Positions 1-64,000 of a stretch of DNA of 64,000 bases are shown here, one piece after another. The notes beneath the pieces are model-generated. The model worked only from the letters and a program-made list of their open reading frames with translations. It was not told the origin of the DNA and did no database searches. The position numbers were made by a program, and so were the translations under genes. Source of the DNA: Polyangiales bacterium (lineage in GTDB: Bacteria; Myxococcota_A; Polyangia; Polyangiales; Ga0077539); contig JAXLYI010000006.1 in assembly GCA_046351555.1 (NCBI GenBank), positions 250,284 to 314,283 on the forward strand, read 5' to 3'. Each line of letters opens with the position of its first letter. The stretch's first letter is position 1.

Positions 1-2297
1 GAGGTCGGCGCGCTCGGGGTCGCGGGCGATGACGCAGACGTTGGCGCGCGGCTCGTCGAGGCTGAGCGAGCGCAGGGCCTCGCCGAGGAAGGCCACCGCC
101 GACCCGATGTCGGGGAAGGCGTGGAGCTCGACGGGGGCGCCGTGGCGGGTGGCGAGGGGGGGCTCCGGGTCGGCGAGGGGGCCGAGCACGGCGCGGGCGA
201 AGGCGAGCACCTCCATCGTCGAGCGGTACCCGATGCGCAGGGGCTCGACCGCGACGCCCTGGAGCCCGAGGTCGCCCAGGACGCCGCGCCAGTCGGTGAA
301 GCCGTTGTCCATGTGGAGCCGCTGCGCGGTGTCGCCGGCGAGGGTCACCGAGCGGTCGTCGGAGGCGGTGTCCATCACGACGGCGAGCTCGACGGGGGAG
401 AGGTCCTGCGCCTCGTCGATGAAGACGTGCTCGTAGCGCAGGGGCTGCTTGGCGGGGCCGCGCAGCGCGCCGCGCTTCACCTGGTAGATGCGCATGAGGA
501 GCGCGTCGTCCTCGGGGTCGATGGTGGGGGCCTCGTCGTCCTCGGCGACGCCGTCGGCGCCCACCGCGGGCCCGGCGTCGTCGTCGAGGTGGTCGTCGCC
601 CTCCTCGTCGCGGCCGTCCTCGCGCCACGAGCGGACGCTCTCGCGGGCCTCCTCGACGGCCTCGCCGGCGGCGAGCTCCTCGCGCTCGGTGCCCTCGTCG
701 CGGCGCTCGCCCCGCTCCTTCGCGCGGGCGGCGCGGCGCTCGGCGCGCTCGGCGCGGGCGGCGCGGCGGCCCTCCTTCGCCTCGGTCTCCTCGTCGTCCT
801 CGTCGCGCTCGGCGTGGACCCACCGGGCCGCGCGCTCGCTCGACCAGCGCACCGCGCCGGCGATCTCGTCGGCGCTGAACTCCCCGGGCGCGTGCGCGGC
901 CGCGGCCGCGGCGATCGCCTTGGCGTCGGTGACGAGCTCGGCCCAGTCCCACACCACGTCGCGGGCGCGGCGGTTCCAGCGGTCGAGGGGCTTCTGGAGG
1001 TCGTGGGCGGCGCGGGAGCCGAGCGAGGGGCCCGCCACGCCGCCGAGCTCGCGCTCGCCGCGGAGCCACTGCATCAGCCCGGCGACGCGGCGCGAGAGCG
1101 GCGACCCGTCGAGCGCGGCCCACGCCCGCCCCACCGCCTCGCCGACGCCCGTGCGCTCGGCCACGCGGAGCAGCTCCTCCTTCGCGGCGGCCTCCTCCTT
1201 CGCGGCGCGCGCGTCGATGAGCTTGAGCATCAGCGGGTGCTTCTTCAGCCGCGTCACCGCCGCGGGCGTGTCGTCGGAGTACGCGTCGGGCGCGCGGGAG
1301 ACGTGGCGCTGGCGGGCGCGGGAGATCCACTCGGCGTACGTGGCCACCTGCACGCCCTCGACCCCGAGCGCCGGCAGCACCCGCACGATGTACGACGCCA
1401 GCGCGCGGTTGAACACCACGATGAGCATCTTGTCGGGCGCGAAGCGCTTGGGCTGGTTGAAGGCGAGCCACGCCATGCGGTGCAGGCCGATGGTGGTCTT
1501 GCCGCTGCCGGCGCCGCCCTGGATGAGCACGATCCCCGAGTGGGGCTTGGTGATGAGCTCGAACTGCCGCGGGTCGATGAGCGCCGGGATCTCCGGCAGG
1601 TGGTGGTCCTCGCGGCCCTCGACGCCGGCGCCGAGCCGGCCCTTGCGGTTGGCGGCGGCGCGGCGCTCCTCCTCGGTGGGCGGGCGCACGGCGGAGAGCT
1701 GGCCGCCCTCGAGCTTCGCGGGGCCCTCGTCGCCGCGCGTCCACGCGCCCTTCACGTGGTAGTAGGTGCCCTGCGGAGCGATGATGCGGCGCAGCTTCGA
1801 GTCGCGGATCACCACCGCGCGGCGCATCGCCACCTCGCCCTCGACGAGGCGCCCGCCGATCTCCTCCTCGTAGGGGTCGCCCTCGCCGTAGCGGTAGTAG
1901 ATCTTCGAGACCGGGGCGTCGCGCCAGTCGACGATGCGCACGCCGCTGTCGATGTCGACGTACGTCCCGTTGCCGATGAGCACGTCGCGGACGCGCCCGC
2001 CCTCCATGAGCTTCATGTGCCCGAAGTAGGGCGAGGCGGGGTTGACGGCGCCGGTCACCACCTCGGCGCGGCGGCTGGCGACGTTGCGCAGGCGCTCCAT
2101 CTCGGCGAGCAGCGCGGGCACGTCCTCCATGCGCGCCTCACCGATCGCGTCGCGCAGCTCGATGAGCTCCTGGTCGTAGTCCTTGCGGGATGACTCGCGC
2201 GCGGTGCGGGCGTTGGCCAGGACGCGGGCGAGGGTCTTCTCCTCCTCGGCGGTGACGCGGGCGAGGTCGGGGTCGGCGGGGCGCGGCGGGTCGCTCA
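1..2297 (-). CDS. SF1 helicase, UvrD/HelD-like (helicase IV-like), partial; runs off the window start
   Basis: Minus-strand translation starts MSDPPRP at 2297 and has no stop inside the window. Walker A reads QGGAGSGKT (about nt 1500-1560). The ATPase core sits after a roughly 250-aa N-terminal region, as in HelD. There is a charged E/R/A-rich low-complexity insert. The plus-strand ORFs over this region have junk composition. Confidence 0.75.
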
Positions 2298-2340
2298 TGG
2301 CGTCTATGGGGGTCTCCGATTTCGGGGGGCGGGGGTTGTA

Positions 2341-3279
2341 GTGCAATCCCGGACGGTTGTCATTGAGTCCGCGCCCGCGGGGCGCGTAGCGTCCGCCGCC
2401 GTGGACCCACCGCTCCCGATCGAGGTGGCCGGCCTCGCCGTCGCGGTCGCCCCGGTGGCGGCCCTGCTGATGGCCTTCCGGCGGGCCGACGCGGCGCGCC
2501 CGGAGCCGAAGCGGGAGGTGTTCGCGACGATGGCGCTCGGCTTCGCGGCGTGCGTGCCGGCGGCCGCGCTGGAGGTGGCGGAGAAGCGCCTGCTCGGGAG
2601 CTGGGCGCTGGCGGGCGGGCGCTTCCTCGACGCCTACCTCGTGGCCGCGCTCACCGAGGAGGGCGCCAAGCTCCTGGTGGTGCTCGCGTGGCCCTGGCGC
2701 CGGGGCTTCGACGAGGTGATGGACGGGATCCTCTTCACCGCCGCGGCCTCCCTCGGCTTCGGCCTGCTCGAGAACCTCATCTACGTCGACGCGCGCTTCG
2801 CCTCGCTCTTCTGCGCGGTGCCGGGCATCGACGCGCTCTGCAGCGAGCACGGCGCCGCGGGCACGCTCGAGGGCGTGGTGCTCGGCGTGGTGCGCGCGGT
2901 GACGGCCGTCCCGATGCACGCGGTCGCGTCGGGCATCATGGGCTACTACCTCGGGCGCGCGCGCTTCCACGACTGGAGCCCCGCGGCCGACGTCTTCGAC
3001 GACCTCCCCGAGCTCCTGCCCGCGTGGGTGCCGCGCAAGGTGGCGTGGGCGCTCTTCGGCCTCGCGGCCGCGGTCGCGGTGCACGGCACCTACGACTGGG
3101 CGGTGTTCGCGATGGGCACGCGGCCCGTGATCTTCCTCGTGCTCCCGACGATGCTCCTCGTGTCGGGCTATGCGCTCACGCGGCTCATGCGGCACGCGCT
3201 CGCGATCGACGACGAGCGCCTCGGGCCGGGGCACAAGGCCGCGCCCACCGGCACCCACACCGCCCCCGACAGCCCATGA
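2341..3279 (+). CDS. PrsW-family intramembrane metalloprotease
   Basis: Polytopic membrane protein. It carries an EEGAK-type motif and the FTAAASLGFGLLEN segment typical of the PrsW/CAAX-like protease family. It is divergent from the helicase. Confidence 0.65.
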   Translation: MQSRTVVIESAPAGRVASAAVDPPLPIEVAGLAVAVAPVAALLMAFRRADAARPEPKREVFATMALGFAACVPAAALEVAEKRLLGSWALAGGRFLDAYLVAALTEEGAKLLVVLAWPWRRGFDEVMDGILFTAAASLGFGLLENLIYVDARFASLFCAVPGIDALCSEHGAAGTLEGVVLGVVRAVTAVPMHAVASGIMGYYLGRARFHDWSPAADVFDDLPELLPAWVPRKVAWALFGLAAAVAVHGTYDWAVFAMGTRPVIFLVLPTMLLVSGYALTRLMRHALAIDDERLGPGHKAAPTGTHTAPDSP

Positions 3280-3309
3280 AACAAGCGCTTTGCAGCGCCG
3301 TGCCCACCC

Positions 3310-5826
3310 TTGACCGCGCAACGCCGGCGTGAGACGCAGGGGATGCGCCGAATCGTCCGGCGGCTCTCCGTGACCGACGCCCCGAAGGAGACCACACACC
3401 CCGTGAACCAACGACGCACCCCCTGGCGCTCCGGCCTCGCGCGCGTCGCCGCGCTCTCGCTGCTCTCGACCACCGCGCTGGGGTCGGGCTGCATCGAGGG
3501 CAACATCGGCGAGCCGGGCGCGAGCTGCGAGTCGACGCGCGCCTACTTCCTCCGCGACGTGTGGGGCCCGGTGCTGGCCACCAAATGCGTCGGCTGCCAC
3601 ACGCCGGGCGGGCAGGCCGAGGGCCACGGCGCCCGCTTCATCCTGCTGCCGGCGTCGTTCCCCGACTTCGCCGACGCCAACCTCGCGAGCGTGATCGCGA
3701 TGGTGAACCAGAGCTACGCGACGGGCTCGGGGCAGACGGCGGCGATCCTGGCCAAGCCCCTGTCGATGGTGCAGCACGGCGGCGGCGCGGTGATCCACGA
3801 GGGCACGGCGGAGCACCGCGCGCTCGAGGGCCTCGTCGAGCGGCTGCAGAGCGAGGACGACGCGACCGCGTGCCGGGACTTCGGCTCGGTGGCGGCGCCG
3901 TCGGGCGTGGTGATGCTCGACTGGCGGCAGACGCTGCGCAAGGCGTCGCTCGACATGCTCGGGCGGCTGCCGACGGAGGCCGAGCTGGCCCGCGCGGGCG
4001 CCGGCGAGCAGGGCTTCGAGCAGGCCGCCCTCGCGATGTTCGAGGACCCGGCCTTCTACCAGCGGTGGCGCACGGCGTGGAACGACCTGATGCTCACCGA
4101 CCGCTACCTGACCAACGACGGGTGCACGCAGCCGGCGCTCAACCTCATCTCGGGCGACGACTTCCCCAACCGCGGGGCCTACGGCGGCGCGGCGTCGACG
4201 TCGGGCCTCGACTGCTGCGGGCGCGACCGCGACAACGCGATGTGCGGCGACGTGCGGGAGTTCTTCAAGCGCGCCAACAACGCGGTGGCGCAGGAGCCGG
4301 TCAACCTCTTCGACTACATCGTCCGCAACAACCGCCCGTTCTCGGAGATCCTGACGGCCGACTACGTGATGGTGAACGCGCCGTCGGCCAACGTGTACGG
4401 CGTGGGCGACCAGGTGCGCTTCGACTCGTACACGTCCAACGACGTGCTCCCCGCGCGCATCACCTACACGTGGCGGGAGTACCGCAACAACAACAACATG
4501 CGCGAGCTCGTGCGGGAGGAGCGCTCGGAGTACCCCCACGCGGGCGTGCTGACGACGCCGGCCTTCCTCGCGCGGTACCCCACCACGGAGACCAACCGCA
4601 ACCGCCACCGCGCGCGCATCGTCCAGTCGTACTTCCTCGGGACGGACATCCTGCGCGTGGGCGAGCGCCCGCTCGACCCGACGGCGAGCGAGGCCCTGGT
4701 GCAGACGCCGACGCTCAACTACGCGCCCTGCGTCACCTGCCACCGGATGAACGACCCGATCGCGGGCGCCTTCCGCGCCTTCCCGCCGAGCAACGTCCCC
4801 GGGCGCTACCGGGCGAGCGCGACGTGGTACGCCGACATGTTCCCGCCGGGCTTCTCGGGGGAGAACATGCCGGCGTCGAGCTACTCGGCGGGCGTGCGGT
4901 GGCTGGCGCAGCGGGTGGTGTCCGACCCGCGCTTCGCGATGTCGACGGTGCGCTTCATCTACAAGTCGCTGACGGGCCGCGAGCCGCTGGTGTACCCGAC
5001 CGACACCGCCGACCCCCTCTACGCCGCCCGCGCCTCCGCGTGGAACGAGCAGGACCGCGCCCTCCGCGCCATCGCCCGCCGCCTCACCGCCTCCAACATG
5101 AACTTCAAGGCGGCCCTGGTGGAGATGCTCAAGTCCCCGCTCTACCGCGCCACCGCCGCCGTCGGCGTGACCGACCTCGCCGGGCGCACCGCCCACGCGG
5201 GCATCGGCACCGCGATGCTGCTCACCCCCGAGCTGCTCGACCGGCGCATCCGCGCGATCACGGGCTTCACCTGGTCGAAGACGCCGGGCCGCAACGACTC
5301 CTGGCTGCTCAACGACTTCTACTACCCGTACGGCGGCATCAACTCCGACACGATCGTGCGGCGCGCCACCGACCCGAGCGGGGTGATCACGGGCATCGCG
5401 CACCGCATGGCGACCGAGGTCGCGTGCCGCGCGACGGCCTGGGACTTCTCCTTCCCGCAGGCCGACCGGCGCTTCTTCCGCCACGTGCGCATCGACACGG
5501 TGCCCGAGTCGGGCGGCCAGCCGGTGCCCGGCAGCGTCGCGCAGATCCGGCAGAACATCGCGTGGCTGCACGAGGCGATCCTCGGCGAGCGGCTCTCGGT
5601 CGACGACCCCGAGGTGACGCGCACCTACGGCCTCTTCGCCGAGACGTGGCGCGAGACGAGCCAGACGAACTTCCTGCCCGACCCGTGCCGCGCGCAGGGC
5701 TCGCCGGTCGACGGCGTGCGGCTGCCGATGGAGCGGATGATCGTCGCCGACCCCAACGGCACCGTGCGCGCGTGGATGACCGTGCTCACGTACCTCTTCT
5801 CGGACCACCGCTTCCTGTACCAGTGA
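3310..5826 (+). CDS. Secreted DUF1592/DUF1588-family protein with two c-type heme CxxCH motifs
   Basis: N-terminal signal/lipobox (LLSTTALGSGC). CxxCH motifs at CVGCH and CVTCH. About 830 aa. This is the architecture of planctomycete/myxobacterial PSCyt/DUF1592-type proteins. The true start may instead be 3343 or 3403. Confidence 0.6.
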   Translation: MTAQRRRETQGMRRIVRRLSVTDAPKETTHPVNQRRTPWRSGLARVAALSLLSTTALGSGCIEGNIGEPGASCESTRAYFLRDVWGPVLATKCVGCHTPGGQAEGHGARFILLPASFPDFADANLASVIAMVNQSYATGSGQTAAILAKPLSMVQHGGGAVIHEGTAEHRALEGLVERLQSEDDATACRDFGSVAAPSGVVMLDWRQTLRKASLDMLGRLPTEAELARAGAGEQGFEQAALAMFEDPAFYQRWRTAWNDLMLTDRYLTNDGCTQPALNLISGDDFPNRGAYGGAASTSGLDCCGRDRDNAMCGDVREFFKRANNAVAQEPVNLFDYIVRNNRPFSEILTADYVMVNAPSANVYGVGDQVRFDSYTSNDVLPARITYTWREYRNNNNMRELVREERSEYPHAGVLTTPAFLARYPTTETNRNRHRARIVQSYFLGTDILRVGERPLDPTASEALVQTPTLNYAPCVTCHRMNDPIAGAFRAFPPSNVPGRYRASATWYADMFPPGFSGENMPASSYSAGVRWLAQRVVSDPRFAMSTVRFIYKSLTGREPLVYPTDTADPLYAARASAWNEQDRALRAIARRLTASNMNFKAALVEMLKSPLYRATAAVGVTDLAGRTAHAGIGTAMLLTPELLDRRIRAITGFTWSKTPGRNDSWLLNDFYYPYGGINSDTIVRRATDPSGVITGIAHRMATEVACRATAWDFSFPQADRRFFRHVRIDTVPESGGQPVPGSVAQIRQNIAWLHEAILGERLSVDDPEVTRTYGLFAETWRETSQTNFLPDPCRAQGSPVDGVRLPMERMIVADPNGTVRAWMTVLTYLFSDHRFLYQ

Positions 5827-5840
5827 GGGAGACGCGCACC

Positions 5841-7130
5841 ATGGAGCGAAGGAAATTTCTCGGTCTGGGCGTGCTCGCCGGCCTCGCCGCCGGCGTCGCC
5901 CCCGGCACGCGCCGGATGCTCGATGCGCAGCCGATGCCGCCGTCGTCCAACTCGGAGCCCTACACGGGCCGCTTCTTCCTGATGATCGACGCGGGCGGCG
6001 GCTGGGACCCGACGATGGTCTGCGACCCGAAGGGCGGGGACATCAACCACCAGTTCATGCCGAGCGCGATCCGGTCGGCGGGCAACATCCCGTACGCGCC
6101 GATCACCTACGCCGACGGCTACAGCAACCAGCGCTTCTTCGAGAAGTTCCACTCGCGGCTGCTGGTGCTGAACGGGGTCGACACGCAGACGGTCAACCAC
6201 GACTCGGGCAACCGCTTCACGTGGTCGGGGCGCCTGGAGGACGGCTACCCCCCGCTCGCGGCCATCATCGCCGCGGCGCTCGCGCCTGGCCGCCCGCTCG
6301 GCTTCCTCAGCAACGGCGGCTACGAGAACACCGTCGGCGTGGTGCCCCTCGCGCGCCTGCCGAGCCTCGACACCATCGGGCGCATCGCGTACCCCAACCG
6401 CACCGACCCCTCCATGGAGCAGGCCCGCTACCTCTCCGAGGCGTCGTACCAGCGCATCCGCCGCTACCAGCGCGAGCGCACCCTCGCCCAGGCCGACCAG
6501 TCCACCCTGCTCGCCTACGAGAACTCCCTGCGCCAGCTCGCGGCCACGCGCGCCGGGTCGAACCTCCTCGAGCGGCTGATGCAGTTCCTCCCCGGCAACG
6601 ACGTGCTCGGGCGGACGCAGAACCCCATCCTGCGCCAGGGCATGGTGGCGCTCGCGGCCTACCAGGCCGGCGTGACGGCGGCGGCCAACCTCGCGGTCGG
6701 CGGCTTCGACACCCACGGCCAGCACGACACCAACCAGGGCGCCGCCCTCTCGCGCCTCCTCCAGGGCGTCGACCAGCTCATGGACCGCGTCGACATGCTC
6801 GGCCTCGCCGACAAGGTCACCGTGGTCGTCGGCTCGGACTTCGGCCGCACGCCCGTCTACAACGCCCAGATGGGCAAGGACCACTGGTCGGTCACCAGCA
6901 TGCTGATGATGGGCGCGGGCGTGCGCGGCGATCGGGTGATCGGCGCCAGCAACGAGGCCCAGCGCGCGCGCGGCCTCGACTACACCACCCTCGCCGTCAG
7001 CGACGCGAGCACGCGGAAGCTCAACCCCAAGGCGATCCACACGGCGCTGCGCCGGCTCGCGGGCGTCGAGTCCTCCGAGGTGGCGCGGCAGTTCCCCATC
7101 TACGGCGACCGGATCGACCTGTTCAGTTGA
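5841..7130 (+). CDS. Tat-secreted DUF1552/DUF1501-like partner protein
   Basis: Twin-arginine signal MERRKFLGLGVLAGLAAG. About 430 aa. It starts 15 nt after the heme protein. This family is commonly paired with DUF1592-type proteins. The listed 3561..7130 ORF is a read-through artefact of this frame. Confidence 0.6.
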   Translation: MERRKFLGLGVLAGLAAGVAPGTRRMLDAQPMPPSSNSEPYTGRFFLMIDAGGGWDPTMVCDPKGGDINHQFMPSAIRSAGNIPYAPITYADGYSNQRFFEKFHSRLLVLNGVDTQTVNHDSGNRFTWSGRLEDGYPPLAAIIAAALAPGRPLGFLSNGGYENTVGVVPLARLPSLDTIGRIAYPNRTDPSMEQARYLSEASYQRIRRYQRERTLAQADQSTLLAYENSLRQLAATRAGSNLLERLMQFLPGNDVLGRTQNPILRQGMVALAAYQAGVTAAANLAVGGFDTHGQHDTNQGAALSRLLQGVDQLMDRVDMLGLADKVTVVVGSDFGRTPVYNAQMGKDHWSVTSMLMMGAGVRGDRVIGASNEAQRARGLDYTTLAVSDASTRKLNPKAIHTALRRLAGVESSEVARQFPIYGDRIDLFS

Positions 7131-7133
7131 GCG

Positions 7134-8141
7134 CTACGCCGTGAAGCGGTACCAGCCGTAGCTCACGCGCTCCAGCTTCCCCTCCGCCAGCATCTTCTTC
7201 ACCGCGCCCGGCGTGTGCCCGAGCGCCTTCAGCTCCCCCGCGGTGTACTCCCGCGCGGGTGTGGGGGCCTTCTTCGGCGCGGCCGCGGGCGCCTTCTTCG
7301 GCGCGGCCTTCTTCGGCGCGGCGGCCTTCTTCGGCGCGGCGGCCTTCTTCGGCGCGGCCGCGGGCGACGCGCTGACGGCGCCGTCGAGGTCGATGCCGAA
7401 CAGGTCGGCGAGGGCCTCGTCGCTCGCCTCGATCGCCCGCGGGGAGGCCACCCGCGCGCCCACGCGGCGGCCGGCCTCGGCGACGAGCTCGTTCATGTCG
7501 ACGCCGCGGAGCACGAAGAGGAGGTCGGGCTTCGTGTCGAGGCGCGCCCCGACGCCGTAGAGCACCGCGGCGACGTGCTTGCACACGTAGGCCCCGTCGG
7601 GGCACGAGCACGCGGCGTTGAGCTCCGACGCGCGGGGGATCATCCCGTCCTTGCTGTGCGTGAGCGCGCCCATCGCCTCGCCCGACACCTTGCCCTGGAG
7701 CAGCTCGAGCAGCGAGCCCACCCGCCCCGCGCACGACTCCCGCAGGCGCCTCCAGCGGTCGGCCGGGAGCGGCGTCACCGTCACCTGCACCGTGTAGAGC
7801 GACGAGCCGCTCACGAGGGCCTCGACGCGCCCCTTGGAGATGCCCAGGTGCGCCACGGAGCCGTTGCGGAGGTACGTCTTCCCCCGCGGGAGGCGGTTGG
7901 AGAAATCCGCCATGGACTCCAGCGCGTCGCACCACTGCTTGCCCCAGAAGGTGGTCGCCATCGCGCGCCCCGTCACCGACACGGGCTCGACCGGGAGGCC
8001 CTTCTTCTTCCGGGCCGCCATCGCCTTGTCGGCCGTCGCGCGGCGCGCGGCCACGGGCACGTACGGGGCCCACTGTGAGGCGCTGTAGCGCTCTCGGCTG
8101 CTCCATCTCGCCATGGGCGTGATGAGAGCTCCCGACCTCAC
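7134..8141 (-). CDS. SWIM zinc-finger protein with lysine-rich histone-H1-like tail
   Basis: CxCx6CxH SWIM motif (CSCPDGAYVCKH). A KKAAAP repeat tail is encoded by the 21-bp tandem repeat. It overlaps the upstream SNF2 gene by 4 nt. Confidence 0.75.
   Translation of the reverse strand: MRSGALITPMARWSSRERYSASQWAPYVPVAARRATADKAMAARKKKGLPVEPVSVTGRAMATTFWGKQWCDALESMADFSNRLPRGKTYLRNGSVAHLGISKGRVEALVSGSSLYTVQVTVTPLPADRWRRLRESCAGRVGSLLELLQGKVSGEAMGALTHSKDGMIPRASELNAACSCPDGAYVCKHVAAVLYGVGARLDTKPDLLFVLRGVDMNELVAEAGRRVGARVASPRAIEASDEALADLFGIDLDGAVSASPAAAPKKAAAPKKAAAPKKAAPKKAPAAAPKKAPTPAREYTAGELKALGHTPGAVKKMLAEGKLERVSYGWYRFTA
7264..7365. repeat. 21-bp tandem repeat (about 5 copies, GCCTTCTTCGGCGCGGC-like) encoding the KKAAAP tail of the SWIM protein
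   Basis: Visible tandem copies of ggccttcttcggcgcggc(g) on the + strand. Confidence 0.7.
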
Positions 8142-10861
8142 CCCTCGTCAAGGGCGCGCGCGAGGTCGAGGGAGACCACCTTCATCAGCTCGTCGTCGGA
8201 GAGCGCGGTGAGGTTCACCTCGGCGCCGCCCGGCGCGTCGAGGACGGCGTCGGCCAGCGCCCGCTTGCTCGTGAGCATCGCGTCGATCTTCTCCTCCAAC
8301 GTGCCGCGGCACACGAAGCGGTGCACCATCACGTTGCGCCGCTGCCCGATGCGGTAGGCGCGGTCGGTGGCCTGGTTCTCCACCGCGGGGTTCCACCAGC
8401 GGTCGAAGTGGACGACGTGCTGGGCGGCGGTGAGCGTCAGCCCGGTGCCCCCGGCCTTCAGCGACAGCACGAAGAAGGGGACGTTGGGGTCGCTCTGGAA
8501 GGCGGCCACCAGCTTCGCCCGCTGCTTCACCGGCACCTTGCCGTCGAGCACCACCCCCGCCGCGCCGAACACCCCCGCCAGCAGCGCCGCCAGCGGGCCC
8601 GTCATCTCTTGAAACTGCGTGAACACCAGCGCCTTCTCGCCGCGCGAGGCGACCTCCTCCGCGAGCTCGCGCAGCCGCGCGTACTTGCCGCTCGCGCCCG
8701 GGTCGAAGCGCCCGTCGCCCGTGAGCTGCGAGGGGTGGTTGCACGCCTGCTTGAAGCGCGTGAGCGACGCCAGCACCGCCCCCCGCCGCGCCGCCGGGTC
8801 GGCCGCGTCGGAGAGCTTGCGCTTCAGGTCGGCGATCACCTCGGCGTAGAGCTTCGCCTGGAGCGCGGTGAGCGAGCACCACGCCGTCACCTCCGTCTTG
8901 TCGGGCAGGTCGGCGATGACGCGCTTGTCGGTCTTGAGGCGCCGCAGGATGTACGGCCCCACGAGGCGCCGCAGGGGCCCGTAGCCCTCGCGCGACCCCT
9001 CCCCCGCGAGCGCCTTCGCGTAGCGCGAGAAGCTCTTCGCGCCGCCCAGAAGGCCCGGCTGGAGGAAGTCGAAGAGCGACCAGAGGTCGCCGAGGCGGTT
9101 CTCGACGGGCGTGCCCGTGAGCGCGAGGCGGGCGGCGCCGCGGAGCGACTTCACCGCGCGCGACTGCTTCGTGTCGGCGTTCTTGATCGCCTGCGCCTCG
9201 TCGATCACCACGACGTTCCACGGGCGCTCGCGGAGCCACGCGGCGCGGGCCACCATGCCGTAGCTGGTCACCACGACGTCGAGCCCGTCGCCCCACCCGG
9301 CCCCGTCGTCGGGCGGCGCCTCGGCGCCCGCGGAGGGGTGCGCGGTGCCCACGCGGAGCGACGGCGCGAAGCGGGCGAGCTCCGCGCGCCAGTTGGCCAG
9401 CAGCGACGCCGGCGCCACCACGAGGCTCGGCGGCGCGGCCTTCCGCTGGTGCTTCTTCTCCACCGCGAGCAGCGCGATCACCTGGAGCGTCTTGCCGAGC
9501 CCCATGTCGTCGGCGAGGCAGCCCCCGAGGCCGACCGTGCGGAGGAGCCAGAGCCACCGCAGGCCGTGCTCCTGGTAGGGCCGGAGCTTCGCCGTGAGGG
9601 CCTTGCCGGGGTCGACGTCGCCGAGGCCGCCCGGGTCGCGCAGGCCGCGCAGCAGGTCACGCAGCCAGGGCCCGGGCTCGACGCGGACCCACGCCGCGGC
9701 GCCCTCGTCGACGAGCGCGGGGTCGAGCTCCGCGGGGGCGGCGCCGGCGAGCAGGCGGAGGGCCTCGTGGACGGAGAGCCCGTCGCGCGCGCTCCGCTGC
9801 ACGTCGCGCCACCGCGCGAGGAGGGCCTCCAGGCGCCCCGCGTCGACCTCCACCCAGCGGCCGCGGAGGTTGACGAGCCCGGTGCCTGCGGCGCGGAGCA
9901 CGGCGAGGTCGTCGGGCGTGAGGGCCTCGTCGCCGAGCGCGAGCTCGACGGAGAAATCGAGCAGCGCGTCGAGGGAGAGGCGCTCCCGGTGCTCGGCGCC
10001 GACGCGCACGCGGACGGCGGGGCGCGCGGGGGCGCGGGGGTTCCACCAGTCGGGGAGGCGGACGGAGACGCCCGCGGCCTCGCAGTCGGGCGCGGCCTTG
10101 AGGAAGGCGTAGGCGCGCGCGGCGCTCCAGGCGAGGGGCTGGAAGATGTCGCCCGCGTCGACGAGGCCCTTCACGAAGGGGACGGTCTCCGACGCGCGCC
10201 GCACAGGCTCGAGGAGCGACTCCAGCCGCGCGCGGTCGCCCGTCTCCGCGGCCTCCTTCATCGCGCGCCCGAGCGGCGCGTGCTGCACCCTCCCCGCCGC
10301 GGAGACCCCCGTGGTGTAGGTCGCGAGGAAGGCGAAGGGGGCGGCCGCGTCGCCCTTGCGCTCCGCGAGGTGGAAGCACACGCGCCCCACGCGGTGCCAG
10401 AGCGGGCTCTGCGCCTGGAGCCACTGCTCCGCCGTGCCCTGCCACGCGCCGAGCGCCTCCGCGAGCGGGCCGTGGAGGCTCTCCCACCAGCGCCCGAGGA
10501 GCTCGACGTCGACGTACTCCGCGCCGGGCATCGGCGGCACGGCATCGGCGAGCGCCTCGAGCTCGTCGTCGGGCGGCGGCGGGACGCGCGCGTCGGCGCG
10601 GAGGGACTCGAGGTCGGGGAGTGCGCAGAGGCGGGCGACGAAGGCGCGGGCGACGTCGCGCAGCCACGCGAAGGGCGCCGGGAGCTGCGCGGCCACCTCG
10701 CGGGCGCCGAGTTGGAGGAGCCCGTGCCAGGGGCCGCGCGCGAAGGCCGCGAGGGTGCGCGCGGCGACGGCCTCGTCGACGAAGGGAGCGGCGCCGTCGA
10801 GGGCGCGCAGCGTGAGGTCGCCGGCGGCGGTGACGTGCGGCGAGGGGGGGGCGGCGGTCAT
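8138..10861 (-). CDS. SNF2/RapA-family helicase
   Basis: SNF2 N-terminal motifs LADDMGLGKT, DEAQAIKN and LTGTPVENRLGDLWSLF. Helicase C motifs LKAGGTGLTL and FDRWWNPAVENQATDRAYRIGQ. Confidence 0.85.
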   Translation of the reverse strand: MTAAPPSPHVTAAGDLTLRALDGAAPFVDEAVAARTLAAFARGPWHGLLQLGAREVAAQLPAPFAWLRDVARAFVARLCALPDLESLRADARVPPPPDDELEALADAVPPMPGAEYVDVELLGRWWESLHGPLAEALGAWQGTAEQWLQAQSPLWHRVGRVCFHLAERKGDAAAPFAFLATYTTGVSAAGRVQHAPLGRAMKEAAETGDRARLESLLEPVRRASETVPFVKGLVDAGDIFQPLAWSAARAYAFLKAAPDCEAAGVSVRLPDWWNPRAPARPAVRVRVGAEHRERLSLDALLDFSVELALGDEALTPDDLAVLRAAGTGLVNLRGRWVEVDAGRLEALLARWRDVQRSARDGLSVHEALRLLAGAAPAELDPALVDEGAAAWVRVEPGPWLRDLLRGLRDPGGLGDVDPGKALTAKLRPYQEHGLRWLWLLRTVGLGGCLADDMGLGKTLQVIALLAVEKKHQRKAAPPSLVVAPASLLANWRAELARFAPSLRVGTAHPSAGAEAPPDDGAGWGDGLDVVVTSYGMVARAAWLRERPWNVVVIDEAQAIKNADTKQSRAVKSLRGAARLALTGTPVENRLGDLWSLFDFLQPGLLGGAKSFSRYAKALAGEGSREGYGPLRRLVGPYILRRLKTDKRVIADLPDKTEVTAWCSLTALQAKLYAEVIADLKRKLSDAADPAARRGAVLASLTRFKQACNHPSQLTGDGRFDPGASGKYARLRELAEEVASRGEKALVFTQFQEMTGPLAALLAGVFGAAGVVLDGKVPVKQRAKLVAAFQSDPNVPFFVLSLKAGGTGLTLTAAQHVVHFDRWWNPAVENQATDRAYRIGQRRNVMVHRFVCRGTLEEKIDAMLTSKRALADAVLDAPGGAEVNLTALSDDELMKVVSLDLARALDEG

Positions 10862-10902
10862 CGGGGCCGCGGACGCTACCAGAGGTTTTCGACGGCGCGC
10901 GG

Positions 10903-11883
10903 ATGCGCTACGGAGCCGCGGACATGTTCGCCGCGACCTCCCCCTCCGCCGCCGAGCCCCTCCGCCTCGTCGAGCTCCCCCAACGGCCGCTCCGCTTCGA
11001 CGAGGTTCGCGTGAAGGTGCGCGCCGTCGGGGTGAACCCCGTCGACTGGAAGATGCGCGGCTTCGGCAGCCCGCTCGGCCTCGCGCAGCGCCTCCTCGGG
11101 CCGCGCGGGCCCCTCGTCGTGGGGACGGATTTCGCCGGCGAGGTCGTCGAGGTGGGCGCGAGCCTCGGCGGCACGAAGCCGGGCCTCCGCGTGGTGGGCG
11201 GGACGGACTTCTCGCGCGGTCAGCGCGGGAGCTACGCCGACGAGGTGGTGGTGCGCACCGACCAGTTCGCCGCGCTGCCCGACGGCGTGCGCTTCGAAGA
11301 CGCCGCGTGCCTGCCCGTGCCGGGCGTGACGGCGTGGCGGGCGCTCACGGAGGTGGGCGGGCTGCGCGAGAAGCGGGGCGCGCGCGTGCTGGTGCTCGGC
11401 GCGGCGGGCGGCGTCGGGCTGATGGCGGTTCAGCTCGCGCGCTCGCTCGGCGCGTCGGCGGTGGGCGTGTGCTCGGCGCGCAACGCGGCGCTCGTGGGGG
11501 CGATGGGCGCGGAGGTGGTCGACTACGGCGCGGGCGACGCGCTCGCGGCGGCGCGCGCGAAGGGCCCCTACGCGCTGGTGCTCAACGCGGTGGGCTCGGA
11601 CGCGTACCCCGTCGGCGCGTGCCGCGCGCTCCTCACGCCGACGGGCGCGGTGTGCCTCGTGGCCGCGCGGCCGCACGACTACCCGTCGCTCGTCGCGTAC
11701 GGCAACGTCCGCGCGGTGCTCGGGCGGCCGACGCGCGCGCTCCTCGAGCCGCTGGTGGCGGCGCTGGCGAAGGGCGAGCTGAAGGTGACCATCGAGGCCA
11801 CGCTCCCGCTCGCGGAGGCCGAGGAGGCGCACCGACGGTCGCGCACGGGCAAGGTGGTGGGGAAGATCGTGCTGCTGCCGTAG
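10903..11883 (+). CDS. Zinc-type alcohol dehydrogenase / NADPH:quinone oxidoreductase family
   Basis: MDR-family motifs (VKVRAVGVNPVDWK) and a Rossmann segment GAAGGVGLMAVQLA. The start may instead be 10924. Confidence 0.75.
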   Translation: MRYGAADMFAATSPSAAEPLRLVELPQRPLRFDEVRVKVRAVGVNPVDWKMRGFGSPLGLAQRLLGPRGPLVVGTDFAGEVVEVGASLGGTKPGLRVVGGTDFSRGQRGSYADEVVVRTDQFAALPDGVRFEDAACLPVPGVTAWRALTEVGGLREKRGARVLVLGAAGGVGLMAVQLARSLGASAVGVCSARNAALVGAMGAEVVDYGAGDALAAARAKGPYALVLNAVGSDAYPVGACRALLTPTGAVCLVAARPHDYPSLVAYGNVRAVLGRPTRALLEPLVAALAKGELKVTIEATLPLAEAEEAHRRSRTGKVVGKIVLLP

Positions 11884-12044
11884 CGCCCCCGTCCGCGCGG
11901 CGAACACGCGTTGAAATTCCCGCGTCGCCCCTGCGCCCGCCGCGCGCTCCCGACGTTGCGAGAGACTGAGCCCGCGGCGTTTGGCGGGGGACGTTTCTTG
12001 TCGTCTCCCACCTCACCCCCGCCGCGCGGCCGGAGACACCCCCG

Positions 12045-12782
12045 ATGGGAACGAGCGACGACAGCACACCAAGACCCGACCGCGCCACCTTGGATCGCGC
12101 CGCCCGGCGCGCCCTCACCTTCCTCCTCGCCGTCGGCCGCGACCCGGTCGCGCGGGGCTTGCTGGAGACCCGCGGCTACAGCGCCAACGAGCACGCCGAG
12201 GGCTGGCGCCTCCTTCGCGCGGTCGACCCCACGGCGCGGGCCGGCGGGCACCGCGACGAGGACGAGGCCGCCGCGCGCCTCGCCGTCGCCCGCGTCGACG
12301 CCTGGGGCCACCAGAACCTCCCCATCCTCGACCTCGCGCTCCGCCGCCGCGAGCCCGCCGCCCACCGGTTCGTCTTCGCGGGCGACCTCGCGCCCGCCGA
12401 CGGCGCCGCGTCGACGCGTTCGGTCGCGGTCTTCCTCGAACGTGTCGACGCGCTGGTCGGCGTCGCGTCGCGGGGCGTCGACCCGGCGGTCGCCGTCACC
12501 CCGCGGCAGGCGCGGGTCGCGCTCGCGATCCTGACGAGCCGCGGCGCGGGCGACGACGTGCGCGAGACCGTCCACCGCTGGCTCGACTTCGCGCGGAAGC
12601 ACGCGGCCCCGGCGGAGGCGGGCGACCCCGACGCGGCGCTCGTGGCGCTCCACGAGTGGCTGAGCGAGTGGCGGCTCATCGCGCGCAAGGTCGTGACGCG
12701 CAGGGGCCACCTCGTCGCGCTCGGGCTCGTCGGGAAGAGGCCCGCCGCGAAGCCCCCGCGCGACCTCGCGCCGAACCGTTGA
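12045..12782 (+). CDS. Hypothetical protein
   Basis: This ORF has balanced amino-acid composition. The competing frames are R/P-rich junk. I recognise no domain. Confidence 0.4.
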   Translation: MGTSDDSTPRPDRATLDRAARRALTFLLAVGRDPVARGLLETRGYSANEHAEGWRLLRAVDPTARAGGHRDEDEAAARLAVARVDAWGHQNLPILDLALRRREPAAHRFVFAGDLAPADGAASTRSVAVFLERVDALVGVASRGVDPAVAVTPRQARVALAILTSRGAGDDVRETVHRWLDFARKHAAPAEAGDPDAALVALHEWLSEWRLIARKVVTRRGHLVALGLVGKRPAAKPPRDLAPNR

Positions 12783-13137
12783 CAGCCCGCGCGCGCGGCG
12801 CTACCTCTCGGCCCGCCGTCATGGTCCCCCGTGCGCCCACGTCCGTCCGCCCCCTCCGCCGCTCGACGAGCCTGGCGGCCGCGGACGCGTACGTGCGCCC
12901 CACGCTGGAATTGATCCTCGCACGCTGAGCCCGCGGGGGCGCAGCAACGGGCGAGCGACCCGACGTCCGCACGTCGAGGCCGCCGCCGTCGCCCCCGCCG
13001 CTCGCCCGCGTCCGCCGCCGCGCTGAACCGCGCGCCGGGCGCGCTGCCTCGTGCGGAGTGACCACCATTTCCACCACGCGATCACGCGCGGCGGGCGCGA
13101 CGACGCGCGCCCATCGACCGCGCGAAGGGAGACCTCC

Positions 13138-15240
<2,103 letters not shown>

Positions 15241-15258
15241 CGCTCACCCCAACGGCGG

Positions 15259-15289
15259 GGCGGCGCCCTCCTCTCCCGAGGGCGCCGCC
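15259..15289 (+). terminator. Perfect 12-bp-stem hairpin immediately after the EF-G paralog stop (no U-tract)
   Basis: ggcggcgccctc / ctctccc / gagggcgccgcc. The arms are exact reverse complements. Confidence 0.35.
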
Positions 15290-15331
15290 CACCGCCACTT
15301 CACCGCACGACGCGCTCGCGCTTGCCTTCGG

Positions 15332-16564
15332 GTGACGCCCTCGCCGACACTCACGCCCTTCCACCGAAAGGGCTTCGTCGTGGTCGCTCCGGGTCGCCGC
15401 CTGCGCCTGTGCCTCAAGGACCTCTACCACCAGGACGTGGTCGAGATGATCGAGCGCGAGACGCGCGCGTTCGAGCTCTGGGAGATCGTCGACCCCGACG
15501 ACCCGGGCTTCGCGGCGGCCTACAAGGTGCTCTGGGACGCCTTCGGCGCGCACGGCGAGATGGAGCGCGAGGACGTGATCAAGCGCTTCCTCCGCGACGA
15601 CGCCTTCGACCCGCTCCCGTCGGGCACGTACGTCCGCTACTTCCTCATCGCCGCGCGCGACAAATCGGGCCGGCTCCTCGGCGTGCGCGACGGCTCGGTG
15701 CTGGTCAACCCCGCCTACGACCCCGACCTCTGCCTCGTGTACCTGTCGCACCTCTACATGGTGCCCGAGGCGCGCGGCACGGTGCTCTCGTACGAGCTCC
15801 GCATCGCGCCCGTCGAGGTGGCGATGGACTACCTCGCCGAGCTCCACGCGCGCGGCAAGGTGAAGCTCCCGGCGCCCGACCAGCCCGGACGTCACTTCGG
15901 GATGCGCGTCGACCTCACCGCGGAGATGGAGTACTACGCGCCCGACGACCCGGTGTCGTGGCAGCGCATCTTGTTCTACGGCCGCGGGGGCTTCGACGCG
16001 GTGAACCCGCGCCACTTCCCCTACCTCCAGCCCGACTTCCGCGAGCCCGAGGAGATCCGCGCGACCGGCAACCGCCCGCTCCCCTTCATGGTGCTCGTGC
16101 GGCGCATGGGCCGCGAGCGCCAGGCCGCGATGCCGATCGCCGAGGCGCGCGCGATCCTGCGGCTGCTCTACGACGACTTCGCCTGCCACTGCGAGCCCGA
16201 GCACCTCGGCAACAGCCTCCAGCGCGTGCTCGACCGCCTCGCCGAGCGCGCGACGCGGAAGTCCTTCGTCGAGCTCCTCCCGCTGCCGAGCGGCCCGAAG
16301 GACCTCCACCGCATCCGCCCCCTCTTCCGGTACAGCGTCTTCCAGAAGTACTACCGCGGCGCGACGCCGGTGGTGGACGAGTACCTCGAGGGCCCCGTGC
16401 GCGAGCGGATCAAGGCCAACGCGGCGTACCTCGACGAGGAGCTGCGCAGGCTCGCGAAGCACCTGGAGAGCCGCCCCCGCTACGTCTACGCCAGCCGCGA
16501 CAAGGACCAGACCTGGGAGGGCAAGTCCGCCGGCACGCTCGACCCGCCGGACTTCAACCCGTAG
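15332..16564 (+). CDS. Hypothetical protein with N-terminal GNAT-like fold
   Basis: Normal amino-acid composition. The segment LYMVPEARGTVLSYEL resembles GNAT motif A. The C-terminal roughly 200 aa are unassigned. Confidence 0.5.
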   Translation: MTPSPTLTPFHRKGFVVVAPGRRLRLCLKDLYHQDVVEMIERETRAFELWEIVDPDDPGFAAAYKVLWDAFGAHGEMEREDVIKRFLRDDAFDPLPSGTYVRYFLIAARDKSGRLLGVRDGSVLVNPAYDPDLCLVYLSHLYMVPEARGTVLSYELRIAPVEVAMDYLAELHARGKVKLPAPDQPGRHFGMRVDLTAEMEYYAPDDPVSWQRILFYGRGGFDAVNPRHFPYLQPDFREPEEIRATGNRPLPFMVLVRRMGRERQAAMPIAEARAILRLLYDDFACHCEPEHLGNSLQRVLDRLAERATRKSFVELLPLPSGPKDLHRIRPLFRYSVFQKYYRGATPVVDEYLEGPVRERIKANAAYLDEELRRLAKHLESRPRYVYASRDKDQTWEGKSAGTLDPPDFNP

Positions 16565-16651
16565 CGCGGCGGAGGGTCGACACGCCCCCGCGCGGTGCTA
16601 CCGTGCGCGGCCCCCGGAATCGTCCGCGGGAAGAAGCGGGAACGGCCCCAA

Positions 16652-17092
16652 ATGCTCATCGAGGAGATTCGCAAGCGTCGCACGGAGGCCCTCAAGGCCC
16701 GCGACACCGTCACCAAGGAGGTCCTCAACGTCGCCATCGGCGAGATCGACACGATCGCCGCGCGGGCGGGGCGCGAGGCGACCGACGAGGACTGCCTGCA
16801 GGTGGTCCGCAAGCTGGTGAAGTCGAACGAGGAGACGCGCGCCGCCGCGACCGACGAGGCCCAGCGGGCGACGCTCACGCGCGAGATCGAGGTGCTCTCG
16901 GCGCTCCTCCCGCGCACGCTCGGGGTGCCCGAGGTGGTGGCCGCGCTCGCGCCCGTCGCCGACGCCCTGCGCGCCGCGCCCAACGACGGCGCGGCCACCG
17001 GCGTCGCGATGAAGCACCTCAAGACGGCCGGCGCCGCGGTGGACGGCAAGGTCGTCGCGCAGGCCGTCAAGCAGGTACGCGGGGGCGGTTGA
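16652..17092 (+). CDS. GatB/YqeY domain protein
   Basis: About 147 aa. The pattern matches the YqeY family (EALKARD ... REIEVLSALLP ... MKHLK). Confidence 0.7.
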   Translation: MLIEEIRKRRTEALKARDTVTKEVLNVAIGEIDTIAARAGREATDEDCLQVVRKLVKSNEETRAAATDEAQRATLTREIEVLSALLPRTLGVPEVVAALAPVADALRAAPNDGAATGVAMKHLKTAGAAVDGKVVAQAVKQVRGGG

Positions 17093-17108
17093 CCGCCGGC
17101 CCGCAACC

Positions 17109-17657
17109 GTGCGTAGTCTGCGACGCGCGTGCCCTCCTTCCCCGCCCACGACCTTGCTCCTGCCGCGCACCGTGCGCCTCCGCGCCGGCGCGGGAGGAGA
17201 CGTCGATGCCGTCATCGAAGCCGCCTCGCCGTCTCGGATGAAGGCCGTCCTCGATGCGTGGCCCACGCGGTTGTTTCTCCAGGGCGAGCCCGACAGCGAC
17301 TGGTATGACCCCGACGCCGGCAAGGAGCGCAACCTCCGCTACCCCGGCGAAGGGATCGAGCACGTCTACCTCGTGGCAGGCGGTGAGGTGCAAGGGTTGC
17401 TCATCACCTCACTGCCGGCGGTCACGCGAGCACCTTCGGAGCCGCTCGTCGCGTACATCGAGTACATCGCAGCGGCGCCTTGGAATCGTCCGTCCTCCGG
17501 CGAGGCACCGCGCTATCGCGGGGTCGGCAAGGCCCTTGTGCAGCACGCCGTCGCACGGAGCGCGACCGAGGGTCGCGAGGGGTGCCTCGGTTTGAACTTT
17601 CTCGGTGACCGTGCGTGGGCCGAAGGGTTCATGGGCGGAGAAAGGTCGGCACCATGA
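17109..17657 (+). CDS. GNAT-family N-acetyltransferase (putative)
   Basis: The segment YRGVGKALVQHAVARSATEG is motif A-like. The start may be the internal Met at 17238. The stop overlaps the next ATG (ATGA). Confidence 0.45.
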   Translation: MRSLRRACPPSPPTTLLLPRTVRLRAGAGGDVDAVIEAASPSRMKAVLDAWPTRLFLQGEPDSDWYDPDAGKERNLRYPGEGIEHVYLVAGGEVQGLLITSLPAVTRAPSEPLVAYIEYIAAAPWNRPSSGEAPRYRGVGKALVQHAVARSATEGREGCLGLNFLGDRAWAEGFMGGERSAP

Positions 17658-17836
17658 CGCAGGAGAACAAGACGCCGCAGGTCGCCGAGGAGAAGGCCGC
17701 GCCCCTCTGCGCGGACGCGCGTGGCGACGACTTCCCTGGGGTCGGCGGCGCGCTCCCGGCGCGTGGGCGCTCGGCGCCGATCCTCGATCAGGTGCGCCGC
17801 CGTGTGCGCCGCCGTGCGGTGATCACGCGCGCATGA
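17654..17836 (+). CDS. Small ORF (60 aa), translationally coupled between the GNAT and the ATPase
   Basis: ATG 17654 overlaps the GNAT stop. Its own stop overlaps ATG 17833. GGAGAAAGG lies 12 nt upstream. No homology is recognisable, so this is speculative. Confidence 0.3.
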   Translation: MTQENKTPQVAEEKAAPLCADARGDDFPGVGGALPARGRSAPILDQVRRRVRRRAVITRA

Positions 17837-19350
17837 CCGCTCCCCCTGTCCAGGTGGTCGACCCGGGCGTGCCCGGCCTCGCGATGGTGCTCGGTGGGGG
17901 CGTGTCGCTCCTCAAGCGGACGCCCAACGCCGCGCCGAGCGGCACGCTCCTCATCCGCGGCGCGCCGGGCGCGGGCAAATCGCTGCTCGGCCTACACGTC
18001 GCGGTCGGCGTCGCCGACGCGCTGGGGGGCGACGTCTGCTGCGCGTGCGTCGAGATCCTGCCGGTCGAGTTGCACGCCCAGGCCGCCCCCTTCGGCCTGT
18101 CGGAGCGCTTCGTCGAGGCGCCGTTCCCGCCGCCCCCGGGGGAGGCGTCGGGGAGGGCGCGCATCTTCGCCGGCCTGCTCGACCTCGGCGCGCGCCCGCA
18201 GGAGCAGGAGAACCTCGGCGCGGCGCTCTCGGCGCTCATCGGCGCCGCCGGCAGGGGCGGGGCGAAGCCGCGCGTGCTCGTGATCGACTCCCTCTCCGAC
18301 GGCTACGGGCTCGGCGGCTCGGCGCCCCGCGATCTCGCAGACGCGGTGTGCAAGCTCGCCGGGGAGCTCGGGCTGTACGTCATCCTGCTCGAGGAAGCCG
18401 TGGCCGCGAAGCCCACGGTGTGGAGCTTCGCCGTCGACGCGGTGTTCGAACTCGCCGTGCTCGAAGACGACGCGCGAGACCCCGCGCGTACCCTCGTCGA
18501 CCGGCGCCTCCGGGTCATCAAGAACCGCTTCGGCGAGGCCGATGCGAGCGTGCACCGGCTGGCCGTGTCGCCGGGGGAGTTCCGCGTGCTCCCCTGGCCT
18601 TCGTCGTACCTGCGCGCGGACTTCCTCGCGACGGGGCGCCCGTCGGCGCTACGAAAGCCCTTCCCGGTCGCGCAGCCGTGGCCCTTCCCGGAGGCCAACG
18701 GGACGTGGCCTGAATTCCGCCAGTGCGTCACGGCCGTCTTCGGGCCGGAGACGCATGAGGTCACTGCGCTCGCGCTGCGGCTCGGCGCGAAGACGCGCGA
18801 AGGACGCGACGCGCCCGGCCGCGACGTGCGGGTCGACCTGGGCTCCGCCGTGCCGCGAGAGGTGAAGGGCGCACCAACGGAGGTGATCAGCGTCGGGCGC
18901 CCCCACGTGAACGGCCACCGCTGGGTCGCCAGCGTATGGGCGGCGCTGGAGCGTGTGTCGCGTGACGACGAGGTCGGGGTACGACGCGTGATCCTCGGCG
19001 ACCTGCGGGTGTTGCGCACCTTCCAGCACCCGCACCTGATGTGGTCGGGCGTCTACGCAGTCGCGGGCCTGTGCCGCGCTTTGGGGGTCCCGCTGGTCGC
19101 GTACGCGACGGCCGAGCCGCGGGTGACCTACCAGGCGCTCGGGGTCGCGGGGGCTGTGTTTCCCTCGGAGACGATGGCGGATCACCCCCCTGTGGTCGAC
19201 ATCGCTGATGTAGTCATCGAGGTCCGTAGTCGGAGCGCAATGCAGGGCGAGGGGAAAATGGCCGGCGCTAACCAGCACGTCCAGGTCGCTGTCTCCGAGG
19301 TGTACGCCGGTCGACGGCTGCGCGAGTTCGTGCCCTGGCCGGCACCATAG
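17833..19350 (+). CDS. KaiC/RadA-like RecA-superfamily ATPase with C-terminal extension
   Basis: The segment DPGVPGLAMVLGGGVSLLKRT ... GTLLIRGAPGAGKS is Walker A in a KaiC-like context. A Walker B-like VLVIDSLSD follows. The C-terminal roughly 250 aa are unknown. Confidence 0.55.
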   Translation: MTAPPVQVVDPGVPGLAMVLGGGVSLLKRTPNAAPSGTLLIRGAPGAGKSLLGLHVAVGVADALGGDVCCACVEILPVELHAQAAPFGLSERFVEAPFPPPPGEASGRARIFAGLLDLGARPQEQENLGAALSALIGAAGRGGAKPRVLVIDSLSDGYGLGGSAPRDLADAVCKLAGELGLYVILLEEAVAAKPTVWSFAVDAVFELAVLEDDARDPARTLVDRRLRVIKNRFGEADASVHRLAVSPGEFRVLPWPSSYLRADFLATGRPSALRKPFPVAQPWPFPEANGTWPEFRQCVTAVFGPETHEVTALALRLGAKTREGRDAPGRDVRVDLGSAVPREVKGAPTEVISVGRPHVNGHRWVASVWAALERVSRDDEVGVRRVILGDLRVLRTFQHPHLMWSGVYAVAGLCRALGVPLVAYATAEPRVTYQALGVAGAVFPSETMADHPPVVDIADVVIEVRSRSAMQGEGKMAGANQHVQVAVSEVYAGRRLREFVPWPAP

Positions 19351-19393
19351 GGGCGCGACGGCGCCTTCGTTTTTCTGGTAGCGTCCGCCCCCT

Positions 19394-20323
19394 ATGAGCG
19401 GCACGGATCGGCCTCGGATCGGCGTGGCGGGACTCGGGATCATGGGCTCGGGGATGGCCGCCAACCTCGTGCGCAAGGGCTTCCCCGTCGCGGTGTGGAA
19501 CCGCACGCGCAAGGCCGCCGACACGCTCGCCGCGCTCGGCGCGAAGGTGGCCGCGACGCCGCGCGCGCTCGCCGAGCAGAGCGACGTGGTGGTGACGTGC
19601 CTCTCGACGCCGACGGTGGTGGGCTCGGTGGCGACGGGCCACGACGGGCTGCTCTCGGGCGTGCGCCCGGGGATGCGCTGGGTCGACACGAGCACCATCG
19701 GCCGCCCCACCGCGCTCGCGATGGCCGAGGCGGCGCGGAAGTACGGGGTGGAGTTCCTCGAGGCGCCGGTGACGGGGTCGAAGCAGGGCGCGCGCGACGG
19801 GACGCTGGTGGTGATGACCGGCGGCGCCTGGGAGACCCACCTCGCGTGTTTGCCTGTGCTCGAGGCGATCGGGTCGAAGGTGATCTACGTCGGGCCGCTC
19901 GGCACCGCCGCGGTGATGAAGCTCATCGGCAACACGGTGATCTCCTTCATGCTCGAGGGGCTCGCCGAGGGCGCCACGCTCGGCGCGCGGGCGGGCATTC
20001 CGTTCGAGAAGATTCTGGAGGTCATCCAGGCCTCGGGCTTCGCCTCGCCCTACTGGAACTTCAAGGGCGGCGCGATGGCCCGCCGCGACTTCGATCCGCA
20101 CTTCTCCATCAACCTCCTGCACAAGGACCAGTCGCTCGCCCTCGCCGAAGCCGCCTGGTACCGCGTGCCGATGCCGGGGCTCGCGGTGATCCAGCAGGTG
20201 ACGGCGACGGCGCGCGCGCTCGGCCACGGCCACGAGGACATCGCCGCGCAGATCAAGGCCGTCGAGGCGATGGCCGGCGCCCCCGAAGGGCGCGTGAGCG
20301 ACCGCCCCTCCGAGCTGCCCTGA
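19394..20323 (+). CDS. NAD(P)-dependent oxidoreductase, 3-hydroxyisobutyrate dehydrogenase family
   Basis: N-terminal GLGIMGSGMAANL Rossmann motif and overall HIBADH-family pattern. Confidence 0.8.
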   Translation: MSGTDRPRIGVAGLGIMGSGMAANLVRKGFPVAVWNRTRKAADTLAALGAKVAATPRALAEQSDVVVTCLSTPTVVGSVATGHDGLLSGVRPGMRWVDTSTIGRPTALAMAEAARKYGVEFLEAPVTGSKQGARDGTLVVMTGGAWETHLACLPVLEAIGSKVIYVGPLGTAAVMKLIGNTVISFMLEGLAEGATLGARAGIPFEKILEVIQASGFASPYWNFKGGAMARRDFDPHFSINLLHKDQSLALAEAAWYRVPMPGLAVIQQVTATARALGHGHEDIAAQIKAVEAMAGAPEGRVSDRPSELP

Positions 20324-20429
20324 GCACCGGCACGCTTCCTGGTAAGAACCTCCCCGAAGCCCGCGGGCGGCGCCGTTGTGCCACCGCGAGCCACGGGCGT
20401 GAAGCCCGCGCAACACCAGGAGCGAGACG

Positions 20430-21356
20430 ATGCGAACGATGCGATGGGTACTGATGGCCGCGCTGGCTGCCGCCGCGGCGGGCTGTGGCAGCGTGGTGGT
20501 TCAGCCCGGGCCCGGCGACGCGGCCGCGGTCGACGTCCCGGCGACGTCCGACACGCCCGCGCCGCCGCCGGACGCGCGGCGCACCTGCACCTCGAGCGCC
20601 GACTGCGCCCCCGGCGAGGAGTGTTACATCGCCGAGGGGTGCGCGGTGCCGAGCGTCTGCGGCCCTGCGCTCGGGCGGCCCTGCACCGACGACCTCGCGG
20701 CCTTCTGCGGCTGCGACGGCCAGACCTTCTCCTCCAGCTCGTCGTGCCCCTCGCGCACCTACGCCCACCGCGGGCCCTGCGAGGCGGCGGACGGCGGCCC
20801 TGGGGGCTGCGCGTTCCCTGACGGGCGCGTGTGCCCCTTCGGGCAGACGTGCCCCGCCGGCGACGGCTGCAACTCGTGCTCGTGCGGCCGCGACGGGACG
20901 ATCGCGTGCACGGGCCTGGCGTGCGTCGACGCGGGGCCGCCGGTGGACGTGCCCGCGCCCGGCTCGTGCCGGAGCGGCGCCGACTGCCCGCCCTCGATGA
21001 TGTGCGACGGCCCGGCCGGCTGCGGCGTGCCCTGGTCGTGCGTGCCGCCGCATCCCTGCACGGCGGACGTCGCGCCCTTCTGCGGCTGCGACGGGGCGAC
21101 CTTCTACGGGAGCTCGAGCTGCCCCGGCCAGATGTACCAGTCGCGCGGCGCGTGCCCCGCGGCGGACGGCGGCGCGGTGGCGTGCCGCGCGCAGGACGCC
21201 CGCGGCGACGGCCTCTGCGACGCCATCTTCGGCTACGCGTGGAACGGCATGACCTGCGTCGTCGTCACCGGCTGCCGCTGCGTCGGCGCCGACTGCGGCG
21301 CGCTCCTCCGCGACCCGGCCGCCTGCCGCGCGCGCTACGCCGCCTGCGGCGGCTGA
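20430..21356 (+). CDS. Cys-rich lipoprotein with two Kazal-like repeats
   Basis: Lipobox AAAAGCGS. The unit CxxGExC ... FCGCDGxTFxxSSSCP ... GxC occurs twice. About 36 Cys in total. Confidence 0.6.
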   Translation: MRTMRWVLMAALAAAAAGCGSVVVQPGPGDAAAVDVPATSDTPAPPPDARRTCTSSADCAPGEECYIAEGCAVPSVCGPALGRPCTDDLAAFCGCDGQTFSSSSSCPSRTYAHRGPCEAADGGPGGCAFPDGRVCPFGQTCPAGDGCNSCSCGRDGTIACTGLACVDAGPPVDVPAPGSCRSGADCPPSMMCDGPAGCGVPWSCVPPHPCTADVAPFCGCDGATFYGSSSCPGQMYQSRGACPAADGGAVACRAQDARGDGLCDAIFGYAWNGMTCVVVTGCRCVGADCGALLRDPAACRARYAACGG

Positions 21357-21399
21357 GCGTTCGTTCGCCCCCCGAACCATCGCCCGACGGCGCCGTCGC

Positions 21400-22027
21400 T
21401 CACCGATGGCGCCAGCGCTCGAGCCAGGCGTGGCGCGCCCACGCGCGGCGCTCGCAGGTGTAGTCGCGGAGGTCGCCGCCGAAGCCGTTCCAGGTGACGA
21501 CGGGGGTGCCGGACGGGGCGGCGGCGAGGGCGTCTTCGACGAAGGTGACGTCGGCGTCGAAGCCGTCGCGGCCGCGGGGCCACGCGAGGTCGATGCAGTC
21601 GCCCTCGTCGAGGTGGTGCTCGGCGAAGGGGTTGAAGAGGTAGAAGCCGTCGTGCGCGGCCCAGTCGACGTCGCGCACGTCGCCGCAGACGAAGCGCGCG
21701 CGCGACGCCCCGAGGGCCCCCGCCGCGGCCCGCGCCGCCTCCACCAGCCACGGCCGCCGCTCGACGCCCGTGAACGCGAGGTCCGTCACCAGCGCGCCCG
21801 CCACGCAGAAGCGCCCCGCGCCCGCGCCGACGTCGAGCACCCGCGTCGCGCCCGCCTCCGCGAGCCACGCGGCCGCCGTCGCCGCCACCTCCACCGGCGT
21901 CGCGTGCTGCGGTCGGAAGCGCCGGAACGCCTCGGGGTACGCGCCGTCGAGCATCGCGTCGGCCGCGTCGCTCCCCGCGCGGATCGACGCCGCCACCGCC
22001 GCCGCCACCGCCGCCGGGTCGGTCACC
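21400..22027 (-). CDS. Class I SAM-dependent methyltransferase (putative)
   Basis: VLDVGAGAGRF motif I. GTG start overlaps the upstream stop (GTGA). The longer listed ORF is N-terminal junk. Confidence 0.5.
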
Positions 22028-23663
22028 GCACGCGCCCCAGGCGCATCGGCCGCACCTCGACGGGCTCGCGCGCGCTGTGCCAGCGCTCGCCTCGGTCGTC
22101 CGACCAGAGCACCGCCGTCGTCGCCCCGCTCGCGAAGAGGACCACCCGGTCGTCGACCGCGAAGAGCCACAGGTCGCGCGCCGAGAGCCCGCCGTGCGCC
22201 GCGTCGTCGTCCACCGCGAACGCCCGCGCCGACGAGAACGCGCGGGGCGCCCCGTGGCGTGCGCGCAGCCCGTCGCCACCGTCGCGCGTCGCCCACACCG
22301 CGACGAGCTCGCCACCAACGCGGACGGCCCGCGCCAGGCCCTCCAGCGCGACCGACGGCGGGCAGTCCCCGCCCCGCTCGCAGCCCTGCGCGCGCGAGGC
22401 GCCGACGAGCGCGGCCCCGGACGCGTCGCACGCGAGCTCCGCGGGGGGCGTGACGGCGTCGAAGCTCCCGACGAGGCGCGGCGCGGCGTCTCCCTCCGCG
22501 ACGACGAGGTGCGCGCGGGCGCCGTCGGTGACGGCGACGTAGGCGACGCCCGGCGCGTGACAGCTCGCGAGGAGCGCGCCCGTCGACGAGAGCCCGGTGA
22601 CGCGAACCGCGGGCGCAGGCGCCGCGTCGTCGAGGCGCCGCGCGTCGAGCGAGGGGGTCGCGTCGGGGCCCGCGACGCCCACCCACCAGCGGGCGCGGCC
22701 GGTGGAGAGGATCGCCGACTCGCGCTGCGCGGGGACGCCGAGCGGCGTGAACGCGCACGCGCCGCCGCGCACGCAGCGGGCGAGGGCCGGCGCGCCGGGG
22801 CCCTCGGCGACCGCGTGGAAGACGTCGCCCGCGACGCGCACCGGGAGGCTCGCGGCGAGGGCGCGGCCGACAATGAACACCGGCGCGTCGGGCGCGTCGG
22901 CCGGCGCGACGGAGGCCGTGGGGAGCCCGCGCAGGAGGAGGGCCTCGGGGCCGTCGTTGCCGACGAGCCAGGACGGGGCGTCGTCGCCCGCACCAAGGCG
23001 GCGGCAGGCGACGGTGACGCCGCGGTCGCGCGAGCGGCAGAAGACGCGCTCGTGGGAGGGCTCGACGAAGAGCACCGAGAGCGTGCCGGCCGACGCGCTC
23101 CAGCCGGCGACGGTGGCGCCCGGCGCGACCGACGCGGGCACGACGTCGCCCGCAGTGCTCGCGAGCGCGTGGGCCTCGGGGACGCGTGGGGCACGCGCGG
23201 GGCCGAGGCCGCGGGAGGCCGCGTGCGCGCGGTCGGCGCGGCGGAGCTCGACGGCGCGCGGCACCCACGCGAAGGCCGCGCCCTCGCCCGCCCCCTCGCG
23301 GAAGGCCGTGATGGCGGCGGGGAGCGCGGCGTCGCCGAGGGCGCGGAGGAGGGCCGCGGCGGCAGCGTTGGCGGGCGAGGCGGCGGCGAGGGCGCGCACG
23401 TGCGGGGCGCAGGCGCCGGGCCACGCGGCGGCGGTGTCGGGGTGGAGCGCGACGCGGCGCGCGCGGGCCGCGAGGTCGCGGTCGGGGAGCCCGGGGGCGC
23501 CGAAGAGGCAGGCGTCGACGGCGGCGGCCGCGTCGTGCGCGCGGACGGCCGCGGCGCGTTCGGCGGCGAGGCGCGCGGTCTCGCGGCGGCGCACGCGGGC
23601 GAGGAGGCCGGCGGCGGCGAGGGCCGCGATTAGCGCGGCGAGCGCGGCGAGGCGGGGGCGCAT
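22023..23663 (-). CDS. Secreted/membrane-anchored hypothetical protein
   Basis: Starts MRPRLAALAALIAALAAAGLL (signal/TM). About 546 aa with normal composition. Confidence 0.45.
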   Translation of the reverse strand: MRPRLAALAALIAALAAAGLLARVRRRETARLAAERAAAVRAHDAAAAVDACLFGAPGLPDRDLAARARRVALHPDTAAAWPGACAPHVRALAAASPANAAAAALLRALGDAALPAAITAFREGAGEGAAFAWVPRAVELRRADRAHAASRGLGPARAPRVPEAHALASTAGDVVPASVAPGATVAGWSASAGTLSVLFVEPSHERVFCRSRDRGVTVACRRLGAGDDAPSWLVGNDGPEALLLRGLPTASVAPADAPDAPVFIVGRALAASLPVRVAGDVFHAVAEGPGAPALARCVRGGACAFTPLGVPAQRESAILSTGRARWWVGVAGPDATPSLDARRLDDAAPAPAVRVTGLSSTGALLASCHAPGVAYVAVTDGARAHLVVAEGDAAPRLVGSFDAVTPPAELACDASGAALVGASRAQGCERGGDCPPSVALEGLARAVRVGGELVAVWATRDGGDGLRARHGAPRAFSSARAFAVDDDAAHGGLSARDLWLFAVDDRVVLFASGATTAVLWSDDRGERWHSAREPVEVRPMRLGRVR

Positions 23664-23692
23664 GGGGCGGCGGTTATAGTAGAGTCCGGCGC

Positions 23693-23986
23693 GTGCGCGC
23701 ACGGTTCCTGTGGCTGGCGGTGGCGTTGGGCGCGTGCGGCGGCGCGCAGCGGCCGCGCGCGGCGGGGTATTACCGCTTCCAGTGCGACCCGCCCGACGCG
23801 CGGGTGATCGTCGACGAGGAGGACCGCGGCGCCTGCTCGCTCTGGTCGACCCGCGCGCTCGGGCTGCGCGCGGGCGTCCACCGCATCCGCGTGGCGCGCG
23901 ACGGCTGGCTCCCGATGGAGTCCGAGGCCACCCCCGCGGGCGGCGTCGTGACGGTGACCGCGCGGCTGCGGCGCGTGCCGGACTGA
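23693..23986 (+). CDS. Small lipoprotein with PEGA-like domain
   Basis: Signal plus Cys. The segment GVHRIRVARDGWLPMESE ... VVTVTARL is PEGA-like. Confidence 0.4.
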   Translation: MRARFLWLAVALGACGGAQRPRAAGYYRFQCDPPDARVIVDEEDRGACSLWSTRALGLRAGVHRIRVARDGWLPMESEATPAGGVVTVTARLRRVPD

Positions 23987-24086
23987 CGGCGGGTGGGGAA
24001 GCACCGGGGCACGGGGCGTGGGCCTTGACGCCAGGGTGCGGCGCGGCGCATCTAGCGGCGCCCCCGTGGAAGGAGGGGGCGCCACG

Positions 24087-25064
24087 GTGAAACACGCGAC
24101 GCGATGGTTCCTGCTCGGCGCGGCGCTCGCTTCGTCGGCGTGCAGCTTCCGCAAGCTGACGGCCGACTCGACGGCGGACCTGCTGCACGCGAGCGCGCCG
24201 CAGTTCAACACGCTCGAAGACCTCGATTTCGCCGAGGAGAGCGCGCCCGCCAACCTCGTCACGATGGAGAGCGTGTGGCACGTGTCGCGCGAGAACGAGG
24301 ACGTCCTCGTCGAGCTCGTGCAGGGCTACGCGGCCTACGGCTACGCCTTCCTCGAAGACCGCCTGGAGCGCGCGCGGGCCGCCGACGACGAGGCCGCCGA
24401 GCAGCGGTACCGGCGGCGGACGCAGGCGGCCTACCGGCGCGCGAAGCTGTTCGGGATGACGCTGCTCGGCGTCCGCGAGTCGGTCGACGGCGGGCCGCAG
24501 GGGCGCGTCGCGGCGGGCCTCGCGGCGTGGCGCGCGTACCTCCGCCGCTTCGACGACCGGGCCGACGTCCCCGCGCTCTTCTGGACGGCCAACGCCTGGG
24601 CGTCGCTCATCGGCGTGTCGGTCGACGACACCGACGCGCTGCTCGACCTGCCCTTCGCCGTCGCGCTCGCCGAGCGGGCGCGCGAGCTCGACCCGGACTT
24701 CGCGCACGGCGCCGCGCAGGCCTTCTTCGGCGTCTACCACGCGAGTACCCCGCAGGCCGCCGGGGGCCGCCCCGACCTCGCGCGCGCCGCGTTCGAACGC
24801 GCGCTGGCCGCGTCGGGCCGCCGCTACCTCACCTGGCAGGTGCTGATGGCGCGGAGCTACGCGGTGATGGTGCAAGACCGCGCGCTCTACCGCGCGCTCC
24901 TCCAGGAGGTGCTCGACGCGGGCGACGTGATGCCCGAGGAGCGCCTCTCCAACCTCGTCGCGAAGCGCCGCGCCGAGCGCTACCTCGCCGAGATCGACGA
25001 GGTGTTCCCCCCCGAGGAGGGCGCCGCCGCGGCGACCCCTTCGACCGCCGGAGAGACGCCATGA
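24087..25064 (+). CDS. TRAP-transporter-associated TatT-like TPR lipoprotein
   Basis: GTG start preceded by GGAAGGAGGGGG. Lipobox LASSAC. TatT-like helical repeat protein. Overlaps DctP by 4 nt. Confidence 0.6.
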   Translation: MKHATRWFLLGAALASSACSFRKLTADSTADLLHASAPQFNTLEDLDFAEESAPANLVTMESVWHVSRENEDVLVELVQGYAAYGYAFLEDRLERARAADDEAAEQRYRRRTQAAYRRAKLFGMTLLGVRESVDGGPQGRVAAGLAAWRAYLRRFDDRADVPALFWTANAWASLIGVSVDDTDALLDLPFAVALAERARELDPDFAHGAAQAFFGVYHASTPQAAGGRPDLARAAFERALAASGRRYLTWQVLMARSYAVMVQDRALYRALLQEVLDAGDVMPEERLSNLVAKRRAERYLAEIDEVFPPEEGAAAATPSTAGETP

Positions 25065-26212
25065 ACGCACGCCCCCTCGGCGCCCTCGCCCCGCTCGCCG
25101 CCGCCGTCACCTGCGTGGCGATCCCGCTCCTCGTGTGGGCCCAGCCCGCACGCCGCGACGCGGGCGCGGCTTTGCGGGACGCGGGCGTTGCACGACCCGA
25201 CGCGGGCCCCGCGCGGCGCGACGCGGGCGCCACCGACGCAACCGCGGGCGCGCCGGCCGACGCCGCGGTTCCGCCGGACGCCGCAGCGAGCGCAGTGCGG
25301 ACGCTCTCGCTCGCGACGCTGGCGCCGATCGGCTCCACCTGGATGCGCACCCTCGAGGCGTGGAACCGCGACCTCCGCCGCCGCACCGGCGCGACGCTCT
25401 CGCTGCGCATCTACCCGAACGGGGTGCAGGGCGACGAGGGCGAGGTGGTGCGCAAGGTCCGCAGCGGTCGCCTCGACGGCGGCGCCCTCACCGCGGTGGG
25501 GCTCGCGCTCATCCACCGGCCCGTGCTCGTCTTCCAGGCGCCCGGGCTCTTCGCCGACGACGCGGCCCTCGACCGCACGCGCGACGCGCTCGCCCCCGAG
25601 CTCGAGGCGGGCTTCGCGCAGGCGGGCTTCGCGCTCGTGGGCTGGGGCGACGCCGGCACCGACCGCGTCTTCTCCGACCGCGCCGTCCGCTCGCCCGACG
25701 ACCTCGCCCGCACCCGGCTCTTCCTCTGGAGCGACGACCTGCTCAGCCCCACGCTCTACGAAGAGCTCCACGTCCGCGGCGTGCCCATGGGCCTGCCCGA
25801 GGTGCTCACGTCGCTCCAGACGCGCACGCTCGACACGGTGATCGCGCCGCCGATCGCCGTCGCCTCGCTCCAGTGGGCCGCGCACGTCACCCACATGACC
25901 GACCTGCGCGTCGCCACCGAGGTCGGCGCGCTGGTGTTCGGCCGGGCGCAGCTCGATTCGCTCTCGCCCGCGCAGCGCGACGCGTTGCGCGAGACGGCGC
26001 GGCAGTACGCCGGGCTCCTCGTGCGCAACGTCCGCCGCGAGGACGACGGCGCCGTCGCCCCGATGCGGGCGCGCGGCCTCGCCGTCGACGCCGTCACGCC
26101 CGCCGAGCGGGCCCGCTGGGAGGCGGCCTTCGCGCGCACCCGCGCCCGGCTCGTCGGCGTGCTCGCGGAGGCGCCCTTCCTCGAGCGCGTCGAGCGGCTC
26201 GCCCGCCCCTGA
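25061..26212 (+). CDS. TRAP transporter solute-binding protein, DctP family
   Basis: Signal peptide and DctP-family pattern (SLATLAPIGSTWMRTLEAWNRDL ... RIYPNGV). No DctQ/DctM genes are adjacent. Confidence 0.7.
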   Translation: MNARPLGALAPLAAAVTCVAIPLLVWAQPARRDAGAALRDAGVARPDAGPARRDAGATDATAGAPADAAVPPDAAASAVRTLSLATLAPIGSTWMRTLEAWNRDLRRRTGATLSLRIYPNGVQGDEGEVVRKVRSGRLDGGALTAVGLALIHRPVLVFQAPGLFADDAALDRTRDALAPELEAGFAQAGFALVGWGDAGTDRVFSDRAVRSPDDLARTRLFLWSDDLLSPTLYEELHVRGVPMGLPEVLTSLQTRTLDTVIAPPIAVASLQWAAHVTHMTDLRVATEVGALVFGRAQLDSLSPAQRDALRETARQYAGLLVRNVRREDDGAVAPMRARGLAVDAVTPAERARWEAAFARTRARLVGVLAEAPFLERVERLARP

Positions 26213-26338
26213 CGCGCGGCGTGCGCCGCGTGCACGGCGCGCACGCCGCGTCGTCCCCTTCGCGTCGCGCTCGCCGCCCATCGTCGGCCGTCGTGCGCGC
26301 TTCTAGGCGCCGCTTTGGGGTGGTAGCGTGCGCGCGCC

Positions 26339-29300
26339 GTGAACGCGCGCAACGATGACGTCGAAGGCCCGCCCGGCGGGACGGCCCCGGCGACCTCCCG
26401 CGAGGCCGTCGACGACCGCTACGCCGCGGACATCCTCGACTCGATGTCGGCCCACGTCGCCGTGCTGGGGTCCGACGGGCGCATCCGCCAGGTGAACCGC
26501 GCGTGGCGGCGCTTCGCGTGCGACAACACCCCCGGCGGGTGCGCGCCCGAGTCCACCGGCCTGGGCGTCGACTACGTGGCCGTCTGCCGGGCCGCGCGCG
26601 GCGACATGAGCCTGGAGGGCGCGCCCGCCGCGGACGGGATCGAGGACGTGCTCCGGGGCCGGCGCGACGCGTTCGAACTCGAGTACCGCTGCGACTCGCC
26701 CACCGAGGAGCGGTGGTTCTCGATGCAGGTGACGCCGTTCTCGCACCCCGGCGCGGGCGCGGTGGTGGCCCACCACGACATCACCGCGCGCAAGGTGGCG
26801 GAGCTGCGCGTCGCGGCCCAGTCGCGCCACGTCGAGCTCGCGCTGTCGGCCGCGCACCTCGGGGTCTGGTCGCTCGACCTCGCGACGGGTCGGCTCGAGT
26901 GGTCGAAGGAGGTGGCGCAGATCGTCGGCCTGAGGGAGCCGCTCCGCCACATCGACGCGTGGCTGCCGCTGCTCCACCCCGACGACCTCGGGCCCATGCG
27001 CAAGAGCTTCTTCGAGGCGGTGGAGCGGCGGCTGCCCTTCACCGCGGAGTTCCGCGTCGTCCGGCCGGACGGCCGCGTGCAGTGGCTCGCGAACCTCGCC
27101 CGCGTGGAGTGCGGCGCGGACGGCGAGGCGACGGGCGTCGTCGGCACCGTCGAAGACATCACCGAGCGCAAGCGCACCGAGTGGACGCTGGTCGCGTACA
27201 ACCGCATCCTCGAGCTCGTCGCCACGGGCGCGGGCCTCCGGCGCACCCTCGAGGAGGTCGTGCGGCTGGTGGAAGAGCTGCTGCCGGGGGCGCTCTGCAG
27301 CGTGCTGGTGGTCGACCCCTCGGCGCAGCGCCTGAGGTTCGGCGCCGGGCCGTCGCTGCCCGACGAGTACAACCGCGCCGTTGACGGCGTGGCCATCGGG
27401 CCGAGCGCGGGCTCGTGCGGCACCGCGGCGCACCGCAAGCAGACGGTGGCGGTCGACGACATCGCGACCGACCCCCTCTGGCGGGACTACCGCGAGCTCG
27501 CGCTGCGGCACGGCCTGCGGTCGTGCGTGTCGGTGCCGATCTTCGGCGGCGGCGACCTGCCGGGCCTGGAGCGCGGCGCCGTGATCGGCACCTTCGCGCT
27601 CTACGGCCGCCGGCCCGGGCCCGTCGCGCCGCTCACGTACGCCGTGCTCTCGGGCGCGGGCCGCCTCGCGCGCGAGGCCATCGAGACGCGCGGCGCCGAG
27701 GGCTCGTCCGCGGCCGCCGCCCAGACCGCGCACGTCGCCGAGGCGGCGAGCCTCGCCGGGATGGCGATCGAGCGCGACCGGGCCGAGCACGCGCTGCGGG
27801 AGGGCGAGGAGCGCTTCCGCGACGTCCTCGACTCCTCGCCGGCCGCCGTGTGCCTCGAGGACCTCGGCGGGGCGTTCCTCTTCGCCAACCGCGCGGCGGC
27901 CGACCTGTTCGGCGTCCCGCGCGCCGGCTGGGCCGGCAAGCGCGCGCGCGACCTGCTCCCGGCGCCCGTGGCCGACGTCTTCGACGCCCGCCGCGCCTCC
28001 GTCCGCGAGGCCGGGCGGCGCGTCGACGAGCGCCTCACGCTGCGCATCGCGCCCGGGCGCGAGGTGACCGTGCTCGCGACGTACTTCCCCCTGATGCGCG
28101 GCAGCGAGGTGTACGCCGTCTGCGGCATCCTCACCGACATCACCGCGCTCGTGAGCGCGCAGCGCGAGCTCCTCCAGCTCTGGGCCCACGCGCCCGAGCC
28201 GCTGTGCGTCGCCCGCCTCGACGGGCGCCTGGAGCAGCTCAACCCCGCGTGGTCGCGCCGCCTCGGGTGGACGGAGGCCGAGCTCCTCGCGCGGCCCTGG
28301 CTCGACCTCGTCCACCCCGACGACCTCGGCGCGACGGAGGCCGCCCTCGGCCGGCTGGCCGGCGGCGCGCCGAGCGAGCGCTTCGAAGCGCGCCTCCGCT
28401 GCGCGGACGGGTCGTACCGGTGGTTCTCCTGGGACACGATCCACGCGCCGGGCGCGCGCGCGATGTACGGCTTCGTCCGCGACGTGACGGAGGAGCGGCG
28501 CCTCGCCGACCAGGTCCGGCAGGTGCAGAAGATGGAGGCGATCGGCCAGCTCGCGAGCGGCGTCGCCCACGATTTCAACAACCTCCTCACCGTGATCAAC
28601 GGGGAGTGCGAGATCCTGCTCGAGGCGATGCCGCGGTCGGACCCGCACCGCGAGCCGCTGCTGGAGGTGCTCTCCGCGGGGCAGCGGGCCGCCGAGCTCA
28701 CCGCGCAGCTCCTCGCCTTCAGCCGCAAGGCCATCGTCGAGCCGAAGGTGGTCGACCCCAACGCCGTCGTGGAGTCGTCGACCAAGATCCTCCGCCGGCT
28801 CATCGGCGAGGACATCGAGCTGGAGACCTCGCTCGGCCCCGTGCCGGCGATCCGCGTCGACCCGGGGCAGCTCGAGCAGGTGCTCATCAACCTCGCCGTC
28901 AACGCGCGCGACGCCATGCCCACCGGCGGCAGGCTGCGGATCGCCACCGGGCCCGCCGACGTGGCGCCCGGCGGCCGCCCGGAGCACGCGGAGCTCGCGC
29001 CCGGGCGCTACGTCGAGCTGAGCCTCGCCGACGACGGGGCGGGGATGGCGCCCGAGGTGAAGGCGCACGTCTTCGAACCCTTCTTCACCACCAAGGGCGT
29101 GGGCAAGGGGACGGGCCTCGGCCTCGCCACCGTGTACGGCATCGTACGGCAGGCGGGCGGCGCGATCTGGGTCGACAGCGAGGCGGGCCGCGGCACCGCC
29201 TTCCACATGCTGTTCCCGCCGGCGCGCGGGGCCGCCGTCGGGTCGCCCCCGGCGCCCGAGGTCGCGCCGCGCGGGACCGAGACCGTCCTCCTCGTCGAGG

Positions 29301-29647
29301 ACGAGGCCGGCGTCCGCAAGGTCGCCCACGCCATCCTCGCGGGCCACGGCTACGAGGTGCTCGACGCGCGCAACGGCGACGACGCCGTCCGCGTCGCCGC
29401 CGCGCACGCCGGCCCGATCCACCTGCTCGTCACCGACGTGGTGATGCCGGGCCTCGGGGGCCGGGCCCTCGTCGACCGGATCCGCGCCGCGCGCGCCGCC
29501 ATCCGGGTGCTCTACATGAGCGGCTACACCGACGACGCCGTCCTCCGCCACGGCGTCGAGGCGTCGCAGGACCAGTTCGTCCAGAAGCCCTTCACGCCGT
29601 CGACCCTCGCCCGCCGCGTGCGCGAGACGCTCGACCACGCGTCCTGA
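26339..29647 (+). CDS. Hybrid sensor histidine kinase (multi-PAS, GAF, HisKA, HATPase, receiver)
   Basis: H-box HDFNNLL. G-boxes GTGLGLATVYGIV. C-terminal receiver LLVEDEAGVR ... LVTDVVMPG. Several PAS-like segments and a GAF domain. Confidence 0.85.
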   Translation: MNARNDDVEGPPGGTAPATSREAVDDRYAADILDSMSAHVAVLGSDGRIRQVNRAWRRFACDNTPGGCAPESTGLGVDYVAVCRAARGDMSLEGAPAADGIEDVLRGRRDAFELEYRCDSPTEERWFSMQVTPFSHPGAGAVVAHHDITARKVAELRVAAQSRHVELALSAAHLGVWSLDLATGRLEWSKEVAQIVGLREPLRHIDAWLPLLHPDDLGPMRKSFFEAVERRLPFTAEFRVVRPDGRVQWLANLARVECGADGEATGVVGTVEDITERKRTEWTLVAYNRILELVATGAGLRRTLEEVVRLVEELLPGALCSVLVVDPSAQRLRFGAGPSLPDEYNRAVDGVAIGPSAGSCGTAAHRKQTVAVDDIATDPLWRDYRELALRHGLRSCVSVPIFGGGDLPGLERGAVIGTFALYGRRPGPVAPLTYAVLSGAGRLAREAIETRGAEGSSAAAAQTAHVAEAASLAGMAIERDRAEHALREGEERFRDVLDSSPAAVCLEDLGGAFLFANRAAADLFGVPRAGWAGKRARDLLPAPVADVFDARRASVREAGRRVDERLTLRIAPGREVTVLATYFPLMRGSEVYAVCGILTDITALVSAQRELLQLWAHAPEPLCVARLDGRLEQLNPAWSRRLGWTEAELLARPWLDLVHPDDLGATEAALGRLAGGAPSERFEARLRCADGSYRWFSWDTIHAPGARAMYGFVRDVTEERRLADQVRQVQKMEAIGQLASGVAHDFNNLLTVINGECEILLEAMPRSDPHREPLLEVLSAGQRAAELTAQLLAFSRKAIVEPKVVDPNAVVESSTKILRRLIGEDIELETSLGPVPAIRVDPGQLEQVLINLAVNARDAMPTGGRLRIATGPADVAPGGRPEHAELAPGRYVELSLADDGAGMAPEVKAHVFEPFFTTKGVGKGTGLGLATVYGIVRQAGGAIWVDSEAGRGTAFHMLFPPARGAAVGSPPAPEVAPRGTETVLLVEDEAGVRKVAHAILAGHGYEVLDARNGDDAVRVAAAHAGPIHLLVTDVVMPGLGGRALVDRIRAARAAIRVLYMSGYTDDAVLRHGVEASQDQFVQKPFTPSTLARRVRETLDHAS

Positions 29648-29669
29648 CCGGGCGCCGCCCCGCGGAGGG

Positions 29670-31118
29670 TTGACACCCGCGCGCCCGTGCCGTCTCGTCG
29701 CCCCGATGGCACCGAAGAGTCCCCGCCGCATCGAACCGCTCTTAGCACTCGCGGGGGGCGCGCCGATGGGCACGCTCCGCTACACCGCGGCGCTGCTGCT
29801 GTCGCCCGACGGGGCGACGCTGTACTCGGGCCACACCGACGGCCTGCTCGGCGTGTGGGACGCGCGCACCGGGGCGCACCGCGCGACGTGGCGCGCCCCC
29901 GACTCGCGCTCCACCCTCGCGCACCTCGCGCTGTCGCCGTCCGGCGATCGGCTCGTCGCCGCGGTCGACCGCGCGCTGGTGGTGTTCGATGTTGCCAGCG
30001 GGGAGGTCGTCGCGTCGCACCCGGTGCTGCCCGGCGCGGCGCTCTCGATGGCCGCGGTGCCCCCCGGCGACGCCGTGGTGGTCGGGTGCGACGGCGGCGG
30101 CGCGGCGGTGGTCTCCCTCGACGGCGCCGTCCGCGCGACCGTCCGCCACGGCGAGGCGGTGCTGTCGGTGGCGGCGTCGGCCGACGGGCGGGAGTTCGTC
30201 ACCTCGGGGCGCGTCGAGCGCGGGGAGGCGCTGCGCTGGGGCGTCGACGGGCGTGCGCACGGCCGCGTCGGCGCGTCGAGCGACGACCGCGTCACGGCCC
30301 TCGCGTACGACCCCGGGGGCGACGTCTACGTCCTGCGCAACGCCGCGGGCGGGGCCTCGCTGTCGCGCGAGGCGCCCGGCCGGGCGCCGCGCTGGGAGCG
30401 CCGCTACCACGACAACGCCACCGCCCTCCGCGTCCTCGACGGCGGCCGGCGGCTCCTCACCGCGCACCAGGACCGCGCGCTCTGCGTGTGGGACGCCGAC
30501 ACCGGCACGGTGCTCTCGCGCTTCGACTGCGCGGAGGTCGGCGACGCGCGCAACCCCGCGACCGCGCTGGCCGAGCGCCCCGGCGGCCCGCTCTACGCCG
30601 CGCTCGCGTACCTGCGCGTCGCGCGGCTCTCCCGCGACGCGTCCGTGCTGACGCCCGACGACCCGCCGCCCCTCCCGCCGCACGAGGGGGGCGTTCGCGC
30701 GATGGCCTTCGTCGGCGAGAAGGCCCTCGTCACCCTCGGCGCCCGCGGCGACCTCGCGCGCTGGGACCTCACCTGGTCCGACGCGCCGACCCGCGCGACG
30801 CCTGGCGCCGAGGGCGTCGAGCTCGCGGGCGAGCGCGCGGCGGTGCTGCTTCGAACCGCCGGCGGCGTGCTGCGCCTGCACGGGCGCACGCTGAAGCAGG
30901 CCGCGTCGCTCCCGCCGAGCGCGTGGGCGCCTCCCGCCGCGCCCGACCTCCGCGCGGCGCCCGACGGCCTGCGCCTGCACGACGCGTCGGGCGCGCACGT
31001 CGCGACGCTGTCCGGGCCTGTGGGGGCCGCGACGGCCTGGGCGCGCTCGCCGTCGGGCAAGCTCGTGGCCGCGAGCGACGGCGCGAAGCTGCTGGTGTGG
31101 AAGGCGCCGAAGGCGTGA
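29670..31118 (+). CDS. WD40/beta-propeller repeat protein
   Basis: Repeated xLSPDGxxLxS ... VWD units. It lies 22 nt downstream of the kinase. The start may instead be 29705 or 29763. Confidence 0.55.
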   Translation: MTPARPCRLVAPMAPKSPRRIEPLLALAGGAPMGTLRYTAALLLSPDGATLYSGHTDGLLGVWDARTGAHRATWRAPDSRSTLAHLALSPSGDRLVAAVDRALVVFDVASGEVVASHPVLPGAALSMAAVPPGDAVVVGCDGGGAAVVSLDGAVRATVRHGEAVLSVAASADGREFVTSGRVERGEALRWGVDGRAHGRVGASSDDRVTALAYDPGGDVYVLRNAAGGASLSREAPGRAPRWERRYHDNATALRVLDGGRRLLTAHQDRALCVWDADTGTVLSRFDCAEVGDARNPATALAERPGGPLYAALAYLRVARLSRDASVLTPDDPPPLPPHEGGVRAMAFVGEKALVTLGARGDLARWDLTWSDAPTRATPGAEGVELAGERAAVLLRTAGGVLRLHGRTLKQAASLPPSAWAPPAAPDLRAAPDGLRLHDASGAHVATLSGPVGAATAWARSPSGKLVAASDGAKLLVWKAPKA

Positions 31119-31140
31119 CGCGCGCGGCGCGGAGGCGGCT

Positions 31141-31377
31141 TCAGGCGCTCGGCGCCTCCGTCGACCACTCGCGCATGGCCTGGTCGCCGGGGCGGTCGAT
31201 GTGGACCTTGTTGTCGACCGAGGTCACCCAGCTCAGCGGGATGTAGTGGTGGCGACCCTGGTCGTCCCGGGCGAGCTTGATGGTGCTGTCGCCCTCCATG
31301 TGATCGACCACGGCGAACTGCCCGTCCTTCGAGCAGACGACCGGCATGTGGGGCTTGATCTGGTGGATGTCGACCAT
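31141..31377 (-). CDS. DUF2171-like small protein
   Basis: The sequence MVDIHQIKPHMPVVCSKDGQFAVVDHMEGDSTIKLARDD matches the DUF2171 pattern. Confidence 0.55.
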   Translation of the reverse strand: MVDIHQIKPHMPVVCSKDGQFAVVDHMEGDSTIKLARDDQGRHHYIPLSWVTSVDNKVHIDRPGDQAMREWSTEAPSA

Positions 31378-31624
31378 GGCTTTCCTCCTGTGTGAAGACC
31401 CCGGGGGAAGAGCACCGCACATGCCATCGCGGTCTCGCCGGTTCGACGTGCGTTCGAAGGCGCTGGCCCGGCGCGAACGTCACACCACCAGAGGGCGCCT
31501 GTGGCGCAGCGCGACAGGTCCACGCGCCCCGCGCGACGGCGGTGGCCGCTCGACGCGCCGCCCCCGCGGGCCTGGCCTCGCCGCGCGCCACCCTGCAAAT
31601 CACAACGAATTCAAGGCATTTGCG

Positions 31625-31641
31625 TGGGCACGCCGGTTGCG
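31625..31641 (+). promoter_or_regulatory. Candidate sigma-54 (-24/-12) promoter gGGCACG-N4-TTGCG
   Basis: GG and GC are separated by 10 nt as in TGGCAC-N5-TTGC. It lies 16 nt upstream of ATG 31657. An AT-richer imperfect palindrome caaatcacaacgaattcaaggcatttg is adjacent. Confidence 0.3.
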
Positions 31642-31656
31642 ATCCGCGGCGCCGTC

Positions 31657-32385
31657 ATGAACCTCAACACGCCTCGCCTCGCGCTCGTCGCGCTCGCCTC
31701 GCTGGCCCCGCTCGCCGGCTGCGCCACCGTCACCCCGCCGCCGCCCGTCATGGCGCTGGAGGGCGCGTCGCGCGGCGCCGCGGGCGGCACCTCGGTCACG
31801 GCCTTCGGCGGCGCCAACGCGGGCGTGTTCCTCGAGTCCGCCCTCGGCGGGGGCGCGCGCGTCGCGCACCGCGTGTCCGACGAGGTCTCCCTCGGCGTCG
31901 AGGGGGTGGCCGGCGCGGTGATCGACTCGAACGGCGACCCGGCGTCCCCGCGGCGGCTCTTCGCCGGGCGCGCGCACGTGCAGCTCAACCCGGGGGCGAG
32001 CGAGCACCTCGCGCTCACGCTCGGCTTCGGGGGCGGGGGCGCGAACAACGACCTCGGCTACGTCACCGCGGACGTCGGGGCGCGCGTCTCGACCCGCGTC
32101 GCGCGCGGCGTGCTCGAGCCCTACGCGGGCGCGGTGCTCGCGGGCAGCGTCCCCGTCTCGGCGCCCGCCGAGGCGGTGCAGCGCGTCGAGGGCGGCGACC
32201 ACCGGTACGCGGCCACGGCGTACGCCGGCCTCGACCTCGGGCTCGTGGTGCGCGCGACCGAGCGGCTCGACGTGGCGTTCGACGTGCTGCTGCTCGGCGG
32301 CGTCAGCGCGTCGAACAACGCGCTCATGGCGACGCCCACGCTCGGGCTCCGGTACAACTTCGGCGCGCCCCGCGCCGCGCGCTGA
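31657..32385 (+). CDS. Outer-membrane beta-barrel lipoprotein (putative)
   Basis: Lipobox PLAGC. Alternating beta-strand pattern. C-terminal LGLRYNFG-type OMP signature. Confidence 0.5.
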   Translation: MNLNTPRLALVALASLAPLAGCATVTPPPPVMALEGASRGAAGGTSVTAFGGANAGVFLESALGGGARVAHRVSDEVSLGVEGVAGAVIDSNGDPASPRRLFAGRAHVQLNPGASEHLALTLGFGGGGANNDLGYVTADVGARVSTRVARGVLEPYAGAVLAGSVPVSAPAEAVQRVEGGDHRYAATAYAGLDLGLVVRATERLDVAFDVLLLGGVSASNNALMATPTLGLRYNFGAPRAAR

Positions 32386-32403
32386 GTTGCGCGCCGGCGC
32401 GCG

Positions 32404-34708
32404 CTACGGCGTCGGCCGGAAGCGGATGCGCGTGCCCGTGGTGTTCGAGCACACGGCGCCGCCGGAGGCGCAGCCGAGCGCGAAGGGCCCGGCGTACCCG
32501 GGCGAGCGGAACCCGACGATCCCGATGCGGCCGGCGGCGAGGATCGTCCCCTCCTGCGTGAGGACGTCGACGGTGCCGTCGGCCTCGTTGAGCACGGCCT
32601 CGGTGGTGATCGAGCCCCCGGCGGGCGCGCTTGCGAGGCGGCTGCCTGCCCACTCGACGACGAAGCGCCGCGAGGGCGAGGCGCCGACGGTGGCGACGCA
32701 CACGCCCTCGGCGCTCGACACGAGGTCGGCGAGGAAGGGGACGACGCCGTCGAGCGCGGACTCGGAGCCGATCGGGCCGCTCAGGGTCATGTTGAACGAG
32801 GGGTTGAGGGAGAAGAACCCGTTGGAGGAGATCCGCACCGCGCTGCCCACCCGGTAGAGCCGGTCGAAGAAGGGGAACGCGAACGGGAGCGCGGACTCCG
32901 CGAAGGCGTCGTCGGCGTTCCGCAGCACGTGGGCGGCCCCGGGCGCGGCGCAGGCGTCGACGAAGGTCGCCGACGCGGGCGGCGCCTCGCGCGCGTACGT
33001 CTGGGTCGGCACGAAGGGGACGCACGCGCCCGCGCGGCAGTGGCCGGAGGCGCGCGGGCCCGTGCCGCAGGCGCGGCCGCACGCGCCGCAGTGGGCGGGG
33101 TCGCTCTGCAGGTCGACGCACCAGCCGTCGCATGCGGCGAGGGGCGGCGCGCACGCGGCCGGCGCGCCCACGGCGAAGGTCGCGGGGCAGTGGCCGACGT
33201 ACGCCCGCCCCGCCGCGCCGCCGACCTCGCTCGCGCCGCTCTGGGACCAGAACCACCGGCCGCGCGCCGGCGACGCCGTGAAGCCGTCGGGCGGGGGCGA
33301 CGCGAACGTCCGGAGCACCGTGGTCTGCCCGTCGGGCACGCGCACCCGCACGGCCTGATCGCCCATCATGCCCGCGAGGTAGAGGTGGTTGTCGAAGAAC
33401 TCCGCCACGCCCGCGCGGAGGTTCGGGACCGCCCACATCCAGCCGAGGTGGACGACCCGGCCCGTGGCGAGCGAGAGGTCGTAGAGGTCCCACCGGTCGA
33501 CCTGGGCGAGGGATTCGACGACGAACACCAGGCGCCCCGCGCCCGGGACGACCCTCGGGGAAGCGCGGACGGTGCTCTCGTTGAGGTCGACGACGGGGCT
33601 CAGCGCGATCCGACGCGCCGCCGGCCCCGACGGGTACGCGTCGTTCTCGTAGAGCAGCGCCGGGGAGTTCGACCACGGCACGGTCTCCTCGCGGAACATG
33701 CCGACGTCGTTGTGCCACACGAGCGCGGTAGGCGGGCCGGGGGAGCAGCGCGAGCGTGTCGATGTCGTGCTCGAGCAGGCCATCCCCGCCGACGATCGGG
33801 CTGGCGTAGGGGGGCCCCGGCTGTTCCACGAGGCGGCACCCGTCGAGGGAGAGCGAGGTGATCTGCAGCGTGGGCGTGGGCGTGGGCGGCGGGGCGGCGC
33901 ACGTGCCCGCGGCGCACCCCAGGCCCGCCCCGCACGCGCGCCCGCAGACGCCGCAGTTCGCCGGGTCGGTCGCCGTGTCGACGCACGCGCCGCAGAGGGT
34001 CATGCCCGGCGGGCACGCGCAGACCGCGCCAACGCACGCGAGCCCCGCCGCGCACGCGCGCCCGCAACCGCCGCAGTGCGCCGCGCTCGCGCCGGTGTCG
34101 ACGCACGCCCCGCCGCAGCGGGTCGTCCCCTCGGCGCAGGCCGCGTCGGGCGCGACGTCCGGGGCCGCGTCGATCGTCGCGTCGTCCGCCACGTCGTCTG
34201 CATCGCCCGCGTCATCCGACACGTCATCGCCCGCGTCCGCGAGCTCCGCGCCCACGAAGCCCTCGCTGAAGTGCGTGACCTGCGCGGTCAGCGCCGCGCC
34301 CGTCACTGCACCGCCCAACGGCTCGTAGCCCGTGCCCCCGCGCCGCGACCAGTAGAGCTGCGCCCGGCTCGGGTCGCCCGAGAACGCCAGCGTGACGGAC
34401 AGGGGGCGCGCGAACGTGATCCCCTCGGGCGAGGCGCGGTACACCGGCGAGTAGCCCGTGTAGCCCGCGGGCACGGGCGCGGCGGTCGGCACGATCGAGA
34501 GATCGACCTCGCGGTCGAGCGCGCCCGAGGGCACGACGACCGTGATCGCGCGCCCGACGAGCGTCGCGCCCCCCGGCCCCACCCGGCCCTGAACGCCCGG
34601 CGACGTCGGCGCATCGGAGGAGGCGTCGGGCGCGACGGCCGGGCCCTCGCACGACGGCAGCGCCGCGGCGAAGAGGGCGCACGAGGGCCAAAGACGGCGC
34701 GGGTCCAT
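32404..34708 (-). CDS. Secreted myxo-type Cys-rich repeat protein with an apparent frameshift
   Basis: Signal peptide. Repeats of CGGACVDTxxDxxNCGxCGxAC. Two frames (794-aa and 459-aa ORFs) join if one C is removed from the C5 run at + strand G5 33738-33742. Confidence 0.55.
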
Positions 34709-34793
34709 CGCGGGGTGCGTTGCCGTCGAGGCGGCGCGTGTTCACGCGGCGCGCGTGATCCCGCGGGTGCGCGGTCGCAGCGAGCGCGGGCCG

Positions 34794-35471
34794 CTACCGG
34801 GGTGCGGCTGGGGGCGCCTCGGGCGAGGTCGTTCGGTACCGGACGGACGCGAGGACGAGCAGCCACGACCCGAGGCGCCCGCGGCGCACTTGCACACGAA
34901 ACACGCCGAGCCTCCGGGGCGTCTCGGGGCTGCGGAAGAAAGAGCCGCGGGCCCGCGCGCCGTCCAAACAGGTGCAGGTGACGACGCACGTGTAGCCCCG
35001 GCAGCGGGTCACCTCGCACGTCGCCTCGCGCGGCGGCCCGGCGTCGCGCGCGTCGAGGTAGAAGGCCACCCCGCTCAGCCCCAGCGCCAGCCAGAGCGTG
35101 AGGAGGAGCCAGATCGGGGCGGCGACGAAGAGGGCCCCGAACGCCTGGATCGCCAGCCCCGCGCCCCGCGGCGTGAAGTCCGGCACGGCGTCCGCAACCT
35201 TTCGTCGCGCCCGCCAGGCCCGCACGGCCGCGGCGAGGACGAGGCCCACGGCCACCGCCACGGCGGACGCGGCGGCGGCCCAGCGGAAGGCGGCGTTCGA
35301 CGCGTGCTGATCGATCGCCAGGAGCCCGCGCGTGAGCTTCCCGCCCACGAGCGGCGAGGCGCAGGACAGGGCGAAACACGCGATCATCGCGGCGGCGCCT
35401 GCCGGGTTCACCGACCTCCGCGGCGGGCCGGCGGGGGCGCCCGGGGCCCGGCGGTAGACCGACTCGCTCAT
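34794..35471 (-). CDS. Hypothetical membrane protein
   Basis: Starts MSESVYRR. Several hydrophobic TM-like segments. Divergent from the phosphoesterase. Confidence 0.35.
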   Translation of the reverse strand: MSESVYRRAPGAPAGPPRRSVNPAGAAAMIACFALSCASPLVGGKLTRGLLAIDQHASNAAFRWAAAASAVAVAVGLVLAAAVRAWRARRKVADAVPDFTPRGAGLAIQAFGALFVAAPIWLLLTLWLALGLSGVAFYLDARDAGPPREATCEVTRCRGYTCVVTCTCLDGARARGSFFRSPETPRRLGVFRVQVRRGRLGSWLLVLASVRYRTTSPEAPPAAPR

Positions 35472-35573
35472 GGCGCGCGAGGATACCGCGACGCCTCCGG
35501 CCCTTGCTCCGCCTTCCGCGCCGGGCTGCGCTCGCCGGTGACATCGGCGGGGGGCCGGTGCATCCTCGCGCCC

Positions 35574-36872
35574 ATGCGATGCACCCACTGGCTCCTCGGC
35601 GCGCCGCTCCTCCTCGCGGCGTGCAGCGACGAGGCCGCGCCCGCCCCCGCGCCCGCCGGCCCCCGCGCCCGCACCAACATCCAGCACGTGGTGGTGGTCT
35701 GGCAGGAGAACCACACCTTCGACAACTACTTCGGGCGCTACTGCACCGCGGCGCCCGGCTCCAACCCCGCGTGCACCGAGGGCCCCGCGTGCTGCGAGGC
35801 CGCGCCGGCGCGCGAGGCGTCGGGCGCCGCGCCGATCGCCCTCGACGACGCCAGCAACGCCCGCCGCGACCCCGACCACAGCCGCGCCTGCGAGTCGCAG
35901 CAGGTCAACGGCGGCGCGATGGACCGCTTCGTCGCGGGCGCCGCGGTGCCCGGGTGCAGCGACCCGGGCAACTTCGCGGTGGCCGCGCCCGAGGCGGTGG
36001 CGGCGTACCACGCTTTCGCGCGGGAGGGCGCGCTGGCCGACCGGTACTTCCAGCCCGAGGTGGGGTCGACCTCCGCCAACGACATGCACCTCGCGGTGGC
36101 GCGCCACGTCTTCGACGACAACACCGTCGCGCCGGAGGCCGACCACGCCGAGTGCAACAGCCTCTCGCCGCGGATGCGCCTCACGGGCCGCACGGTGGCC
36201 GACGTGGTGCTCGACGCGGGCTTCACCTTCGCGACGTACATCGAGGGCTACGCGGCCGCGCGGGCGTCGCTGCCCGACTGCGCCCAGGCGCCCGACGAGT
36301 GCCCGGCCCACCGCAACATCTACCCCTGCACCTACGACCCGTCGGACATCCCCTTCGCGTACTACGGCCGCTTCGCCGACAACCCGACGTACATGCGCGA
36401 CCACGGGCAGCTCGCCCGCGACGTCGCGGCCGGGGCGCTCCCGCACGTGTCGTATGTGAAGGCGATCGGGTACCGCACCGAGCACCCGGGCTACGGCACC
36501 ACGATCGGCGACGGGATGCGCTTCGTGTCGAGCCTCGTCTCGCTCATCCGCGGGTCGCGGTACGCCAACGACACGCTGATCCTGCTGACGTGGGACGAGG
36601 GCGGCGGCTACTACGACCACGTCGCGCCGCCGGGGCGCAGCGCGGTCGACATGCAGGAGTACGGCACGCGCGTCCCGCTGGTCGCGATCGGCCGCTTCGC
36701 GCGGCGCAACCGCGTCTCGCACGTGACGATGGAGCACGCGTCGATCGTGAAGTTCATCGAGTTCAACTACACGGGGGCGACGGGGCAGCTCGGGGCGCGC
36801 GACGCGTCCGCGGCCAACCTCGGGAGCCTGCTCGACCCCGCCGCCACCGGGACCGCCGTCCCCGAGCGCTGA
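35574..36872 (+). CDS. Phosphoesterase-family protein (phospholipase C / acid phosphatase AcpA-like)
   Basis: Lipobox LLAACSD. Signature VVVWQENHTFDNYFG. C-terminal TWDEGGGYYDHV. Confidence 0.75.
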   Translation: MRCTHWLLGAPLLLAACSDEAAPAPAPAGPRARTNIQHVVVVWQENHTFDNYFGRYCTAAPGSNPACTEGPACCEAAPAREASGAAPIALDDASNARRDPDHSRACESQQVNGGAMDRFVAGAAVPGCSDPGNFAVAAPEAVAAYHAFAREGALADRYFQPEVGSTSANDMHLAVARHVFDDNTVAPEADHAECNSLSPRMRLTGRTVADVVLDAGFTFATYIEGYAAARASLPDCAQAPDECPAHRNIYPCTYDPSDIPFAYYGRFADNPTYMRDHGQLARDVAAGALPHVSYVKAIGYRTEHPGYGTTIGDGMRFVSSLVSLIRGSRYANDTLILLTWDEGGGYYDHVAPPGRSAVDMQEYGTRVPLVAIGRFARRNRVSHVTMEHASIVKFIEFNYTGATGQLGARDASAANLGSLLDPAATGTAVPER

Positions 36873-37772
36873 CTACGCCTCGGGGTCGCCCTCGCGCAGC
36901 GCGGCCACCGCGGCGGCGACGGCCCCGGGGCGCGGGAGCCCGGCGTTGACGAGGGCCTTGCTGAAGGCCGACGCCGAGGCGAAGCCCATCGCGCGGCCCA
37001 CCGCCTCGGCCCCCGCGCCGGGCGCCGTCATGAAGCCCGCGCCGAGCAGGAGCCGCCGGCGGTTGCGCGCGTCGATCCAGCCCTCGGCGTTGAAGCCGAA
37101 GCGCTGGTGGAACTCCACCACCACGCGCTGGAAGTGCCGCACCGAGAGCCCCATCTGCGACTCGACGGAGCCCTTGAGGCGCTCGGACGCGAGGTCGGAC
37201 AGCAGCCGGTCGAGCGCGTCGCTGAGCCGCTGGAGCTGCGGGTCGTCGGCGCCGTCGAACGCCCCCGCGAGGCGCCCCACCGGGAGCCCCTGCGCGCCGA
37301 GCACCTCGCCCCAGGCGTCGAGCGCGCCGTCGTCGCGGCGCCTCTCGCGCACGGCGTCGAAGGCCGCATGGGCCGCGTCGAGGTCGCGCGCGGCGAGGCG
37401 CAGGGGCCGCGCGCGGTCGGGCGGCGCGGCGTGGCGGGCGGCGTCGCACTCGCACACGAGGCTGGCGTAGCGCGCGCCCTCCTGGCGCATCACCACGGCG
37501 GCCTTCTGGGGCATCGCCAGCGCGTCGCCGGGCGCGAGCCAGTGGTGCGCGCCGTCGAGCGAGACGCGCGCCCGCCCGTCGAGCACCACCGTGACGACCG
37601 GCCGCGCGAGGTGCCCGCGCCGCGCGAAGGCGCGCAGCGAGAGGGCGTCTTCCGAGGTGACCGCGGCGTTGTCGACCGCGTGAAGACGCGCCTCGGCGCT
37701 CACCAGAGCCGCGGTGGAGAAGCGGGCGCCGAGCGACTCGATGGCGGTGGTGCGGGTCGACCAGATCGGCAT
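36873..37772 (-). CDS. AraC-family transcriptional regulator
   Basis: C-terminal AraC HTH (MGFASASAFSKA). Confidence 0.75.
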   Translation of the reverse strand: MPIWSTRTTAIESLGARFSTAALVSAEARLHAVDNAAVTSEDALSLRAFARRGHLARPVVTVVLDGRARVSLDGAHHWLAPGDALAMPQKAAVVMRQEGARYASLVCECDAARHAAPPDRARPLRLAARDLDAAHAAFDAVRERRRDDGALDAWGEVLGAQGLPVGRLAGAFDGADDPQLQRLSDALDRLLSDLASERLKGSVESQMGLSVRHFQRVVVEFHQRFGFNAEGWIDARNRRRLLLGAGFMTAPGAGAEAVGRAMGFASASAFSKALVNAGLPRPGAVAAAVAALREGDPEA

Positions 37773-37854
37773 CGCGGGCGCAGGTGCCCGGGAGCCTATC
37801 GCGGGGTGACGGTTCTCCGCGACGCGGAACGGGCGCGACGCCGCGCCGCGCGGG

Positions 37855-39063
37855 TCACGGGTGGTGGTACCAGTACGCCCCCATCGGGAGGGCGGCGTAC
37901 GCGCCGGGGGGCATGTTGTCGGTGGAGCTGGTGACCGCGACCACGCGGCGGTTGGCGCCCGTCGCGGCGGGGACGTTGGTGAACTGGATCCCCGTGAGCG
38001 TGGGGAAGGTGAAGCGCATCGGCTCGCTCACGTCGGTGAGGTTGATCGGCGCGCGGTAGAAGGTCGACGGCGTGGTGCTCGGCTCCTCGAGCTCGCCGCC
38101 GAGGGCGCGCGCGATCACCGTGCCCGTCATCGACGAGGCCGAGACGTGGTTGTGGAAGGACACCCCCCGCCACGCGCAGCCCGCGCCGGCGCAGTCGAAG
38201 GTGACGCCCGGCTCCACGACGAGCCCCGCGGTGTTGTCGTCGGAGCCGCCGACCGAGACGCTCTCGTCGGGCGCGATGAGGACGCGGTTGGGCCCGGCGA
38301 TGGTCGTCGTCGCGCGGGTGACGTTGAGCGACCCGAGCACGTGGATGGGCACGGGCTGCGGCCGGACGGTACCGCCGGCGGCGATGGCCCCGCCCTCCAC
38401 CAGGATCTCGCGCGCCATGCCCGCGGCGTCGACGGTGATCGCGGGGAGCTCGACGAGGCGCTCCTGGCGGAGGTGGACGGCGGCGAGCGCGGGCGACTCG
38501 ACGCGCACGCCGGCCGACGCCGGGGCCAGCGGGCCGAACACCTCGAGCCCGTGCCCGCGGCTCTGCGAGAACACCACGTCGTCGAGCAGCAGGGCGGTGC
38601 TGGCGTTGTGCTGGAGGAGCCCCTCGCCGTGGTCGCCGCCGCCGGAGACGCGGACGTGGTGGAGCTCGAGGCGCGCCGGCGCCTGGTCGCTGCCGCTGTC
38701 GGCGGTGGTGACGACGCGCCAGGGCGCCGCGCCCTTCGCGCGCAGCACGACGGGGGCCTGCGCGGTCCCCTGCGCGACGAGCCCGCCGGGGCCGTTGACG
38801 TGGAGGCTGGTGCCGGGCGCGAACTCGATCGCCACGCCGGCCTCGATGGTGAGGCCGCCGCTGAAACTCGTCTCGACGCTGAGGTCGTAGGGCGAGCACG
38901 CGGCGGTCAGGGTGACGGGGTTGCTGCCGCCGAGCATCGCGAGGTCGCGGGGGGTCGTGCACGTGCCGCCGGGGTCGCCGCAGCCGACGGCGAGGGGCGC
39001 GAGCGCGAGGGCGAACAGCGGGAGCGAGCGGGGCGGGAAGGTCTGCTTCATCGGGTGCCTCAT
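37855..39063 (-). CDS. Lipoprotein, probable right-handed beta-helix
   Basis: Lipobox LAVGCG. Repetitive G/V/A-rich turns typical of pectate-lyase-like beta-helix. Overlaps the upstream gene by 4 nt. Confidence 0.5.
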   Translation of the reverse strand: MRHPMKQTFPPRSLPLFALALAPLAVGCGDPGGTCTTPRDLAMLGGSNPVTLTAACSPYDLSVETSFSGGLTIEAGVAIEFAPGTSLHVNGPGGLVAQGTAQAPVVLRAKGAAPWRVVTTADSGSDQAPARLELHHVRVSGGGDHGEGLLQHNASTALLLDDVVFSQSRGHGLEVFGPLAPASAGVRVESPALAAVHLRQERLVELPAITVDAAGMAREILVEGGAIAAGGTVRPQPVPIHVLGSLNVTRATTTIAGPNRVLIAPDESVSVGGSDDNTAGLVVEPGVTFDCAGAGCAWRGVSFHNHVSASSMTGTVIARALGGELEEPSTTPSTFYRAPINLTDVSEPMRFTFPTLTGIQFTNVPAATGANRRVVAVTSSTDNMPPGAYAALPMGAYWYHHP

Positions 39064-39866
39064 GCCCCGGATGTACGGACCTCCGCGCGCAGACCCGCCA
39101 TGTCATTTTCGGACGTCGCGCCCGCCACGAGGCGGCGCGCCGAACGAGCGGTCACGCGCGCGAGCGCGGCGGCCCAGTTGGTCGCGGTGAGCGGCACGAG
39201 GCCGAGCACGAACTCGCCGTTCACGTGGCCCGGGTTGATGCGGGCGTAGAAGGCGACGTCGGGGTCGCGCAGGGCCTCGGGCTCGATCGCGACGTTGCCG
39301 TCGACGTACACGAGGTCGGCGTAGGGGTTCGCGCCCGCCGACGGCTTGTCCATCGCGTCGGTCACAGAGGCGAGGAGCGCGCGCTCGCGCGCGGGCGGGG
39401 ACGCGTCGGGGCGGGGCCAGTACTCCGCGAAGTTGCGCGGCATCAGCAGGTAGCTCTTGTACGAGCTCGCCGCGAAGAGCCAGTAGACGCGGCGCCCCGG
39501 GTGGGCTCGGCGCTCGCGGAGGTAGTAGCGGAAGCCCACGCGCTGGATGACGTTGCGCCCGCGCAGCGCGGGCAGGAGGCACACGCGGCCGGTGAAGATC
39601 AGCGTGTGCGGGCGGCCCTGCCACTCGGGGCGGAAGACGCGCACGCCGCCGAAGCCGACGACGGCGCCCGCCTGCGACACGACGAAGACCTCGTCCATCG
39701 CGCGCAGCCCCTCGGCCATCACCTCGCGCGTGGTGCGGGCCACCGTGCGGAAGACCTCCCACAGCGCGTCGAGCTCGCCGTCGGTGAGCGCGTCCGCGCG
39801 CCGGTACTCGATGTGGAACGGCGCGGCGGCGGCGTGGCGGGGGGCGACCGTGATGGAGGGCGTCAT
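39060..39866 (-). CDS. Hypothetical protein (possible acyltransferase-like fold)
   Basis: Real-looking composition from MTPSITV. The N-terminal part of the listed 554-aa ORF is junk. It heads an ATGA-coupled operon and is divergent from the RNA ligase. Confidence 0.4.
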   Translation of the reverse strand: MTPSITVAPRHAAAAPFHIEYRRADALTDGELDALWEVFRTVARTTREVMAEGLRAMDEVFVVSQAGAVVGFGGVRVFRPEWQGRPHTLIFTGRVCLLPALRGRNVIQRVGFRYYLRERRAHPGRRVYWLFAASSYKSYLLMPRNFAEYWPRPDASPPARERALLASVTDAMDKPSAGANPYADLVYVDGNVAIEPEALRDPDVAFYARINPGHVNGEFVLGLVPLTATNWAAALARVTARSARRLVAGATSENDMAGLRAEVRTSGA

Positions 39867-40100
39867 CGTCCGCGACGCAGTGCAGCCGCGGTGCCGTACG
39901 CGTTTCCGCGGGAGATGCGGGGCTCGCGCGTGCCGCGAGGGCGCGTCGGCCTCGTGGCGCGTCCGACACGGCGTGGCGCCGGCGCGACGCCCCCAGGGTC
40001 CGTGCGTGCTGACGCGCTCCGCCCCGCGCGTTGCCCCGCGGCGCGCCGCTGCTACCCTGCGCGCCCCTCCATCCCCTCGCGCTGCCCCGAGGCGCCCGCC

Positions 40101-40772
40101 ATGAGCCCCACCGACGAAGCCCCGCGCCGCCCCGACGGGCGCGTGAAATACCCCCGCACGCACCACCTCCCGTGGAGCCCCGGGCGCACGAGCGACGACC
40201 GCGTCCTCGAGTCGCTCGCGGGCTTCGAAGGCCAGGACGTCGTCGTCACCGCGAAGATGGACGGCGAGAACACCACGCTCATGCGCTCGTGCCTCCACGC
40301 GCGCTCGCTCGACTGGGAGCCGCACCCGTCGCGCACGATGATCAAGGCGCTCCACGCGCGCGTCGCCGACGACATCCCCGAGGGGTGGCGGCTCTGCGGC
40401 GAGAACCTCCAGGCCGTCCACTCGATCCGCTACGCGAACCTCCCCGACGTGTTCCTGCTGTTCTCCGTGTGGGACGAGAAGAACTGGTGCCTCTCGTGGG
40501 GCGAGACGCTCGACTGGGCCTCGCTGCTCGACCTCGCCACCGTGCCCGTGCTCTACCGCGGCCCGTGGGACGAAGACCTCGTGCGCGGGCTCTACACCCC
40601 GACGCTCGACGGCGACGCGTGCGAGGGCTACGTCGTCCGCACGAGCGAGGGCTTCCCCTACGCGGACTTCAAGCGCCGCGTGGGCAAGTACGTGCGCGCC
40701 CACCACGTGCAGACCGACCAGCACTGGATGCGCCGGGCCGTCGAGCTCAACGGGATCGTCAGGAAGCGGTAG
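40101..40772 (+). CDS. ATP-dependent RNA ligase family protein (Rnl2/PF09414-like nucleotidyltransferase)
   Basis: N-terminal KYPRTHHLPWS. KxDG adenylylation motif TAKMDGEN. About 223 aa. Confidence 0.6.
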   Translation: MSPTDEAPRRPDGRVKYPRTHHLPWSPGRTSDDRVLESLAGFEGQDVVVTAKMDGENTTLMRSCLHARSLDWEPHPSRTMIKALHARVADDIPEGWRLCGENLQAVHSIRYANLPDVFLLFSVWDEKNWCLSWGETLDWASLLDLATVPVLYRGPWDEDLVRGLYTPTLDGDACEGYVVRTSEGFPYADFKRRVGKYVRAHHVQTDQHWMRRAVELNGIVRKR

Positions 40773-40808
40773 CGGGAAGGCGGAGGCGGGGCGGAGGGAG
40801 GGGCGCGG

Positions 40809-41126
40809 TCACTCGACCGGCGAGGCGAGCCCGCCGCTGCGCGGGATCGGGATCTGCGGCGTGGGGCCGGCGAGCTGGAGATCGCGGGCCGGGAGCGCGG
40901 GCTCGGGCAGGGGGATGCCCTCGCGCGTGCCCTCGGGGACGCGCACGGCGTCGACCGCGGCGGGGAGGCTCGCGCGGACGTCGTGCTCGTGGCCCGACGC
41001 GACGGCGACGAGGCCGCTCCGCGTGGTGGCGAACACCGGGGACGCCGTCGTCACGGAGGAGGAGGCGCAGCCCGTGAGCCAGGCGCCGAGCGCGGAGGCG
41101 AGGAGCAGGGCGGACAGTCGCTTCAT
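40809..41126 (-). CDS. Small lipoprotein
   Basis: MKRLSALLLASALGAWLTGC lipobox. ATG overlaps the stop of the upstream regulator gene. Confidence 0.4.
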   Translation of the reverse strand: MKRLSALLLASALGAWLTGCASSSVTTASPVFATTRSGLVAVASGHEHDVRASLPAAVDAVRVPEGTREGIPLPEPALPARDLQLAGPTPQIPIPRSGGLASPVE

Positions 41127-44100
41127 GACTCGGGAGTATCGGTCGGATCGGACCCCCTGGCAAGGCCGTACTCCCGCACGAGCTGGGAGAGCCGCGGGCG
41201 CTTCATCCCGAGCAGCGCGGCGGCGCGGGTGATGTTGCCGCCGGCCTCGTCGAGGGCGCGCGCGATGCAGCCGCGCTCCACCTCGCGGCGCATGTCGAAG
41301 AGCGACACGCCGCCGTGCCGGATGCGGTCGTAGACGGCGTCGACCTCGTCGCGCGCGGCGGGCGCAGGCGCGGCGGGCGCGGTTGTCGAGGGCGCGAGTG
41401 TCATGGGCGCGCGCACCAGCTCGGGGAGGCCCTGGAGGTCGTCGGGGGCGATCTCGTCGCCGTCGGCGAAGAGGGCCGAGGCGCGCAGGACGTTCTCGAG
41501 CTCGCGGACGTTGCCCGGCCACGGGTGCTCGGCGAGCCGCCGCAGCGCCGCCGCGGTGAGCCGCCGGGGCGCCGCCTCCCCCGCGTCGCGCTCGAGGAAC
41601 CACGCCGCCAGCAGCGGCAGGTCTTCGAGGCGCTCGCGCAGCGGCGGGAGCTGGATGGTGAGCGACGAGAGCCGGAAGTAGAGGTCCTCGCGGAAAGTTC
41701 GGTCGCGAACCATCTGGGCGAGGTCGCGGTTGGTGGCGGCGATGATCCGCACGTCGACCTTGAGCGTCTCGTTGCCGCCGACGCGTTCGAAGGTGCGCTC
41801 CTGGAGCACGCGCAGCAGGGCGGCCTGGGTGGCCGGCGTCACGTCGCCGATCTCGTCGAGGAAGATCGTGCCGCCGTCGGCGAGTTCGAAGCGCCCGCGG
41901 CGGCGGCGGTCGGCGCCGGTGAAGGCCCCGCGCTCGTGGCCGAAGAGCTCCGAGAGCAGCACGCCCTCGGCCAGCGCCGCGCAGTTGACCTTCACCAGCG
42001 GCGCCGCCCGCCGGTGCGAGCCCTGGTGGAGCGCCTCGGCCACGCGCTCCTTGCCCGTGCCCGACTCGCCGTGCAGGAGCACCGTGACGTCCTGCGGCGC
42101 GACGCGCGCGATGCGTCGCCGCAGCTCGCGCATCGCCGCGCTCTCCCCGATGAGCCCGTGGCCCGTCGCGCGCACCGCCGCGGCCGGCGCGGGCCGCGGT
42201 CGCTCCGTCGGCGCCGCGCCCCCGGCGCCCTCCAGCCGCGCCGCGAGGAGCGCGCCGCCGCCGCGCGCGAGCTGCGCCCCGTACGACACCCGCAGCGCCT
42301 CGGGCACGCGCGCGAGGATCTCCTGCCGGAGCGCCTCGGCGAAGCCCGCCTGGCGCCGCGCGGCCGTCGGGTCGTCGCGGTCGAGCAGCGCCATCCCGAC
42401 GGCGACGTGGGCGCGGTAGCGGAGGTCGCGGTCGCTGGTGGCCTCGGCCAGCTCGAGGGCGCGGCGCGCGTGGGGAAGGCGTCCTCGCCGCGGCTGCGCG
42501 CGAGCTCGGCGGCGAGGAGCGCGCGCTCGACCCGCGCGGACGGGGCGCCGCCCTCCTCGGGCACGAAGGCGAGCTCGGCCTCGGCGCGCGGGAGGTCGCC
42601 GTCGACCAGGGCCGCGCGGGCGAGCAGGAGCCGCGCGTCGGCCTGCTGGAGCGCGTCGCCGACGGCGGCGAAGACCCCGAGCGCCTGGCCGAGCGAGGCG
42701 CGGGCGGCCTCGGTGCGCGCGTCGGCGAGCTCGACGCGGGCGCGGAGCATGAGGTTCTCCGCGGCGATGGGGCCGGTGAAGCCGCGGGCCACCTGGGCGG
42801 CGTACTCGCAGAGCCGCCGGGCGCGCGCCACCTCGCCGACGTGGGCGTAGAGCTCGCCGAGGTTGTGCGCGACGCGCGCGAGGAAGCGCCGGTTGCCCAC
42901 GCGCGTGAGGATCCCGAGGGCCTCCTGGTAGCGCTGGAGCGCGTCGCCGTAGCGGCCCTGGAGGTGCGCGACGACGGCCTCGTTCTCCCGCAGCACGCCG
43001 CGGAGCATCATCGAGCCGGCGCCGTCGGCCACCGCGCGCGCCTCGCCGAGCTGGCGGGCCGCCTCGTCGAGGTCGCCGCGCCAGATCGCCACCACGCCGA
43101 GGTTGATGAGCCCGCGCAGGATCTCCGTCCCCGCGCCCCGCGCCCGCGCCCGCTCCAACCCCTCGCGCGACCACTCCCACCCCGCGTCGAGCTCGCGCCG
43201 CGCGAGGAACACCTTCGTCATCGTGTTGCGCGCCCGCGTCGCCACCGGGTCGACGTCGCGCGACAGCGCGATCGCCTCCCGCGCGAGGCGCTCGGTCTCG
43301 TCGAGGCGGCCGCGAACGTACGAGAGCTCCGCGCGCAGCGCCGCGTTGGCCGCCCGCTGGGCGGTGTCGTCGTCGCGGGTGCGCGCGTCGGCCCGCCCGA
43401 GCGCCGCCTCGGCCGCGTCCCAGTCGCCCGCGCCGAGGGCGAGCGAGGCGTCGAGGCGCGGGAGCTCCGGGTCGTCGGGGGCGACGCGCTCGGCCGCGGC
43501 CACCACCGCGCGCGCCTCCGCGTGGGCCGCGATCGGGGGCGCCGCCGCGGCCGCGACGCGGGCGAGCTCGCGCGCGGTGTGGGGCGCGGCGTGCGGCGAG
43601 GCGAGGTGCGCGAGCGCGAGCGCCGACGCGGGCGCGTGACGTCGCAGGAGCGAGCGGGCAACGGCGACGGCCTCCGCAGCGGCCTCGGCGGGGCGGTCGC
43701 CGGCGAGTCGGTGGAGGACGGCTTCTTCGGGCGACGCGCGGCCCCAGGCGTCGAGCGCGACCCCGAGCGACTCGCGGAGGATCAGCAGCTCGCCCGCGTC
43801 GAGGCGCGCGAGGGCCGCCTCACCCTCGTCGTGGCGCGCGAGGCCCACCACCACGTCGCCCGCCGCCGGGTCGAGCGCGCGCCACGCCGTCGAGGCCGCG
43901 ATCAGCGTCGGGATCGCGCGGGTGACCGCCTGCGCGTCGACCCCGAGGGCCCCGGCCACCACGCCCGCGGGCAGCGGCCGGTCGGCGAGGCTCAGCGCGG
44001 CGAGCACCCGGCGCGGCAGCTCGCCGAGCTCGTCGAGGCGCGCGGCCACCTCGCTCTCGCGCGGCGGCGGCAGGCGCTCGAGCATCGCGAGGACGGCCGC

Positions 44101-44808
44101 GGGGTTGCCCGACGTCGCCGCGTGCAGGCGGGTGACGGCGGCCTCCGTGACGAGGATGCGCCGGACGCCGTCGGGCGAGAGGCCCTCGAGTTCGAAGCGC
44201 TCGGCGCGCGGGTGGTCGAGCGGGTCACCGAGATCGGCGGCTCGGATGCCCGCGACGAAGAGGGCCGCGGGCGCGCCGGGCGTGGGCTCGCCGGCGGGCC
44301 CGGCGGCGTCGAGGAGCGCGCGCACCAGGGCCCGCGTCGCGTCGTCGGCCCGCGACCAGCCGCGCAGGAGCACGAGCACCGGGCGCAGCCGGGCCACCGC
44401 GGCGAGCAGCCGGGCGACGGCCTCGGTGAAGCGGATCGCGGCCTCCTCGTCGCCGTCGTCGAGCGCGTCGCCCTCGCGGGCCCGCGCCGAGCGGGCGCCG
44501 ACCAGCGGGGCGAGGGCGTCGAGGTCGGCGGGCGAGAGGAGGTCCTGCGCGTCGCGGGCGCGCAGCCAGGCGAGGGCCTGCGCGGCGATCGGGACGAAGG
44601 GCGCGTAGGCCGCGTGCCGCACGCACCAGCCTTCGAGCGCGGGGAAGCCCGCCGCGCGGCACTGCTCGCGGAGCTCGTCGAGCAGGCGCGACTTGCCGAT
44701 GCCCGGGGGGCCGGTGACCGTCACCATCGACGCGCCGTTGGCCCCGGTGGCCTCGAGGCGCGAGGTGACCCACGCGAGCTCGCGCTCTCGTCCGACGCAG
44801 GCCGTCAT
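41123..44808 (-). CDS. Large AAA-ATPase/TPR/sigma-54 activator/HTH regulator with an apparent frameshift
   Basis: N-terminal Walker A VTGPPGIGKS and TPR-like repeats (938-aa ORF). C-terminal sigma-54 interaction domain (GESGTGKE, GAFTG, ESELFGHE-like) plus Fis-type HTH (685-aa ORF). The frames join if one C is added at the C4 run (+ strand G4 42473-42476). Confidence 0.65.
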
Positions 44809-45536
44809 GGCCCGGCGGTTCTATCACCACCGCGCGCCGCGACGCCATGGAGCACCAGCTCGATCAGCGCGCCGGTGACGGCCTCCGGCGAGCCGATCGC
44901 GCCCTCCGAGAGCGTGCGGAAGAGGATCGCCTCCACCGCCCCGAGCACCGCCGCCGCGCTCACCTCCGGGTCGACCGGGCGCAGCAGCCCGTGCGCGCGG
45001 CCCGCGAGGGTGAGCGCGAGGGCCCCGTCGCGCAGCGAGCGCGCGAGGGCCGCGATCGGGCGGCGCGCGCCGACGCCCGGGGCGCGCGACTCCTGGAGGT
45101 AGAGCCGCGCGACGGAGGGGTGGTCCATCAGGGCGGCGCCGCAGTCGGCGGCGAGCGCGGCGTAGGCGGCGACGAGGGCGCCGGGCTCCTCCGCGGCGCG
45201 CAGCGCGGCCTCGCAGCGCGCGAAGGCGTCGCGGAGCCGCGCGGACACCGGCTCGAGCAGCGCGTCGACCACGTCGGCCTTGTCCTTGAAGTACGTGTAG
45301 AAGCTGGCCTTGGAGACGCGGGCCCGCGCGGCGATGTCCTCCACCGCCACGGCCTCCACCCCCTGCTCGAGGAAGAGCCGCAGCGCCGCCGTGGCGATCG
45401 CCTCGGTGCGGGCGCGGCGCCGGCGGTCGCGGGGCCCCCCCTCGGGCCCGGGCCGCTCCTCGGGCACGCTCCGGGGCTCGACCCGCACGCGCTTCACCCG
45501 CGGGCTTGACACGGCGCCCCCGCGGGGTAGATGCAT
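44805..45536 (-). CDS. TetR-family transcriptional regulator
   Basis: HTH AIATAALRLFLEQGVEAVAVEDIAARARVSKASFYTYF. The stop overlaps the regulator ATG. The start is probably an internal GTG. Confidence 0.8.
   Translation of the reverse strand: MHLPRGGAVSSPRVKRVRVEPRSVPEERPGPEGGPRDRRRRARTEAIATAALRLFLEQGVEAVAVEDIAARARVSKASFYTYFKDKADVVDALLEPVSARLRDAFARCEAALRAAEEPGALVAAYAALAADCGAALMDHPSVARLYLQESRAPGVGARRPIAALARSLRDGALALTLAGRAHGLLRPVDPEVSAAAVLGAVEAILFRTLSEGAIGSPEAVTGALIELVLHGVAARGGDRTAGP
45506..45533 (+). promoter_or_regulatory. Candidate sigma-70-like promoter (TTGACA-N16-TAGATG) in the TetR/hydroxylase divergent region
   Basis: Perfect -35 hexamer and a weak -10, about 45 nt upstream of ATG 45578. 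Confidence 0.3.
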
Positions 45537-45577
45537 TGACCAGACGGTCGGGTTTTCAACGCACGCACGGAGCCCCC

Positions 45578-46135
45578 ATGATCGGAATCCCCCTGGCGCT
45601 CGCGGCCTTCAACGCGAGCGAGTGGCTGGTCCACCGCTACGTCCTCCACGGCCTCGGCCGGCGCAAGGGGACCTACTGGAGCTTCCACTGGCACGAGCAC
45701 CACCGCAACGCGCGGCGCCACGGCATGGACGACAGCGACTACCGCCGCGGGCTGCTCGGGTGGCACGCGCAGGCCAAGGAGGCCCTCGGGCTGGGGCTCT
45801 CGGCGCTGACGCTCCTGCCCCTGGCGCGGCGGGCGCCGTGGTTCGTCGCGACGGCCTGGGCGTGCCACGGGTACTACTACTACGTGCACCGCCGGTCGCA
45901 CCGCGACCCGGCCTGGGCGCGCGAGCACCTGCCCTGGCACTACGACCACCACATGGGGCCCAACCAGCACGCCAACTGGTGCGTCACGTACCCCTGGTTC
46001 GATCGGGTGATGGGCACGCGCGAGCCCTACGTCGGCACCGACCGGGAGGCGGCCGACCGGGCGCGCGCGGCGAAGCGGGCGGGGCGCGGGGGCGGGGCCG
46101 ACGACGCGGTGGAAGCGGGCGCGGTCACCGCGTGA
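45578..46135 (+). CDS. Fatty-acid hydroxylase/sterol desaturase superfamily membrane protein
   Basis: Histidine boxes HWHEHH, HRRSH and HYDHH. Divergent from TetR. Confidence 0.7.
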   Translation: MIGIPLALAAFNASEWLVHRYVLHGLGRRKGTYWSFHWHEHHRNARRHGMDDSDYRRGLLGWHAQAKEALGLGLSALTLLPLARRAPWFVATAWACHGYYYYVHRRSHRDPAWAREHLPWHYDHHMGPNQHANWCVTYPWFDRVMGTREPYVGTDREAADRARAAKRAGRGGGADDAVEAGAVTA

Positions 46136-46511
46136 CCTCGCCCCCGGCGGAGCGCGCCGGGGTCTCGTCGCCGACGTACTCCACGGCGGTGCCCACCATG
46201 ATCCGGCGCCCGCGCGTGGGGCGGCTGGTCACGTCGATGATGGCGTCGGCCTGGGCCTCGCAGCCGCCGAGGGCGAGGTGCTGGCGGCACTCGGCCTCCT
46301 TCGACTCGCCGCACTCCGCGGTCACCACGGCGAAGGCCTCGCGGGGCTGGTCGGGGCCGTGGTCGTTGTGAACCGGCAGGGACTCGGGCGTGCAAGCCTC
46401 TGCACGGGGGGCCCGGCGGTCGCCCATGCGCCGGACGTGGTGCGACGGTGACACGCACCCGAAGGCCGAGGCGAGGGCGAGGGTGGAGAGGAGAACAACG
46501 AAGCGGGGCAT
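46125..46511 (-). CDS. Small Cys-containing lipoprotein
   Basis: MPRFVVLLSTLALASAFGC lipobox. The listed ORF's N-terminal extension is rejected. Confidence 0.4.
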   Translation of the reverse strand: MPRFVVLLSTLALASAFGCVSPSHHVRRMGDRRAPRAEACTPESLPVHNDHGPDQPREAFAVVTAECGESKEAECRQHLALGGCEAQADAIIDVTSRPTRGRRIMVGTAVEYVGDETPARSAGGEVTR

Positions 46512-46711
46512 CGCGCGGATGATCGACGCAGGGCCGGTGCCCTGGCAATCACCTTCGCGGTGACGAACCCCATGGATCTGCGACGGCGTCTCGAGGTGCC
46601 GCGAGGACGGGGGAGCCCCCCGCGTCGTGGCCGGGATGGCGGTCCCCCATTCGGAGGGACCCACCGACGCGCCACGAAGCTCTTTCTCCAACATCAGCGC
46701 ACACCGTCGCC

Positions 46712-46733
46712 CCGTCGCAGATCGATGGGGTCC
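46712..46733. repeat. 22-bp direct repeat, copy 1 (ccgtcgcagatcgatggggtcc)
   Basis: Matches copy 2 at 20 of 22 positions. Intergenic. Confidence 0.5.
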
Positions 46734-46980
46734 GTTGTGGGCGCGGGATGTGAGATCCAGCGAAAGCCTCCGGTGACCGCGACCACGTCCGAAGTTGGAG
46801 CATGGTCCGTGCCGACGCTCGCGAGGGCGCAGCCGCGGGCGCGGGGAACCTCAACGATCTACGCCGGCGCCGCGGGCGGCCAGGTTGGCTGGTCCTCCCC
46901 CGGACCCGGAGTTCCGAACCGCCCGTCAAGTGCCCCCACTGTATGGGTCCTTTCAAACAGCCTCGTGGGAGCGAACGGCG

Positions 46981-47002
46981 CCGTCGCAGATCGTTGGTGT
47001 CC
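46981..47002. repeat. 22-bp direct repeat, copy 2 (ccgtcgcagatcgttggtgtcc)
   Basis: Matches copy 1 at 20 of 22 positions, 269 bp downstream. Confidence 0.5.
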
Positions 47003-47343
47003 TCCAAAAATGAGCAGACTGCTCAGTGCAACGGACAGACCGTCCTCGCCAAACCCTGCAACCCTCGAAACTCCGCAGTTTTCCTGAGAAATCCGCGGCC
47101 CTCACGATGCTCCCTAGCTACCCGAAGATGCAGTCGAGCATCGCGTGGGCGGAGGCGACCAACGCGCGGATGTCCCTGTGCAGCAAGGGGATGTGCTCGA
47201 ACATCCACCGCGCATCCCCCGGCGCGGCGTCCAGGGCGAGGGCGCTGGTTGGACGTTCCCGTCCACTGGGGGAGGGCCCCTGGCACGGTGCGGGCCGCCG
47301 GAAAGTGGGCGGCGTTGCACCGGTGCGACGATACTCGCGATCG

Positions 47344-48333
47344 ATGCAACCGCAGCCCGCCGCGCCCGATCTCCGCATGGTCGACCTCCGCTCGGTGCGC
47401 GTCCCCCCCTGGCGGCTCCGGGCGCTGGGTGACCTCGACGCCCTGCGCGAGTCGATCGCAGCCGCCGGGCTCCTCCACCCGATCGTGGTCGACCCGTCGC
47501 TCACCCTCGTGTGCGGGATGCACCGCCTCGAGGCCTGCCGCGCGCTCGGGTGGGAGACCATCCCCGCGCTCGTGACGTCGCTCGAGGGCCCCTACGCCCA
47601 GCTCGCCGAGGTGGACGAGAACCTCTGTCGACGCGAGCTCACCGTGCTCGAGCGCGCCGAGCACATCGCCCTCCGCCTCAAGCTCTGGGAGCAGACCCAG
47701 CCCCCGCCCCCCGAAGAGGCCGCCGCGAAGAAGAAGCCCCCGAAGCGCGCCGAGGCCCCGCTGGTGGCCTTCCTCGACGACACCGCGCGCCGCACCGGCC
47801 GCGGCAAGGCGGCGGTGCGCGAGGAGCTCCGCATCGGCGAGCTCCCCGAGGACGTGCGCGCCACCGCCCGCGAGACGCCCATCCACGACAACAAGCGCGA
47901 GCTCCTCGCCCTCACCCGCATGCCCGAGGAGGAGCAGCGCCGCGCCGTCCAGGCCGTGCGCGACGGCGAGGCGAAGAGCGTCCGCAAGAAGAAGCCCCCG
48001 CGCCCCAAGAGCGCCCCCGAGGCGGGCGAAGCCGCGGGCGCCGACGCACCCCCCGCGGGCACCGGGGGCCTGGTCGCGTCCGCGCTCCCCGAGGAGGAGG
48101 CGCCCACCTGGTCGCAGGACGGGAGCGCCTTCCTCGAGGAGCGCGCGCGCGCCGACGTGATCCGCATCGTCGGCGAGCTCCAGCGCCTGCTCGCGAAGGC
48201 CGGCACGCTCTGGACGTCGCAGCGCGACGAGAGCGGCGAAGGGCGCGAGCGCCTCGACGACGCGACGCGCGCGGTGGGCCGCCTCGCGCGCTGGATGGAG
48301 GGCGCCGGCGAGCCCGCCTCCGACGCCGCCTGA
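47344..48333 (+). CDS. ParB/Spo0J-like protein (orphan, no ParA)
   Basis: ParB N-terminal box LLHPIVV ... GMHRLEACR. HTH region ELRIGELPEDVRA ... LTRMPEEEQ. K/P-rich low-complexity segments. Confidence 0.6.
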   Translation: MQPQPAAPDLRMVDLRSVRVPPWRLRALGDLDALRESIAAAGLLHPIVVDPSLTLVCGMHRLEACRALGWETIPALVTSLEGPYAQLAEVDENLCRRELTVLERAEHIALRLKLWEQTQPPPPEEAAAKKKPPKRAEAPLVAFLDDTARRTGRGKAAVREELRIGELPEDVRATARETPIHDNKRELLALTRMPEEEQRRAVQAVRDGEAKSVRKKKPPRPKSAPEAGEAAGADAPPAGTGGLVASALPEEEAPTWSQDGSAFLEERARADVIRIVGELQRLLAKAGTLWTSQRDESGEGRERLDDATRAVGRLARWMEGAGEPASDAA

Positions 48334-48442
48334 GCGCGCCCGCGCCCGCGACGTCGCGCCGGTAGAAGGTTGACGGCGCGCGCGCAGAAGCCTTGGATTG
48401 CCGCGATTTTCACGCGGCCCGGCGATTGCTTTTCTCCGCCGC

Positions 48443-48952
48443 ATGCGACTCGCGACGCTCACGCTCGCATGGCTCGCGGCGGGCTGCGCGTCGACCGTCG
48501 ACGGCGACGTCGACGGCGGCGGCCGCGACGTGGCCGACGCGCGCGGCGACGCGTTCGCGCGCGAGGTCGCGTACTTCGACGCGTCGGCGTACGAGATCTT
48601 CCGCGACCCGCCGTGCCCCGACGGCGGCGCGGGCCCGCGGCGCGTGTACGAGTGCGACCCGCTGCGGCAGACGGGCTGCCCCGTGCGCCAGGGCTGCTAC
48701 GTGTACGTCGACCCGCCCGCCGACCGCTGCGGCGCGGAGACGTACCGCGCGCGGTGCTTCGGCGAGGGGGCGCGCACGCAGGGGCAGTTCTGCACCGGCG
48801 GGGCGGAGTGCGCCGTCGGCTACAGTTGCTTCATCACGGGCGCGATGAACCGCTGCCTCCGCCTCTGCCGCCTCGACGGCGACGGGGCGCCGTGCGCGCG
48901 CGGGCTGGTGTGTCAGCCGACCGACCTTCCCGACTTCGGGGCGTGCAACTGA
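48443..48952 (+). CDS. Cys-rich lipoprotein
   Basis: MRLATLTLAWLAAGCAST lipobox and 16 Cys. The stop overlaps the next ATG. Confidence 0.5.
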   Translation: MRLATLTLAWLAAGCASTVDGDVDGGGRDVADARGDAFAREVAYFDASAYEIFRDPPCPDGGAGPRRVYECDPLRQTGCPVRQGCYVYVDPPADRCGAETYRARCFGEGARTQGQFCTGGAECAVGYSCFITGAMNRCLRLCRLDGDGAPCARGLVCQPTDLPDFGACN

Positions 48953-50520
48953 TGACCCCCTTCGCGCGACTCCGAGCGCTCGTCGCGTGCGTCGCCGCGC
49001 TCGGCTGCGGCGCGCGCACGGGGCTCACCGACCGCGAGCCCGCGGCGCCGTGCGAGCACGACGAGTCGTGCGACGACGGGCTCTGGTGCAACGGCGCCGA
49101 GACCTGCCGCGCGGGCCGCTGCGCGCCGGGCACGCCCGTCGTGTGCGAGGGCGCCGCGCAATGCCTCGCGGCGACGTGCGACGAAGCGACGCGCGCCTGC
49201 GTCCGCGGGCCCGCCACGGAGGATCGCGACGGCGACGGGCACCGCGCGCCGCGCCCGGGGACGCGGCCCGGCGCGCCGGGCGCGTGCGGTGATGACTGCG
49301 ACGACAACGACCGCTTCGTCCGCCCCGGCGCGACCGAGGTGTGCAACGGCCGCGACGACGACTGCGACGGCGCCGTCGACGAGGGCGCGACGCTCTCCGC
49401 GCAGGACGACCCGGTGCTCGTGAGCGAGGCGGCGATGGCCCCGTCGGGGCCCGGCGGGCTCGCGTGGACGGGGTCGTCGTACGCGGCGAGCTACTGGGGC
49501 TACAGCGCGTCGAAGGCCCACGTGTACTTCTCGCGGCTGTCGCGCGAGGGGGCCGCGGTGGCGCCGCGCCGGCAGCTCACGACGATGCCGGCGGACGCGT
49601 TCGGCGCGGCGATCGCGTGGACGGGCGAGCGGCTCGGCGCCGCCTGGCAAGACCGCCGCGACGCCACCGGGGGCTACGAGGCGTACCTCAACCGCCTGAC
49701 GCTCGACGGCGAGAAGCTCGGGCCCGACCAGCGGGTCTCCTTCGCGCGCGGCTACTCGGTCAACGCGTCGATCACGTGGACGGGCGCGGCCTTCGTGCTC
49801 GCGTGGCAGGACGAGCGCGACCGGCTCGGCAGCGGGCTCTACGAGCTCTACGCGCAGCGGGTCGACGCCGAGGGCGGGCTGCTCGGCCCCGACCAGCGCC
49901 TCACCCGCGACGCGAGCACCAGCGAGAACCCCTCGGTCGAGCGCGGCCCCGACGGGCGCGTCGGCCTCGCGTGGATGCGCCGCGGGGGCGACGGACGCGC
50001 GGTGTGGTTCATGACGGCCGACGACGCGCTCCACCGGGTCGGGGCGGAGGCGCGGCTCTCCCCGCCCGGCCAGCAGGCCGTCAACGCCGCCCTCACCTGG
50101 AGCGGCGACCGCTGGGTCGTCGCCTGGTACGACGACGACCCGTCGTCGCCCGACCACGAGGTGTGGGGCGCCGCGGTCGACCGCGAGGGGCGCCCGCTCG
50201 TCGCCGCGCGGAGGCTCACGCGCGACCCGGGCTTCTCGCGCTACCCGGCCCTCCTGCCGCTCGGCGACCGCTTCCTCATGGTGTGGAGCGACGACCGCGA
50301 GGGCGGGCGCTACGGGCTCTTCGCGCAGGTGTTCTCGTTGGCGCTCGACCCGCTGACGGAGGCGTCGGCGGTGACGCGCGCGACGACGCCCACCACCGCG
50401 AGCGTCTACCCCGCGCTCTCACGCGGCCCCGAGGGCGACGTCGGCGTGCTCTTCCGCGACCAGCGCGACGGGCGCATCCAGACGTGGTTCACGCGATTGC
50501 GCTGCGCCATCCCGCGCTGA
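48952..50520 (+). CDS. Lipoprotein with MopE-like putative metal-binding Cys/Asp motifs and propeller-like repeats
   Basis: Lipobox ALGCGA. DRDGDGHR ... CGDDCDDND ... CNGRDDDCDG motifs. Then W/D-rich repeats (AWQDRRD, AWQDERD, VWSDDRE). Confidence 0.5.
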   Translation: MTPFARLRALVACVAALGCGARTGLTDREPAAPCEHDESCDDGLWCNGAETCRAGRCAPGTPVVCEGAAQCLAATCDEATRACVRGPATEDRDGDGHRAPRPGTRPGAPGACGDDCDDNDRFVRPGATEVCNGRDDDCDGAVDEGATLSAQDDPVLVSEAAMAPSGPGGLAWTGSSYAASYWGYSASKAHVYFSRLSREGAAVAPRRQLTTMPADAFGAAIAWTGERLGAAWQDRRDATGGYEAYLNRLTLDGEKLGPDQRVSFARGYSVNASITWTGAAFVLAWQDERDRLGSGLYELYAQRVDAEGGLLGPDQRLTRDASTSENPSVERGPDGRVGLAWMRRGGDGRAVWFMTADDALHRVGAEARLSPPGQQAVNAALTWSGDRWVVAWYDDDPSSPDHEVWGAAVDREGRPLVAARRLTRDPGFSRYPALLPLGDRFLMVWSDDREGGRYGLFAQVFSLALDPLTEASAVTRATTPTTASVYPALSRGPEGDVGVLFRDQRDGRIQTWFTRLRCAIPR

Positions 50521-50574
50521 ATCTTTGCCCCCGCCCCTTCCCGCGCTCCCCCCGCTCGCATAGAACACCCGCTC

Positions 50575-52797
50575 ATGGGAACCCCTCCGCTTGCTTGCCG
50601 CATGCGCGCGCTCGCCGCCGTCGCTGTCGCGCTCCTCGCCGCCCGCTGCACCGGCGCCACCGCGCCCCTCACGCCCGACGACGTCCCGCGCGCCACGCCC
50701 TGCACCGCGGGGATGACGGTCGCGTGCCCCTGCCCCAACGGCGCGGCGGGGATCCAGACCTGCGACCCGAGCTCCGGCGTCTTCAGCGCGTGCGCGTGCC
50801 TGTCCGTCGACGGCGGCCTCGACGCGACCGTGGTCCCGGACGCGACGCCGACCGACACGACCGTCGTCCCGGACGCGTCGCCCGCGGACGTCTCGGACGC
50901 GACGATCGTCTCGGACGCGCCGCCGGCCGACCGCCCCGTCTCCCCCGATGCGCCCGACGTCCCCGTCGCCACCGACGTCCCCATCGCCACCGACGTCCCC
51001 ATCTCGCCGACCGACGTCCCCGACGCGCCCAGCACATCGGGCACGCTCGTCTACGCCATCACGGGCCTCTCGGTCGACCGCGGCCCCGGCGGCGTAGCCC
51101 CCAACCCGGCGACGCAGGCGCAGGGGGTGGCGGGCTTCAACCTCGACGGGCGCTTCTCGGGCTTCACGGGCTCCGCCGCCGCCGACTGCGCGCACGGCGA
51201 TTTCTTCTCCGACCTCGACCCCGACCAGAACATGGGCACCTGCGCCACGGGCACGCTGCGCGGCGGCCCCTCGTGCACGGGTGGCGTCGACAACCAGCTC
51301 CCCGAGTTCGCCAGCATCTTCTCGGGCTTCGGCACCGACATCGCCACGGCCCTCGCCGACGACGTCCGCCAGGGCCGCACCGCGGTCGTCCTCCGCGTGA
51401 CGGGCGTCGACGGCGCGCCGGGCCCCTCGCTCGACGACCCCGCGGTGCGCGTGCTGGTGTACCCCGTCGCGCACCCCGCCTTCGCCAACTGCGCCTCCCT
51501 CGGCACGCCGGGTCTGGTCTACGCGGTCGACGACGCCTCGCTCGCGACGCCCGGCGACCTCGAGAGCGCGCGCCTCACGTTCACCGGCCGCATCGCGCGC
51601 GGCAGGCTCATCGTCGACCCGCCCGCCTCGGCCGCGGGCGCCGTCTTCCCGCTCACCTTCTCGACGCCGGCGCCGCTCACCGTGCCCCTCCAGGCCGCGC
51701 AGATCCGTTTCTCCGTCGCGCCCGACCAGGCGACCGGCGGCAACCTCGGCGGCTACACGCCCCTCGGCACGCTCGTCGCGCAGTTTCGCACCGTCCTCCC
51801 CGAGAGCATCCCCGACAGCACCGTCGCGACGGTGCTCTCGTCGCTCATCGACGTGCAGCTCCCGGCGGGGTCGGCGGCGGGCTGCGCTCCTCCCAACGGC
51901 GCCATCGCGATGGGCCTCGGGTTCACCGCCACGCGCGCGGCGATCGCGCCCACCACCGTCCGCGCGGCGGCGCCCGGCACCTGCGGCGGCCCACCGGGCC
52001 CCACCCTCGGCGCCTGCTACACCGAAGAGGCCGCCGGCGCCCTCTGCCCCGCCGCCGCCGTCGCGCAGGCGGACGCGACGCGCCCCTCGTACCGCGTCAC
52101 GCACGTCCGCGTCACCGCGCCCACCGCCCTCACCTCGCCCATCCTCCAGAACACCCTCAACGACGCGCTCCACCGCGGCAACTTCCTCTGGGGCCTCTCG
52201 CTCGACGTGCCGGGCCGCGCGCTTCGAAGCGGCGCGCTCAACCCCGCGCGCGTCACGCACGGCACCGTGGGCCAGGGCCTCTTCGACGGAACCTTCCGCT
52301 ACCACGCCGGCGACGCCCCCGGCGGATCCGCGACCCGCTACGACCCCGCGTCCACCACGCTCACCGGCACCGCCGCGAGCGCGTCGAGCGGCACCCTCAC
52401 CTCGCTCCGCCTGCCGATCTTCGACGCGTCCGGGGCGCCGCTCGCCGAGCTCCCGCTGCGCGACGTGCGCTTCACCGCGATCCGCCCCGCGGACGGGACG
52501 CGCTGCGTCGGGCTCGGACTCCTGAGCGGCGGCCGCTTCAACGAGTGCACGAGCGCGTGGCAGACCGCCGACGCGACGTCGCCCAACGGCGCCGTCGAGG
52601 GCGTCTTCACCGTCGCCGACGCGCGCACCGTCCAGATCCCCGCGCTCGCGACCTCGCTCTGCAACGTGCTCGCGGGCAGCGACTGCGACATGGTCCCGCA
52701 GGCGATGTGGATGCGGCCGCCCGACGCGACCGCCGGGGGCGCCGCGGGCTGGCGCTTCACCGCGGAGTTCGCCGCCGTGTCCGCGCGCATCCCGTGA
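50575..52797 (+). CDS. Secreted hypothetical lipoprotein
   Basis: Signal peptide and P/D/T-rich linker. The 740-aa ORF has normal composition. Confidence 0.45.
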   Translation: MGTPPLACRMRALAAVAVALLAARCTGATAPLTPDDVPRATPCTAGMTVACPCPNGAAGIQTCDPSSGVFSACACLSVDGGLDATVVPDATPTDTTVVPDASPADVSDATIVSDAPPADRPVSPDAPDVPVATDVPIATDVPISPTDVPDAPSTSGTLVYAITGLSVDRGPGGVAPNPATQAQGVAGFNLDGRFSGFTGSAAADCAHGDFFSDLDPDQNMGTCATGTLRGGPSCTGGVDNQLPEFASIFSGFGTDIATALADDVRQGRTAVVLRVTGVDGAPGPSLDDPAVRVLVYPVAHPAFANCASLGTPGLVYAVDDASLATPGDLESARLTFTGRIARGRLIVDPPASAAGAVFPLTFSTPAPLTVPLQAAQIRFSVAPDQATGGNLGGYTPLGTLVAQFRTVLPESIPDSTVATVLSSLIDVQLPAGSAAGCAPPNGAIAMGLGFTATRAAIAPTTVRAAAPGTCGGPPGPTLGACYTEEAAGALCPAAAVAQADATRPSYRVTHVRVTAPTALTSPILQNTLNDALHRGNFLWGLSLDVPGRALRSGALNPARVTHGTVGQGLFDGTFRYHAGDAPGGSATRYDPASTTLTGTAASASSGTLTSLRLPIFDASGAPLAELPLRDVRFTAIRPADGTRCVGLGLLSGGRFNECTSAWQTADATSPNGAVEGVFTVADARTVQIPALATSLCNVLAGSDCDMVPQAMWMRPPDATAGGAAGWRFTAEFAAVSARIP

Positions 52798-54707
52798 AGG
52801 CACCTCGACTCGCCGCGCGGGTCTCCGCCGCCGTCCTCGCCGCGGCCTCCGGCGCTACCCTCCGCTCGATGACGCCCTTCACCCCGTGGTGGGGCGACGT
52901 CGCGCTCTTCGCGAGCTTCGCCGCCATGGGCTGGTGGGGCGTCCGCACCGCCGAGCGCCTCCCCGACGCGACGCCGCGCGCGCAGGTGTTCGCCGGCGCC
53001 CGCTGGATCGCCCTCGCCGGCCTCCTCGTCGTCGGCTTCGGCTTCGCCGTGACGGCCTCGTCGCGCGCGGAGATGGCCGGGCTCCTGGGCTTCGCGTTCC
53101 TCACGCTGGGGGCGCTGCTGACGGCGGTGGCCGCGGGGGGCGTCGCGATCGGCTGCGCCACGGGCCGCGTCGTCGTCGCGCTGGGCGACGCCCCACCGCG
53201 CGACGCGCTCGACCACCTCGCCGCCCGCGTGGCGCTCTGGCACGGGCTCGCGGGCGCGCTGCTGTTCGTGGCGGGGCGCGGGATGGTCGTCTGGCTCGGC
53301 CTCGCCGAATCGCTCGCGGCGGTCGCGCTGGCCGCCGTCGCGTGGCGCCGCGACGGCGCGCGCCTCGCGTGGGTCGAGCGCGTGAAGGCCGGGCGCGAGC
53401 CCCCGTGGCGCTGGGAGACGTCGCCGCGCGCGGGCGCGCCCCGCTGGTCGGCGGCCGACGACGCGACGGCCACGGCCGCGATCGTGCGGGGCCCCGAGGC
53501 GCGCGCGGAGTCCCCCTTCCGCGATGCGCCCGCGGAGCCGCTGGAGGCGTGGTCCGCGTCGGAGGCGCTGACCGACCGGCTCCGCGCGCGCCGCCGGCGA
53601 ACCGCGGTGACGGCGGGCGCGACCCTCTGCGCGCTCGGCGTGGCCGCGCTCGTGTACCGCTCGGTGGCCGCGCACTCCTTCCCAGAAGGGACCACCGTCC
53701 CCGCGCGCGTCCGCTCGCTCGGCGGCGACGTCGCCCGCGCGCGCGGCGCCAACGGGGCCGTGTGCGTCGAGCTCGACGGCGACCCGACGCCGCGCTGCTG
53801 GGGCAACCACGCCTGGCGCTTCGCCGGGATCGACCAGGCCCGCCGCGCGCCGACGTCCCTCGACGCGCTCCGCGGGCTGCGCGGACTCTCGCTGGGCTTC
53901 ATGCACGCGTGCGCGGTCCGCGCGGACGGGCGCGTCGCGTGCTGGGGCCACGGCGGCGACGGGCGCCTCGGCGGCAACGGCGAGGACGCACGGCGCCCGC
54001 GGGTGGTGGCCGGCGTCGACGGCGTCGCGCAGGTGGCGGTGGGCGGCGCCTTCTCCTGCGCGCTCCGCCGCGACGGGAGCGCGTGGTGCTGGGGATGCTC
54101 GCCGCTCCGCGCGCGCACCGACCCCGGTGGCTGCGCGGTGTACGCACCCGAGCGCGTCGCGAACGTCCCCGCCTTCGCGGAGCTCGCCGCGGGCGAGGCG
54201 CACGCCTGCGGCCGCACCGAGGACGGCGCCGTGTGGTGCTGGGGCGCCATCGGCGCGATGCCGGCCGAGCAGGGCGTGTTCGCGCTCGGCCCGCAGCCAC
54301 CGCGGCGCGTGCCGTTGGAGGCGCCGGCGCGCGCGATCTTCGCGGGGCCCTACGGCGGTATTGCGCTCGACGCGCGCGGCCGCGCGTGGTGGTGGGGCGA
54401 CGTGCGCGGGCTCGACCGGCCGCCGGGCGTCGTGCCGGGCGGCGTCGCGGAGCTGCCGCTGGCGGTCGCGTCGGTGTCGCAGGCGGCGGATGGCGGCTGC
54501 GCGCTCCTGCGCGACGGGGCGGTGGCGTGCTGGGGCGACAACGGCCGCGGGCAGCGGGGCCTCGGGCACCGGAACGCGGTGGTGGGCGTGACGCGCGTGC
54601 CGGGCGTCGCGGGGATGCGGGGCGTGACGACGGCCGACGGCGGCGCGTGCGCGTGGGGCCCCGCGGGCGTGGTGTGCTGGGGAACGATGGGGCAGGAGGG
54701 CTGGTAG
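52794..54707 (+). CDS. RCC1-repeat protein with N-terminal polytopic membrane domain
   Basis: GTG overlaps the previous stop. Hydrophobic N-terminal roughly 200 aa. Then RCC1-like repeats (ACWGHGGDGRLG, AWCWG, AVWCWG, VACWGDNGRGQRG). The listed 1788-aa ORF is chimeric. Confidence 0.6.
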   Translation: MKAPRLAARVSAAVLAAASGATLRSMTPFTPWWGDVALFASFAAMGWWGVRTAERLPDATPRAQVFAGARWIALAGLLVVGFGFAVTASSRAEMAGLLGFAFLTLGALLTAVAAGGVAIGCATGRVVVALGDAPPRDALDHLAARVALWHGLAGALLFVAGRGMVVWLGLAESLAAVALAAVAWRRDGARLAWVERVKAGREPPWRWETSPRAGAPRWSAADDATATAAIVRGPEARAESPFRDAPAEPLEAWSASEALTDRLRARRRRTAVTAGATLCALGVAALVYRSVAAHSFPEGTTVPARVRSLGGDVARARGANGAVCVELDGDPTPRCWGNHAWRFAGIDQARRAPTSLDALRGLRGLSLGFMHACAVRADGRVACWGHGGDGRLGGNGEDARRPRVVAGVDGVAQVAVGGAFSCALRRDGSAWCWGCSPLRARTDPGGCAVYAPERVANVPAFAELAAGEAHACGRTEDGAVWCWGAIGAMPAEQGVFALGPQPPRRVPLEAPARAIFAGPYGGIALDARGRAWWWGDVRGLDRPPGVVPGGVAELPLAVASVSQAADGGCALLRDGAVACWGDNGRGQRGLGHRNAVVGVTRVPGVAGMRGVTTADGGACAWGPAGVVCWGTMGQEGW

Positions 54708-54722
54708 GGAGCAGCGGGACGC

Positions 54723-55544
54723 TCACCCCCTCGGCGCCCACGCCGCGTCGAGGAAGCCGAGCAGCTCGCGGTCGAGGCGCGCCGGGCTCCAGCGCCACTC
54801 GAGGATCGACGTCGCCTCCACCAGCCGCGCACCCGGCAACTCGCGCGCGAGCATGTCGGCGTCGCTGAAGGGGTGGATCGGGTCGCGCGCGTGGCCGATC
54901 ACCAGCGCCGGGTGCTTGAGCCGCTTGCGCTCGGAGGCCGGCGGCGCGACGCGGCCGAAGGTGATCCCGTCGAGGATCGCCAGGGACGTCTCCGGGTCGC
55001 GCCGCACGAAATCGATCATCAGGTCGGCGAGGAAGACCGTCCGCGGGATGAGCCGCGTGGCGGCGGCGAGGAGGTTCATCCCGCGGCGGCTGACGCGGAT
55101 GGCGAAGGCCAGGGGAACGAAGAGCGCGCCGGCGCCGGCGAGGCCGTTCTCGAGCACGGGCATCTCGACGACGAGGGCGCGCACGCGGTCGGGCGCGGCC
55201 ACCGCCACCTCCAGCGAGACGTTGGCCCCGAGCGACGTGCCGCCCACCACCGCCTGCGGGACGCCGAGGTGGTCGAGCAGCGCGATCACGTCGCGCCCGT
55301 AGAGCGTCATCGAGTGGGCCGTCATGTCGCGCACCGGGTCAGAGTCGCCGTGGCCCAGCATGTCGACCGTCAGCACCCGGTACCCCCGCGCCGCCAGCTC
55401 CGGCGCCAGCTTCTGGAACATCCTCCCGTCCATCAGCAGCCCGTGCGTGAGAACCACCACGCGCATGCCCGCGCCGTACTCGCGCCACGCGATCCGCCGG
55501 CCGTCGCGTTCGAAGTGCTGGGAGGGGGGGACGTTGTTCGCCAT
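54723..55544 (-). CDS. Alpha/beta hydrolase
   Basis: VLTHGLLMDG and the GTSLG nucleophile elbow. Confidence 0.8.
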   Translation of the reverse strand: MANNVPPSQHFERDGRRIAWREYGAGMRVVVLTHGLLMDGRMFQKLAPELAARGYRVLTVDMLGHGDSDPVRDMTAHSMTLYGRDVIALLDHLGVPQAVVGGTSLGANVSLEVAVAAPDRVRALVVEMPVLENGLAGAGALFVPLAFAIRVSRRGMNLLAAATRLIPRTVFLADLMIDFVRRDPETSLAILDGITFGRVAPPASERKRLKHPALVIGHARDPIHPFSDADMLARELPGARLVEATSILEWRWSPARLDRELLGFLDAAWAPRG

Positions 55545-55597
55545 ACGCCCGCGGAGACTACGACAGGCGCGCGCCGCGAGACGAGCCTCCGTCGCGC

Positions 55598-57583
55598 TCA
55601 GCCGCCGTCGATCGCGTCGCGGGGGGCGTCCGCGGCCGCGTCCACCGCCGCGTCGGCGTCGCGGGGGACGTCCGCCGCGTCCACCGTCGCGTCGGCGTCG
55701 CGGGGGACGTCCGCGGCCGCGTCCACCGTCGCGTCGGCGTCGCGGGGAACATCCGCCAGAACGTCCGCCGCGGCGTCCGCCCCCGCGTCAGGGCCCGGCG
55801 CGCGGCACGCGCCCGCGACGCAGCTCTGCCCCGTCGGGCACGCGGCGCCGCACACGCCGCAGTGGGCCGAGCTCGTCTGGAGGTTGACGCAGACGGCCGA
55901 CGCGCCCGTGCCGCAGGCGATCTGTCCGGCCGGGCACGCGCACTCGTTCGCGACGCACGACGCGCCCCCGACGCACGCGCGGCCGCACGCGCCGCAGTGG
56001 GCCGAGCTCGTCTCCAGCACCGTCTCGCAGCCGTTGGCCTCGACCGCGTCGCAGTTGCCGAAGCCCGTCACGCACGTCCCCAGCCGGCACACGCCCGCCG
56101 CGCAGGAGGCCGCCGCGTGGGCGAAGGCGCACACCGTCCCGCAGCGCCCGCAGTTGCGCCCGTTGACCGCGAACTCCGCCTCGCAGCCGTTGGCGAGGCT
56201 CGCGTCGCAGTCGCCGAAGCCTGCCCGGCACGCGATGGCGGCGCACGCCCCGCCGGCGCAGGTGGGCGTCCCGTTGGTGGCGTTGCAGGCGCGGCCGCAG
56301 CCGCCGCACGCGGTCGCGCTGGTGAGGGTGTTCTGCTCGCAGCCGTTGGGTGCCATGCCGTCGCAGTCGGCCAGCGGGGCCGCGCAGGTGGCGCCGACGA
56401 CGCACATGCTCCCGACGCACGTCGCCGTGCGCCCGGTCGGGGCGGTGCACCGCACGCCGCACGCGCCGCAGTTGGCGGGGTCGGCGGCGGTGTTCACCTC
56501 GCAGCCGTCGGCGGGCATCCCGTTGCAGTCGGAGAAGCCCGGGTCGCAGGCGTCGAGCGCGCAGGCGCCATCGTCGCAGCGCGCCCGCGCGTTGGGGAAG
56601 CGGCAGCGGGCGCTGCACGCGCCGCAGTTGGCGGGGTCGGACGCGGTGCTCACCTCGCAGCCCGCGCCCGCGCCGCAGTCGGCGAAGCCCGGCGCGCAGG
56701 CCACCTGCACGCAGCCCCCGGCGAGGCACACCGCCAGCCCGTTCGGGAAGGCCGTGGCGCAGTTGACCCCGCAGGCGCCGCAGTGGCGGTTGCTCGACCC
56801 GAGGTCGGCGCAGACCTCGCCGCACGCCGCGAGCCCCGCCGGGCAGCGGCACGCCCCGCCCGAGCACACCCGGCCCTCCGGGCACGCCATCCCGCACCCG
56901 CCGCAGTGGAGCGCGTCGGTGGCGGGGTTCACGCAGCCCGCGCCAGCGCAGAACGTCTGCCCCGACACCGGGCACGCGCACGCGCCCGCGGCGCACACCT
57001 GGCCGCCCGGGCACGCCATGCCGCACGCGCCGCAGTTGAGCGCGTCGGTCGCGAGGTTGGTGCAGCCAACGCCGGCGCAGAAGCTCTGCCCGGTCACCGC
57101 GCACTGACACGCCCCCGCGCGGCACACCTCGCCGGGGTTGCACGCGCGGTCGCACGCGCCGCAGTGCTCGCTGTTGGTCTGCGCGTTGACGCAGCCCGCG
57201 GCCACGCAGAAGGTGAGCCCCGGCGTCGGGCACGCGGCCGCCTCGGGGGCGACGTCGGGCGCGACGTCGGGCGCGACGTCGGGCGGCTCGCGGAGGTCGG
57301 GCGCGACGTCGGCGGCCGCGTCGAGGCAGGCGGCGGCGCAGCGCCCGCCGCAGAGCGTCTGGCCCGCGGGGCAGGGCGCGCAGTTGGAGAGCTCGGCGGG
57401 GTCTCCCTCGCACGCGAGCCCGGGGGCGCAGGGCGACGCGCCGCCGTCTTCATTGGGGCGGCAGCAGCGCTGGCCGGCGGCGCCGCAGGGCCCGCGCGGC
57501 GGCGCGTCGAGCGCGGGCGCGCACGCCGCGAGGAGCGCCAAGGCCGCGAGGCGCGCGAAGCGAAGGAGGGTGCGTCCGTGCAT
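55598..57583 (-). CDS. Secreted myxo-type Cys-rich repeat protein
   Basis: Signal peptide. Many C-x-CG-x-CG-x-C repeats. C-terminal tandem DVPRDADATVDAA repeats. Confidence 0.6.
   Translation of the reverse strand: MHGRTLLRFARLAALALLAACAPALDAPPRGPCGAAGQRCCRPNEDGGASPCAPGLACEGDPAELSNCAPCPAGQTLCGGRCAAACLDAAADVAPDLREPPDVAPDVAPDVAPEAAACPTPGLTFCVAAGCVNAQTNSEHCGACDRACNPGEVCRAGACQCAVTGQSFCAGVGCTNLATDALNCGACGMACPGGQVCAAGACACPVSGQTFCAGAGCVNPATDALHCGGCGMACPEGRVCSGGACRCPAGLAACGEVCADLGSSNRHCGACGVNCATAFPNGLAVCLAGGCVQVACAPGFADCGAGAGCEVSTASDPANCGACSARCRFPNARARCDDGACALDACDPGFSDCNGMPADGCEVNTAADPANCGACGVRCTAPTGRTATCVGSMCVVGATCAAPLADCDGMAPNGCEQNTLTSATACGGCGRACNATNGTPTCAGGACAAIACRAGFGDCDASLANGCEAEFAVNGRNCGRCGTVCAFAHAAASCAAGVCRLGTCVTGFGNCDAVEANGCETVLETSSAHCGACGRACVGGASCVANECACPAGQIACGTGASAVCVNLQTSSAHCGVCGAACPTGQSCVAGACRAPGPDAGADAAADVLADVPRDADATVDAAADVPRDADATVDAADVPRDADAAVDAAADAPRDAIDGG
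55610..55800. repeat. About 42-bp coding tandem repeats (DVPRDADATVDAA units)
   Basis: gtcgcgggggacgtccgc ... gtccaccg repeated about 3.5 times. Confidence 0.6.
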
Positions 57584-57591
57584 GCGGTGAC

Positions 57592-58713
57592 TCAGAAGCG
57601 AAGGTGGAGCGACGCGCCGGCCGCGCCGGCGCCGAACATCGGGGACACGCGCACGGCCGCCGCCCGCCGCGCGGGGGACGGGAGCGCGAGCAGCACGGCG
57701 CCCGCGCCCGCGAGCGCGAGGCCCGCCACGCCGAAGCCGACGTACAGCGCCGCGGCCCCGTCGCGCCCGTCGCAGAGCGAGCGCGCTGGAGAAGCGACCG
57801 GGCGCGCGTCGGCCCGCGCGCGGTCGCACACCACGTCGGCGGAGAGGCGTCGGTCGAGGTTCACCGCGTCCTGGTAGCGCTGCCAGCCGGCGCCGAACTC
57901 GCCGGTCGCGTTCGAAGCGTCGTCGGCCGCGGCGGAGGCGCGCGCGTAGAAGACGATCGACGCCACCCCCGACGCGACGCCGAGGCCCACCAGCGCGAGG
58001 CCCGTCGCGCGCAACGGCGTGAAGAACGAAGCCGGGGGCGGGGGTGGCGGAGGTGGAGGAGGCGGTGGAGGCGGAGGCGGCGGCGGAGGCGGCGGAGGCG
58101 GTGGCGCGACCGGCAGCGGGAGCGCGACCTCGACGCGCTCGGTGGCGCCCGCGGCGAGGGTGAGGTCGCGGCGGAAGGGCGCGCGCTCGGGCGCCGAGGC
58201 GTCGACGGTGACGGCGCCGGGGAGGAGGGCGATCGGGGCGTTCCACGCGGCAGCGGGGACGGTGCGGTCGCCGACGTGGACGAGGAGCCCGTCGGGCGCG
58301 GGCGACGCGACGCGGAGCTCGAGGTGCGCGAGCTGCGGCGCCACGCGGTCGCGGACCTCGGCGCACTCGCGGAGCACGCGCTCACGATGGCGCAGCCCGG
58401 CCTGCGCCTCGGCCTCCGCGAGGCACGCGCGCGCCATCGCCTCGGCGTCGATCAGGTGCGCCGCGCCCCCCGGCTCGCGCGCGAGCGCGGCGTGCTCCTC
58501 GGCGAGGAAGAGCCGCAGCGCCGGGGTCATCTGGGTGGCGCCGGCCTCGGTCGCGCGCCGCAGCGCCTCCGCGTGGTCGCCGCGCGTCGAGAGTTCGAAC
58601 GCGCGCTCGAGCTCGGCCTGCCAGCGCCGCCGCGCGCCGCCCGAGAGCTGCGCGCGGGCGTCGGCCGACGCCAGGAGCGCCGCCGCGGCGATCGCGATCG
58701 AGAGGGGGCGCAT
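57592..58713 (-). CDS. Secreted protein with 26-residue poly-proline tract
   Basis: Signal peptide. A P26 run. C-terminal hydrophobic segment ending in F. Lies 9 nt upstream of the Cys-rich gene. Confidence 0.45.
   Translation of the reverse strand: MRPLSIAIAAAALLASADARAQLSGGARRRWQAELERAFELSTRGDHAEALRRATEAGATQMTPALRLFLAEEHAALAREPGGAAHLIDAEAMARACLAEAEAQAGLRHRERVLRECAEVRDRVAPQLAHLELRVASPAPDGLLVHVGDRTVPAAAWNAPIALLPGAVTVDASAPERAPFRRDLTLAAGATERVEVALPLPVAPPPPPPPPPPPPPPPPPPPPPPPPASFFTPLRATGLALVGLGVASGVASIVFYARASAAADDASNATGEFGAGWQRYQDAVNLDRRLSADVVCDRARADARPVASPARSLCDGRDGAAALYVGFGVAGLALAGAGAVLLALPSPARRAAAVRVSPMFGAGAAGASLHLRF
58030..58110. repeat. GGN/CCN simple repeat encoding P26
   Basis: ggcgggggtggcggaggtggaggaggcggtggaggcggaggc ... 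tract. Confidence 0.7.
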
Positions 58714-58722
58714 GCCGGCGGC

Positions 58723-60066
58723 CTACTGCTCCCAGGGGCGGACGCGGTTGCTCCGGCGCACCCGGCCGCGGCGCGCGCGCGGGGTCTCCTCGGCGGGCGC
58801 CGGGGGCACGACCACGGACGCGTCGGCCGCTGCGATCGCGGGCGCGGCGGGGGGCGGCGCGACAGGGGGCTGCGCCGCAACGCGCGCAGGCACCGCGGGC
58901 GGCGCGGCGGGCGGCGACGACGAGGCGCGGACGGCGACGACGGCCACCGCCGCCCCGAGCGCGACGAGGCCGAGCGCCGAGGCCCACGCGCGGAGCGGGC
59001 CGCGGGGCGGCGGCGTCGTGACGATCGTGGTGGTCGGCGAGGTGGTGTGCGCGGGCTCCGAGGTCGCCGAGACCGCGAACGACTCGCCCGACACGCGCGC
59101 CGCCGGGAGAACAGAGACGCGCTCGGGCACCGCGGCCTCCAGCGCGTCGAGGAGCTCGCCCGCGTTGGCGTAGCGGTCGGCGGGCAGGAGGGCGACGGCC
59201 TTCGCGAGCACGGGCTCCCACGCGCCGACGTCGACGCCGAAGCGCGCGGGCGTCGGCCGCGTCGGCGACATCACCCGGATCTGCAGGGTCATCTTGTCGG
59301 CGGCCTTGTAGGGCGGCGCGTCGACGAGGAGCTCGGTGAGGATGAGCCCGAGCGCGTGCACGTCCGTCCACGGGCCCGTGCGCGTGCCGCTGGCCTGCTC
59401 GGGCGAGGCGTAGCGCGGGGAGAAGGCCGGCATCGCGGAGGCCGTGCGGGTCTGGCCGCTGGCGGGGCCGTCGGACTCGTCGACCACCTTGGCGAGCCCG
59501 AAGTCGAGCAGCCGCAGCGTCGGGGTGATCGGGCGCGACGAGGTGCGCGTGGTGGTGGCCGTCGCGGTGGTCCCGAGGTCGAGCTTCGGGATCATCAGGT
59601 TGCCCGGCTTGAGGTCGCGGTGGACGACCCCGCGCTCGTGGGCGAGGGCGACGGCCTCGAGCACCGGGCGCATCAGGGCGAGGGCCTCGCGCGGCGAGCG
59701 CCCGCCGCCTCCGCGGCGCGCCGCGAGGTGCTGCGAGAGGGTCTCGCCGTCGATCCACTCCAGCGCCATCCACGGGGCCTGGAGGTCGTCGCGGAGCAGC
59801 ATCACGCCGAAGTCGGTCACCCGCACGATGCACGGGTGCTGGAGCTGCGAGACGATCCGCGCCTCCTCGAAGAACTGCCGGACGAAACCCGCGTGGAGCC
59901 TACGCGGCAGGGTCTCTGGGATCTTCAGCACCTTGAGCGCAACGGGCGCCCCGAGCACGGCGTGGCGCGCGCGGTACACGACGCCGAAGCCCCCCGTCGC
60001 GACGACGGCCTCGACGACGTACTTGTTCTCCAGCGTCAGGCCGACGAGGCCAAAGACATCTTCCAT
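58723..60066 (-). CDS. Membrane-anchored Ser/Thr protein kinase
   Basis: GGFGVVYRA, VALKVL and HRDLKPGN motifs. TM helix ALGLVALGAAVAVVAV. P/A-rich tail. An alternative start lies at 60117. Confidence 0.85.
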   Translation of the reverse strand: MEDVFGLVGLTLENKYVVEAVVATGGFGVVYRARHAVLGAPVALKVLKIPETLPRRLHAGFVRQFFEEARIVSQLQHPCIVRVTDFGVMLLRDDLQAPWMALEWIDGETLSQHLAARRGGGGRSPREALALMRPVLEAVALAHERGVVHRDLKPGNLMIPKLDLGTTATATTTRTSSRPITPTLRLLDFGLAKVVDESDGPASGQTRTASAMPAFSPRYASPEQASGTRTGPWTDVHALGLILTELLVDAPPYKAADKMTLQIRVMSPTRPTPARFGVDVGAWEPVLAKAVALLPADRYANAGELLDALEAAVPERVSVLPAARVSGESFAVSATSEPAHTTSPTTTIVTTPPPRGPLRAWASALGLVALGAAVAVVAVRASSSPPAAPPAVPARVAAQPPVAPPPAAPAIAAADASVVVPPAPAEETPRARRGRVRRSNRVRPWEQ

Positions 60067-60192
60067 GCGCGACGACTGCGCCGATGAGACACGGTCGAGT
60101 GCGCCGGCGTCAAGCACGGGTCGTCACAACACGGCGCGTCGCTCACGGTTGACGCGCCACGGCCCCGCGACGGCGTGCGAGCATCGGCCGCC

Positions 60193-61746
60193 ATGTCGAC
60201 GCGCCCCCCCGCCGACCCGTCGCTCGAACGCGCGCTCCTCGTCAACCTCGCCGTCCACGCCCTCGCGATGCTCTCGATGGCCCTGGTGCTCCTGCCGATG
60301 CTCCCCGGCGGCCCCGTCGCCGACCCGCTGGAACGAGCGCGGGCCATCGCGGCCTCCCCCTGGGCGCTCCGGCTCGGGTGGGTCCCGTGGCAGCTCTGCG
60401 CGGCCGTCGACGTGTGGATGGGCGTCGCGATGGCGCGGGCGTCGTGGCTGCCGCGGGCCGTCACCGCCCCGACGCTGCTGGTGACGTTGGCGGCGGTGAT
60501 CCCCGACCAGTGGGGCGAGACGCGCTGGCAGACGGAGCTGGTGGAGCTCGCGCGGGAGGCCGTGCGGACGGGCGACGCGGCGGCCTTCGCGGCGCGGGAG
60601 GCGCAGGCGTTCACGGCGACGGCGGCGTGGGGCGCGGGGCTCTACACGCTCGGCGCGCTCGGGTGGACGCTGGCCTTCCAGCGGGCTGGGGCGTGGTCGC
60701 GCGGGCTCTCGCTGCTCTCGGGGCCCACCTGGGCGGTGCTCGGCGCCGCGTCCGTCGCCCCGATGCTCCCGCCCGCGTGGCGCCCGCCGGGCCCGGTTGT
60801 CGGTGCGATGAACGCCCTCGGCTTCGTGTTGCTGGAAGCGTGGCTCTGGCTCGCGGCGGAGGCCGTGCTGCGCCGCGCCCGCCCCGACGCCCACGCGGGC
60901 CGCCACGCGCCCTGGCGCTACCCCGAGCGCGGCGCGGTGGGCGCGCTGTGGGACTTCGCCGCCAACAGCCGCGTGGCCGAGGCCCTCATCGAGCCGATGC
61001 CCGTGCCCCCGATGGTGAGCGACATCGGCGAGGTTCTCTACGTCAACCACCTGGTGGAGGCCGAGCGCCTCGCGCCGCTCGTCCCCGCGGGGCTCGAGCT
61101 CCAGCGCCTCGGGCCCGACGGGCGCTACGCGCTCTTCACGTGGCTCACCTTCCGCCACGGCAATTTCGGCTTCGAGTTTTTGGGGCCGCTGCGGAGGCTG
61201 CTGCCGTCGCCGGTTCAGACCAACTGGCGCATCCACGTCGTCGACCCGCGGACGGGCGTGCGGGGCATCCATTTCGTCACCAACGCGATCGACCGCGCGC
61301 CGCCCGCGCTCGCCGCCCGCCTCACCACCGAGGGGATGCCGATGCACGTGCTCCGCGCGGCCTCGCTCGAGCGCCACCCCGACGGCGCGGTCACCCTCGC
61401 GCTCGACCCCGGCGACGGCAGCGCGCCCGATGGCCGCTGCGCGCTCCGCCCCTGCCCGACGCCCGCGCTCGAGGGCCCGTGGCGCGCGTGCTGGGGCGAC
61501 TGGCGCGCCTTCCTCGACTACTGCGTCCCGCAGGACCGGGCGATGTCCACCGAGCCCTGGCTCGACCGGGTGACGCGCCACGAGATCGAGCTCGGCCTCG
61601 ACCCGGCCCGCTGCGAGCCGCTGGCCGGCGAGGTCTCTTCGAAGCGCGCCGCGGCGTACGTGGGCGACGCGCCGCCGCTGTGCTTCCGCGTGCCGGCGGT
61701 GCGCTTCCGCTACGCCGTCGAGCGCCACGACCGCCTCGGGGCGTGA
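60193..61746 (+). CDS. Hypothetical membrane protein with soluble C-terminal domain
   Basis: Multiple TM segments N-terminally. The C-terminal roughly 280 aa are hydrophilic. Normal composition. Confidence 0.45.
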   Translation: MSTRPPADPSLERALLVNLAVHALAMLSMALVLLPMLPGGPVADPLERARAIAASPWALRLGWVPWQLCAAVDVWMGVAMARASWLPRAVTAPTLLVTLAAVIPDQWGETRWQTELVELAREAVRTGDAAAFAAREAQAFTATAAWGAGLYTLGALGWTLAFQRAGAWSRGLSLLSGPTWAVLGAASVAPMLPPAWRPPGPVVGAMNALGFVLLEAWLWLAAEAVLRRARPDAHAGRHAPWRYPERGAVGALWDFAANSRVAEALIEPMPVPPMVSDIGEVLYVNHLVEAERLAPLVPAGLELQRLGPDGRYALFTWLTFRHGNFGFEFLGPLRRLLPSPVQTNWRIHVVDPRTGVRGIHFVTNAIDRAPPALAARLTTEGMPMHVLRAASLERHPDGAVTLALDPGDGSAPDGRCALRPCPTPALEGPWRACWGDWRAFLDYCVPQDRAMSTEPWLDRVTRHEIELGLDPARCEPLAGEVSSKRAAAYVGDAPPLCFRVPAVRFRYAVERHDRLGA

Positions 61747-61747
61747 C

Positions 61748-62998
61748 TCACAACGCGGTGAGCAGCGCGCTCCGCGTCGCCGGCCCCACGCCGTCGAGCA
61801 GCGGCAGGAGCTCGGCCCGGTCGACGCCGCGGACGCGGGTGAAATCGAGGTCCTCGGCGCGCTCGACGACGAGGCGCTCGGCCTCGGCGGGGTCGACGTC
61901 GGCCAGGAGGGCGATCGCGATGGGCCCCTTCCACGGCCCCCAGTACGCGTCGGGCCCGAACACCACGTCGAGCGCGAAATGCCGCCGCCACGGCGCCGGC
62001 GCGCGACGCAGCACCGCGAGCGCGTAGCCCGGCGCGGGCGAGGCCTGGTTCGCATGGTCGTCGAGGTTGAGGAAGGGCTCCGCCCGAGGCGCGCACGAGG
62101 GGTCGCGCGCCACCGCGAGCACGCCGAGGCCGTTGACGATCATGTGGCTGTGGGGCCGGTTGCGCGCCCGGGTCGCGGCCGCGGCCTCGAGGATCTCGTC
62201 CACGCTCCACGCCGCGCTCAGCGCGTGGAGCGTGGGGAAGTTCACCTGGAAGCCGCACACCTGCTCGGGCGTCATCGCGGGCGCCGCCAGCAGGATCGCG
62301 TCGGGCGACGGGTACAGCGGGAACGTCCCCGGCTGCGTCGCGACGGCGCCGTGCCCCGCGAGGAGCGCGCGGTGCGCGTCGGCGAGGTCTTCGACGAGGG
62401 CGGGGCCGAAGAGCCTTCCCGCGACGGCGACCATCGCCGCGCGGCGCGCCTCCTCGGGGTGGGCGACGCGTGTCACGACGTTGTTCTCCACGGTGAAGCC
62501 CGGCACCGTCATCCCACCGGCGGCCCAGGCGCTCGCGAGCGACGCGCGGAGCGCCGCGGAGACGCCCGGCGGGGCCACGCCCGACTCGGCGCGGGCCAGC
62601 TCGACGAGCGCGCGGACGGCGGGGTTCTCGCTCGCGGCGGCGGCGTCGAGCGCGCGTGAGTCGTCGCGCAGCGCGCGCCCGAGCATCGGGCCCACCGTGT
62701 GGTAGTTGGCCAGCGCGGAGACGTACCCCTCGGGCACCGCGCAAAGCACCTCGCACGCGAAGCGCGTCGGCACGTGGTCCGCCACCTCCCAGCCGACGAA
62801 CCACGGCGCCACCGCGGGCATCTTCCCAGCTTCGAAGGTCGCCGCGAGGGCCTCCCAGGTGCCGGGCTCGTGCAGCACCGTGCGGAGCGACGCGTAGCGC
62901 TTCGCGGCGGCCTTCTCGCCGACGTTCTTCCAGGCGGTGATCAGCTTGCGGTCGTAGGGGAGCGCGGGCTTCGGGGGCTGTGGCGGGCGCGGGGGCAT
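61748..62998 (-). CDS. Hypothetical protein
   Basis: 416-aa ORF with balanced composition, convergent with the preceding gene. No motifs recognised. Confidence 0.4.
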   Translation of the reverse strand: MPPRPPQPPKPALPYDRKLITAWKNVGEKAAAKRYASLRTVLHEPGTWEALAATFEAGKMPAVAPWFVGWEVADHVPTRFACEVLCAVPEGYVSALANYHTVGPMLGRALRDDSRALDAAAASENPAVRALVELARAESGVAPPGVSAALRASLASAWAAGGMTVPGFTVENNVVTRVAHPEEARRAAMVAVAGRLFGPALVEDLADAHRALLAGHGAVATQPGTFPLYPSPDAILLAAPAMTPEQVCGFQVNFPTLHALSAAWSVDEILEAAAATRARNRPHSHMIVNGLGVLAVARDPSCAPRAEPFLNLDDHANQASPAPGYALAVLRRAPAPWRRHFALDVVFGPDAYWGPWKGPIAIALLADVDPAEAERLVVERAEDLDFTRVRGVDRAELLPLLDGVGPATRSALLTAL

Positions 62999-63044
62999 GG
63001 CGCACCGTACCGGCGGGCGCGGCGCGGTTTCAACCCCGCGAACT

Positions 63045-63467
63045 CTACGGCTTCACGAGGGCGATGGGCTGCCCCTCGGGGACGTGCTTCATCGAGACGG
63101 AGTTGATGCAGTAGCGCAGCCCCGTGGGCGGCGGGCCGTCGGGGAAGACGTGCCCGAGGTGCCCGTCGCAGCGCGCGCAGAGCACCTCGGTGCGCATCAT
63201 CCCGTGCGATCGGTCGACCCGCTCGGCCAGCGCGTCGGGCGCCGCGGGCCGCGTGAACGACGGCCACCCGGTGCCCGACTCGAACTTCTCGCCCGAGCGG
63301 AACAGCGGGTTGCCGCAGCCCGCGCACACGAACGTGCCGGGCTCCTTGGTGCCGACGAAGCAGCCCGTCCAGGGCCGCTCGGTGCCGTGCTGGCGGAGCA
63401 CGGCGAACTCCTCGGCGCTCAGGCGCCGACGCCACTCGTCTTCGGGGAGGTTCAGCTTGTCGATCAT
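63045..63467 (-). CDS. msrB: Peptide-methionine (R)-S-oxide reductase MsrB
   Basis: Two CxxC zinc motifs (CAGCGNPLF, CARCDGHLGHVF). The catalytic RYCINS signature. Confidence 0.9.
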   Translation of the reverse strand: MIDKLNLPEDEWRRRLSAEEFAVLRQHGTERPWTGCFVGTKEPGTFVCAGCGNPLFRSGEKFESGTGWPSFTRPAAPDALAERVDRSHGMMRTEVLCARCDGHLGHVFPDGPPPTGLRYCINSVSMKHVPEGQPIALVKP

Positions 63468-63542
63468 GTGGGGGCTCGCTCCTCGTCGCGTTGGATGCGG
63501 ACGGGGGAGCCTACGCCGCGCGGGCCGCGGCGGTCACGGCGG

Positions 63543-63992
63543 TCACTGCGGGACGACGAAGTGGTAGCGGAGCCCGCCGAGGGGCAGGTCGACGCTGCCG
63601 TCGGCGTTGACGGTGGCGACGTACACCGACCCGGTGGCGGCGTTGCGGAAGTCGAAGGTCGAGGGGGCGCCCTCGCGCGCGCGGTAGGTGCCGGCGGAGA
63701 CGTGGGTCCCGCTGGCGTCGAGGTTGGCGCCGAGGTCGCGGTAGTCGTAGCGGAGTTCCCAGGTCCAGTCGGCGCGCACGGTCAGCGAGCCGGCGCTGAT
63801 CTGCCGCGAGGCGTCGGCGGTGACGCCGATGGACACCGGGACGCGCCAGGCGCCGACGCCGTCGAGCGACCACGACTGGTCGAGGGGCGTGACGGTGATG
63901 GCCGCGGCGCCGCCCTCGGCGACGTCGCCACAACCGGCGAGCGCCCCGAGGGCGAGGGAGAGGGCGAACACGAACGGACGGATGGTCTTCAT
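63543..63992 (-). CDS. Hypothetical lipoprotein
   Basis: MKTIRPFVFALSLALGALAGCG lipobox. 149 aa. Confidence 0.5.
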   Translation of the reverse strand: MKTIRPFVFALSLALGALAGCGDVAEGGAAAITVTPLDQSWSLDGVGAWRVPVSIGVTADASRQISAGSLTVRADWTWELRYDYRDLGANLDASGTHVSAGTYRAREGAPSTFDFRNAATGSVYVATVNADGSVDLPLGGLRYHFVVPQ

Positions 63993-64000
63993 GGGCGGTG

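Follow-up and report, generated by a model that had tools for sequence, protein, structure and literature searches.

Four conserved repeats upstream of a Polyangiales lipoprotein gene are the probable arms of two long hairpin stems in a predicted sigma-54-type RNA

Classical promoters of the glnAp2/NtrC type carry GG and GC elements and are preceded by two dyads that lie about two helical turns apart, ~100-120 bp upstream. The sites of ParB-family proteins, in turn, are palindromes of ~13-16 bp. The Pxr sRNA of Myxococcus xanthus and its relatives is a myxobacterial RNA that is apparently transcribed by sigma-54, adjoins nla19, the gene of a sigma-54-dependent activator, and contains several stem-loops; its coding region of 108 nt has three of them, and each homolog examined in that study is flanked by nla19 on one side and a NADH dehydrogenase gene on the other (PMC5568312). 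The NrsZ sRNA of Pseudomonas aeruginosa depends on NtrC and RpoN, is transcribed from a sigma-54 promoter and is encoded beside the gene for an enhancer-binding protein. It consists of repeated, similar stem-loop modules with spacers and is processed into these modules: a primary transcript of at least 226 nt yields three short modules that resemble one another, the first of them 60 nt long, and the conserved functional motif lies in the loops (PMC4253122).

In the window, by which we mean the whole 64-kb stretch of Polyangiales DNA that was analysed, four copies of a 22-base repeat lie between a lipoprotein-like gene and a ParB-like gene. In RNA form, these repeats would most likely pair into two long hairpin stems of a predicted ~500-nt transcript, which is probably a regulatory RNA that is new but belongs to a familiar kind. 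The reading we favor, with a probability of roughly 0.6, is that of a highly structured, sigma-54-dependent leader or ncRNA of the lipoprotein gene. Like Pxr, the predicted RNA is myxobacterial and has a sigma-54 promoter candidate, an activator gene nearby and multiple stem-loops. Compared by description, it differs from Pxr in its length (~450-500 nt), in its two closing stems of 22-30 bp that share the same sequence, and in its location in Polyangiales, immediately before a lipoprotein gene and with the activator three genes away. With NrsZ it shares the pairing of a sigma-54 promoter, here a candidate, and an activator with repeated stem modules, but in the predicted RNA the stem itself is the conserved repeat and the enclosed domains of 100-125 nt are mutually unrelated, with processing presumed. 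The candidate promoter resembles the glnAp2/NtrC type in its GG/GC spacing, its paired dyads, an AT-richer and possibly bending spacer, and an AAA+ activator with a Fis-type HTH. It departs from that type in its -24 hexamer, which is not TGGCAC, and in the activator, which has a large AAA_16/TPR (STAND-like) sensory part rather than a receiver domain. The encoding of a ParB_N plus HTH protein beside clustered 22-bp repeats recalls ParB-parS, KorB-OB and Noc-NBS, yet here the repeat is asymmetric, parS is absent from the window and the array does not track ParB in relatives.

The gap, described initially as lacking a credible open reading frame, extends from 46512 to 47343, between the lipoprotein-like ATG at 46511..46509 on the minus strand and the start of the ParB-like gene at 47344. 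No protein-coding signal was found in it by codon-position GC, by indel lengths or by tblastn across orthologous loci. Codon-position GC was flat in every ORF spanning the gap (0.66-0.70 at positions 1-3), unlike the real genes of the window, in which GC3 exceeds 0.9. Comparison of the gap ORFs with the orthologous loci by tblastn gave only fragmentary matches that hop between frames, and the indels that distinguish the loci in the array region are not multiples of three in length. The AT-richer core of the gap was also borne out, with a GC content of 0.605 at 46900-47199 compared to 0.76 window-wide. No conserved protein gene occupies the locus and the relatives carry the repeats, the two points on which the initial annotation had staked its reading.

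As shown in Table 1, the repeats form an array of four 22-base copies, A to D, in the orientation - + - +, ~135-147 bp apart in the window. Copies B and D are the two direct repeats reported initially, and they are indeed identical at 20/22 positions, or 22/25 when extended; the inverted copies A (2 mismatches) and C (4 mismatches) had been missed. With up to three mismatches allowed, the motif was found three times in the window where 0.05 occurrences were expected, a count reached in 0/100 shuffles. The motif is asymmetric (4-6/22 self-complementary) and similarity among the copies is limited to it, the intervening DNA being unrelated. Tandem duplication of a 270-bp unit was rejected, as the motif alone aligns. 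A third partial copy, ATGGGTCC, had been proposed near 46948; the 8-mer is literally present, but it is conserved in none of the orthologous loci, and for that reason we take it as a chance match.

Table 1. Coordinates of the array, the predicted RNA elements and the neighbouring genes in the window.
Feature	Position	Strand	Description
Sigma-54 enhancer-binding protein gene	41123..44808	-	AAA_16 and TPR sensor part, then Sigma54_activat and HTH_8
Lipoprotein-like gene	46125..46511	-	128 aa; signal peptide and lipobox ...LASAFGC; high GC3; downstream of the predicted RNA
Sigma-70-like promoter	46519..46548	-	TTGCCA-18-GATCAT; ends 7 nt before the lipoprotein ATG
Repeat copy A	46565..46586	-	3' arm of the predicted promoter-distal stem (helix 12), pairs with B; complementarity reaches 46563-46599
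Inner domain of stem B:A	46587..46711	-	helices 14-18; ~125 nt
Repeat copy B	46712..46733	+	first repeat of the initial annotation; 5' arm of helix 12 in the predicted minus-strand RNA; invariant in 5/5 loci
Middle hairpin between B and C	46734..46789	-	helix 9 and inner helices; 8/14 pairs compensatory
Repeat copy C	46846..46867	-	3' arm of the predicted promoter-proximal stem (helix 2), pairs with D; stem reaches 46844-46873
Inner domain of stem D:C	46874..46974	-	helices 3, 4 and 6; ~100 nt
Repeat copy D	46981..47002	+	second repeat of the initial annotation; 5' arm of helix 2; stem reaches 46975-47005
Candidate sigma-54 promoter GGTCTGTCCGTTGCA	47027..47041	-	GG at -24, GC at -12; predicted TSS ~47016
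Two 16-bp dyads GATGCTCCCTAGCTAC, GATGCAGTCGAGCATC	47106..47142		candidate enhancer (UAS) sites, 21 bp apart
ParB-like gene	47344..48333	+	ParB_N domain, weak HTH_ParB; neighbour of the predicted element

Comparison across related genomes, a check proposed at the outset, showed that the four-copy array is kept in the same order and with the same spacing. It was found in five diverged Polyangiales loci (the window, L001, L002, L055 and L253), and the L001-type array was present also in L254, L255 and L259, which are independent assemblies from other samples, making eight assemblies altogether. The main lineages are only 63-74% identical overall while the repeat arms are nearly invariant. The comparative set amounts to five sequences from one narrow clade, in which L253 is close to L001 (93% identical overall). 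Metagenome and viral collections were scanned with the 14-base core CGTCGCAGATCNNTGG, and the matches listed were mostly single chance ones; a screen of these listed matches with the full 22-mer gave one new array only, that of L055. L086, where the match falls in a peptidase coding sequence, L012 and L058 were set aside as chance matches. A search for more distant arrays that was anchored on the small hydroxylase-like neighbour protein (PF04116) returned no additional arrays, and it indicated that the TetR-hydroxylase pair is widespread while the module of lipoprotein gene plus array is not. The element is confined to a narrow clade.

Within that clade the array is linked to the lipoprotein gene and not to ParB. 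An orthologue of the lipoprotein (74-79% amino acid identity) accompanies the array in 5/5 loci and was found in none of the other loci searched, whereas relatives of the ParB-like protein at 61-68% identity occur without the array in L003, L004, L261 and L262. In L001 and L055, moreover, a 1.66-kb gene (553 aa) sits between the array and ParB. A remnant of this gene was sought in the window by tblastn and blastn, and none was found.

The consensus structure predicted by RNAalifold for the minus strand of the five loci has an energy of -187.6 kcal/mol and 153 pairs. In this fold 91.2% of cells were paired and 37/153 pairs had changes on both sides, compared to 19.4±2.9 in shuffles (0/500 as high) and 8-10 in slid controls, although these paired and covariation scores are inflated because the structure was derived from the same five-sequence alignment on which it was scored. 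The compensatory pairs are spread over the helices of both inner domains, with 6/10 in helix 18 and two in helix 17 of the B:A domain and 3/6 in helix 3 and 4/8 in helix 4 of the D:C domain. The apical hairpin of the B:A domain, at 46638-46664, differs in spelling from genome to genome, yet its pairing stays perfect, and even L001 and L253, at 93% overall identity, are two double substitutions apart in it. Helix 12, in contrast, has 20/21 pairs invariant, and both closing stems are much more invariant in sequence than pairing alone demands. Where the arms do change, cognate arms co-vary: position 14 has gone from T to C in both C and D of L002, and positions 17-18 are AA/AA in L001 and L253. 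An attenuator-like switch of four segments, in which C would pair with B, was considered and rejected, since the non-cognate C:B pairing decays while the cognate pairs co-vary.

Several comparisons favor the minus strand as the one that would be transcribed. The fixed arm differences across genomes give G·U pairs in a minus transcript and A·C mismatches in a plus transcript, and over all helices there were 87 G·U-type cells compared to 26 A·C-type, a count that is biased by the use of a minus-strand fold. Consensus energies favored the minus strand on the same alignment (-187.6 versus -168.7 for the plus strand) and on 4-sequence alignments (-175.6 versus -140.7). In single genomes the two strands differ by 5-37 kcal/mol, which falls inside the range of control segments (mean absolute difference 22.6). 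The folding z-scores, near -4 for either strand as inverted repeats would produce, do not discriminate between strands. No terminator was seen after arm A. The Rfam scan that had also been proposed gave no family match and returned only sub-threshold noise from eukaryotic miRNA and lncRNA families.

Upstream of arm D, on the minus strand, the sequence GG-N8-TTGCW is present 24-25 nt to the right of D in 5/5 loci, placing the predicted transcription start 13-14 nt from the arm. The sigma-54 consensus is TGGCAC-N5-TTGCW, with a canonical spacing of GG-N10-GC. The -24 hexamer of the candidate is weak by this standard (CGGTCT or TGGCCT compared to TGGCAC), and the minimal pattern is not rare, with 7 occurrences in the window against 5.3 expected, so that the weight of the candidate comes entirely from its positional conservation. 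Farther upstream, a pair of dyads of the form GATGC-N6-GCWWC is found in 5/5 loci with a spacing of 20-21 bp, and the centres of these candidate UAS lie at -97.5 and -118.5 from the predicted start, ±2 bp across loci, inside the range of ~80-150 bp upstream that is typical of activator-binding dyads. From D to the UAS, invariance is limited to the columns GG.C, GTTGC and two GCATC half-sites; the DNA between the candidate UAS, the promoter and the arms is poorly conserved despite the constant distances. A minus-strand hairpin at 47025-47011 was discarded as a terminator because it straddles the predicted start and is conserved only partly. The CTGGCAAT block was likewise discarded as a plus-strand sigma-54 promoter, as it lacks the proper spacing and is not kept in L002. 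It makes a better minus-strand -35 element.

A gene for a sigma-54 enhancer-binding protein lies three genes to the left of the array. Its frame at 41123-43180 matches Sigma54_activat (PF00158, 7e-70) and HTH_8 (1e-8), and the protein matches NCBIfam models of the NifA/NtrC class. In the window the gene is split over two frames, with the apparent frameshift at about 41990-42155, whereas the orthologue in L254 is intact and encodes 1223 aa; a genuine split may mean a silent promoter in this genome. Judged by sequence, the GG/GC elements, the upstream dyads and the nearby bEBP gene together appear to give the locus the anatomy of a sigma-54-controlled transcription unit.

These elements can be assembled into a single model. 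Leftward transcription would begin at about 47016 from the sigma-54-type promoter at 47041..47027, which would be activated from the two GATGC dyads near -97 and -118, probably by the enhancer-binding protein encoded three genes leftward. In the resulting RNA, arm D would pair with arm C around ~100 nt, the middle hairpin would follow, and arm B would then pair with arm A around ~125 nt, with the lipoprotein AUG (46511) ~52 nt further on. The transcript would then serve the lipoprotein mRNA as a regulatory 5' leader, or else be an ncRNA in its own right, made just upstream of the lipoprotein gene. We infer promoter firing, sigma-54 dependence, the exact 5' and 3' ends and the role of the RNA. 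An ncRNA locus had been one of the readings offered in the initial annotation, and it is the one favored here by the promoter-like element and UAS geometry on the minus strand, the nearby activator gene and the compensatory changes.

The invariance of the stems beyond what pairing requires suggests that they are also recognized by sequence, whether by an enzyme that processes the RNA or by a partner that is itself protein or RNA. RNase III naturally cuts perfect duplexes of 22-30 bp. Cleavage by this enzyme at the stems would detach the leader and free the two enclosed domains. A variant of the model takes this further and views the element as a stand-alone, sigma-54-controlled ncRNA of ~450 nt that founds a new family, its invariant stems being read or processed by a dedicated partner and its domains released as regulatory RNAs. 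RNase III could be that partner, as could a protein that acts on the duplex in a sequence-specific way, for example the neighbouring ParB-like HTH protein. We consider this variant rather unlikely, and we retain it because the stems are far more conserved than pairing needs. A model confined to RNA leaves the identical sequence of the two stems unexplained, and one invariant sequence in two stems that enclose unrelated domains is a puzzle for experiment.

The same identity can be turned into an argument for DNA-binding sites. The initial annotation had suggested a cis-regulatory array or centromere-like site for the downstream ParB; more broadly, the copies could be an operator array for the ParB-like protein or another regulator, controlling the divergent promoters or blocking the leftward transcript. 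That one sequence is kept in all four copies, with A and B invariant across five genomes, would then be expected, and the outer copies face outward to both flanking genes, with 16 nt between the end of copy A and the -35 element of the lipoprotein promoter. Each array locus also has a gene for a ParB-like HTH protein within 0.35-2 kb, but this synteny is uninformative, as the array loci are all close relatives. A centromere is not supported: the motif is no palindrome, unlike parS, no match to the parS consensus with three or fewer mismatches was found in the 64-kb window, and, as described above, ParB relatives lack the array, which tracks the lipoprotein gene. The wider operator reading meets the same asymmetry of the motif and the same ParB relatives without such an array, and the array stays with the lipoprotein gene despite the intervening gene before ParB. 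Centre-to-centre distances of the copies vary across loci (125-147 bp) without helical phasing, and protein sites account for neither the compensatory changes of the inner hairpins nor the covariation of cognate arms. We regard an operator array as unlikely, if the strongest of the competing explanations; it could coexist with the RNA model.

Explanations based on mobile or rearranging DNA fare worse. The A/B and C/D pairs resemble terminal inverted repeats of 22-37 bp around ~100-125 bp, which would make the gap the remnant of two adjacent MITE-like elements of ~160-170 bp, or some other functionless scar. A GC content below that of the surroundings is in keeping with such an origin, and the repeated loss or deletion of the neighbouring 553-aa gene shows that the locus is plastic. 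However, the insertion scar suggested initially is hard to reconcile with an array that is syntenic and strongly constrained in five diverged genomes, with nearly invariant arms. No further copy was found in the 64-kb window or, besides the orthologous arrays, among 246 loci screened, the inner segments of the two units do not resemble each other, plasmid and phage records hold nothing similar to the region, and there is no transposase gene nearby, all of which makes a mobile remnant very improbable. Asymmetric repeats of ~22 bp in strictly alternating orientation are also the layout of a shufflon, as in R64 sfx/Rci, and the array lies between divergent genes, one of them for a surface lipoprotein, so that a recombinase might flip the segments and switch the flanking promoters. 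However, the eight assemblies are all collinear and none carries an inverted segment, no recombinase domain was detected in the neighbouring genes examined (41-57 kb), and the compensatory changes within the segments point to selection on hairpins and not to a flippable promoter; an inversion switch is scarcely credible on these grounds. Finally, the compensatory changes would keep hairpins equally well in single-stranded DNA, such as a transfer origin or an origin of single-strand replication, perhaps with the ParB-like protein, and ParB-like genes often accompany plasmid or ICE functions. Here too the odds are slight: the neighbourhood holds no relaxase, replication or transfer genes, the lack of similarity to plasmid or phage records applies equally, the context is chromosomal and syntenic across genomes, and the conserved geometry of promoter plus UAS points to transcription.

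If the sigma-54-dependent RNA is the right reading, a candidate structured RNA with no Rfam match joins the short list of RNAs controlled by sigma-54 and an activator, for which Pxr is the comparable myxobacterial case found in the literature; no such RNA was found described in the literature searched on uncultured Polyangiales. The prediction is complete enough for testing in that it names the activator gene, the two dyads, the promoter, the start point and the fold. A tempting mis-annotation is set right as well, as repeats beside an orphan ParB need not be its centromere. The wider significance of the element is moderate because the clade is narrow and its general logic is ordinary.

The ParB-like protein scored below the cut-offs of all NCBIfam families, including ParB, Noc, RepB and PRTRC-ParB, and the lipoprotein-like protein matched no family in Pfam or NCBIfam. 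The lipoprotein gene has a sigma-70-like promoter of its own directly before the ATG (1 site found, 0.0 expected), whose ATTGCCAG and GATCAT blocks are kept with their 18-nt spacer in 5/5 loci. Given this conserved promoter, the lipoprotein gene need not depend on a long leader, and a leaderless, proximal lipoprotein transcript may be produced from it.

The gap between the lipoprotein-like gene and the ParB-like gene lies in a window of 76% GC, whose nearest relatives are metagenome-assembled genomes of Polyangiales (myxobacteria). Since real genes at this composition have a GC3 above 0.9, a plot of GC by codon position cleanly parts coding from non-coding DNA. From 46560 to 47040 this GC3 signal breaks down, which agrees with the initial annotation that the gap holds no credible ORF. 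All ORFs spanning the gap, whichever the strand, had GC1-3 of about 0.66-0.70 and gave only fragmentary, frame-shifting matches to the orthologous loci by tblastn; in the alignment of orthologous gaps, the length of many indels is not divisible by three. The lower-GC core noted in that annotation was also found (GC 0.605) and coincides with the candidate promoter, the spacer between promoter and upstream activator site (UAS) and the loop of the first hairpin. Local GC3-like periodicity (GC3 0.83) was seen at 47040-47280 in the window only, with a minus-strand ORF (47118-47378) overlapping the UAS dyads. A Pfam search with this ORF gave no match, and its sole match in relatives is the part overlapping the start of ParB.

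Two direct repeats of 22 bp had been reported in the gap. Both are present and exceed chance (three matches at ≤3 mismatches versus 0.05 expected), but the count was incomplete, as two further copies on the opposite strand had been overlooked. The four copies, A to D, have the consensus CCGTCGCAGATCNNTGGGGTYC; the DNA between them does not align, leaving the motif alone common to them. Near 46948, where a third partial copy had been proposed, the 8-mer exists but is not conserved. One perfect copy of the 22-mer (CCGTCGCAGATCGGTGGGGTCC) occurs at 8274-8295 of L012, an unrelated metagenome contig of 69% GC; it is intergenic, has no partner copy alongside and, given the size of the collection, is probably due to chance.

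Features of the array locus and its relatives (window positions unless a locus is named)
Feature	Position	Strand	Remarks
Sigma-54 activator gene	41123-44808	-	three genes left; AAA_16/TPR sensor part, then Sigma54_activat (7e-70) and Fis-type HTH
Lipoprotein-like gene	46125-46511	-	left flank of gap; signal peptide and lipobox
Sigma-70-like promoter, TTGCCA-18-GATCAT	46519-46548	-	ends 7 nt before lipoprotein ATG; conserved in 5/5 loci
Repeat copy A	46565-46586	-	
Repeat copy B	46712-46733	+	
Repeat copy C	46846-46867	-	
Repeat copy D	46981-47002	+	
Candidate sigma-54 promoter, GGTCTGTCCGTTGCA	47041-47027	-	right of D; GG and GC at sigma-54 spacing, perfect -12 TTGCA
GTCCA/TGGAC repeats and GGACG-N-TTCGTCC	47240-47270; L001 about 4215-4260; L002 about 1720-1765; L055 about 1700-1730		
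ParB-like gene	47344-48333	+	right flank of gap; ParB_N 6.9e-7, weak HTH_ParB
553-aa membrane-protein gene	L001 4288-5949		intact
553-aa membrane-protein gene	L055 1778-2914		present; contig ends inside gene
553-aa membrane-protein gene	L253 about 3285-3355		internal deletion, start fused to C-terminal part

Scanning species-representative genomes with the ParB-like protein yielded four Polyangiales loci, two of which (L001 and L002) bear the same four-copy array, again ordered - + - + and with copies 125-147 bp apart. L055 came from the matches listed in a motif scan of metagenomes, and homologues of ParB led to L253 and to three more independent assemblies of the L001 type. Identity among the five distinct arrays is 63-74%, except for L001 and L253 (93%), and the arms (the copies as halves of RNA stems) are almost invariant. 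The order is lipoprotein, array, ParB in the window, L002 and L253; in L001 and L055 a gene for a 553-aa membrane protein, which matched no Pfam or NCBIfam family, lies between array and ParB. This gene is absent from the window (47143-47343) and from L002 with no detectable remnant; several of these lineages have lost it or carry it in decayed form. Four loci carrying relatives of ParB (L003, L004, L261 and L262; 61-68% identity) have no array, whereas a lipoprotein orthologue accompanies the array and was missing from every other locus searched; for these reasons the array is assigned to the lipoprotein side and not to the ParB side. Genes for a TetR regulator and for a small fatty-acid-hydroxylase-like protein of about 180 aa (PF04116) form a divergent pair at 44805-46135, which is also present in loci L263, L264 and L266. 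This pair occurs widely across Myxococcota, with 946 homologues at E <=1e-15; the module of lipoprotein gene and array beside it is confined to one narrow clade of Polyangiales.

GG-N8-TTGCW was found 24-25 nt from copy D in every array locus. The minimal sigma-54 pattern is not rare alone (7 in the window versus 5.3 expected). Within an otherwise poorly conserved stretch of the five-way alignment, GG.C, GTTGC and two GCATC half-sites are precisely the clusters that stay invariant. These half-sites are parts of two dyads of 16 bp (GATGC-N6-GCWWC) with a spacing of 20-21 bp, whose centres lie at -97.5 and -118.5 (±2 bp) relative to the predicted start in 5/5 loci; that start falls 13-14 nt before arm D, again in all five. 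The layout of the candidate minus-strand promoter and its dyads is the textbook one for a sigma-54 promoter with an upstream activator site. The activator orthologue in L254, an L001-type locus from another sample, is a single 1223-aa ORF. In the window the gene is split over two frames (AAA_16/TPR in 41992-44808, Sigma54_activat and HTH_8 in 41123-43180), and its span of 3686 nt is not a multiple of 3. Either the frameshift is real, in which case the predicted promoter would be silenced in this genome, or the assembly is wrong at this point.

A leftward transcript from about 47016 would contain arm D, arm C, a middle hairpin, arm B and arm A, with the lipoprotein AUG 52 nt further on. The predicted D:C stem has arms of 31 and 30 nt and 28 pairs; the predicted B:A stem has 22-nt arms and 21 pairs, and complementarity reaches 37-nt arms in the window. 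The consensus fold of the five-sequence alignment comprises 153 pairs, with 91.2% of cells paired. Changes on both sides were found in 37 pairs, compared to 19.4 ± 2.9 in column shuffles (0/500 reached 37) and 8-10 with partners slid by 1-3 columns, for few sequences of one clade and a structure derived from the alignment used for testing. Two hairpins hold most of the compensatory changes relative to their length: 8 of 14 pairs in the middle one and 6 of 10 in the apical one of the B:A domain. The apical stem pairs perfectly throughout with a different sequence in each genome, and two double substitutions separate even L001 from L253 there. Cognate arms also co-vary, with T to C at position 14 in both C and D of L002 and AA at positions 17-18 in both C and D of L001 and L253, while complementarity between the non-cognate arms C and B erodes, which favours two fixed hairpins over an attenuator-like switch.

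The minus strand is favoured mainly by the orientation of the promoter and UAS. Differences between arms that are fixed across genomes (T versus C, G versus A) would pair as G·U wobbles in an RNA of the minus strand and would be A·C mismatches in one of the plus strand, and the helices hold 87 G·U-type versus 26 A·C-type cells, a count biased by how the fold was obtained. The consensus fold is also the more stable one on the minus strand, with -187.6 versus -168.7 for the plus strand of the same alignment (-175.6 and -140.7 with 4-sequence alignments). Single-sequence energies all favour the minus strand, yet the differences are within the range of control segments, and folding z-scores were about -4 on both strands.

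Based on the promoter/UAS geometry and the compensatory changes, an ncRNA locus, one of the alternatives raised in the initial annotation, is the best-supported reading (probability about 0.6). Its parsimonious form would be a heavily structured 5' leader of the lipoprotein mRNA, controlled by sigma-54 and an activator, or an ncRNA just upstream. No terminator was seen after arm A, which favours read-through into the lipoprotein gene. The conserved sigma-70-like promoter suggests that this gene also has a proximal, leaderless transcript, in which case the long RNA may be an inducible alternative or a separate product. Pairs are unchanged at 20/21 positions of B:A and 19/28 of D:C, and the two stems keep one and the same sequence, while the other helices drift freely by compensation. 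Invariance beyond the needs of pairing suggests an extra, sequence-specific reader of the stems, which might be an enzyme that processes the RNA or else a partner, either protein or RNA. RNase III classically acts on perfect duplexes of such a length (22-30 bp), and cleavage in the stems would set free the two enclosed domains.

The stem sequences could also act at the DNA level as operators for the ParB-like or another protein, a role that could coexist with one in RNA. The suggestion that the repeats form a centromere for ParB is unsupported, as the tested defining features of a ParB-parS array failed, including co-occurrence with ParB: the array does not follow ParB in relatives. A MITE likewise fails the tested features, with unrelated DNA between copies and no further array copies in the window or, apart from the orthologous arrays, in the other loci scanned, and an inversion system is countered by eight collinear assemblies with no recombinase nearby. 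An Rfam scan of the region matched no family and none of the plasmid and phage records resembles it. Pxr, an sRNA of myxobacteria, lies next to the activator gene nla19 and is apparently made from a sigma-54 promoter (PMC5568312), and NrsZ is an NtrC/RpoN-dependent sRNA of repeated stem-loop modules that is processed into modules (PMC4253122). The proposed ncRNA is alike in kind to Pxr and to NrsZ. Unlike either, it would precede a lipoprotein gene and carries the conserved repeat in stems, not loops; its predicted size is also different.

Right of the UAS, GTCCA/TGGAC inverted repeats and a GGACG-N-TTCGTCC block are conserved in the window, L001, L002 and L055; this region probably controls what lies to the right, whether the 553-aa gene, ParB or both. 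At 47281-47296 (+), some 50 nt ahead of the ParB ATG, TGGCAC matches the -24 hexamer perfectly and is followed by GC at sigma-54 spacing (TGGCACGGTGCGGGCC); L002 does not conserve it, so that it may be chance. Just upstream of the same ATG, a block of about 60 bp (47285-47343; 72-75% identity in the window, L001 and L002) holds a small CCGCC...GGCGG hairpin and, 8 nt ahead of the ATG, a -10-like GATACT; ParB may be transcribed from a proximal promoter of its own into an mRNA almost without a leader. Downstream of ParB, 48370-57107 holds a conserved run of large secreted/repeat proteins (MopE-type metal-binding motif, RCC1 repeats) that is syntenic in L247-L258.
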